DNA from: Halomicronema hongdechloris C2206 | GTDB taxonomy: Bacteria; Cyanobacteriota; Cyanobacteriia; Phormidesmidales; Phormidesmidaceae | Assembly (NCBI RefSeq): GCF_002075285.3 | Contig: NZ_CP021983.2 | Coordinates: 2,700,001-2,732,000 of the forward strand | DNA length: 32,000 nt | Direction of reading: 5' to 3' | Shown: positions 1-32,000 of the stretch, one piece after another | Layout of the letters: every line of letters starts with the position of its first letter | Position numbering within the stretch: position 1 is the stretch's first letter | Notes under the pieces: model-generated | The model's database searches: none | What the model saw: the letters and a program-made list of their open reading frames with translations, nothing else | What the model was told of the DNA's origin: nothing | Made by a program: the position numbers and the translations under genes

Positions 1-417
1 GACGCTGATTTCATCCCCAGGGCGGCAATTGTAGCTGGAAATGCTCATGCGTTTACCGTTGACGGTGATATGGCCGTGATTCACCAGTTGTCTGGCCGCT
101 GGGATGGTAGGCGCAAAGCCTAACCGGAATACCGTGTTGTCTAGCCGCATTTCTAGCAACTGTAGTAGCACTTGCCCGGTGGACCCGACGGCTCGCCGAG
201 CTCTTTTCACGTACCGTAGCAATTGCTTTTCGGTCAGGCCGTAGTTGAAGCGAAGCTTTTGCTTCTCTTCCAAACGCACCGCATATTCAGTCTTCTTCTT
301 GCGAGCCTGTCCATGCTGCCCCGGAGGGTAGGACTTGCGGGCCGTTTTACGGCTTAGCCCCGGCAATTCCCCCAGGCGACGGACCACCCGCAGCCGTGGG
401 CCTCGATATCGCGCCAT
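1..417 (-). CDS. rpsD: 30S ribosomal protein S4, N-terminal part (3' end runs off the window)
   Basis: Reverse translation from ATG (complement of 415-417) reads [70 protein letters not shown]..., the classic S4 N-terminus. It is open to the window edge, so it is absent from the ORF track. Confidence 0.9.
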
Positions 418-501
418 GTATGTTCTCTCCGCAAAGCTTTGCAAAGCTACAATTTTACTCTATGGGAAGGCATAAAACAAGCCTTGATAGCCATTACATC
501 G

Positions 502-729
502 TCAGGACGGGGTGTTTTGTACGTCTGGTTTTTCCTCAGGCAAAATGGCCCCTGCCACCGGACACACCTGCAGGCAGATGCCACAGTCGATGCAGGTGGC
601 AAAATCAATCCAGTACCAATCCGTGCCTTTGGCATTCTTGCCGGGCCCCTCGTGGATACAGGCAACTGGGCAGGCATCGACGCAATCGGCCACGCCCTCG
701 CAAACATTCGTCACAATCGTGTGGGGCAT
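502..729 (-). CDS. Small dicluster ferredoxin with 7Fe-type cysteine spacing (Cx6Cx3CP ... CxxCxxCxxxCP)
   Basis: 75-aa ORF MPHTIVTNVCEGVADCVDACPVACIHEG...CIDCGICLQVCPV. The overlapping ORFs at 396-782 are shadow frames. Confidence 0.85.
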   Translation of the reverse strand: MPHTIVTNVCEGVADCVDACPVACIHEGPGKNAKGTDWYWIDFATCIDCGICLQVCPVAGAILPEEKPDVQNTPS

Positions 730-790
730 GGAACTCCTCTCAATCGTCTATCAACGGGGTGACTGCTCATAGCCACCTCTAGTCCCTAAC

Positions 791-2041
791 CTAAGGTAAT
801 GTTTCAATTTCTGGCAATCCATCTGGCCCGATCCAAGCGATGCGATCAATCTGGCGCTGCTTGGCAATCATGCGGACGGTCTCGGCTGCCGGGGGATCCT
901 TGGCAGAGAGGGCCTCTAGATAGACTTCCACCCGCACCAGATTGGTGGCTTCGCGGATGGTCTGAGCGTAGGCGAAGGCGGCGGCAGCGGCGCTGGGTTG
1001 CAGCGGCACCACTAGCCAATCGCTGGCGGCGGTGGTTTGGGGTAATTGACCACTGGGCATGAGCACCTGATGCAGGGCTTCGATGCTGAGCATGAAGCCA
1101 ATGCCAGGATAGCTGATGTCCTCGGGATGAAAGACCCCGAGCAGGTTGTCATAGCGGCCGCCCTTGCCCAGCACCTGGCGAGCGGCGGTGTCGCTTACCA
1201 CTTCGAAGACTAGGCCGGTGTAGTAGTCAAAGGTCTCGATCAGGCTCAGGTCTAAGACCAGGGAGGGCATGGTGGCAGTGGCTCTCTGGGCAGTGGCCTC
1301 TTGTAGTAGCTCGACTAGGGTCTTTAAGCCCTCGACCATATGACGTTGCTCAGCACTTAGATCTAGGCCACTGACGGTCTGAAGCACGTCTTCAGGCCGC
1401 CCCCGCAGATCCATCAGTTGCAGGGCCCGTTGTCGTAGGTCTGCCTCTAGGGGTAGGATTTCTAGGGTAACTCGATCGAGATGTGCGATCGCACATCTCA
1501 CCGCCGCCCGGTGCTCCTGGGGAAACGGCGCCAACAACGACTGAGTCAGGCCGGCATTGCCCAGCACCAAATGCCAGCGGGCCAAGCCGAGATGCCGCAG
1601 GCTATCGATCACCAGCAACAGCATTTCCGCATCGGCCAAGCCGCCGCCAGTGCCCAGCAGTTCTACCCCAGCCTGATAGAGTTCCTGCTGCTGCCCATGG
1701 CTGCCCTGGGCAGCGCGGCGAAAGACATTGGCGACATAGTACAGCCGCTGCGGATAACTCACCCGAGCCATGCGAGTCACCGCCGTGCGGGCAATGGAGG
1801 CCGTCAATTCTGGCCGTAGTCCCAACCGTTGGGTTGAGGTTCCCTGCAACTCGATTACCGTCGTCTGGTCGATAGCGCCCCCCGCCATCAGGGTTTCCAG
1901 GCTCTCCACCGTGGAGGTAATGATGCGCTGATAACTCCAACGTTGGAATACCTGCTCCAGGCGCTCTTCGATCCAATGTTTCTGGGCAACATCTAAGGGC
2001 AATAGATCCCGAGCCCCAGACGGTGGCTGGTAAACCATCAA
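791..2041 (-). CDS. hisZ: ATP phosphoribosyltransferase regulatory subunit (HisRS paralog)
   Basis: 416 aa. Motifs GARDLLPLD, LMAGGAI, LGLRPELTASIARTA and QAGVELLG are typical of HisZ rather than catalytic HisS. There is a 4-nt overlap with the upstream TPR ORF. Confidence 0.8.
   Translation of the reverse strand: MMVYQPPSGARDLLPLDVAQKHWIEERLEQVFQRWSYQRIITSTVESLETLMAGGAIDQTTVIELQGTSTQRLGLRPELTASIARTAVTRMARVSYPQRLYYVANVFRRAAQGSHGQQQELYQAGVELLGTGGGLADAEMLLLVIDSLRHLGLARWHLVLGNAGLTQSLLAPFPQEHRAAVRCAIAHLDRVTLEILPLEADLRQRALQLMDLRGRPEDVLQTVSGLDLSAEQRHMVEGLKTLVELLQEATAQRATATMPSLVLDLSLIETFDYYTGLVFEVVSDTAARQVLGKGGRYDNLLGVFHPEDISYPGIGFMLSIEALHQVLMPSGQLPQTTAASDWLVVPLQPSAAAAAFAYAQTIREATNLVRVEVYLEALSAKDPPAAETVRMIAKQRQIDRIAWIGPDGLPEIETLP
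1478..1499. repeat. 22-bp perfect palindrome centred on a HIP1 octamer (GCGATCGC at 1485-1492), preceded by a 10-bp palindrome CTCGATCGAG (1471-1480)
   Basis: gagatgtgcgatcgcacatctc equals its own reverse complement. Other exact HIP1 copies start at 4813, 7378, 8326, 11438, 11651, 18421, 19433, 21491, 23249, 23407, 24411, 29725 and 30048. Confidence 0.9.
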
Positions 2042-2379
2042 TTCTTCCTACCGCCGAAGAGTCCAAACAGCCCGCCGCCAGACTGCTTATTCTGGTTATT
2101 TTTCCGTTTAGACGAACTCGACTGATGGCCGGCGCGGGCTAGGGCCTGCTGCACCGATTGGGCAACGGTGTCGTTAGCATTCAGGTCTAGGGCCCGTTTG
2201 ACATGGACCCGGGCCATAGTCGGTTGCCCTGCTTTTAGATAGATACTGGCCAGGTGGCTATGGCAAGCGGCATTGGTCGGGTGGGCCTGCAGCGCTTCCC
2301 GCAACTCCAAAATCGCCTTGGCATAATCCTTCTTGTATTCGAAGGTGCGGGCTCGGTTGATATAGCTCTCCAGGATCAC
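2038..2379 (-). CDS. TPR-like repeat protein, or the C-terminal part of a J-domain/TPR protein (see findings)
   Basis: 113-aa ORF from GTG. The sequence YKKDYAKAILELREALQAHPTNAACHSHLASIYLKAGQPTMARVHVKRALDLN is TPR-like, followed by a basic, Gly-rich tail. Its frame stays open about 50 codons upstream of the GTG. Confidence 0.6.
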   Translation of the reverse strand: MILESYINRARTFEYKKDYAKAILELREALQAHPTNAACHSHLASIYLKAGQPTMARVHVKRALDLNANDTVAQSVQQALARAGHQSSSSKRKNNQNKQSGGGLFGLFGGRKN

Positions 2380-2975
2380 CTCTCGATGCCGGCGGGGGGG
2401 GGGCGGTGGAGCGGTGGAGGCAGCTGGTGACGACGCTGCCGTCTCAGTAGACCCTGTCCCGGCGCGGATGGGGAGGACTGTCCCGGCGGGGACGACGTAT
2501 CCGTCTGCGCCCGCCGCATCAAATAGACCAAATTGAGCTCACTGATCTGGCCGATGACGTCGAAGACATGCTCCAGGGAATCATACTGTTTACCCGCCAG
2601 AGTTTGCAGCGCCTCTGAGTAGGCAAACTCCAGATTCTTAGAGCTTGCTAACTGCTGAGCCACATCCGTATCCAGGGCAATCGTAGCCATCTGATTATTC
2701 AGCTGTCGTCCCTTCAGCTTCAGCAGCAGGGCGTACTCGTTGGCCGCCTTTTCGTCGCTGAGCTTCTCGTAGGCGGGGTTGACCAACTTAGAGAGCAATT
2801 CGCTGGCCCGCTGGCGGGCCTCACCATGGGCCGATGCCAGCGTATCGGGGTGCAGCTTGCGGGCAATTCTCAGATACCGCTTGCGCACCTGCTTGGGATC
2901 AGCCTCTACGGAGACTCCCAAGATGGCGTGGTAATCTGTGAAGTCTTGTTTGAACAAACCTTGCTCAATATTCAT
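2376..2975 (-). CDS. J-domain (DnaJ-like, type III) protein
   Basis: DYHAILGVSVEADPKQVRKRYLRIARKLHPD carries the HPD motif. The C-terminal 25 aa (LLRRQRRHQLPPPLHRPPPAGIER) look like out-of-frame sequence. Confidence 0.8.
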   Translation of the reverse strand: MNIEQGLFKQDFTDYHAILGVSVEADPKQVRKRYLRIARKLHPDTLASAHGEARQRASELLSKLVNPAYEKLSDEKAANEYALLLKLKGRQLNNQMATIALDTDVAQQLASSKNLEFAYSEALQTLAGKQYDSLEHVFDVIGQISELNLVYLMRRAQTDTSSPPGQSSPSAPGQGLLRRQRRHQLPPPLHRPPPAGIER

Positions 2976-3105
2976 GTGCCTGCTGTGGTCGCGGCCGGGC
3001 TGGGGAATTCTTTTTAGTCTACTCTGCCTCCCCTAGTTTAGCGATGCCTTGCCGGGGGGATTAATTCAATCTCACATTAAGGCCTACGCCGCGACAATCG
3101 AGATC

Positions 3106-3163
3106 GGGAGGGAAGTGGGGGGAGTGGGGGAGTGGGGGAGTCTTGAGTTTTGAATTTTGAGTT
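3106..3163. repeat. G-rich heptamer array (GGGGGAGT-type, 3106-3140) followed by a TTTTGAR heptamer array (3145-3163)
   Basis: gggagggaagtggggggagtgggggagtgggggag, then gagttttgaattttgagtt. Related TTTTGAR arrays occur at 22050-22089 and 30455-30485. Confidence 0.8.
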
Positions 3164-3435
3164 CTCTCGGTGATGATTGCATTCAACCCTCAACGCTAGT
3201 CATTCAAAACTCTCTTGCCTGTTCATGCCTGTCTCTGCGTTGGTTGACTCGTCAGGCAGAAAAGCCCCTAACAGCTATGACCAATGACCCGCGAATCAAG
3301 ACTGACTAGATCGCTGAGACACGTGTCTTTTTCAGTTTTCTGTCTTCTGCCTTATCTCTTCTGTCTTTGGCCTAGGCCCTTCCCCCGGGTGAGCCCCCAG
3401 AGCCACCCAATTAAGCGTAGTCTTAGCGAGGGGTA

Positions 3436-4274
3436 TCACGCTTTGCCAAAGAACTCGACCGGCAGGGGCCGAATCCGTTGCAGTTCTGCGCTCATGGCCC
3501 CATGAATGGCGCCATTGCTGGCCAGGATGCGCCCGGATTCTATCGCAAAGGGGCCCTGATCATAGGCGGTTACCCGGCCACCGGCTTCTTCCACCAGCAC
3601 CACGCCGGCGGCTAGGTCCCAGGGGGACAGCCCCCGCTCCCAGTAGCCATCGAGGCGGCCACAGGCGACATAGGCCAGATCAATAGAGGCGGCCCCGCCC
3701 CGGCGCACGCCCCGAGTCAGGTGGGTAAAGCGGCAGAATTCGGCGTAGTTGGTATCGATGGTTTCCTGGCGGTCGTAGGCGAAGCCGGTCACCAGTAAAC
3801 TCGCCGGCAAATCCTGGGTGGTAGAGACCCGAATCGGGTGACGGTTGCGGGTTGCCCCCAGCCCCTTTGCCGCCCGAAATAGATCGCGGTGGATGGGGTC
3901 ATATACGGCGCCGACGGCGGGGTCGCCATCGACTAGCAGCCCCACGGAGGCGGCAGAGAAGGGATATTGATGGGCATAGTTGGTGGTGCCATCGAGGGGG
4001 TCAATGGCCCATAGGAAGGGGCTGCTGTCTTTGCCCCCCCGGCCCGATTCTTCGGCCAAGAGGCCATGCTCTGGAACATGACGCTCCAGGACCTGTAGGA
4101 TTTCAGTCTCGGCGGCTTTGTCGGCGGCCGTGACCAGATCGCCGGGGCGCCCCTTTTGCTCAATGCTGTCGAGCTTGCCCCAATAGGATTCCAAGGATGG
4201 CGCCGGCGGCCAAGGCTGCCCTCTGAGGCAATGTCTAGAAGACGCAGTAACTCGCTTTGGGAAAGGGATGTCAT
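3436..4274 (-). CDS. Inositol monophosphatase family protein (SuhB/HisN-like); N-terminus split over three frames
   Basis: WAIDPLDGTTNYAHQYPF, LLVTGFAYD and GAASIDLAYVACGRLDGYWE. The intact ORF is 3436-4194 (TTG). The recognisable N-terminus MTSLSQSELLRLLDIASE starts at ATG 4274 in another frame. Confidence 0.8.
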
Positions 4275-4322
4275 AGGCGAATGGGGTCGGTAGGTGCTGG
4301 GTCGGTCCGTTAGCGCCGGGGC

Positions 4323-4691
4323 TCAGTCATCCTCTAGGGGCAGACCAGGGCGAACCTTGCCTTTACCAAAGTAACGGCCAAATTGTAATTCGTAGACTTC
4401 GTCTTCATCTTGAGTCTCGACCTCTAGGTCGGAGCGGGGATAGGCCACGCAGAGGAGGGCATAGCCCTGGGCCCGTAGATCCGGGGATAGGCCCATGGCC
4501 TCGGGTTGATAGAGGTCTCCGGAGAGGACCCGGGCGGCACAGGTGGTACAGGCGCCGTTGCGACAGGAGAAGGGCAGCTCGGCGTGTTGGTCTTCGGCGG
4601 TCTGCAGAATGTAGCGATCTTCAGGCACCTCGATGGTGTAGGTCCGGTGTTGTTGGCGATGGTGAATGCGAACGCGGTGGCAAGGAGGCAT
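4323..4691 (-). CDS. Plant-type [2Fe-2S] ferredoxin with C-terminal extension (FdC2-like)
   Basis: SCRNGACTTCAARVLSG...LLCVAYP gives Cx4Cx2C...C spacing, with a long acidic/basic C-terminal tail. I prefer the start MPPCHRVRIHH (4691); the longest ORF begins at 4730. Confidence 0.8.
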   Translation of the reverse strand: MPPCHRVRIHHRQQHRTYTIEVPEDRYILQTAEDQHAELPFSCRNGACTTCAARVLSGDLYQPEAMGLSPDLRAQGYALLCVAYPRSDLEVETQDEDEVYELQFGRYFGKGKVRPGLPLEDD

Positions 4692-4864
4692 AGTCAGGGT
4701 GCGGCAACGACTGGAAAATGATGGCCCCATGGTCGGCCAGTAGCCACGATGGCAAACCCCATTTCCCCTAAGGTCATGCTCGCACGAAAGATTGGCGAAT
4801 TTAAGGGCAGATGCGATCGCAAATCTGATACGATAACAATTCGTGACAGCCTGAATATGTCCCT

Positions 4865-4951
4865 GGAGAGGTGGCCGAGTGGTTTAAGGCGCAGCACTGG
4901 AAATGCTGTTTAGGGGCAACTCTAACGAGGGTTCGAATCCCTCCCTCTCCG
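4865..4951 (+). tRNA. tRNA-Ser (anticodon GGA), class II with long variable arm, no encoded CCA
   Basis: Acceptor GGAGAGG/CCTCTCC; anticodon stem CAGCA/TGCTG with loop CTGGAAA; T-arm GAGGG-TTCGAAT-CCCTC; discriminator G. Confidence 0.9.
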
Positions 4952-4982
4952 TTCGCTTAGCCTCGAACATCACTCAACCAGA

Positions 4983-5106
4983 CTCAGAGGGCATTTGAAA
5001 ACTCGGCTGAAAGCCCTGTAGGGTAAGCGTTTTAGAGCGTATGGCTCTGTTGGCCAGAATCCAGTCTGGAGCAAGGTTGCGGGGTACTTTCCAAATATCC
5101 TCTCAG
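4983..5106. repeat. MITE-like element, long copy (124 bp), with imperfect terminal inverted repeats and a 62-bp internal insert
   Basis: The arms ctcagagggcatttgaaaactcggctgaaag and gttgcggggtactttccaaatatcctctcag match the reverse complement of 8145-8206 at about 28/31 and 29/31. Confidence 0.75.
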
Positions 5107-5131
5107 GCTAAACGCTGGCCCTGCAGCCGAC

Positions 5132-5605
5132 TCAGTTATCCCCCTCTGCAGGCGTTGCCGTTTCCAGTTGCTGAATCTGGTCCTGCAGCAACTCTAGCCG
5201 CCGCTGATTGGACTGCACCGTATCGGTGAGGCTGGTCAACTCCTCTGGCACATCTTCCCGCAGGGTCTGCAGCTGCTCTTGCTGCCGTTGCAGCTCAGTT
5301 TCCATGGTTTCAAGCTGCTCCAGCATGGCGGCGTTGGCCTCGGCGGCTTGTTCCGTCTCCCGCTGCACGATTTGCTCTTGCACCAATAGGCGATAGGCAA
5401 ACCACCCCGAGATGCCGATGGCCAACAATACCGCGATTACCAACCCCGACACCAGGGTTTGCACCAGTCCTCGCAGTCGGTTGGTTCGACCCTGTAGCTC
5501 TTCTAGGTTAGATTTAAGGGCCTGCTGTTGCTCCTGTAGCATGGCCAGCACGTCGTCCTGATGCTGGGGATTGGGCGTGGACTCGGACGGGGATGGAGTA
5601 TTCAT
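5132..5605 (-). CDS. Hypothetical coiled-coil protein with one central transmembrane helix
   Basis: 157-aa ORF. Q/E/L-rich heptad-like segments flank LVSGLVIAVLLAIGISGWFAY. No family recognised. Confidence 0.55.
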   Translation of the reverse strand: MNTPSPSESTPNPQHQDDVLAMLQEQQQALKSNLEELQGRTNRLRGLVQTLVSGLVIAVLLAIGISGWFAYRLLVQEQIVQRETEQAAEANAAMLEQLETMETELQRQQEQLQTLREDVPEELTSLTDTVQSNQRRLELLQDQIQQLETATPAEGDN

Positions 5606-5622
5606 AAAAATCTGCTGAAGGT

Positions 5623-5655
5623 GAGAGCGTCATTAGAGCGTCACTAGAGCGTCAT
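5623..5655. repeat. 3 x 11-bp tandem repeat (gagagcgtcat/tagagcgtcac/tagagcgtcat)
   Basis: Read directly. It spans the stop codon of the MscS gene and the intergenic gap. Confidence 0.8.
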
Positions 5656-6765
5656 CGGCGAATCGATGTACACCGTCGGTTCCGGTACGACAAATCGCAA
5701 ATTTTGAGCGGCCAGGCGCTGGGCAATGGCAGAATTCGCCAGATCTAAGAGTCGCTTGCGTAATTCCAGAGAATTCTCGGTGGGGCTAGTGATAAAAAAG
5801 AACACCCGGGCTCGGGTGGCAGGATACTTGGGCTCATCGGTGGTGCCATATTGAACCCGGGTACTGGTCTTGTCGAAGCCCCAGAAAAAGCGGCTTTCCT
5901 GTTCGATGGTACGGGTTACCAGGGCTTGCTCGTCCACCCGTAGTTGCCTGGAAAAGTCTAGGCACAGCATGGCCATGGTCTTTTTCCCCCGGCTGACATT
6001 TTCGATGTTTTTACCGGCCATGGTGGAGTTGGGCACAATCATCATCGTGTTTTGAGCGACAATGCGAATCTTGGTGGAGCGCAATCCAATGGCTTCCACT
6101 AAGCCATAGACATCCTCTCCGTAGGGATTGAAGTTGACTCGAATGTATTCTCCAGATACATAGGGACGATCCAGATAGAGTTCTAGGGTGCCAAACAGGC
6201 GGCCTAGGGTTTGTTGAGCGGCAAAGGCAATGGCGACGCCACTGATACCAACGCTAGCGCCGAGGGCGATCAAATTCACCCGCAGGCCAATGGCAAACAC
6301 GATGATGGCCAAGATGATGATCAATACGTAGATCAAGGTTTCAAAAATCAGCACCACTTCGCTGACTTCACCAAACCAGCGATTGACCAGGCCAATGACG
6401 GAACGATGAATGATCTGGCGGGCCAGTTTGGAGGCGAACCAGATGATGCAAACAGATAGGGCGGAATAGACAAAAACGCCTAAAAAGTTGTAGAGATCCT
6501 CGTACTGAATCAGCACATTCAGGCAGATGGCAATGAAGGCGAAGGCCCCGGTCAAGGTGAGAGAATTTTGAAACGGTTGAATGTAGCTTTCATAGACCGA
6601 TTTATCATCGGTAATCTGATAGTTACCCAGTAGTTTTACCCCCCTACTGATTAGTCCCAATAACCATCGCCCCACGACGGGAGAGATGGCCACGGCCAAG
6701 GAAAATAACACTAGCCTTGTCATCAGCTCCAAGACATAGTGTAGTATTTCGCGCTCGATGGGCAT
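5644..6765 (-). CDS. Mechanosensitive ion channel (MscS family) protein
   Basis: 373 aa. N-terminal TM helices, then ...GVAIAFAAQQTLGRLFGTLELYLDRPYVSGEYIRV...GLVEAIGLRSTKIR, the MscS TM3/beta-domain signature. Confidence 0.85.
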   Translation of the reverse strand: MPIEREILHYVLELMTRLVLFSLAVAISPVVGRWLLGLISRGVKLLGNYQITDDKSVYESYIQPFQNSLTLTGAFAFIAICLNVLIQYEDLYNFLGVFVYSALSVCIIWFASKLARQIIHRSVIGLVNRWFGEVSEVVLIFETLIYVLIIILAIIVFAIGLRVNLIALGASVGISGVAIAFAAQQTLGRLFGTLELYLDRPYVSGEYIRVNFNPYGEDVYGLVEAIGLRSTKIRIVAQNTMMIVPNSTMAGKNIENVSRGKKTMAMLCLDFSRQLRVDEQALVTRTIEQESRFFWGFDKTSTRVQYGTTDEPKYPATRARVFFFITSPTENSLELRKRLLDLANSAIAQRLAAQNLRFVVPEPTVYIDSPMTL

Positions 6766-6806
6766 CGTGTCTAATCCTTCATAAAGCTGGATAAGGTGGC
6801 TATCCC

Positions 6807-7940
6807 TTAAACGTTCATCGGTTGATTGATGTCGATGATGCTTTCTTTGATATCGAAGCTGATGTCATAGACTTGCAGTTGTTGGATAATATTCTCCCGC
6901 GCCATTTCTAGGAGGCCCTTACGTAATTCCATGGACGTGGCTGTGGCCCCCAAGATGAAGAAAATCACCTGAGCCTGGACATAGGCCTGGCCCGAGGGGT
7001 CGCTGAGGGGTTCGAAAGTGACCTGGGTGAGCTGATGGTCGATGCCTAAGATATCGCGGCTGCTCTCTAGGAGCAGTTGCTCGATCAGGGCTTGTTCTTC
7101 ATTGGCCATGGAGCGCGGGAAGGTCAATGTCACCATGGAGATCACCCGTTGGGCATTGGTCAGATTCTCGATGCTCACCTGCGCCAGGTTGCTGTTGGGC
7201 ACCACCATCAAGGTATTTTTGCCGGATAGGCGAATTTTGGTGGAGCGCCAGCCGGTGGATTCTACTTTACCCAGGGTGCGGTCGGGTAGGTGAATGTGGT
7301 CGCCGACGGTGAAGGGGCGATCGATATATAGCACGATGCTCCAGAGGATCTGCTCGACGATCTTTTGGGAGCCAAATGCGATCGCAAATCCCCCCACCCC
7401 CAAACTGGCGAATAACCCCACCAGGTTATAGCGATGGGCCTGGGCGTAAAAGAAAACCACCACCAACACAATGGCGGCCTTGCTGACGAATTTACCCAGG
7501 GTCAGCAACTCGGTGTTGATCTTGGCTTCCTCTTCCAGGGTCGCCCCCAGCACATAAGTATCAAACAGTTCAGAAAACAGCTTGAACCCCAGTAATGTGA
7601 CACTGACGGCCAGCAGAAAACTCAGCAACCCCTCCAGCCCCACCAGCCAAGGGGGCATGGGATTAGCCAGCACCAGCAGATCCACGCCGGTGGCGGCAAC
7701 GGCCGCCAGCAGCCAGCCCCGATAGGGAGACACCACCGTCTGCAAGACCTCCAGAGGCTGGTCTAGCTGCAGTTGCTGGGCCCAGGGCTGAGCCAAATTG
7801 AGCCACCGCCGCCGCGAGATAGCAACCCCCCAGAGCACCCCCAACAGCACCGTCAGCCCCAGCAGCACCACGACGATGCCAATCACCACATCGGGCAAAT
7901 CGAGGCTGAGGCCAATGGCTCGTAAGAAACGCTTGATCAT
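6807..7940 (-). CDS. Mechanosensitive ion channel (MscS family) protein, tandem paralog
   Basis: 377 aa. GGFAIAFGSQKIVEQILWSIVLYIDRPFTVGDHIHL...GKVESTGWRSTKIR has the same architecture as the neighbouring gene. Confidence 0.85.
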   Translation of the reverse strand: MIKRFLRAIGLSLDLPDVVIGIVVVLLGLTVLLGVLWGVAISRRRWLNLAQPWAQQLQLDQPLEVLQTVVSPYRGWLLAAVAATGVDLLVLANPMPPWLVGLEGLLSFLLAVSVTLLGFKLFSELFDTYVLGATLEEEAKINTELLTLGKFVSKAAIVLVVVFFYAQAHRYNLVGLFASLGVGGFAIAFGSQKIVEQILWSIVLYIDRPFTVGDHIHLPDRTLGKVESTGWRSTKIRLSGKNTLMVVPNSNLAQVSIENLTNAQRVISMVTLTFPRSMANEEQALIEQLLLESSRDILGIDHQLTQVTFEPLSDPSGQAYVQAQVIFFILGATATSMELRKGLLEMARENIIQQLQVYDISFDIKESIIDINQPMNV

Positions 7941-8144
7941 GGTCTATCCCCAACGCCACTGCCAGCGTCGCGCCAGACGCCCCCATCGCGAGCGCCTACC
8001 TACCGCTGGCCAATTCTTGACCGGTCCGGCTCGGTAGAGTTGCCTGGCGGGACAGGCTCACTATCGAGCCAGACTCAGTGTAAATCCCCTGGGATTATCG
8101 CAGACGCAGCTGGCAACCGCCTAAAGAGTGGCGGTAGTGACTAG

Positions 8145-8206
8145 CTGAGAGGATGTTTGGAAAGTACCCTGCAACCTTTCAGCCGAGTTCCCAAATGTCC
8201 TCTGAG
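8145..8206. repeat. MITE-like element, short copy (62 bp), inverted relative to 4983-5106
   Basis: ctgagaggatgtttggaaagtaccctgcaacctttcagccgagttcccaaatgtcctctgag. The terminal arms are inverted repeats of each other (about 15/19). Confidence 0.75.
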
Positions 8207-8234
8207 GGCAGACTTTTGGCATCCCCGGCGAAGG

Positions 8235-9188
8235 CTATTCATCCCAGAGGTTGGCTAGGGTGTAGGGGCCGCCCTCGACTACCCAGAATTCGCCGCTGAC
8301 GTAGCGATGATGGCGGTCTAACCGTGCGATCGCAGCCATGTCATCTGGCGTCAGCGACACCTTAGCCGCCGCCAGATTTTGCTCGATGCGGGCCGGTGTG
8401 ACTGACTTAGGAATCACGGCGGTGCCACGGTGGATGGCCCAGCTGATTAACACCTGGGCTGGGGTGACCTGATGATTAGTTGCGATCGTTGCGATGGTGG
8501 GATCATCTAACAGCACCGGATCGGTAGCCGCCTTGAGGGAGTCAGGCCGATCAGCAGATCCTAAGGGAGAATAGGCGGTCAGATGAATCCCCTGATCCCG
8601 ACAAAACTGCAGCATAGCCGGCTGCTGCAGGTAGGGATGCAGCTCGATCTGGTTCATTTCCGGCTTGATTCGGGCCGCTGTCAGCAGCGAGGTCAGCTTG
8701 GCAATGCTGCAATTAGAGACGCCAATGTGGCGGCACAGCCCCTTGTCCAGCAGCGCCTCCATGGCTGCCCAAGTGGTAGTGAGGGGCAGCTCATCCAGAG
8801 GAATCATCTTCTCTGGGGTGAGGGGAAAGCTCGCTCCCGGTTTCAGGCAAACAGGCCAGTGAATCAAATACAGATCCAGATAGTCCAACTGCAGATTAGC
8901 CAGGGTCTTTTCCAAAGCCGGCTGCACCTGCTCAGGGGCATGGGAATCATTCCAGAGTTTGGAGGTAATCCACAGCTCGTCCCGAGCCACCACATTGTCC
9001 CGGAAAGATTCCGCCAGGGCGCGGCCAATCTCGGCTTCGTTGCCATAGATGAAGGCGCAATCAATGTGGCGATAGCCGAGGCGGATTGCCGTCTTCAACG
9101 CCCCGTACACCTCACCAGGTTTAGACTTCCAAGTGCCTAATCCCAACACCGGCATCTGATCACGGTTGCTAAATTGTAAGGTCTTCAT
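8235..9188 (-). CDS. Aldo/keto reductase family oxidoreductase
   Basis: 317 aa. LGLGTWKS, GYRHIDCAFIYGNE, LWITSKLWN, LDYLDLYLIHWP and IPKSVTPARIEQN are AKR hallmarks. Confidence 0.9.
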   Translation of the reverse strand: MKTLQFSNRDQMPVLGLGTWKSKPGEVYGALKTAIRLGYRHIDCAFIYGNEAEIGRALAESFRDNVVARDELWITSKLWNDSHAPEQVQPALEKTLANLQLDYLDLYLIHWPVCLKPGASFPLTPEKMIPLDELPLTTTWAAMEALLDKGLCRHIGVSNCSIAKLTSLLTAARIKPEMNQIELHPYLQQPAMLQFCRDQGIHLTAYSPLGSADRPDSLKAATDPVLLDDPTIATIATNHQVTPAQVLISWAIHRGTAVIPKSVTPARIEQNLAAAKVSLTPDDMAAIARLDRHHRYVSGEFWVVEGGPYTLANLWDE

Positions 9189-9420
9189 CCGCTTTCCCGA
9201 TCGACTGATTCCACCCTAACCTACGAATTGAGGCCAGCTCCCTTGTCTAGTACTCCGCGGTAGAGATTGGCCTCGCTGTCAGAAATAATGCCTAGACGCG
9301 GCTCGTGTTGGGTCTATACTCAGCTGCCAAGATGCTCAGAGAGACAGTAGGTTAGACATAGGCAGCCCCACTGACGGGCTACCCGCTTGTCCCTAGACCC
9401 CATCGCTTTCTGTCGCTCCT

Positions 9421-10968
9421 ATGGTCTCCATCCTTGACCCGGCCATCTCCACCAAGATTCGCAAGATGCAAGGGCGAGTCCGTTGGCAGCATCCGCTAAT
9501 TCAGCGAGCCCATATCGACCAGACCCGGTTGCAGATAGAGGACACTTCTCCTGCTCAGGAGGCCTTTTCATTTTTGGTGATTGGTGACAGTGGCTCTGGG
9601 CCCCACCCCGATCATCATCCCCAGCGCCGCATTGCTCGGCGCATGGTGCCCCATCTAGAGGACTGTAGTTTTCTCTTGCACACGGGGGATGTGGTCTATC
9701 AGGTGGGGTCGAGCGAACAATATCCGGCCAATTTCATCGCACCCTACCGGGACTGGTTAGTGGGAGGTGAGCAGCCTCAGCACATTGCCTATGACGCCAT
9801 GGTGTTTCGCCATCCCTTTCTGCCGGTGTTGGGCAACCATGATTACTATAATCTGCCCGCCCTCTACGGGTGGCTGATTCGGGCCAGCAAGCCCCTGCGA
9901 CGGTGGTTGGGCAACCTAGAGCCCAATGTGGGCTGGCACGGCTCCTACGATGGCGATGCCTTTGCCCGGGCCTTTCTAGATTATCTGAAAGGAGTGCCGG
10001 CGGCTCAATTGCCCCAGCACTTGCAGACCCATTACACGGTCCCAACCGACACAGGGTATTGCTTGCGATATCGCCCCGGGCAGTTCACTCGCTTGCCGAA
10101 TCGCTATTACCAATTTCGCCATGGTGATATCGACTTTTTTGCCCTCGATTCCAGCACCTTTAATGCCCCTGCTCCCAGTGCCTCTGAAGACTATCGACGG
10201 CAGTTGCAGCGCCGGCGGCAGGCGGTGCACCACCAACGGCAACAGGTGCTAGAGGAAGCGGCCCAACTGCACCGCCAAGGGGAGACGGTGGCTGAGCGCT
10301 GGGATGATTTGCAGGCTAAGCTGGAGCAATTTGATGAAGTGCTGTTGGACCTGGAGAAGCAACTACCACCGCCGGATGCGTCACCGCCGCAGGCCCTCCA
10401 TGTGGATTGGCAGCAGTTAGAGTGGCTGGCACAGCGGTTGATTGCCTCTTGGCGCACGCCGACGGTACGGGGACGGGTGCTCTATTTTCACCATCCTCCC
10501 TATGTGAGTGAGGTGACCAAGTGGCACCAGGGCCAGACTTTGGCGGTGCGTCAGCATCTGCGCTGGGTGCTGGATCGGGTAGCGGTGGCGGTATCACCGT
10601 CCCCTAGTGGGCAACCGTTGGTGGATTTGGTGCTCTGTGGTCATGCCCACTGTTTTGAATACCTGCGCACGGTGGAGACAGGCCATGGCGACGCCCATCT
10701 CAATTGGATTGTCTGTGGTGGCAGTGGCCTCAGTTTACGGCGGCAGCGACCGGAGGGGGCAGACCTCTATGAGGGCAACCACTTGGTGGCTAAGTCGCAA
10801 TTGTTTGTGGGGCTGACGGGCCATCGTTCGGAACGACGGCGTCCCTATTCGTTTCTGCGGATCGATGTGCAGCCGGGGCACCCTCCTAAATTCGTGGTGC
10901 GGCCCTATATTTCAGAGCGCTACCACCAGCAGTGGCAGGATTACGGCTTGGCACAGTTGGTGCTGTAG
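9421..10968 (+). CDS. Metallophosphoesterase family protein with an inserted charged coiled-coil segment
   Basis: 515 aa. The GDSGSG, HTGDVVYQ, LGNHDYY and CGHAHCFEY motifs are present. An R/Q/E-rich insert spans roughly residues 250-320. Confidence 0.8.
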   Translation: MVSILDPAISTKIRKMQGRVRWQHPLIQRAHIDQTRLQIEDTSPAQEAFSFLVIGDSGSGPHPDHHPQRRIARRMVPHLEDCSFLLHTGDVVYQVGSSEQYPANFIAPYRDWLVGGEQPQHIAYDAMVFRHPFLPVLGNHDYYNLPALYGWLIRASKPLRRWLGNLEPNVGWHGSYDGDAFARAFLDYLKGVPAAQLPQHLQTHYTVPTDTGYCLRYRPGQFTRLPNRYYQFRHGDIDFFALDSSTFNAPAPSASEDYRRQLQRRRQAVHHQRQQVLEEAAQLHRQGETVAERWDDLQAKLEQFDEVLLDLEKQLPPPDASPPQALHVDWQQLEWLAQRLIASWRTPTVRGRVLYFHHPPYVSEVTKWHQGQTLAVRQHLRWVLDRVAVAVSPSPSGQPLVDLVLCGHAHCFEYLRTVETGHGDAHLNWIVCGGSGLSLRRQRPEGADLYEGNHLVAKSQLFVGLTGHRSERRRPYSFLRIDVQPGHPPKFVVRPYISERYHQQWQDYGLAQLVL

Positions 10969-11007
10969 GGGGCTGCGAGAGACTCTAGGCCAAGGGAGTG
11001 ACCCCAG

Positions 11008-11922
11008 CTATGCCCCTTTGCCGCCGGTGGCTTCCCCCAGGGCTAATCCCAGATCCCGGAAGTAGCGAATGGCTAGGACCAGCAAGATCACTGCGGAGAT
11101 GACAACCTGTAGCAGGTAAATCTGATAGGTGTAGCCAAGGGAGGGAGGGAGGTCTGCCGAGGACAGTTGCCCGAGTAGCCAGGTGTAGGGATCCCAGAGC
11201 AGTGGTCCCAGGATACAAGACTGTCGAGAAATGCAGAGATCGGTAGCACCAACCCCAAGACGACTGATGCTGGCCAGCGAGGCGTCTAACTGCCCCAGGG
11301 TGGTTAAGACTAAACCGCCCAAAACTAGCAACAGCAATCCCCCTCCCAGTTGAAAAAATCGCGCTAGGGAGAGTTGGCGACCAACCAGGGCGATGCCAGT
11401 GGCGATGGCCAGGGCTAAGGCACCGGCCAGGAGGATAGCGATCGCCATCGCTGCCAGGGGGATATCTTTGGGCAACTCCAGAGTGATGGCGATGCCCCCT
11501 TGCAGCATCAGGATACAGGTGCCACTGAATAGGCTCCAGCCGGTGGTTTCACTCTGTTGTTTGGGTGCGGCGATGCGCTCGTTCCAGTCGGCGTTGAGCC
11601 AGCGGGCTTGGCGGGCTAACCAGAGCAGAATCCAGCTGAGTAGGACCAATGCGATCGCACCGAAGAGCACCTCTAGGGAGGCACCGATAATCTCCCCTAG
11701 CTCAGGAAGTACCGGGGTGATCTGTTGTAATTCCTGTTGAAGCACCACTGCCAGTAAGCCACTACCCACACCACCAACGATCACGCCACCGTAAAGCCAG
11801 CGACCCAGGCTGGGTTGCTTGGCCTGCTCTAGGCAGGCCGACAAAATTCCCACAGTCATGGCCGCCGCCAGGCTGTGGCTTAAAAACAGCACTATTAATG
11901 GTCCCATCACACTACTAGCCAT
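11008..11922 (-). CDS. FTR1/EfeU-like polytopic membrane protein lacking both REXXE motifs
   Basis: 304 aa, about 7 TM helices. From memory, the layout and the blocks LLSWILLWL, ARFFQ and SCILGPLLW resemble cyanobacterial FTR1. No RE..E motif occurs anywhere. The start overlaps the upstream stop (TAATG). Confidence 0.55.
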   Translation of the reverse strand: MASSVMGPLIVLFLSHSLAAAMTVGILSACLEQAKQPSLGRWLYGGVIVGGVGSGLLAVVLQQELQQITPVLPELGEIIGASLEVLFGAIALVLLSWILLWLARQARWLNADWNERIAAPKQQSETTGWSLFSGTCILMLQGGIAITLELPKDIPLAAMAIAILLAGALALAIATGIALVGRQLSLARFFQLGGGLLLLVLGGLVLTTLGQLDASLASISRLGVGATDLCISRQSCILGPLLWDPYTWLLGQLSSADLPPSLGYTYQIYLLQVVISAVILLVLAIRYFRDLGLALGEATGGKGA

Positions 11923-12851
11923 TACTCCTCGGCAGCCAGGCCAATCTGCTGCAGTCGCTGATTCAAATAGGCCGCCGCTGTCCAGCGGGGAAATCGCTCC
12001 CTGCCGCCAGTACGGGCCACACAGTCAGGCTGGGGACTCAGATCCACCTGGGGCCGAGGATGGACGAAAAACGGCATCGAGAGGCGCCCCTGGCCAGATT
12101 CTGGCCCATTCACCACCCGATGAGTCGTGCTCTTCAGCCAGCCATTGGTTAGGTTCTGCAACATATCGCCCGTATCGACGATAATCTGCCCCGGTGCCGC
12201 CTGCACCGGCAACCAGCGGCCATCGCGGCTATGAATTTCCAACCCCGGTGCCGTCGCCTCACAGAGCAGTGTAATAAAATTGATGTCCTCATGGGGCGCT
12301 GCCCGTAAGCTGCCAGGGGGGGCTGCCGCGGGAACCGGGGGATAATGGGCCAGGCGCAGCACCGTCTTGCCGCCGATAACCATGTCCTGCAACCAGGTCC
12401 GCGATTGCCCTAGGTAGAGGGCACAGACCTCTAACAGTTGCGCCGCACAGGCGTCGAGTTGGCCATAGAGGCTTATCATCGCTGGCCGAAAGCCAGGCAC
12501 TTCAGCTGGCCAGGGAGCATTTGCACTCTCTAAATCGCACCGATTGACATGCCAAAATTCCTTCAGATCCGGCAGGAGGCAATCCTTGGCATGCTCCCGG
12601 CCAAAGCGGGTAAAGCCCCCCTGCCCTTTCATGTCAGGATGCTCGTATTGCAGCTTTGTCTGCAGGGGTAACTCGAAGAACCGCTGAGTCATCTCATAGG
12701 CCGAGGCAATCAGCTGGGCATCGATGCCTGGATTAGCCAAGACGAAAAATCCCACCTCTGCCAACGCCTGCCCTAAGGCATCCACAAAGTCAGCTGTCGT
12801 GGCCTCAGCCCGATAATCCTGTAAGTCAAGGCAAGGAATTGTGGAGATCAT
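11922..12851 (-). CDS. 2OG-Fe(II) oxygenase (isopenicillin N synthase-like family)
   Basis: 309 aa. LRLAHYPP, APHEDINFITLL and STTHRV give an HxD...H facial triad plus the RxS-like region. Confidence 0.85.
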   Translation of the reverse strand: MISTIPCLDLQDYRAEATTADFVDALGQALAEVGFFVLANPGIDAQLIASAYEMTQRFFELPLQTKLQYEHPDMKGQGGFTRFGREHAKDCLLPDLKEFWHVNRCDLESANAPWPAEVPGFRPAMISLYGQLDACAAQLLEVCALYLGQSRTWLQDMVIGGKTVLRLAHYPPVPAAAPPGSLRAAPHEDINFITLLCEATAPGLEIHSRDGRWLPVQAAPGQIIVDTGDMLQNLTNGWLKSTTHRVVNGPESGQGRLSMPFFVHPRPQVDLSPQPDCVARTGGRERFPRWTAAAYLNQRLQQIGLAAEE

Positions 12852-13094
12852 TCTGGCAACTGCCGTGTGAAGGCTTGGTGAAGCTATCGGCTCTTAATGT
12901 TCACTTTACCGCCTCTTTAGGCTGACCTGGGATGCTCGGGGCACTGGCCTGTCAGACGGTGATGGGTAAAAGGTTGCAGGGCAACTACTCCAGAGCCACG
13001 GATTGTCCTCACTGCCAGAGACCACAGGTCGTAAACAATGGGCGGCAAGCGATTTAATGAGCGCACCGGCACCCCAATGGCCCGCCTGCGAGCC

Positions 13095-13640
13095 CTAGTT
13101 CAGTGACAGCCACGGCGTTGAATAGCAGCGAAGGGGCGGGGGCGCGAGCGACGGGCTGCATTTTCGGGACGCCTCATTCAACGCGAGTGTCCCAGTCGTT
13201 ATCACACCCGCAAAGTCTAATGCAGATACGCCAATATGCTGCCCTATATGGAGGTTATGGAAGAACTCACACAGACTCTCAGCTCCCACTCCACGTTTGA
13301 TGCCAAACACATAGATGGCTGCCACCACCAGTCGTTTTAGCCACTGCTCGCCAGCAGAGGTTTCCCAAAACATTGAGCCTAAATTCTGATGACGACGCTT
13401 CAATGCCTGTTGATGACGAGGGACACTGCTTTTGGAAATTCCGGTGGCGGCGGCGATTGACCGAATTGTTTGAGAGCCCTTGTCTGCCAGCCTCGCTGCG
13501 ATTTGCTGATAGTGATTATCGTATCCTCGGAATCGTCTTTGAGGATACGATACTGGCCCTAGCGCTCTATCGCAGGGTTTTCCTATGTAGGCTTTTGTCC
13601 CGCTTTATGTGGATAGCCGTCAAACTTATCTTTTAGACGC
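13095..13640 (-). pseudogene. Transposase remnant: N-terminal HTH region only, no start codon, C-terminally truncated
   Basis: The minus-strand frame reads ...SYPQRRFRGYDNHYQQIAARLADKGSQTIRSIAAATGISKSSVPRHQQALKRRHQNLGSMFWETSAGEQWLKRLVVAAIYVFGIKRGVGAESL..., then degenerates. An upstream stop at about 13630 has no ATG/GTG/TTG after it before 13403. IS family not assignable by eye. Confidence 0.6.
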
Positions 13641-14061
13641 TTGATGACATTTGGAATTCATAAAAGTTGACGCCTTAAATCCCTTGATATCAAGCGTTTC
13701 GAGCTTATGGCACTTCGTCGCGGCTACCCTTCAGTTACCCCTAATATTTGATCCTTTTAGAACATTAGTTTCTTATCTCAATAAGTTACATATTTGTTAC
13801 TACTTGCAGCATCTTGGAATTCCGAATACCATCTGAAACTGTGAGGTCTTGCACAGATTTAATCGGAAAGTTAAACGGAGTTTAAAGCATAATCAACTTT
13901 TCTTTTGCAGGCTGACTGAGCTATTGGGATAGTAGCAGTTTATCTATGCTAGCTTAGTTTCTCGAAGTTGATTTTCAAGGTTACACGCGTGTTACCGATT
14001 AGGAGGTCACTTAATCGGCAACATCCGGGTATATGATTTTTTAGTAGGATGGATAACTAAA

Positions 14062-14949
14062 ATGCAGAAGCGTGTACTTGTTTACGGTGCAACAGGTGTC
14101 CAGGGAGGACCTGTTGTCAGCCAGCTTTTGAAAGCTGGATTTACGGTCAGATTATTGGTTCGAGATCGCCACAAAGCTGAGTTTTGGCAGCAAGCAGGTG
14201 CCGAACTTGCTTTCGGTGATCTGGGCGATCATCCTAGTTTGGAGAAGGCCAATAGAGACGTAGACAGAGTCTTTTTGCAGCTGCCACTAGAGTTTACTGA
14301 AACTGTCTTTGAGTATGGCAGAAACGCGATTGAGGCTGCTCAGGAAGCTGGCGTAGAATTATTAGTTTTTAACACCAGCGTACTGGTGCCAGAAGCAAAA
14401 ACTGGCGTAAAAGCTTTAGATCTCAAGCATGATGTTGAATGTTACCTCCGAGAAAGTGGCTTGCCTTACATAATTCTGCGACCCACTTTTTATATGGAGA
14501 ACTTGGCGGCTCCTTGGTCTATTCCCAGTATCATGCAGCAGGGAACGGTTGCCTATCCGATGCCGAGCGATTTTTGCGCCTCTTGGATCAGTGTTGAGGA
14601 TATGGCTGCGTATGTCGTGCAAGCCTTGAAAAATCCAGAACTAGCTGACTCAGTGTTTAACATTGGAGGACCAGAAGTGCTCGCGGCAGAGGATATTGCC
14701 AAAAAGTTCGCCCACGCTTTAAATCGTCAGATTGATTATTATCCTATCCCGCTGAATCAATTTGAAGAACAAATCAATGCTGTGATCGGGGAACCTGTAG
14801 GAACTGAGATTACAGCCTTATATCGCTGGTTTGTGACTCAGCCGCAGTCACCAGCAGCGCTCAATCTTGATTCGGTTCTACAAAAGCTGCCAGTGCAGTT
14901 AACACCGATGAAAGACTGGATTCACAAGAAGGATTGTTTTGCCGCATAG
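14062..14949 (+). CDS. NmrA-like NAD(P)-binding (atypical SDR) protein
   Basis: 295 aa. VLVYGATGVQGGPVVSQLLKAGFTVRLLVRD is a Rossmann GxxGxxG motif, and the NmrA-like length fits. Codon usage is AT-rich. Confidence 0.8.
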   Translation: MQKRVLVYGATGVQGGPVVSQLLKAGFTVRLLVRDRHKAEFWQQAGAELAFGDLGDHPSLEKANRDVDRVFLQLPLEFTETVFEYGRNAIEAAQEAGVELLVFNTSVLVPEAKTGVKALDLKHDVECYLRESGLPYIILRPTFYMENLAAPWSIPSIMQQGTVAYPMPSDFCASWISVEDMAAYVVQALKNPELADSVFNIGGPEVLAAEDIAKKFAHALNRQIDYYPIPLNQFEEQINAVIGEPVGTEITALYRWFVTQPQSPAALNLDSVLQKLPVQLTPMKDWIHKKDCFAA

Positions 14950-15005
14950 GTGAGCAGATTCTCAAATCTTCCGAGTAAGAAATTTGTTGAAAGGACTAGA
15001 AAAAG

Positions 15006-15731
15006 ATGAGTCTTTCCGATCCACCTACTGCTTTTTACTCGACAGGAATTTCAATGAATACTCTCTATGAATATCTTGAATCGAAAGAAAACAAATTCAG
15101 GCAACACTCATTCTTCAGAAACCTAAAATCTGTTGATTCCTTAAGTCAATTAGCTTTAGTGGCAGCGCAATTGTCCTTTTGGGTAATGTCTTTTCAGGAT
15201 TTGTTAAGGCTTAATATTGAGCAAGTACAAGATAAAAAACTGAGTCGCCTCTTGCGATGTCATCAAACAGAAGATGCCGGTCATGAAGAATGGTTCTTGC
15301 ATGACTTAGCAGTAATGCAAATCGCGGAACCTAGACTTCGCACACTCTATAGTCAGACACATACGCCTACTCGCGATGCCACTTATTTTGTCCTCGCACA
15401 AGTCTTTGAAGCTCAAAGTGATCACGAGCGGATTGCGCTACTACTCACAATCGAGTCAGCAGCACAGGTTTTTTTTAGTCAAGTTGCTGACTTTTCAGAA
15501 CGGCTTAAAGTCTCTAAAGACTTGATGTATTTCTCAAATCATCACTTAAACGCCGAGGAAAGCCACGATTCTCTAGATCATGATATGGAGAACTGTTTAA
15601 ACCGAATGTGGCTGACGGAAGACAAAAAGAGGATCGTTTATAGCCTGATTGATCGGGTTTATCATGCTTTCTCTATTTTGTTCGATCACTTCAATGCCAC
15701 TTTAGTGGAAAACCTTTCTGTTTCTGTTTAA
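15006..15731 (+). CDS. Heme-oxygenase-like diiron (HDO / iron-containing redox enzyme) family candidate
   Basis: 241 aa, all-helical composition. Candidate ligands are E89/D90...H93 (or H99), E150 and H180-x3-E184-x2-H187 (HHLNAEESH). An alternative start is M17 (15054). Confidence 0.6.
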   Translation: MSLSDPPTAFYSTGISMNTLYEYLESKENKFRQHSFFRNLKSVDSLSQLALVAAQLSFWVMSFQDLLRLNIEQVQDKKLSRLLRCHQTEDAGHEEWFLHDLAVMQIAEPRLRTLYSQTHTPTRDATYFVLAQVFEAQSDHERIALLLTIESAAQVFFSQVADFSERLKVSKDLMYFSNHHLNAEESHDSLDHDMENCLNRMWLTEDKKRIVYSLIDRVYHAFSILFDHFNATLVENLSVSV

Positions 15732-15821
15732 TGGATCTCTCCATTCAGAAACTTATTTGCTGTTGAATTTGAGCTTTGACGATAACGTGGACGGTATTTC
15801 AGTGAAACTTTGAGGGAAATA

Positions 15822-17075
15822 ATGGGTAATCAGTGCTCGGTAACACTATTTCTAAGCGTAGCCTCAACCCTGATGTGTTTTTCTGGTGCTGCACAGGCGG
15901 CTAGCCTGACTACCATTGCCAGTAATTTGAATAATCCGAGAGGCATTACATTTGGACCTAATGGTGGTTTGTATATTGCTGAAGCGGGTGTTGGCGGGAA
16001 TGGTATTGTTGTCCCTGCACCAGAGTTAAATTCAATTCAAACCTTTGGATTGTCTGGATCAATTACTCGTGTTCGGGATGGGGTTCAAGAACGTGTTTTA
16101 ACAGATTTACCATCGCTAGCATTAATCCCAGAAGGCGCGACCCCTCCAGAACAGGCAGGAGCTTTGCTACCTGCAACAGGAGCTCATGATATCGAGTTCG
16201 ATCAAAATGGTAATCCCTATGTGCTGTTTGGCTATGCCACAACGACGGATCAGCAAGACGCTCTTTCGGCAGTGGGTGGTGATGATCTAGGCTCATTAAC
16301 TGCCTTCAATATTAATGAGGATGACTCTTGGCAGCGCGGCGAATTTTCAATTGATTTAGTGGAGTTTGAGGAGTTAGATAATCCCGATGATGGGGCGTTT
16401 CTCAACAATCCATTTGATTTAGAGATTATAGGAGAAACGTTCTATATTGCTGATCCCGGAGGTAATAATTTTTACTCTGCGGATCTTGACGGTAATGTCG
16501 CGCTCAACGCTGTGTTTCCACCTGAAATGATTGAAGGAACTGATTTTGAGCGCGTGCCGACTTCCGTTGCTGTAGGACCAGATGGCGCTTTCTATATTGG
16601 TGAACTGACTGGCAACTTCTCACCACCGGGTAGTGCCCGAGTGCTGAGATTGCTCCCAGGCGGCGAACCTGAAGTGTTCGCGGAGGGATTTACACAAATC
16701 ATCGGCCTCGACTTCGACAGCAAAGAGAACCTCTATGTCCTAGAGTTTTCGGTCAATCCTGATGCACCGATTCCAACCGACGGTTCCGACCAAGAGTTTA
16801 CAGGTGCCCTATTCAAGGTGGCTGCGGATGGCAATCGCAGCACCGTTATTGGCCCCAACGAAGGGCTTGTAGGACCCGGCGGTATTACGGTTGGCCCTGA
16901 TGATGCGGTCTATATTTCGAATTTTGGAACTACGGTAGGCACCGGACAGGTGGTTCGAGTTGATGCTGCAGCATCTGTACCAGAGCCCTCTTCGGCTTTG
17001 GCAGTATTGAGTGTAGGAATGACTGGAGGAATCTTGCTGAAGCGACGGAAGTGGACGCCCTTAGAAACGGCCTAG
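15822..17075 (+). CDS. ScyD/ScyE-family-like beta-propeller protein with signal peptide and C-terminal PEP-CTERM sorting signal
   Basis: ATG 15822 sits 5 nt after GAGGGA. Signal peptide MGNQCSVTLFLSVASTLMCFSGAAQA; LNNPRGITFGPNGGLYIAEAGVGGNG...SGSITRV...LPSLA; C-terminal VPEPSSALAVLSVGMTGGILLKRRK. Confidence 0.7.
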   Translation: MGNQCSVTLFLSVASTLMCFSGAAQAASLTTIASNLNNPRGITFGPNGGLYIAEAGVGGNGIVVPAPELNSIQTFGLSGSITRVRDGVQERVLTDLPSLALIPEGATPPEQAGALLPATGAHDIEFDQNGNPYVLFGYATTTDQQDALSAVGGDDLGSLTAFNINEDDSWQRGEFSIDLVEFEELDNPDDGAFLNNPFDLEIIGETFYIADPGGNNFYSADLDGNVALNAVFPPEMIEGTDFERVPTSVAVGPDGAFYIGELTGNFSPPGSARVLRLLPGGEPEVFAEGFTQIIGLDFDSKENLYVLEFSVNPDAPIPTDGSDQEFTGALFKVAADGNRSTVIGPNEGLVGPGGITVGPDDAVYISNFGTTVGTGQVVRVDAAASVPEPSSALAVLSVGMTGGILLKRRKWTPLETA

Positions 17076-17325
17076 CCTTCTATAAAGGAGCGTACTGGAC
17101 ATTGCTGCTGAAGTTTGGCAGCTTTTTGTCAAAGCTGAACTTCTATATGTATGGGCTAATATTTGTTCAGTACGCTTCTACTTGCATTTTAGTTGCCGTA
17201 CTCGCAATGTCTTTAACTACTTCTAATATGGAGCGCTCTCGATTGCCCAGATATTTTTGATGTCAAAATTTGTCAGTTCACCTGTAGCTTGTAATTGCTG
17301 AAAATAGCGAACCAGATATCTGAGC

Positions 17326-17673
17326 TTATGACATAAATACAGGTTGCTGCTCATGTCTAGCTAGATAGACTTCTCCCCAATCTCGCATTGTCAGCAATAT
17401 CGGTACTAAGCTTCTGCCATATTCGGTAAGGGCATATTCCACTTTGATAGGCTCTGAATAAGCCATTCGTATAATCAGCTGATCCCGTTCTAGTTCTCTA
17501 AGTTGAAGCGTTAGAATACGGCGGCTAATACCCGGAATTTGTCTTTGGAGTTCACCAAATCGCTGTGTTCTGTCAAGTAGGCAATACAAAATATTTGGTT
17601 TCCATTTCCCAGAGATCAAGTCAACGGTCACTTTCACAGGACACGGTTTTTGTTTAGTTCGCTCTGCTTCCAC
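17326..17673 (-). CDS. HxlR-family winged-helix transcriptional regulator
   Basis: 115 aa. CPVKVTVDLISGKWKPNILYCLLDRTQRFGELQRQIPGISRRILTLQLRELERDQLI. GTG start sits 9 nt after AGGAG. It is divergent from trpE(G). Confidence 0.85.
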   Translation of the reverse strand: MEAERTKQKPCPVKVTVDLISGKWKPNILYCLLDRTQRFGELQRQIPGISRRILTLQLRELERDQLIIRMAYSEPIKVEYALTEYGRSLVPILLTMRDWGEVYLARHEQQPVFMS

Positions 17674-17903
17674 GGTTACTAGCTCCTAGCTAATTTTGAC
17701 ATCGGATCCAGCGATGCAGAAATCACTCCCTACTACAGATTAACTGTCTAAGTCATTAAAGTCTCAAATTTAGAGATTTTACTGAAAAGACCTGGTTGAA
17801 TGTCCTGTACTGGTTGTTTTTGTTATTTCAGGACTGCGCACAAGCTCATAAGCACGCCGATTTTGCTTGTCAAAAGGCCCCATCATTGACGAAGGAGATC
17901 TAT

Positions 17904-20105
17904 ATGCTTCAAGAATCTTACAGCTATCAAGTTAGGGGAAATGCTCAAGTGCGGCGCTGCACTCAAGAACTGCTTCTGGCAACTGCCCTCGACGGCCTAC
18001 TATCGCAGCTCGATCAGTATCGGGGCGGCCTCCTAAAGAGTAGCTATGAATTCCCAGGACGTTACAAACGGTGGGCGATTGGGTTTGTCAATCCTCCCTT
18101 AGAAATTTCCTCGCGGGGCAACACATTCGCCATTATAGCGCTCAATGAGCGCGGGCAAGTTCTAGTGTCTTATCTGGCGCTACACCTCTGTCGGAAACCC
18201 GAATTACGCTATCTCACTCGCAGTCAGCGTTGGATTAAGGGCACCATCCAGTTCGAGGAGCGGCCATTTCAAGAAGAGGAGCGTAGCCGTCAGCCTTCTA
18301 TATTCACACTCATTCGCTATGTGTTGGATGCCTTTCACAGTGAAGAAGATTGCTATCTGGGGCTCTATGGTGCGGTGGGTTACGACATCATTTTTCAATT
18401 TGAATCGCTCACTCAGCAGTGCGATCGCAAAGAGAATCAGCGGGATTTAATCCTTTATCTGCCGGATGATTTCTGGCTCGTTGATTACTACGCTCAACGA
18501 GCCTTCAAGGTACAGTACGAATTTGCAACTGAGTTTGGCAGCACCCACGGATTACCTCGGGATGGCGAAGTTATTGACTTTCGGGGACAGCAATTAATGC
18601 CTACCCGTCAGTCTGATCATGAACCTGGGGAGTATGCTGATCTCGTAAGACATGCCCTCGACTACTTTCGGCGCGGGGATTTGTTTGAAGTTGTGCCTAG
18701 TCAGAGCTTTTTTAGGCACTGTCAAACGGCTCCTAGTCAGCTATTTCAGACGCTGCACCAGATTAACCCTAGTCCCTACAGCTTTGTCTTCAATCTGGGT
18801 GGTGAGTATCTTGTCGGTTCGTCGCCAGAAATGTTCGTGCGAGTTGAGGGGCGACGGGTCGAGACTTGTCCCATTAGCGGCACCATTCGGCGGGGGCAAA
18901 ACGCGATCGAAGATGCTTACCAAGTTCTGAAACTGCTGAATTCTCATAAAGATGAAGCAGAACTGACGATGTGTACAGACGTTGATCGCAATGACAAATC
19001 ACGGGTTTGTGAGCCTGGTTCAGTACAGGTGATTGGCCGGAGACAGATTGAACTGTATAGCCATCTCATCCATACTGTCGATCATGTGGAGGGAACCCTC
19101 CGGCCCGAATTTGACGCGATCGATGCGTTTTTGACGCACACCTGGGCAGTGACAGTGACAGGCGCACCAAAACGGGCTGCCATCCAGTTTATCGAGCAGC
19201 ATGAGCGCAGCGCCCGCCGATGGTACGGAGGGGCTGTCGGGGGCTTCACTTTTAACGGCCATATCAATACCGGGCTGATTCTACGAACCATCTGCCTAAA
19301 AGACACGATCGCGGAGGTACGGGTGGGGGCTACCTTGCTCTATGATTCAATTCCCGAAACGGAGGAAGAGGAAACACTGACAAAAGCAGCAGCCATGATG
19401 CAAACGCTTCAGTTAGCGCAATCGGAAGAGTCGCGATCGCCTTTTCCCCAGACTCCGCCAACGGCTGCATCATTCGAGACTGGACAACGGGTGTTGTTAA
19501 TCGATTACGAGGATTCTTTTGTACACACCCTGGCCAACTATATTTGTCAGACGGGAGCACACGTGGTGACACTGCGTCATGGGTTCCCCGATTCGGTTTG
19601 GGAAATGGAACAGCCTGACTTGGTTGTGCTTTCGCCAGGACCAGGCACTCCTCGCGATTTTCACATTAGCCGAACGATTCGCACCTGCCTAAAGCGAGAG
19701 ATTCCGCTTTTTGGAGTTTGTTTAGGTCTACAAGGAATTGTAGAGACCTTTGGCGGAGAGCTGAGTTCGCTACCTTATCCACAACATGGTAAACCCTCCC
19801 GAATTTCAGTCGTAGCTGCTGACTCTCGCCTCTTTCAGAAATTGCCGCAAACCTTCGTGGCTGGGCGATATCACTCGTTGTGTGCCATGCCCGAACAAGT
19901 GCCGCCGGAGCTGAACATCACAGCCATCTCTGAGGACGGAGTGGTGATGGCCGTAGAGCATAAAACCCTGCCAATTGCTGCCGTACAGTTTCATCCCGAA
20001 TCCATCATGACGCTGGCAGAAAGTGTTGGCTTATCGATTATTTATAACGTGATGCGGACCTACGCAAAATCAGCCACGACTTCCAACCTAGTTCCGCTTT
20101 GCTAA
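17904..20105 (+). CDS. trpE: Anthranilate synthase, fused component I-component II, i.e. TrpE(G) of the rhizobial type
   Basis: ATG 17904 sits 6 nt after GAAGGAG, giving 733 aa. The N-terminal part has [67 protein letters not shown] and TVTGAPK. The C-terminal GATase part has [28 protein letters not shown] and VQFHPES. Confidence 0.9.
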
Positions 20106-20190
20106 AGGCCCCTTACATAGACGACGCAGGTTCCTTGTCATCCTTGCCATCTTTGACCGCCATGCTGTGCAACTATCGAAACTTGAGGCG

Positions 20191-21078
20191 ATGAATATTC
20201 CTTCTTCAACCTCCAATACCCTACTGCCTATTTCCTCGATCAGTCCCTCGACGGCGCAGCCCCCCGGCACAATCCTCGAAACCATCGTGCGGCACAAGCG
20301 ACAGGAAGTGATGCATCTACAGCGACAGCAATCGCTTGCAGCCATTCAGCGATGGGCAGCAGCGACTCCTCCCAGCCACGACTTTTGTGCTGCGTTGCGT
20401 CAGCATCCTAAACCGAGTCTCATTGCAGAAGTCAAAAAAGCGTCGCCGAGCCGAGGCGTGATACGAACCGACTTCAATCCGGTGGCAATCGCGGCGGCCT
20501 ATGAGCAAGGTGGTGCTGCCTGCCTGTCGGTGCTGACAGACGCTGCCTTCTTTCAGGGTAGCTTCAGGAATCTGTGGCGAGTGCGACAGCACATTGCACT
20601 ACCGCTGCTATGTAAGGAGTTCATCATTGATCCTTACCAGATTTATCTAGCGCGAGTTGCGAGAGCAGATGCAGTGCTGCTGATTGCGGCACTGCTCGAT
20701 GATGATCGTCTGCAGGAGTTTGTGTCATTGGCGAGCAATCTAGGGATGCAAGCTCTGATCGAGGTTCACACTTTGGAGGAGCTTGATCGTGTACTCTCCT
20801 TGCAGCAACTGACCCTAATCGGCATCAATAATCGCGATCTAGCCCGCTTCACCGTAGATGTTGGCATGACTGAACGGCTGTTGGCTGCCCGAGCAAACCA
20901 GATTAAAGCTGCAGATATTCTGGTCGTAAGTGAATCAGGACTACAAACCTCCGAAGATTTGCGGCGAGTTGCCGCTGCGGGAGCAGAAGCGGTCCTGATT
21001 GGTGAGTCCCTAGTCAAACAACCCGACATTAAAGCGGCTGTCCGAACCCTGCTGCACGGAGCCCATCAGGTTGCCTAA
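20191..21078 (+). CDS. trpC: Indole-3-glycerol phosphate synthase (monofunctional, no TrpF domain)
   Basis: [58 protein letters not shown] and ESG. The longest ORF starts at GTG 20167; ATG 20191 is preferred. Confidence 0.9.
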
Positions 21079-21145
21079 TCGTACGCCTGTTCACATCCGA
21101 CCAGATCGCTGCTGACTGTTGAATTGTTTATGGAGAGCCGATTTG

Positions 21146-21967
21146 ATGAACACGATCACCAATCGATTTGCCCAATTGCGAGCGCAGCGACAGTGTGCGC
21201 TGATTCCCTTCATTACAGCAGGAGATCCCAATTTAGCCACGACCCAAGCGGCTATCCAACGATTAGATCGCAGCGGTGCTGACCTGATCGAGCTGGGCGT
21301 TCCCTATACCGATCCGTTAGCAGACGGCTCCGTCATCCAAGCAGCTGCTACTCGCGCCTTACGGCGAGGGGTATATCTGGATGCAGTGCTGGATGTGGTG
21401 CGCGCTGTCAGTTCCGATATTCAGGCTCCCATTATTCTCTTTACCTACTACAACCTTATCCTTAATCGTGGTGTGCAACCTTTCCTGCAAGCGATCGCGA
21501 CTGCTGGCGCCAAGGGACTCGTAGTACCCGACCTGCCCATAGAAGAAGCTGAAGGATTAATAGAAGCGGCTAAGGTGTTGGACGTGGACGTTACCGTGAT
21601 TCTGTTAGTGGCTCCAACCAGTTCGCACATCCGCCTTCGCACGATCGCTCAAAAATCTCAGGGATTTATTTACCTGGTCAGCGTTACCGGGGTCACTGGA
21701 GTACGCAGTCAGCTACAGACAGGACTCCAATCGCTACTAGCAGAAATGCACACCTTCACCGACAAACCCATTGGCGTCGGCTTTGGCATTTCTCAACCCG
21801 ATCAAGCTCGACAACTACAGGCATGGGGGGCGGATGCGGTAATTGTTGGCAGCGCTTTTGTACAGCGTCTTGCAGACAGCTCTCCTAAAACCGGACTGCA
21901 GGCAATCGAGCAGCTCTGTCAAGATCTCAAACAAGCCATTTCTGCCACTGCAGTCTCCATGTCCTAG
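21146..21967 (+). CDS. trpA: Tryptophan synthase alpha chain
   Basis: ATG 21146 sits 8 nt after [56 protein letters not shown] and GFGIS. Confidence 0.9.
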
Positions 21968-22049
21968 CTTTCCCCTATTTAAACGATTCACCAGGTGCTC
22001 CCTAAACCCCTTAGCTCTTGACTCTAGGATGTGCTGAGTTTTTAGGCCA

Positions 22050-22089
22050 TTCAAAATTCTTCGAAATTCGAATTCAAAACTCAAAACTG
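22050..22089. repeat. TTTTGAR-type heptamer array in the trpA-trpB spacer
   Basis: The reverse complement reads cagttttgagttttgaattcgaatttcgaagaattttgaa. It shares ttttgaRttttgaa...ttcgaag with 30455-30485 and 3145-3163. Confidence 0.75.
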
Positions 22090-22129
22090 TTACCCTCCTT
22101 CTTCCGCCATCACCAGAGAGGTATTTCCT

Positions 22130-23386
22130 ATGGTCAGCACCCCCAACGGAACAATAACCGCACCGTCCCTTGCCCGACCTAACGTTGCAGGGCGATTTGG
22201 TGAATTCGGCGGGCAGTATGTGCCTGAGACTCTGATGCCAGCCCTTAGCGAGTTAGCGGCAGCCTTTCACGAAGCTTATCCCCATCCAGACTTTCAGCGG
22301 ACGCTACAGCAGCTATTGAAAGACTACGTTGGACGACCGAATCCCCTCTATTTTGCCGAGCGTCTTACAGCCCACTATGCACGACCTAACGGAACAGGAC
22401 CCCAGATTTATCTCAAACGCGAAGACTTAAACCATACGGGCGCTCACAAAATCAATAACGCGCTGGGGCAGGTGCTACTGGCTCAGCGCATGGGGAAACG
22501 ACGCATCATTGCCGAAACTGGAGCCGGGCAGCATGGGGTGGCAACAGCGACGGTATGCGCTCGCTTTGGCCTACAATGTGTGATTTATATGGGCGTTCAC
22601 GATATGCAACGGCAGGCGCTCAACGTCTTTCGGATGCGGCTGATGGGAGCTGAAGTGGTGCCAGTCGAGGCAGGTACTGGCACCCTCAAAGAGGCTACCT
22701 CAGAAGCCATTCGTGACTGGGTAACGAATATTGAGACAACCCATTACATTCTGGGTTCGGTAGCTGGTCCCCATCCTTATCCCATGATTGTGCGGGATTT
22801 TCATGCCGTGATTGGTCAGGAAACTCGGCGTCAGTGCCAGGAAAAGTGGGGAGGCTTGCCCAATATCTTGCTGGCCTGTGTTGGCGGCGGGTCCAACGCT
22901 ATGGGCCTGTTTCACGCGTTTGTGGAAGAGCCCTCGGTACGGCTAATGGGGATAGAAGCGGCGGGACAAGGCGTTTTGTCCGGCAAGCATGCAGCGACTC
23001 TGACACAAGGCCGAATTGGGGTGCTGCATGGTGCGATGAGCTACCTGTTGCAGGATGAGCATGGTCAGGTGCTAGAGGCTCATTCCATCAGTGCCGGGCT
23101 GGACTATCCTGGCGTGGGTCCAGAGCACAGCTATTTCAAGCAGAGTGGACGAGGCGAATACGACAGCGTCACAGATGAGGAAGCTCTCGCTGGACTGCAG
23201 CGGTTGTCTCGTCTTGAGGGCATCATTCCGGCACTAGAAACAGCTCACGCGATCGCCTATCTTGAAACGCTCTGTCCGCAGCTCAGCGGCAATCCTCGCA
23301 TTGTGATCAACTGCTCTGGACGTGGCGATAAAGATGTCCAAACCGTGGCGAATGCGCTGCAAGCCACTGAGTTTTCAAGTCTCTAA
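22130..23386 (+). CDS. trpB: Tryptophan synthase beta chain
   Basis: 418 aa. [31 protein letters not shown] (PLP lysine), ETGAGQHG and [18 protein letters not shown] lies 8 nt upstream. Confidence 0.95.
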
Positions 23387-23438
23387 ATGTTTGATCGCGG
23401 TAGCACGCGATCGCTTTTCCCTGCCCCCTTACTTACCG

Positions 23439-24530
23439 ATGACCATGATGACAACCTCTCTCCAATCTATGCCTCAACCTGCCATCAGTCTCCAGACCTG
23501 GCAGGAGATCCTGCACCGCTTGTTAGAGCATCGCTCTTTATCGGTAGAGCAGGCCGCTAGTTTAATGCAAGGCTGGCTGCAGGAAACTATCTCGCCTGCT
23601 CTTTCTGGCGCAATTTTGACTGCAATTCAAGCGAAGGGCGTGTCTGCGAGCGAACTGGTGGGAATGGTGCAGGTGCTGCAAGAGCGAGCCGTGCAGAGTC
23701 ACCCTCGCGTAGATACCCATCCCGTTGTTGACACCTGTGGTACGGGCGGTGATGGCGCTTCGACCTTCAACATTTCAACGGCGGTGGCTTTTGTGGTAGC
23801 CGCGGCTGGCGTCAAAGTTGCCAAGCACGGTAACCGCTCCGTCAGCAGCAAGGCGGGTTCAGCCGACGTATTGGAGGCTCTGCGCATTGATTTAGGCGCT
23901 AGCCATCAAAGAGTGGAAGCCGCTTTGGATGAAGTTGGCATCACCTTTTTGTTTGCACCTGGTTGGCATCCTGCCTTCAAAGCGGTGGCTCCTATCCGTA
24001 AAACGCTAGGCATTCGGACCATTTTCAACGTACTCGGACCGCTGCTGAATCCTCTAGGGCCCACAGGACAGGTAATTGGAGTGTCCGATCCGGCCCTGGT
24101 TGAGCCTGTAGCTGAAGCGATTGCCCGCTCTAGTGACCGTCATGGGGTGGTGGTATACGGACGAGAGCACTTGGATGAGGCTGGCTTAGCAGACCTGTCT
24201 GATGTGGCGATCGTGAATGATAACCAGATTGATGTAACCACTGTCAATCCTGATCATCTGGGGTTAGCAGCCGCTCCTACTGCAGCCCTTCGAGGCGGCG
24301 ACATCCGCACTAATGCAGACATTCTCAAAGCTGTTTTACAGGGTCGAGGCACTCAGGCACAGCAAGATGTGGTGGCCCTCAATGCAGCGATGGCACTGTA
24401 CGTCGGAGAGGCGATCGCCGGGGTCACTGTTCATGAGGCGTTTGAGAAAGGAATTCAGGTCGCTTACTCAATTCTGAGGAGTGGTGCAGCTTGGCAAAAA
24501 CTAGAACAGCTTGCTCAGTTTTTGGCATAA
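23439..24530 (+). CDS. trpD: Anthranilate phosphoribosyltransferase
   Basis: [38 protein letters not shown] and [12 protein letters not shown] 23439 gives 363 aa. The longest ORF (from 23322) would overlap trpB by 65 nt. Confidence 0.9.
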
Positions 24531-24539
24531 ACGTACAGA

Positions 24540-24905
24540 GGACATTGTCAACTTGAATGCTGTGGTGCCCTTTGTCGGTGTCTGTCAGGGGTAAGCCGAT
24601 GCCGGTCAGTTACAAATATCACCGATTTCCCATTGCGATCATTAGTCACTGCGTCTGGCTTTACTACACCTTTTCCCCTCAGCTACCGCGATATCGAAAA
24701 GATGACGCTTTATCGCGGCATTGAGGTGACCTACGAGTCGATCCGCAAGTGGTGCAAAAAGTTTGCTCAAGTCTATGCGAACCAGGTCCGTCGCCGTCGC
24801 CCCAAATCGAGAGATAAATGGCATCTCGATGAAGTCGTGATCACGATTAAGGGCCAGCAGTATTACTTGTGGCGAGCTGTAGACGCGGACAGTCAGGTCA
24901 TCGAC
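24540..24905 (+). mobile_element. IS6-family insertion sequence remnant: left inverted repeat plus frameshifted, 3'-truncated transposase
   Basis: Candidate IRL GGACATTGTCAAC at 24540. From ATG 24599: MPVSYKYHRFPIAIISHCVWLYYTF, then (+1 frame at the T4C4 run 24671-24678) PLSYRDIEKMTLYRGIEVTYESIRKWCKKFAQVYANQVRRRRPKSRDKWHLDEVVITIKGQQYYLWRAVDADSQVID. This matches the N-terminal half of IS26-like Tnp and is lost after about 24905. Confidence 0.75.
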
Positions 24906-24991
24906 AAAGATACTTACTCCACCACCCCCAGCACCGTAATCTTGATCCGCGCTAGCTGACTCCTCAACCTGGCCCATTCCCTGTAAGTCAG

Positions 24992-25046
24992 CGATATCAC
25001 CATGCCTAGGGACAACTTCCAGTCGGTCCAGGGCATGGTGATATCG
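24992..25046. repeat. Perfect 15-bp inverted repeat (cgatatcaccatgcc / ggcatggtgatatcg) with a 25-nt spacer
   Basis: 24992-25006 is the exact reverse complement of 25032-25046. Confidence 0.85.
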
Positions 25047-25246
25047 GTGGAGGGCAGTTTCAACAGCCATAGCAGACCTCAGGCACAGGCTGGTCTCTGC
25101 CACGAGCCAGGTGGTGACAACGCTGGTGAGAAGGGCTCGGCAGGGGTTAAAACACATCGTCAGGAAAGCTGGGAGGTACAAACCACTCTCCTAACTCTAC
25201 ATCTTGTTTTCGGGGTGAATTGGCTGTCTGAGCAACCTGCATGATC

Positions 25247-25362
25247 GTCATTCTCGCGGCGGCGGGAATCCAGTTGCCAGGTGTCTTCGCCCGAAAAATA
25301 TTTGCCGACTGCGTAGACCTCTACCTGGATTCCGGGTGGCGCTGCGCTTGCCCCGGAATGAC
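25247..25362. repeat. Two REP-like hairpin units in inverted orientation (25247-25273 and 25325-25362)
   Basis: gtcattctcgcggcggcgggaatccag, and the reverse complement of the second unit, gtcattccggggcaagcgcagcgccacccggaatccag. Each has a GTCATTC...GGAATCCAG frame around an internal stem. Confidence 0.6.
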
Positions 25363-25624
25363 GAAAAGCTTTTCCGTTGTGCATGAATTACCACCATCAA
25401 CCTTACAGCGTTGCCTGGTTACTTAACTCAGCCTCGCCAGAGCAAGGCTTCGTCACAGAGTCACGCTCAAATCAGGAGTCTGACCCTCTCTTAGCGTCAC
25501 CAGAGCTCAAATGTATCCCGCCATCCTAAGCCTCATCACCGATGGCAGGTTCGTTCACCGCATCTGATCCGTCGGGACGTATCACCTCGATATGATGCCA
25601 AACCGCCGTAATCTGTATTAAACA

Positions 25625-25657
25625 CATTCCCGGCCAGGGATACTCCGACCGGGAATG
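25625..25657 (-). terminator. Candidate intrinsic terminator downstream of grxD
   Basis: 9-bp stem cattcccgg/ccgggaatg with a 15-nt loop. On the minus strand it is followed by TGTTTAAT, a weak U-tract, about 110 nt after the grxD stop. Confidence 0.3.
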
Positions 25658-25767
25658 CCTAGAGAGATAGCGATGATCTGGCTCAGCTCTAAACGTATTC
25701 CAGCTAAATACTCGTCCCAGGGCTGACTAAATAACCTAGATTAGGCTACTTGCTTAGATGGAATACT

Positions 25768-26091
25768 CTAAGAGGCCAAGGCAACCTCTACCATCTCCCG
25801 TAGCTGGCCATTCTGGTACAGCTCGATCATGATGTCAGAGCCGCCTAGAAATTCGCCGTTGACATACACTTGGGGAATGGTGGGCCAGTTGGAGTATTCC
25901 TTGATGCCTTGACGGATGTCATTATCAGACAGCACGTCAAAGGTCTCGTAGGGAGCCCCCAGCATGTTCAGAATCTGGACAACGTTGTTCGAGAAACCAC
26001 ACTGGGGCATCAGTTTATTGCCCTTCATAAAAACAAAAATCTTACTGGAGTTGATGAGACTTTCGATCCGATCTTGGGTTTCTGAAGTCAT
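25768..26091 (-). CDS. grxD: Monothiol glutaredoxin (Grx4 family, CGFS active site)
   Basis: 107 aa. VFMKGNKLMPQCGFSNNVVQIL...WPTIPQVYVNGEFLGGSDI. Confidence 0.95.
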   Translation of the reverse strand: MTSETQDRIESLINSSKIFVFMKGNKLMPQCGFSNNVVQILNMLGAPYETFDVLSDNDIRQGIKEYSNWPTIPQVYVNGEFLGGSDIMIELYQNGQLREMVEVALAS

Positions 26092-26120
26092 GGTCTTATC
26101 TCAATGACAGGCAACGACAG

Positions 26121-26381
26121 TTACGACCCCTGGGCTACCGTTTCCCAGGTGGTTGGCGTGTAGGTCTTTAGGGCCAAGGCATGAATGGCCTCAGAGGACA
26201 TGGCCTCCTGGACGGCCCGATACACCATTTGGTGCTGCTGCACCAGGGAGCGTCCTTCAAACTCAGAGGACACAACAATGACTTGATAATGATCACCACC
26301 GCCGGTCAAGTCCTCGATTTGAACCTGAGCATCCGGCAGACCGGCTTTGATCATCGTGGCCACTTGATCGGGGCTAATCAT
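26121..26381 (-). CDS. BolA family protein
   Basis: 86 aa. ...[28 protein letters not shown]....[11 protein letters not shown]. It is adjacent to the monothiol Grx, the conserved BolA-Grx pairing. Confidence 0.85.
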
Positions 26382-26466
26382 AGATGGTTCTGAGATGGGC
26401 TGGGCAACTCAATGGGACTGCACAGGAGTTAGTTTAACGAACTGGGCAGCCGGTTGGGGGATGGCA

Positions 26467-27510
26467 TCAGCGAGAGCCAGAGACACTGGCACTACTACGG
26501 GAAAAAGGCTCTTCCACAAAGCCCAACTCATATAGCTGCTGATAGGCTTGCTGGCCTAACTCTCGGGTGGGTTGCTGGCTACGTAGAATCGACATCAACA
26601 GAGGCACGGCCTGAGCCGGTTGATTCTGAGTGCGATAGATCAACGCCAAGCGATAGGTGGCCTGATCCCGTTGGCGCACTGCTTCTAGAGCTTGGTCCCG
26701 TAGGGAGGCGTTCAGGTCGTCGTTGATCCCCACAAACATCGCCGCCAGATCTTGATAGAAGGTGGAGATCTGGTTCAAGGTCTCGCGGGCTTGCTGCAAG
26801 GTTTCGATGGCCTGGGGATAATTCTGAGCAGCGATGGCACTGCTGGACTCGTCTAGCATTTGCGCCGCCGCCGCCAAAGAGAGGTCGCCGGTTTCGCTGA
26901 CGCTAGCGGTCTCATCGGCAGTTGTTTCAGCTGGCTCGGCCTCATTGTTGCCAAGGCTAAAGGGCTGGCTCACAAACCCCAATTCATACAACTGCTGATA
27001 GGCCCGCTGCCCCAAGGGACGGGTCGGCTGTTGGCTGCGTAGCACCTCCATGAATAAGGGAATGGCCTGCTCTGGGGCCTGCTCGGCTCGATGGAGCACT
27101 GCCAACTCAAAGGTGGCCTGGTCCCGCTTTTGAGCGGTCTCTAGAGCCTTGGCCCGATTGCTTTCATAGAGGCGAGTATCGATGCCGGTGAAGAGGCTGG
27201 ACAGTTCTTGGTAATTACCGGAGAGTTGGTTGAACATACTCCGGGCCTGCTGTAATTTTTCCTTGGCCTGCTGGCGATTGCCCTGGGACATAGCTTGTTG
27301 AGCCTGGCTCAATAGCGCATCGGCAGCGGCAATGCTGAGGGCACTGGAAGACTGATTTAGGGGGCGTAGTTGATTGAGCTCTTCCGTCGGGGTGGGCTCG
27401 GCTGGCACCTGGGCGAGGGCTTCCCCTGCCACCATCACCAAGGAAGCTGTAAGCGCTGTGGCTGCCGCCAAGAGGCGACTGCGATTTGAAGACAGGCGAA
27501 TACCAGCCAT
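26467..27510 (-). CDS. Secreted protein of unknown function built from two ~130-aa tandem repeats
   Basis: Signal peptide MAGIRLSSNRSRLLAAATALTASLVMVAGEALA. Both halves end in LRSQQPTR(P/E)LGQ(R/Q)AYQQLYELGFV. The longest ORF starts at GTG 27543. Confidence 0.65.
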   Translation of the reverse strand: MAGIRLSSNRSRLLAAATALTASLVMVAGEALAQVPAEPTPTEELNQLRPLNQSSSALSIAAADALLSQAQQAMSQGNRQQAKEKLQQARSMFNQLSGNYQELSSLFTGIDTRLYESNRAKALETAQKRDQATFELAVLHRAEQAPEQAIPLFMEVLRSQQPTRPLGQRAYQQLYELGFVSQPFSLGNNEAEPAETTADETASVSETGDLSLAAAAQMLDESSSAIAAQNYPQAIETLQQARETLNQISTFYQDLAAMFVGINDDLNASLRDQALEAVRQRDQATYRLALIYRTQNQPAQAVPLLMSILRSQQPTRELGQQAYQQLYELGFVEEPFSRSSASVSGSR

Positions 27511-27546
27511 GGCAGTCAGTAAGTAAATATAATTCGAGTACACATT

Positions 27547-30334
27547 CTAGCATCGCTTGACGAGTCGCCTGATCAGCTTTTCGAACTCCACCCAGACAAA
27601 CAGCAGGGTGCTAAAGCCAAAGCAGACGGCCAGTTCGGTGGGGCTGAGCAGTTGCGTGCCAAAGAAGTCACGCAGGGGCTCAACGTAAACCAGCATCAGC
27701 TGTAGCACGGTGGTCAAGATCACGGCCCCGAGCACGAAAGGATTGGAAAACAGGGAGAGCTGAGCGGTGAATTGGATGTCGGAGCGCACGGCGATGGCAT
27801 GGCCCATCTGGGCCAGGCAAAGGGTAGTAAATACCATGGTCTTCCAACGAGCCGGGTCGCCAGGGTGGGTGAGGGCATGGTTATAGGACCAGTACATCAG
27901 GCTGACAGCGATGACCGTAAAGACTAAACCGATGCGGATCATATAGGCCCCGAGTCCGCGGGCAAAGATGCTCTCTTTGGGGTCATGGGGAGGGCGCTGC
28001 ATCACGGTGGAATCAGAGGGTTCCACGGCCAGGGCTAGGGCCGGAAAGCCGTCGGTGACCAAATTCATCCAGAGAATCTGCAACGGTGTTAGGGGCACAT
28101 CGAGGATGGGCAACAACATCGGAGAAGCGGCGATGGTGAGCACTTCCCCGATGTTGGAGCCCAGAATGTATTTCACAAACCGGCGAATATTGTTGTAGAC
28201 CACTCGCCCCTCTTCGGTGGCGGCGACGATGGTGGCAAAGTTGTCATCCAGCAGCACCATGTCGCTGGCCTCTTTGCTGACATCGGTGCCAGCCATGCCC
28301 ATGGCGATGCCGATATCAGATTGCTTCAGGGCGGGGGCATCGTTGACCCCATCGCCGGTCATCGCTACCACTTGGTGCTGTTTTTGCAAGGCCTGTACGA
28401 TCCGTAACTTATGCTCGGGGGACACCCGAGCATAGACGCTAACATTGGCGACGGCCCCTTCTAGATCGGGCTGACTCAGCTTTTCTAGCTCGGTACCACT
28501 CAGCACTTGACCGTTATCGGAGATGAAGCCTAGGTCTTCGGCCAGGGCTTTGGCCGTGAGTTGATGATCGCCGGTAATCATCATGGGGCGAATGCCGGCT
28601 TGCAGGCAGCGTTGCACGGCATCGGCTACCTCCGGGCGGGGGGCATCGATCATGCCCACTAGCCCCAACCAAATCAAGGCTTGCTCTGCAGTATCGGCGG
28701 TGTCGTCAGCGGGACATGTCTGCAAGGGGCGATAGGCAAACCCCAAGACCCGCATGCCGCAGCTGGCCATCTTGGCGTTGCTGTCTAAAATTTGGCCGTA
28801 CTGTGCTTTAGAGAGGGGCTGCACTGAGTCGGCGATCTGCACTTGGCTACAACGGCCCAAGAGGAGTTCTGGCGAGCCCTTGGCAAATAAGCAGTAGGGA
28901 GCGTCTCCCCAGGTGATGGCGACCTCTCTGGAAGAGGCCGCCGCCTGCACCACGACACTCATGCGTTTGCGCTCTGAGGAGAAGGGAAATTCAGCGACCC
29001 GGGGAAGCTGCCGGTTTAGGTGGCCGTGGCTCAGAGCGGCTTTGCTGGCCAAGACAATTAAGGCCCCTTCGGTGGGGTCTCCTAGGATGCTCCATTCCCC
29101 GTGCTCTTTCTGTAAGATGGCATCGTTGCACAGCATGCAATCTAGCAGCAGCAGGGCCAAATCGGGCTGCTCCAGGGGATTGAGGGTTTGCTCTCGCTCT
29201 AGGAAGTCTCCCTCGGGGGTGTAGCCATGGCCGGTGGTGACGCAGGTGTGGTTCAGGGTCTGCAGGGTCTGTACCACCATTTTGTTTTGGGTCAGGGTGC
29301 CAGTCTTGTCGGAGCAGATGGTGGTAACGGAGCCCAGGGTCTCGACGGCGGGCAGGCGACGAATCAGGGCATGGCGACGCACCATGCGTTGGGTGCCAAT
29401 GGCTAGGGTGACGGTAATCACCGCCGGCAAGCCCTCTGGCACCACGGCCACAGCCATACTGAGAGACACCTCGAGCAGGGATTCGAAGGCACCCCAGCCT
29501 GCCTGCACCACGCCACCAATGACGACGATGGCTACCAGAATCAAGGAGCCACTGACTAGGGTATTGCCCAGCTGGTCCATGCGCTGCTGCAGGGGGGTGG
29601 GCTCACTCTCGACCCCCTGAATCATGGCAGCGATGCGCCCCAGCTCCGTGGCCATGCCAGTGCGGGTGATCAGAACAGTTCCCCGGCCCTGCACCACTTC
29701 TGTGCCCTGAAACACTAGATTGGTGCGATCGCCTAGGGTGGCATCCGCGGCCAACACCTCTTGGGCGCGTTTGGTGACGGCGTGGGCTTCGCCAGTGAGA
29801 GCCGACTCCCGAATTTGTAAGTTAACGGATTCTAATAGGCGCCCGTCGGCGGCCACCTGCACCCCTGCCTCTAGCAAGGTGATGTCGCCAGGGACGAGGT
29901 CTTGGGCCGGCACATCCTGGAGACGGCCGTCTCGCATGACGCGCACATTCGGCGAAGACAGTTGTTTCAGGGCAGCGAGGGCCTTTTCGGCTCGGCTTTC
30001 TTGGAAGTAGCCCAGCACACCGTTGAGGACGACGATGGCAAAAAATTGCGATCGCATCTTTAGGCACCTCCCCCTGGCGCAGGGCCAAGACCCCAGAAAT
30101 CACTGCCACGGCGATCAGCATCAACAACATGATGTTGCTGAACTGATCGATTAAGATACGCCAGTTATTGCGCCCGGCAGTTTCTTCGAGTTGATTCGCC
30201 CCATAGATCTGGCGGCGCTGCAGCACCTCTTGGGCGCTGAGACCATCGCTGCGATTACTCTTGAGTTGGGCCAGGGCCTCATCCGGAGTTAGGGTGTGCC
30301 ATGAATATCCCTTTGCTGTCGTCCTGTCATCCAT
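27547..30334 (-). pseudogene. P-type cation-transporting ATPase (type II, PacL/Ca2+-ATPase-like), split by a 1-nt frameshift in an A6 run
   Basis: The N-terminal ORF (30334 down) reads ...LSAQEVLQRRQIYGANQLEE...KDAIAIF. The second ORF reads (F)[14 protein letters not shown]...[11 protein letters not shown]...[12 protein letters not shown]. The frames join if one A is removed from 30040-30045. Confidence 0.85.
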
Positions 30335-30454
30335 GGGTGAGACCACTCGCCACCTGTCAACATAACGATCCCATGGTATAGCGGTAACTTCAGGATGTCG
30401 CCGTCACAGGGAATGAGATTTAAGAGATTGCCCCGTTGACCGAAACCCTCGACA

Positions 30455-30485
30455 AAATTTGAATTTTGAATTTTGAACTTCGAAG
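30455..30485. repeat. TTTTGAA heptamer array
   Basis: aaatttgaattttgaattttgaacttcgaag, in the ATPase/hydrolase intergenic region. Confidence 0.8.
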
Positions 30486-30512
30486 TCTGACCGTCCAATG
30501 CCAGCTCTCTCC

Positions 30513-31360
30513 CTACACCACCTGTTGGCGCAAGAAGGTGTCTAAGGCTGCTGCCACCTTTTCCGGCCAGTCTTCCTGGGCGTAGTGGCCCACCTGGTCC
30601 AGCTTCGTGATCTGGCCGTGGCTCAACTGATTGGCCACCGTGACGGCTGTCTTCACGGGTAGCCAAGGATCTTCGAGGCCCCAGAGCAGGAGGGTGGGCA
30701 CCTGCCAATGCTGGAATCCGGTCTCGATTTCGGCGGTGACCTGGGGGAGCTGCAACCGTCGCACCATCGTCATCAGGGCTCGACCAGCCTCAGAACTGGT
30801 CAAGAAGGGCCGGCGATAGACATCCAAGTCGGCATCATCCACCTGGTAAGGGCCGCCCCCCTCCAGGGTGCGATCCACCAACAACGGATCCTGGGTAATC
30901 ATCTCTCCCAGCAGCGGTAACCCCATCTGACGCAGCTTCCAGGGTAGTCTCGCCTGCGCCGTCAGCGGGGCATTGATCACCACCAACCGTTCGATATGCT
31001 CTGGATGGCGCAAGGCGTACTGCACCCCCACACTGCCTAAAAATCCCTGTGCTACCAGATAAAAACGGCTCAATCCCAGGGCTTCAGTCAGCGCCTCTAG
31101 AGCCTGTAAAAAGGCCTCTGGGGTGTAGGCAAACTCTCGCCGATTCGGCTTACTAGAGAAGCCATGGCCAATCCAGTCAGGGGCAATCGCCCGGAACCCT
31201 GCTCTGCCAAAGTTGGCATCACCCTGCGCCAACTATAACTCTGGGTCACCAGGCCATGGAGCAACAATACCGGCGCCTTACCTTGATCATTACGGGGGGT
31301 GGTCTGACGATAGAACCACTGCAGGGAGCCCACATCGATACGGTGTTCCTCGAAGGCCAT
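30513..31360 (-). pseudogene. Alpha/beta hydrolase fold protein, split by a 1-nt frameshift
   Basis: The N-terminal ORF MAFEEHRIDVGSLQWFYRQT...PVLLLHGLVTQSYSWRRVMPTLAEQG joins FRAIAPDWIGHGFSSKP...VAQGFLGS...GHYAQEDWPEKV if one G is added near 31196-31201. Confidence 0.8.
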
Positions 31361-31447
31361 GGCCGCTTCCTAGCACTTCCTAGCGTTGTCTAACGATTAG
31401 TGGCCTGAGCTTACCGCCGTTGGGGACCTTAATGCAAGCATTAACCC

Positions 31448-32000
31448 CTAGCCGCGAGCGTCACTGCCCACGAGATGCGAGCCAGAGGTGGCTCCCGATA
31501 CGTAGTGGCTGAGGATTTGCTCATAGGTGTAGCCCTGCTGGGACAGATTATATGGGGCCCCCCATTGACTGAGGCCGATACCGTGGCCAAAGCCCCGCCC
31601 TGAATCTGCACCATATTTCCTTGCACGGTCATGGAAAACAGAGTACTGCGTAGATTCAAGGCCTGCGCACCTCATTTGCCACTGAGCAGGCGTGTGCCCT
31701 CGCTGCCCTGCAACCGTAGGGTGACGACCCGGCCCCGGGGGAGTCGTGCGCTGGGGTACTGCCCGCCACCAAGCTGCCAATGCCGGGAATCCGCCGTTCG
31801 AACTCTGCCATGGACAAGGTTTCAACCCACTCGTAGACGGGAGCACCGGCGTCATAGTCTTTAACACTGCGCAGGTAGGGTACTGGCCGCTGCCAGACAT
31901 CTTCGACGTTTTCGGTGTAGCCACCCGAGGAAGAGTGAAAGACGGCTTCAATGATCTGACCGTTGTAGGTCAACACCTGTCCTTGGGTAGCATCTACCGC
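31448..32000 (-). pseudogene. SpoIID/LytB domain protein (5' end beyond the window), reading frame broken at about 5 sites
   Basis: AVDATQGQVLTYNGQIIEAVFHSSSGGYTENVEDVW...; LNLRSTLFSMTVQGNMVQIQG; RGFGHGIGLSQWGAPYNLSQQGYTYEQILSHY. These are spread over all three minus frames. Confidence 0.8.

Follow-up and report, generated by a model that had tools for sequence, protein, structure and literature searches.

Which product, if any, is made by a gene island that joins a tryptophan operon to an oxidase, a reductase, an exported beta-propeller, and a regulator? The question is raised by a 32,000-nucleotide stretch of the Halomicronema hongdechloris C2206 genome (the window), where the interval from 13.6 to 24.6 kb holds an NmrA reductase, a heme-oxygenase-like diiron oxidase (HDO), a ScyD/ScyE-family propeller, an HxlR regulator, and trpE(G)CABD. 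The first-pass annotation hypothesized that precursor supply is combined here with oxidative tailoring, a reductase, and a factor for maturation in the periplasm, to make an uncharacterized tryptophan-derived product. This hypothesis is supported by trp co-occurrence in other genomes, a second trpE, kinship to AetD, and ebo and AraC-type neighbors. We favor, at a probability of about 0.6, a horizontally acquired biosynthetic cluster for a tryptophan-derived, putative indole metabolite, probably extracytoplasmic, that follows the logic of scytonemin with a different committed enzyme. No published description of such a cluster type was found in the literature.

The island is compositionally foreign and probably horizontally acquired, with a GC content of 0.38 to 0.55 vs 0.58 to 0.59 in the flanks. 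The cassette genes named at first pass are all present, at the coordinates given there and with strong family matches, except that the HDO profile is weak and AetD takes its place. Their orientation is also correct: all lie on the plus strand but hxlR, and the nearest genes on both flanks lie on the minus strand. The nine cassette ORFs are full length, free of frameshifts, and matched end to end by family profiles. The cassette had been placed between insertion sequence relics, which is right for one border and partly right for the other. On the right, 24557..24959 of the plus strand encodes the relic of an IS6-family transposase, frameshifted and reduced to its N-terminal half (NF033587, 123 bits, covering positions 2-99 of a 202-position profile; PF13610 DDE_Tnp_IS240 matches too). 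On the left, a truncated N-terminal gene fragment at 13095..13560 (minus strand, GC 0.53) is 54-56% identical by tblastn to genes for a "DUF6399 domain-containing protein," which are multi-copy and found on plasmids of Acaryochloris and Crinalium; an NCBIfam profile search matched it to no recognized transposase family, and it is a possible mobile-element relic. Mobile-element genes surround most copies of the module, with IS240-type genes flanking those in loci L005 and L006. An AT-rich noncoding leader (13641..14061, plus strand, GC 0.38), presumably the promoter region, precedes the NmrA gene and contains an imperfect inverted repeat at 13982-14031.

The oxidase gene (15006..15731, plus strand) is 100% identical to XM38_025630 and encodes 241 amino acids, or 225 if translation starts at ATG 15054. 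Pfam profile PF14518 gives only 22 bits, under its gathering score; the sole sequence relative in the PDB is AetD (E 1e-7, full length). In a Foldseek search of the PDB with the AF2 model (pLDDT 87.7, pTM 0.84), the top 17 matches are all AetD (TM 0.70-0.79), with E-values some 100 times better than those for CADD, BesC, or UndA. All 6 AetD metal ligands are kept (D90/H93/E150/H180/E184/H187 for D76/H79/E140/H172/E176/H179), as is the tyrosine that contacts the substrate carboxylate (AetD Y167, Y175 here), and the indole clamps stay aromatic or hydrophobic (F44 to W59, I146 to F156). The HDO candidate is borne out as a relative of AetD. AetD S214, which contacts bromine, is replaced by F222, a change that fits the absence of a halogenase gene. 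HDO enzymes that share one ligand set catalyze greatly differing reactions.

AetD takes L-Trp and converts tryptophan to indole-3-carbonitrile (PMC10654658), and SktA takes L-Trp and yields skatole, cyanide, and CO2 (PMC11869266); Tyr and Phe are further ligands of AetD (8zvg, 8zvh). The cassette oxidase shares with both enzymes a seven-helix heme-oxygenase-like fold, the same unusual D/H/E/H/E/H ligand order, the carboxylate-contacting tyrosine, a cyanobacterial origin, and a tryptophan-centered cluster. It differs in its low identity to AetD, just 18-20% against 39% for SktA, and in having no halogenase, P450, or tryptophanase partner; in place of the partners found in the aet and skt clusters, NmrA, ScyE-like, and HxlR genes accompany it, joined by ebo genes in related loci. 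Among aromatic L-amino acids, its predicted substrates, L-Trp is the likeliest, a choice made mainly on gene context.

Directly upstream lies the NmrA-family NAD(P)-binding reductase (14062..14949, plus strand; PF05368, 159 bits), which carries a GATGVQG Rossmann motif. Among solved structures it comes closest to KstA11 (5f5l/5f5n, E 1e-24) and to triphenylmethane reductase. KstA11 and ActVA-ORF4, the closest solved relatives at that E-value, are NAD(P)H-dependent enzymes of aromatic or quinonoid natural-product intermediates, the ActVA-ORF4 reaction being a biaryl dimerization; the kinship is distant, their substrates are polyketides, and homology transfers no activity to the cassette enzyme. 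In 8 contexts the HDO gene is immediately preceded by an ortholog of this reductase, at 64-69% identity. The reductase may be dispensable, since Leptolyngbya SIO1E4 has no orthologous NmrA and only a 31% identical paralog nearby.

The exported propeller (15810..17075, plus strand; likely start ATG 15822, 417 amino acids) had been described as a ScyD/ScyE-like PEP-CTERM protein. Its NHL-propeller family and its tail are both upheld, by NF033206 (279 bits, cut-off 80) and TIGR02595 (22.5 bits, cut-off 16), together with a signal-like N-terminus (...FLSVASTLMCFSGAAQA/AS) and a C-terminal anchor (VPEPSS...LLKRRK). Orthology to ScyE itself is unsupported. About 20 clusters at >=44% identity group with the propeller before scores fall to 257 bits, and identity to generic ScyD/ScyE-family proteins is only 35-42%; as judged by sequence, it forms a distinct clade within that family. 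We know of no ScyD/ScyE-family protein for which in vitro activity has been demonstrated. A terminator-like hairpin followed by a T-run (17104..17122, plus strand) begins 29 nt past the propeller stop codon and suggests that the NmrA, HDO, and propeller genes form one transcription unit, although the scan used a consensus only and such sites are not enriched over shuffled sequence. Beyond it, the HxlR-type gene (17326..17673, minus strand; PF01638, 103 bits) is divergent from trpE(G). HxlR proteins are a MarR-like, redox- or electrophile-sensing family. Of the 9 contexts that hold the module, 8 include an ortholog at 59-77% identity, and none was seen in the L108/L109 sequence examined; HxlR is a member of the conserved core, which corrects the first reading.

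The trp operon, all on the plus strand, opens with a clade 3 fused anthranilate synthase, TrpE(G) (17796..20105; TIGR01815, 1139 bits, cut-off 739), whose likely start is ATG 17904 after AAGGAG, giving 733 amino acids. There follow trpC, for indole-3-glycerol-phosphate synthase (20167..21078; PF00218, 288 bits; NF001372, 392 bits), trpA and trpB, for the alpha (21119..21967; TIGR00262, 299 bits) and beta (22130..23386; TIGR00263, 608 bits) subunits of tryptophan synthase, and trpD, for anthranilate phosphoribosyltransferase (23322..24530; TIGR01245, 387 bits). TrpC, TrpA, TrpB, and TrpD all exceed their equivalog cut-offs. The TIGR01245 match starts at residue 65 of the long trpD ORF, and translation probably begins at ATG 23439 (363 amino acids), past the trpB stop. 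The cassette TrpE(G) is 75% identical to the Leptolyngbya SIO1E4 copy and about 64% identical to that of a Nostoc indole-halogenase cluster.

The module, comprising the oxidase, the propeller, HxlR in 8 of 9 cases, and usually the reductase, recurs in 9 distinct genomic contexts, where orthologs are 47-81% identical and arrangements differ; trp genes are present in 5 of these contexts and ebo genes in 5. By comparison, none of 79 loci with HDO homologs at <=45% identity has NmrA, propeller, HxlR, or trp neighbors. Co-occurrence with trp genes is found in Vasconcelosia (Romeria) LEGE 07310, in Leptolyngbya sp. SIO1E4 (there without an orthologous NmrA), and on 2 metagenomic plasmid-like contigs. 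The Vasconcelosia copy has the gene order of the window at a different chromosomal site and is compositionally foreign too. In SIO1E4, HDO-propeller-HxlR-trpE(G) is followed by eboF-E-D-C-B-A, a complete eboA-F set. Elsewhere, the module precedes eboA-B-C (L102/L103), precedes trpE(G)-C-A-B-aroG-D-eboA (L108), or is accompanied by a divergent aroG-trpD-B-A-C-E(G) operon, with the propeller gene followed by eboB and eboE (L106/L107). In L104, eboF adjoins hxlR. L005 and L105 keep the four-gene core without adjacent ebo or trp genes and have an AraC-type response regulator beside it.

Scytonemin offers one of the closest biosynthetic parallels. Its formation requires both ebo and ScyE, and ScyE is periplasmic; ebo and scy are separate loci in Nostoc punctiforme (PMC6282210). 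ScyD, ScyE, and ScyF are exosortase-dependent PEP-CTERM proteins (PMC12188702). Genes for aromatic amino acids belong to the scy cluster, and a two-component regulator lies next to it (PMC7997468). Like the Nostoc punctiforme cluster, the cassette has a trp block of its own, ordered E-C-A-B-D and joined by aroG in some relatives, and a Sec/PEP-CTERM-exported NHL propeller of the ScyD/E family; its tryptophan-derived product, too, would be completed outside the cytoplasm. The analogy is reinforced by physical association with ebo in 5 related loci and by AraC-type response regulators beside the module in 2, comparable to the two-component regulator Npun_F1277/F1278. In contrast, no ScyA (ThDP enzyme), ScyB (dehydrogenase), or ScyC type gene lies in the window, as first noted, and the cassette has neither tyrA/tyrP nor a p-hydroxyphenylpyruvate supply. 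Its committed enzyme would be the AetD-like oxidase, accompanied by the NmrA reductase, its regulator is HxlR, a single propeller of a separate clade stands in for ScyD, ScyE, and ScyF, and the Halomicronema copy has no adjacent ebo genes. A 2026 preprint places the ebo genes in thallusin biosynthesis and suggests an indirect effect on scytonemin, which makes an export role for ebo less convincing.

Under the favored reading, the trpE(G)-trpC-trpA-trpB-trpD operon would raise the tryptophan supply, with trpF provided by the host. The oxidase would hold its substrate, an aromatic L-amino acid with L-Trp the likeliest, at Fe1 by the amino and carboxylate groups, and would then cleave or rearrange the side chain oxidatively. 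The NmrA-type enzyme may use NAD(P)H to reduce or otherwise process the reactive intermediate or product. The product would pass to the periplasm or cell surface, a step that adjacent ebo genes may serve in relatives, and there the Sec-exported, PEP-CTERM-anchored propeller might perform a late step, by analogy with the oxidative dimerization assigned to ScyE. HxlR would control the cassette gene set.

Since no ebo, aroG, or response-regulator genes or remnants were found in the window, the export step is without local support in Halomicronema, and it is possible, if unlikely, that this copy is inactive or incomplete, what is left of a full cluster, with aroG and eboA-F as in its relatives, that insertion sequence activity cut after trpD. 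Such a copy would no longer make the final product and would add at most tryptophan and an intracellular indole by-product. The IS6 relic lies directly 3' of trpD, where L108 has eboA; aroG stands between trpB and trpD in L108, the SIO1E4 ebo genes come directly after trpE(G), and the gene at the left border is truncated as well. Against this, the 9 ORFs are intact, ebo may sit elsewhere in the genome as in Nostoc punctiforme, and L005 and L105 retain the core though they have neither ebo nor trp beside it.

We consider it quite improbable that NmrA-HDO-propeller-HxlR is a stress or detoxification module, under an electrophile- or quinone-sensing HxlR, with the trp operon as a mere co-traveler in no shared pathway. 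An HxlR-family regulator with a divergent NAD(P)H reductase is a common electrophile-response arrangement; this pairing is present in L005 and L104, the nearest relatives of NmrA with solved structures are reductases of quinonoids or dyes, and the hairpin separates the 2 blocks. Hitch-hiking is nevertheless hard to invoke, because trp linkage recurs in 4 different arrangements, divergent and downstream included. Moreover, the sole characterized HDO relatives are tryptophan-processing biosynthetic enzymes, and an exported PEP-CTERM propeller and ebo are atypical of cytoplasmic detoxification. It is very improbable that the trp genes are the primary tryptophan pathway beside unrelated neighbors, even though all 5 are intact and above equivalog cut-offs. 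A check of the genome for further trp genes, covering trpE, found a separate trpE_1 (XM38_006610) adjoining psaD, so the cassette trpE(G) is not the sole copy. The operon lacks trpF, is compositionally foreign, and has an insertion sequence relic at its border, and the entire cassette occupies another site in Vasconcelosia. The same fused block also lies within specialized indole clusters of other cyanobacteria: in N. punctiforme NIES-2108 (L111), trpE(G)-trpC-trpA-trpB-trpD at 57-78% identity accompanies Trp halogenases, a P450, and a tryptophanase; the tailoring genes differ from ours, upstream stand aroG and a cyclase-like gene, and genes of the ScyE-like and HxlR types are absent.

Taken as a biosynthetic locus, the island looks conserved and mobile, a cluster resembling that of scytonemin but with an AetD-like oxidase in place of ScyABC.

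The cassette opens on the plus strand with an NmrA-family reductase (14062-14949; PF05368, 159 bits), a small helical protein (15006-15731), which is the AetD-like heme-oxygenase-like diiron oxidase (HDO), and a ScyD/ScyE-family propeller with a PEP-CTERM tail (15810-17075). An HxlR regulator gene follows on the minus strand (17326-17673), and a fused trpE(G), trpC, trpA, trpB, and trpD continue on the plus strand to position 24530; trpF is absent from this set. All the genes named in the first-pass annotation are found in the window. The propeller more likely starts at 15822, trpE(G) at 17904, and trpD at 23439. The HDO (241 aa) is 100% identical to XM38_025630, and its neighbours match XM38_025640 and the C2206 anthranilate synthase, which places the window on the chromosome of Halomicronema hongdechloris C2206.

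GC content is 0.58-0.59 in the flanking genes, 0.38 in the leader, 0.40 in the oxidase gene, and 0.51-0.55 in the trp genes. Directly past trpD, at the right border, lies the frameshifted N-terminal half of an IS6-family transposase (NF033587, 123 bits). The left border is formed by a minus-strand fragment (13095-13560), the cut-off N-terminal part of a gene from a DUF6399-annotated family, which is multi-copy on Acaryochloris and Crinalium plasmids and belongs to no recognised transposase family. The earlier description of the cassette as IS-bracketed is therefore half confirmed: it holds for the right side, where the only IS6 relic is found, but not for the DUF6399 fragment on the left. For the same reason, an IS6-type composite transposon, with two IS6 copies around a cargo, is ruled out in the window. 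Unlike the window, the related metagenome locus L006 has two IS240-type genes that bracket the module.

The surroundings hold several further features. A 179-aa ORF antisense to the IS6 relic (24642-25181, minus strand) matches no family and is probably spurious, and the stretch of about 0.8 kb (25000-25767) from the relic to a glutaredoxin gene, with no convincing ORF, may also be decayed mobile-element sequence. The genes next to the island on its left, for a 2OG-Fe(II) oxygenase and an FTR1-type iron permease (11008-12851), were treated as resident genes outside the cassette because their GC of 0.58-0.59 matches the host. Two tandem MscS-type mechanosensitive-channel paralogues of 373 and 377 aa occupy 5644-7940; the segment 6001-7000, which holds most of the first, has a GC of 0.49, distinctly below its surroundings. 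Rfam and tRNA scans gave no match in the cassette and a single one in the window, a tRNA-Ser (GGA) at 4864-4952, which is not an obvious integration site since it lies far from the island borders.

By sequence, the oxidase is probably a distant member of the AetD/SktA branch. Its PF14518 match is sub-threshold (22.2 bits against a gathering score of 28.9), no NCBIfam model matches it, and among solved proteins AetD alone shows detectable similarity in sequence (phmmer, E 1e-7, full length; 18-20% identity). An AF2 model built on 25 homologues is all-helical (pLDDT 87.7, pTM 0.84), and its 17 best Foldseek matches in the PDB are all AetD structures (TM 0.70-0.79), followed by CADD, BesC, UndA, and TenA with E-values about a hundred-fold worse. 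The protein is accordingly modelled with the seven-helix heme-oxygenase-like fold. The metal ligands of AetD, D76, H79, E140, H172, E176, and H179 (PMC10654658), align in the same order to D90, H93, E150, H180, E184, and H187, six positions that are invariant in an alignment of the ten closest homologues.

The pocket can be compared residue by residue. Y167 of AetD, which hydrogen-bonds the substrate carboxylate, corresponds to Y175, invariant in the family, and the indole-clamping F44 and I146 correspond to W59 and F156. S214, which contacts the bromine on C7, is replaced by F222, which fits a cluster that lacks a halogenase. The trp-operon context and the residues Y175, W59, and F156 point to L-Trp as the predicted substrate of an O2- and Fe(II)-dependent oxidation; AetD also binds Tyr and Phe. 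The ligand set does not tell which reaction the enzyme catalyses. AetD makes indole-3-carbonitrile from tryptophan with or without a halogen, and SktA, a homologue of AetD, yields skatole, cyanide, and CO2 from tryptophan (PMC11869266). The discoverers of AetD and SktA describe all other AetD homologues as having unknown function and varied genomic contexts (PMC11869266).

The HDO family is small: of 1.84 billion representative proteins, 404 match with an E-value of 0.001 or lower and 64 with one of 1e-30 or lower, and a single representative, P0003 (59%), is at least 50% identical, the next best reaching at most 45%. Within the family alignment (A1), a Nostocales subgroup that includes Anabaena subtropica (P0016, P0019, P0021, P0022) has lost three of the six metal ligands, with D90 changed to Q, K, or N, H180 to N (P0016 keeps His), and H187 to Y; to judge from these changes, its members may be non-catalytic or bind metal differently. 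Oxidase homologues at 34-45% identity (L012-L090; e.g., L035 8512-12095, L009 8620-12080) are widespread in Legionella, in Archangium and other Myxococcota, and in Nostoc. Among 79 distant loci, the HDO gene is followed by a FAD_binding_4/cytokinin-dehydrogenase-like oxidase in 53 and preceded by a FAD_binding_3 monooxygenase in 45, often with an O-methyltransferase. This arrangement looks like a separate conserved cluster.

The propeller matches NF033206 over the full profile (positions 1-333 of 333) at 279 bits against a cut-off of 80. Its C-terminus scores 22.5 bits with TIGR02595 (cut-off 16) and falls just below the Pfam PEP-CTERM threshold (18.6 against 20.7); its N-terminus, read by eye, is hydrophobic and ends in AQA-AS. 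The protein is thus predicted to carry an N-terminal export signal and a C-terminal PEP-CTERM sorting signal, as do ScyD, ScyE, and ScyF, which depend on exosortase (PMC12188702). ScyE is periplasmic and is required to convert the scytonemin monomer (PMC6282210). The propeller clade is tight, with about 20 clusters at 44% identity or more and scores of at least 345 bits; below it, scores fall to 257 bits, where generic ScyD/ScyE-family proteins begin (35-42% identity). The ScyF equivalog model gives 19.5 bits against a cut-off of 350. We rejected the possibility that the propeller is ScyE itself, the orthologue of Npun_R1272, on the grounds that search scores place it in a separate clade and that scyABC are absent from the window. 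For the NmrA enzyme, the closest solved relative is KstA11 (E 1e-24), from an NAD(P)H-dependent enzyme group that acts on quinonoid aromatics and in which ActVA-ORF4 catalyses a biaryl dimerisation.

The module of HDO and propeller, usually with NmrA, recurs in eight related loci, giving nine contexts with the window. In Vasconcelosia (Romeria) LEGE 07310 (L001/L011), the order NmrA-HDO-propeller-HxlR(-)-trpE(G)-trpC-trpA-trpB runs to the contig end as in the window, at 57-79% identity and with the same low GC in a host of GC 0.59; its chromosomal neighbours are different, and IS200/IS605 genes lie upstream. Leptolyngbya sp. SIO1E4 (L110) has HDO-propeller-HxlR-trpE(G), 73%, 78%, 77%, and 75% identical to the window, immediately followed by eboF-E-D-C-B-A; the nearby NmrA gene is only a 31% identical paralogue. 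The others are metagenome contigs. L102/L103 carries NmrA-HDO-propeller, DUF2461(-), and HxlR-eboA-eboB-eboC. In L106/L107, aroG-trpD-trpB-trpA-trpC-trpE(G) diverges from NmrA-HDO-propeller-eboB-eboE, with HxlR, integrase, and ParA nearby. L108/L109 combines ParA/McdB and transposases with a MauG-like di-haem protein, NmrA-HDO-propeller, and trpE(G)-trpC-trpA-trpB-aroG-trpD-eboA. L104 retains eboF, HxlR(-)/NmrA-HDO, a truncated propeller, and a transposase. L005/L006 places HxlR(-)/NmrA-HDO-propeller amid IS240-type genes, an AraC-type response regulator, and a Mob relaxase, and in L105 the order NmrA-HDO-propeller (with PEP-CTERM)-HxlR(-) is followed by an AraC-type response regulator. The MauG-like protein, a di-haem cytochrome c peroxidase of 648 aa (PF03150, 66 bits; L108 5527-7473, L109 3235-5181), is encoded directly upstream of the module in this plasmid-like context and could be an additional periplasmic oxidative partner.

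In the 79 loci whose HDO homologue is at most 45% identical (Nostoc, Legionella, Myxococcota), no homologue of NmrA, the propeller, HxlR, or the trp genes lies nearby. The propeller search, with its drop in score below one tight clade, shows the same picture. The linkage is specific to one co-evolving set of orthologues and has been kept through several rearrangements, which argues for a functional gene cluster and against a chance neighbourhood. A metagenome scan based on the alignment of close-clade HDO proteins yielded 11 loci, most of them short, and no context beyond those of the contig search. PLSDB protein searches with HDO and propeller found no plasmid with the cassette, only generic genes of the ScyD/E family and, in Calothrix, an AetD-like gene of 23% identity.

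TrpE(G) exceeds the TIGR01815 cut-off of 739 with 1139 bits and holds PF00425 and PF00117 in one chain, which identifies it as a fused anthranilate synthase of clade 3 with chorismate-binding and GATase domains. Hundreds of relatives, about 65% identical, occur in cyanobacteria. Nostoc punctiforme NIES-2108 carries an aroG ... trpE(G)-C-A-B-D block within an indole-type cluster (L111, 618-21207, LXQE01000175.1); since the same block lies inside this halogenase cluster, it behaves like a portable unit that provides tryptophan for indole natural products. Besides aroG and trpE(G)CABD, the L111 cluster has two Trp-halogenase genes, a P450, a tryptophanase-type lyase, an FAD monooxygenase, a cyclase-like gene, a flavin reductase, and a ThDP enzyme. 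This gene set is aetokthonotoxin-like, and SktA likewise comes from NIES-2108. For the trp genes of the scytonemin cluster, the exact order was reportedly given by Soule et al. in 2009. In addition, the scytonemin cluster carries aromatic-amino-acid genes, including aroG and aroB (PMC7997468).

The trp genes could serve simple primary metabolism if they were the only set in the genome. The first-pass annotation had proposed a search for a second set, and for trpE this was borne out: in the gene table published with the C2206 genome, covered up to about XM38_0203xx, a separate trpE_1 (XM38_006610) adjoins psaD, and aroB_1 is also listed. The cassette trpE(G) is therefore not the sole trpE. With this second copy listed for trpE, we rejected simple primary metabolism as unlikely. 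The pairing of the module with trp genes, on which the earlier proposal of a tryptophan-fed oxidative pathway turned, recurs in other genomes (e.g., L001, L106, and L108, and with trpE(G) in L110). Its scytonemin-like layout without scyABC also stands. The 28 larger window ORFs among those of at least 80 aa include no ScyA (ThDP, TPP_enzyme), ScyB (Leu/Glu-type dehydrogenase, ELFV_dehydrog), or ScyC-like protein, and scyABC-type genes are likewise absent from L001, L005, L102, L106, L108, and L110; the window thus differs from a scytonemin cluster in its committed enzymes.

The ebo association of scytonemin clusters is complete in L110, with a full eboA-F (EboA 337 bits, EboC 388, EboE 502, all above cut-offs), partial in L102, L104, L106, and L108, and missing from the window (tblastn, best E 0.03). 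On one current view, ebo moves precursors into the periplasm (PMC6282210); a 2026 preprint assigns ebo to thallusin biosynthesis, with the scytonemin phenotype possibly indirect. The Halomicronema copy has no adjacent ebo, aroG, or response-regulator genes, and may either rely on genes located in other parts of the genome or represent a remnant truncated by IS activity. The window holds neither an aroG gene or remnant nor an ebo remnant.

HxlR is likely the pathway regulator. Its gene is present in eight of the nine contexts, with none detected in the sequenced part examined of L108/L109, and is divergent from trpE(G) in the window and from the NmrA gene elsewhere. We claim no HxlR operator in the hxlR-trpE spacer, which has no inverted repeats and only one short conserved stretch common to Halomicronema and SIO1E4. 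A promoter and terminator scan of the window gave sites not enriched over shuffled sequence; one of its consensus calls, a terminator-like hairpin after the propeller gene (17104-17122), suggests that the cassette may form two transcription units. Another scan-called terminator, directly 3' of the trpB stop (23392-23413), is a hairpin of two HIP1-like GCGATCG palindromes and may simply be the cyanobacterial HIP1 repeat.

We infer a pathway of six steps. The trp operon would boost tryptophan supply; the diiron oxidase, like AetD, would hold L-Trp at Fe1 by the amino and carboxylate groups of the substrate and cleave or rearrange its side chain. The NmrA enzyme would process an intermediate, and the product would reach the periplasm, where the Sec/PEP-CTERM-exported propeller might perform a late step by analogy with ScyE. 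HxlR would control the whole.

Each part of the cluster is of a known kind, whether the AetD-type HDO, the propeller of the ScyD/E family, the operon for trp supply, or ebo. The conserved combination of these parts, in which the HDO stands in for ScyABC, appears to be new, and full-text literature searches found no description of this cluster type. We give a probability of about one in three (0.35) to the reading that the cluster is the first example seen of a second cyanobacterial route, independent of scytonemin, by which an indole-based compound, perhaps a pigment or sunscreen, is made for use outside the cell. In such a route, a lone AetD-like diiron oxidase would replace ScyABC in turning tryptophan into a monomer, a ScyE-like PEP-CTERM propeller and ebo would finish the product outside the cytoplasm, and the whole pathway would move between filamentous cyanobacteria on plasmids and IS-flanked islands.

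With this cluster, one clade of AetD homologues gains a defined, conserved genomic context, and a testable prediction: tryptophan in, an indole-derived product out, and a periplasmic finish. The cluster would be a second system, apart from scytonemin, that links a ScyD/E-family PEP-CTERM propeller and ebo to a tryptophan-derived pathway. It could help decide between precursor transport to the periplasm and thallusin biosynthesis with an indirect effect on scytonemin as the role of ebo, and could show what ScyE-type propellers catalyse. Halomicronema hongdechloris serves as a model for chlorophyll f, and the acquired cluster may bear on its light or stress ecology.

Follow-up and report, generated by a model that had tools for sequence, protein, structure and literature searches.

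A gene in Halomicronema hongdechloris C2206 codes for a protein that sequence searches and a predicted structure support as a cytoplasmic diiron oxidase of the heme-oxygenase-like type (HDO) of the AetD/SktA lineage. It lies in a 32,000 nucleotide window, by which is meant the whole stretch of DNA analysed, between genes for an NmrA-type NAD(P)H reductase and a secreted ScyD/ScyE-family protein with a PEP-CTERM signal, and an HxlR-type regulator is encoded alongside (Table 1). On balance we favour, with modest confidence, the view that the HDO would carry out the oxidative step of this three-gene operon, yielding an indole-derived product that the NmrA-like enzyme would reduce and whose last steps would take place beyond the cytoplasm. 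Behind this view stand the homology and fold of the protein, the conservation of its ligand and substrate-anchoring positions, and a gene order that is kept across loci.

The ORF has the extent and strand given to it in a preliminary description made from the sequence, and the motifs and residue numbers quoted there all proved correct on re-checking; the strand opposite is stop-rich. The 241 aa product is 100% identical to the deposited H. hongdechloris C2206 protein XM38_025630, whose annotation begins at M17 and gives it 225 aa. The AlphaFold2 (AF2) model shows residues 1-17 as disordered, and most homologues lack them while the three closest have them, and so the start codon is ambiguous. 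The sole significant sequence relative in the PDB is AetD, the nitrile synthase, which aligns over the full length at E 1.1e-7, and a profile of the 25-member family recovers AetD at E 1.7e-19 (residues 1-225 against AetD 11-243) with no next best match under 0.08. The HDO-type ligand pattern first noticed by eye is thus not a chance match. The AF2 model is all-helical (pLDDT 87.7, pTM 0.84), and when it was submitted to Foldseek, a check that the preliminary description had proposed, the 17 top matches were all AetD chains (TM 0.70-0.79). AetD, CADD, BesC, UndA and TenA are each matched with probability 1.00, in keeping with a seven-helix heme-oxygenase-like bundle, and the E-values of the other HDO and the TenA/CADD folds are worse than those of AetD by a factor of 100 or more. 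AetD had been offered as an analogue, and it now stands as the single closest solved relative by both sequence and fold searches, with its six ligands and anchoring Tyr kept. A search of Pfam, likewise proposed, gave a more divided outcome: Haem_oxygenas_2 (PF14518) is indeed the best match, at 22.2 bits and E 1.4e-4, but falls below its gathering threshold of 28.9 bits, and at E up to 10 the TenA, PqqC and DUF3865 models are all absent and the other two matches are spurious. No NCBIfam model matches at E up to 10, and precomputed Pfam annotation is blank for all family members except one.

The iron ligands of AetD are D76, H79, E140, H172, E176 and H179 (PMC10654658), and these correspond column for column to D90, H93, E150, H180, E184 and H187 of the window protein, so that the alignment places a 3-His/3-carboxylate set on three core helices. 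From the fold match we infer that the six would converge on a dinuclear site. Two ligand pairs had been proposed by eye, E89/D90 and H93/H99, and from these D90 and H93 stand and E89 and H99 fall: E89, although the family never varies it, lines up with AetD E75, a non-ligand, and H99 is not conserved in the family. The other four residues proposed, E150, H180, E184 and H187, each align with an AetD ligand. The Fe1 ligands come in the AetD-specific H-H-E order, which differs from that of other HDOs. UndA, BesC, CADD, SznF, HamA and the TenA/PqqC-fold proteins share the fold, and the HDOs among them also the 3-His/3-carboxylate site, but by profile search none has detectable sequence similarity to the window protein.

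A TenA-type (thiaminase) or metal-free function in place of diiron O2 chemistry seems highly improbable. It would suit the labels that relatives carry in UniRef and elsewhere ('TenA family transcriptional regulator', 'iron-containing redox enzyme'), the additional Foldseek matches to TenA, CADD and PqqC with E-values between 1e-3 and 1e-2, and the loss of three ligands in one Nostocales subclade of the family. Against it, all six ligands are intact in the window protein and in every module-associated relative, the AetD matches are far stronger than those to TenA, CADD and PqqC, and the Pfam search that extended to E 10 brought up neither a TenA nor a PqqC model.

The likeness to AetD, the enzyme of aetokthonotoxin biosynthesis in Aetokthonos hydrillicola (PDB 8ji2-8ji7, 8twn/8twt/8tww, 8zvg/8zvh), extends from the common seven-helix fold to the substrate pocket. 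Y175 is the counterpart of AetD Y167, which hydrogen bonds the substrate carboxylate, and W59 and F63 are those of the indole-stacking F44 and F48; F63 and Y175 are invariant across the 25-member family. In SznF and RohS the position of F63 is filled by an extra Glu ligand, and so in the window protein, as in AetD, a substrate would be free to chelate Fe1. By alignment, the open Fe1 site and carboxylate-binding Tyr of AetD/SktA-type HDOs are then both present. The core helix alpha-3 is flexible in AetD, and the same region is of lower confidence in the AF2 model. The two pockets differ in that AetD S214, which contacts the 7-Br, becomes Phe, as it also does in SktA (PMC13108848 for SktA), I146 becomes Phe and F44 becomes Trp, predicting a tighter, all-aromatic pocket lacking the 7-Br contact. 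According to their PDB titles AetD crystals also hold L-Tyr and L-Phe, and so an aromatic pocket alone is no proof of a tryptophan substrate.

The other characterised member of the lineage is SktA of Nostoc punctiforme NIES-2108, an O2-dependent skatole synthase that makes skatole, HCN and CO2 from Trp and is 39% identical to AetD, their products differing (PMC11869266). Both enzymes take unhalogenated Trp (PMC11869266, PMC10654658). The window HDO shares no more than about 17-25% of its residues with AetD (about 19-25% for AetD itself) and with the 120+ proteins of an AetD-proximal group bearing the SktA signature (SktA being represented only by proteins with the published T139/T142/F214 signature), and in a neighbour-joining tree it sits on a separate long branch apart from that group; it does not share a sequence cluster with AetD or SktA. 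A search seeded with an AetD-proximal protein returned 170 relatives, and none carried the name of N. punctiforme NIES-2108. The sister family to which the window HDO belongs is uncharacterised, comprises 658 clusters at 50% identity and ranges over cyanobacteria, more than 50 Legionella-lineage genomes and myxobacteria, and some of its members are fused to Trp_DMAT-type prenyltransferase domains and to FAD-linked oxidases. Given such identities and a separate clade, reaction type cannot be transferred from AetD or SktA. The two AetD-lineage enzymes characterised so far turn almost the same substrate into chemically unrelated products, a nitrile on the one hand and skatole plus cyanide on the other, and with a much larger untouched sister family beside them a third type of reaction is quite possible.

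That the window HDO is simply isofunctional with AetD (Trp to indole-3-carbonitrile) or with SktA (Trp to skatole, HCN and CO2), its neighbours tailoring or detoxifying the product, is a reading that we regard as distinctly unlikely. The ligand set, Tyr anchor and stacking aromatics are alike, F222 matches SktA F214 and A152 matches AetD A142, and the shared acceptance of unhalogenated Trp would fit as well; at the T139/T142 positions of the SktA signature the window HDO has I149 and A152. The low identity and different clade speak against it, as does the divergence of products between AetD and SktA at their higher identity, from which product identity appears poorly conserved in the lineage. 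The gene partners are also wholly different. SktA is encoded in a small cyanobacterial three-gene cluster, as the window HDO is in a three-gene operon, but the aet and skt clusters contain halogenases, P450, tryptophanase and flavin monooxygenase (PMC11869266). In place of the Trp halogenase and flavin monooxygenase of skt, the window has the NmrA-like reductase and the secreted ScyD/E-like protein. The window ORFs that reach 100 aa include neither a halogenase nor an FAD-monooxygenase domain, nor a P450 or tryptophanase near the HDO, so that the tryptophan-halogenase clustering of AetD and SktA is lacking; at the position of the Br-contacting Ser there is a Phe.

Table 1. Features of the module, the adjoining tryptophan operon and their borders (window positions)
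Feature	Position	Strand	Evidence or remark
Cis element ACATATTTGTTACTACTTGCA	13788..13808	+	Upstream of NmrA-like gene; conserved block
NmrA-like NAD(P)H-binding reductase (atypical SDR)	14062..14949	+	Pfam NmrA 2.6e-46, NAD_binding_10
HDO, AetD-like putative diiron oxidase	15006..15731 (alternative start 15054, M17)	+	AetD homology, fold; predicted substrate contacts W59, F63, F156, Y175, F222
ScyD/ScyE-family beta-propeller (NHL-repeat), secreted	15810..17075	+	NF033206, PEP_CTERM, Pfam NHL
Terminator-like hairpin + T-run	17104..17132	+	Ends NmrA-HDO-ScyD/E operon
HxlR-family (DUF24/MarR-like) regulator, N-terminal Cys	17326..17673	-	Pfam HxlR 7.6e-30; divergent from trpE(G)
Fused TrpE-TrpG anthranilate synthase (TrpE clade 3)	17796..20105	+	TIGR01815 1139 bits, cut-off 739; Pfam Chorismate_bind + GATase
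trpC, indole-3-glycerol-phosphate synthase	20167..21078	+	Pfam IGPS 5e-86
trpA, tryptophan synthase alpha	21119..21967	+	Pfam Trp_syntA 4e-86
trpB, tryptophan synthase beta	22130..23386	+	TIGR00263 608 bits, cut-off 392
trpD, anthranilate phosphoribosyltransferase	23322..24530	+	TIGR01245 387 bits
IS240-type transposase fragment	24633..24959	+	Pfam DDE_Tnp_IS240, match limited to positions 3-32 of 139

The order NmrA-like reductase, HDO and ScyD/ScyE PEP-CTERM protein is found in at least eight distinct loci, at HDO identities of 44-74%. The NmrA-like gene is directly 5' of the HDO gene wherever the 5' flank of a module locus is visible, and the ScyD/E gene follows 3' in the window and in L001/L016, L002, L008/L098, L012/L013, L015, L096 and L108, and is interrupted by an IS element in L014. 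The loci where the module comes with an HxlR gene are the window, L001/L016, L002, L008/L098, L012/L013, L014 and L015. No terminator-like site was found between the three genes, and the hairpin behind the ScyD/E gene is the sole plus strand site of this kind within 12800-18000. Ahead of the operon the element ACATATTTGTTACTACTTGCA overlaps a -35-like TTGCAG, with a -10-like TACCAT 17 nt downstream. It represents a block, ACATwwTTGTnnCTrCTTGmA, shared by 6 module loci whose flanks are otherwise unalignable; its distance upstream of the NmrA-like gene is 113-514 nt. The window contains a single copy, where chance would give 0, and the element is probably the promoter and operator of the module. 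Perfect 6+6 palindromes are absent from the HxlR-adjacent intergenic regions except for one in L014, and Rfam finds only a tRNA-Ser across the whole window, with no riboswitch or leader before the trp or module genes. A 2OG-Fe(II) oxygenase and FTR1 pair at 11008-12851 was considered as part of the module and rejected, having host-like GC and being missing upstream of the module in Vasconcelosia and other loci.

The ScyD/E-like protein scores 279 bits with the NCBIfam model NF033206 ScyE_fam (cut-off 80; E 5.9e-83), and its homologue in L012 scores 290 bits. Its N-terminus, as read from the sequence, is signal-peptide-like, and at its C-terminus a VPEP...KRRK sorting signal gives 22.5 bits with TIGR02595 PEP_CTERM (cut-off 16). 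The PDB relatives of the NmrA-like protein are 5f5l/5f5n (deposited as 'Monooxygenase'; 1e-24), triphenylmethane reductase, HSCARG and E. coli YtfG, and its likeness to the ergot EasG family is weak (61 bits, far under the cut-off). The best NCBIfam matches of the HxlR protein are the redox regulators RrpA and RrpB, each under its cut-off.

HxlR and NmrA-like pairs also exist as stand-alone electrophile or quinone response units, an example of such a regulator-reductase pair being E. coli YtfH/YtfG. The window has in common with them an HxlR gene beside an NmrA-like oxidoreductase gene, and YtfG among the PDB relatives of the latter. The simple detoxification pairs lack an HDO and a ScyD/E protein, both of which the HxlR and NmrA-like genes here always bracket. 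It can be argued, as a somewhat improbable alternative, that fold and diiron chemistry are as proposed and that the module responds to redox or electrophile stress under the control of HxlR, the HDO having a substrate other than tryptophan, such as a different aromatic amino acid, the precursor of a quinone or phenol, or an envelope component handled by the beta-propeller. The RrpA/RrpB-like regulator with its N-terminal Cys and the resemblance of the reductase to YtfG and triphenylmethane reductase would fit a stress unit. The retention of an open Fe1 site and of the Tyr that anchors the amino acid, the Trp_DMAT fusions elsewhere in the family and the use of Trp by both characterised relatives tell against it.

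The genomic setting bears on the same choice. The ORF had been described as lying next to a tryptophan supply operon, which holds roughly: trpE(G) begins 2.06 kb downstream, and the ScyD/ScyE-family gene and then the divergent HxlR gene come between. The operon runs trpE(G)CABD, the trpD start in Table 1 being a mechanical ORF start that overlaps trpB and the true start probably being later; trpF is not part of it, and a PRAI domain is absent from all window ORFs of at least 100 aa. GC is 40-49% in the module, 51-55% in the trp genes and 57-63% in most other window genes, and the IS240 fragment forms the downstream edge of module and trp block together. The GC dip of the module and this fragment together suggest an acquired island. 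The block NmrA-HDO-ScyD/E-HxlR-trpEG-C-A-B recurs in Vasconcelosia (Romeria) LEGE 07310, which belongs to a different family of Nodosilineales and has different upstream flanks. Adjacency of trp genes to the module is confined to these two related genera, Halomicronema and Vasconcelosia, and other copies have as their neighbours IS elements, ebo genes or a response regulator of AraC type. In a stress unit the trp neighbourhood would have arisen by chance when an island inserted in Nodosilineales, and it is in favour of this that the majority of module copies have no adjacent trp operon, that a close relative in Mastigocoleus lies beside a pabAB-type aminodeoxychorismate synthase gene, and that the GC difference together with the IS elements often flanking the module means that module and trp operon may have separate origins. 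The accident is harder to reconcile with a nine-gene block kept across two families though the flanks differ.

For the favoured pathway the Trp_DMAT fusions and the trp linkage in a second genus point to an indole or other aromatic amino-acid substrate, and the use of Trp by both characterised relatives adds to the case for Trp or an indole. By analogy with those relatives the metal content, substrate and chemistry, and the roles of the partner genes, can be predicted. A free aromatic L-amino acid, most likely unhalogenated L-tryptophan, would chelate Fe1 (held by H93, H180 and E184) through its N and O atoms, its carboxylate hydrogen bonded by Y175 and its ring packed between W59, F63, F156 and F222, with D90, E150, E184 and H187 as the putative ligands of Fe2. 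Substrate binding would then trigger O2 activation to a peroxo-diferric species, which may cleave or rearrange the 2-aminopropionate side chain oxidatively. In this genome the adjacent trp operon would supply the substrate, and the indole-derived product would probably be passed to the NmrA-like reductase and then be finished extracytoplasmically.

For what such a product might be, the scytonemin system of Nostoc punctiforme offers a comparison, consisting of scyABCDEF, redundant aromatic amino-acid genes, an ebo cluster and a two-component regulator (PMC6282210, PMC7997468, PMC12188702). Here too a ScyD/ScyE-family PEP-CTERM protein is encoded beside candidate biosynthetic genes, a redundant-looking trp operon is in the same block, and related loci adjoin EboA/EboB/EboC or a response regulator whose output domain is of the AraC type. 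In L012/L013 EboA, an EboB-like TatD hydrolase and EboC come directly after the module, and in L014 a Phosphodiest gene, matched by no NCBIfam model, could be EboF. The PEP-CTERM protein, the trp operon, the ebo genes and the regulator are accessory parts of the scytonemin system and correspond to its modules I (late part), II, III and IV, with ScyABC absent within the window: ScyA (the ThDP enzyme), ScyB (Leu-dehydrogenase-like) and ScyC are not among its ORFs of at least 100 aa, and the place of these monomer-forming enzymes is taken by the HDO and the NmrA-like reductase. The ScyF model gives 19.5 bits against a cut-off of 350, the module block has no tyrA, aroG or aroB, and the window no ebo genes. 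Among the papers searched, none links H. hongdechloris to scytonemin production, none names ScyE along with NmrA, and the combination of ebo, HxlR and HDO appears only in scytonemin papers.

A more specific version of the favoured pathway, speculative and in our estimation improbable, is that the module forms the core of another cyanobacterial route, separate from that to scytonemin, by which an indole-derived compound is made for use outside the cytoplasm, perhaps as a sunscreen or pigment. The HDO and the NmrA-type reductase would replace ScyA/B/C and make a reactive indole monomer from tryptophan, ebo functions would export it and the ScyE-like propeller would couple or deposit it, the pathway being served by a dedicated trp operon and, in some genomes, by the AraC-type response regulator.

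The window HDO, previously uncharacterised, is thus a member of a large uncharacterised sister family of AetD and SktA. Its module is compact, consisting of three genes together with a regulator and a promoter element that can be recognised. Because the strain is in culture, its genome is finished and the predicted substrate costs little, the module is directly testable. The repeated pairing of the module with a ScyE-like protein, ebo genes and a trp operon provides a second system for studying the roles of the ScyD/E family and of the widespread ebo cluster.

The diiron nitrile synthase AetD of aetokthonotoxin biosynthesis is the sole PDB match to the 241-residue window protein, over its full length at E 1.1e-7 when the single sequence is searched against all PDB chains, and at E 1.7e-19 when a profile of 25 homologues drawn from 5.8 billion proteins is used, with no other profile match below 0.08. 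NCBIfam gives no match to the protein, and of all Pfam matches Haem_oxygenas_2, which the preliminary description had proposed for checking, does come out best, but at 22.2 bits against a threshold of 28.9. The AlphaFold2 model made from the family alignment is all-helical (pLDDT 87.7, pTM 0.84), and the fold comparison suggested for it returned AetD chains as all of its 17 best Foldseek matches in the PDB (TM 0.70-0.79, E ~2e-6 to 2e-5), with a second tier, at E no better than 8e-4, made up of an unnamed HO-like protein, CADD, TenA, BesC, HamA, UndA and PqqC. That the protein is instead TenA-, PqqC- or CADD-like, or inactive, is very improbable, given the much stronger AetD matches and an intact ligand set, and we regard it with high confidence as a diiron oxidase of the heme-oxygenase-like type (HDO) from the AetD lineage, the metal itself being presumed.

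In AetD, Fe1 is held by H79, H172 and E176 together with the N and O of the substrate, Fe2 by D76, E140, E176 and H179, and Ala variants are all inactive (PMC10654658). At the corresponding columns of a 33-sequence alignment the window protein carries D90, H93, E150, H180, E184 and H187. The ligand motifs and residue numbers first picked out by eye were exact, and the pairs E89/D90 and H93/H99 offered there now reduce to D90 and H93, which occupy AetD ligand columns, whereas E89, although invariant in the family, aligns with the non-ligand AetD E75, and H99 is unconserved. Judged from the alignment, the second-shell features making AetD an amino-acid-chelating HDO are kept as well: Y175 is the counterpart of Y167, which hydrogen bonds to the substrate carboxylate, W59 that of F44, which pi-stacks on the indole, and F63 that of F48, at the position where SznF and RohS place a seventh ligand, so that Fe1 would be left open for substrate. 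The 7-bromine contact S214 is replaced by Phe (F222), as is reported for the skatole synthase SktA (PMC13108848), and I146 by F156, and so the predicted pocket would be tighter and lined by aromatics throughout, leaving no place for a 7-halogen; the window ORFs of at least 100 aa include no halogenase. Model confidence falls to 71-81 across residues 181-210, the segment after the ligand helix, a drop which in a predicted structure fits the metal-dependent ordering of the AetD core helix alpha-3.

The strand opposite the ORF is closed, and the protein is 100% identical to XM38_025630 of H. hongdechloris C2206, annotated there as 225 aa from M17 (window 15054), the residue at whose equivalent most homologues start. 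The 16-residue Ser/Thr-rich N-terminal extension is poorly conserved, is shared by the three closest homologues, and residues 1-17 are disordered in the AlphaFold2 model. Since AGGA-like sequence lies upstream of each ATG, both M1 and M17 are kept as candidate starts, and numbering follows the 241-aa version.

The HDO enzyme class is already known, as are uncharacterised AetD homologues in cyanobacteria, many of them described by Adak et al. as 'of unknown function' (PMC11869266). Only AetD and SktA, which turns Trp into skatole, HCN and CO2 (PMC11869266), are characterised in this lineage (PMC11869266; review PMC13108848). The window protein shares 19-25% identity with AetD and 17-25% with more than 120 members of an AetD-proximal family, which includes sequences with the published SktA signature T139/T142/F214; a long branch separates it from that group in a neighbour-joining tree, and the clusters (50% identity) recovered by exhaustive profile searching number 658 at E <=1e-3 and 199 at <=1e-30. 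It therefore belongs to a large, uncharacterised sister family, whose recognition as such we did not find in the searchable literature. That it does the same job as AetD or SktA is improbable, given the low identity, the unrelated partner genes and the different products of AetD and SktA themselves.

A sizeable number of sister family members are fusions of the HDO to Trp_DMAT-type prenyltransferase and/or FAD_binding_4/cytokinin-dehydrogenase-like oxidase domains, among them a protein from Myxococcota whose annotation reads tryptophan dimethylallyltransferase family protein; by Rosetta-stone reasoning this speaks for substrates of an indole or aromatic kind. The fusions (P0085, from a Myxococcota MAG, P0102, P0104, P0143 and many other representatives) are 580-1080 aa long and vary in domain order. 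In some 50 Legionella, Fluoribacter and Tatlockia genomes (L039-L094, among them L. pneumophila subsp. fraseri and L. longbeachae) and also in Reyranella, an operon conserved genus-wide runs from a VioC/KMO-like FAD monooxygenase through the HDO-family gene to a FAD_binding_4/cytokinin-dehydrogenase-like oxidase, and an O-methyltransferase usually lies close by; the operon suggests that most legionellae make an aromatic or indole metabolite. At a Mastigocoleus testarum BC008 locus (L107, 10001-13569) an HDO 43% identical and closely related to the module type, P0038, is followed after ~700 nt by a PabA-PabB fusion, an aminodeoxychorismate synthase (TIGR00553, 366 bits, cut-off 328), a second, differently built tie of the family to chorismate-utilising enzymes. 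A Nostocales subclade (P0016-P0022, from Anabaena subtropica L009/L031 and from L021, L030 and L104 among others) has lost metal ligands, D90 becoming Q/N/K in all seven, H187 Y in six and H180 N in four, while E150, E184 and Y175 are retained; at L009/L031, where context was checked, the gene adjoins two others, one DUF2358/SnoaL-like and one for an inward-rectifier K+ channel. This subclade is perhaps a derivative that is mononuclear or non-catalytic.

Features of the window around the HDO gene; gene calls are from Pfam and NCBIfam scans of the window ORFs
Feature	Position	Strand	GC	Remark
tRNA-Ser (GGA)	4864-4952	+		sole Rfam or ARAGORN match in window
Tandem MscS-type mechanosensitive channel paralogues	5644-7940	-		373 and 377 aa
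2OG-Fe(II) oxygenase (DIOX_N + 2OG-FeII_Oxy) and FTR1-family iron permease	11008-12851	-	host-like	genes abut, stop and start sharing one base
21-nt element	13788-13808			single copy in window, 0 expected by chance
NmrA-like NAD(P)H reductase	14062-14949	+	46.8%	Pfam/NCBIfam
HDO	15006-15731	+	39.9%
ScyD/ScyE-family protein	15810-17075	+	48.7%	signal peptide and PEP-CTERM; NF033206 279 bits, cut-off 80
Terminator-like site	17104-17132			directly after ScyD/E-like gene
HxlR regulator	17326-17673	-	42.5%	Pfam/NCBIfam
trpE-G fusion (TrpE clade 3), trpC, trpA, trpB, trpD	17796-24530	+	51-55%	Pfam/NCBIfam
IS fragment	24633-24959	+		truncated IS240-type transposase just past trpD

No terminator-like sites were found between the three module genes, and the Pfam and NCBIfam scans show no trpF in the trp operon. 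The mechanical trpD ORF, with a GTG start, overlaps the trpB end by 65 nt (23322-23386), and since Pfam and NCBIfam match it from residue 61-65 onwards, its true start probably lies downstream. For trpE(G), trpA and the ScyD/E-like gene likewise, the listed TTG is probably not where the gene really begins. Most other window genes have 57-63% GC, and the module, being below these and the trp genes, looks acquired. The oxygenase and permease pair was considered as part of the module and judged unrelated, because of its GC and because the oxygenase, the one of the two tested, is not beside the module elsewhere.

The order NmrA-like, HDO, ScyD/E-like is found wherever HDO identity is at least ~44% and flanks are visible, at L001/L016, L002, L008/L098, L012/L013, L014, L015, L096 and L108, with the HxlR gene present in loci having enough flank. 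In Vasconcelosia (Romeria) LEGE 07310 (L001/L016) the whole block to trpB is kept at 57-79% protein identity, with a different upstream flank; a trp operon thus lies beside the module in two Nodosilineales genera, which belong to separate families. Elsewhere the neighbours are EboA, an EboB-like TatD hydrolase and EboC (L012/L013; EboC NF035940 385 bits, cut-off 250), a phosphodiesterase gene, possibly eboF (L014), or a receiver plus AraC-type response regulator (L015 and L008). Upstream of the NmrA-like gene in six module loci, within otherwise unalignable DNA, lies the element ACATwwTTGTnnCTrCTTGmA; the window copy overlaps a -35-like hexamer, with a -10-like TACCAT 17 nt further on. Neither the conserved four-gene module, nor its cis element, nor the way it repeatedly turns up next to trp, ebo and AraC-type response-regulator genes was found in the searchable literature. 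Module copies in other genomes also have IS elements at their flanks, and one at L014 interrupts the propeller gene; L008/L098 carries Mob/Toprim (plasmid) genes on the same contig, and at L008 the HxlR-NmrA-HDO-ScyD/E module is bracketed by a duplicated 136-aa ORF that matches no family (997-1307 and 5848-6258, the copies being 49% identical), perhaps a repeat that marks a mobile cassette.

HxlR and NmrA-like genes commonly pair up as units for the response to electrophiles or quinones, and a stress-related, non-Trp function with an accidental trp adjacency is conceivable if on the doubtful side: YtfG is among the PDB relatives of the NmrA-like protein, the HxlR regulator resembles RrpA/RrpB, the trp operon is missing beside most module copies, and trp GC is unlike that of the module. 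We lean somewhat towards an AetD-lineage HDO acting on an aromatic amino acid, probably Trp, which retains the tie to Trp supply and the AetD analogy of the preliminary description. Homology, conservation of the active site and synteny are demonstrated here; metal, substrate, chemistry and the logic of the pathway are inferred.

The scytonemin system consists of four gene modules, with ScyABC making the monomer in the cytoplasm, redundant aromatic amino-acid genes supplying Trp, the ebo cluster exporting the monomer and a two-component system regulating the pathway (PMC7997468). Summed over its various genomic settings, the HDO module is accompanied by a counterpart of each accessory part, and the place of ScyABC is taken by the AetD-type HDO and the NmrA-type reductase. 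A scytonemin-like scenario with an extracellular product is nonetheless rather unlikely as a whole. The most economical account of the module is that the HDO would oxidatively convert L-Trp, furnished in the window by the adjacent auxiliary trp operon, to a reactive indole-derived product, which the NmrA-like reductase would process and the ScyE-like protein would handle outside the cytoplasm.
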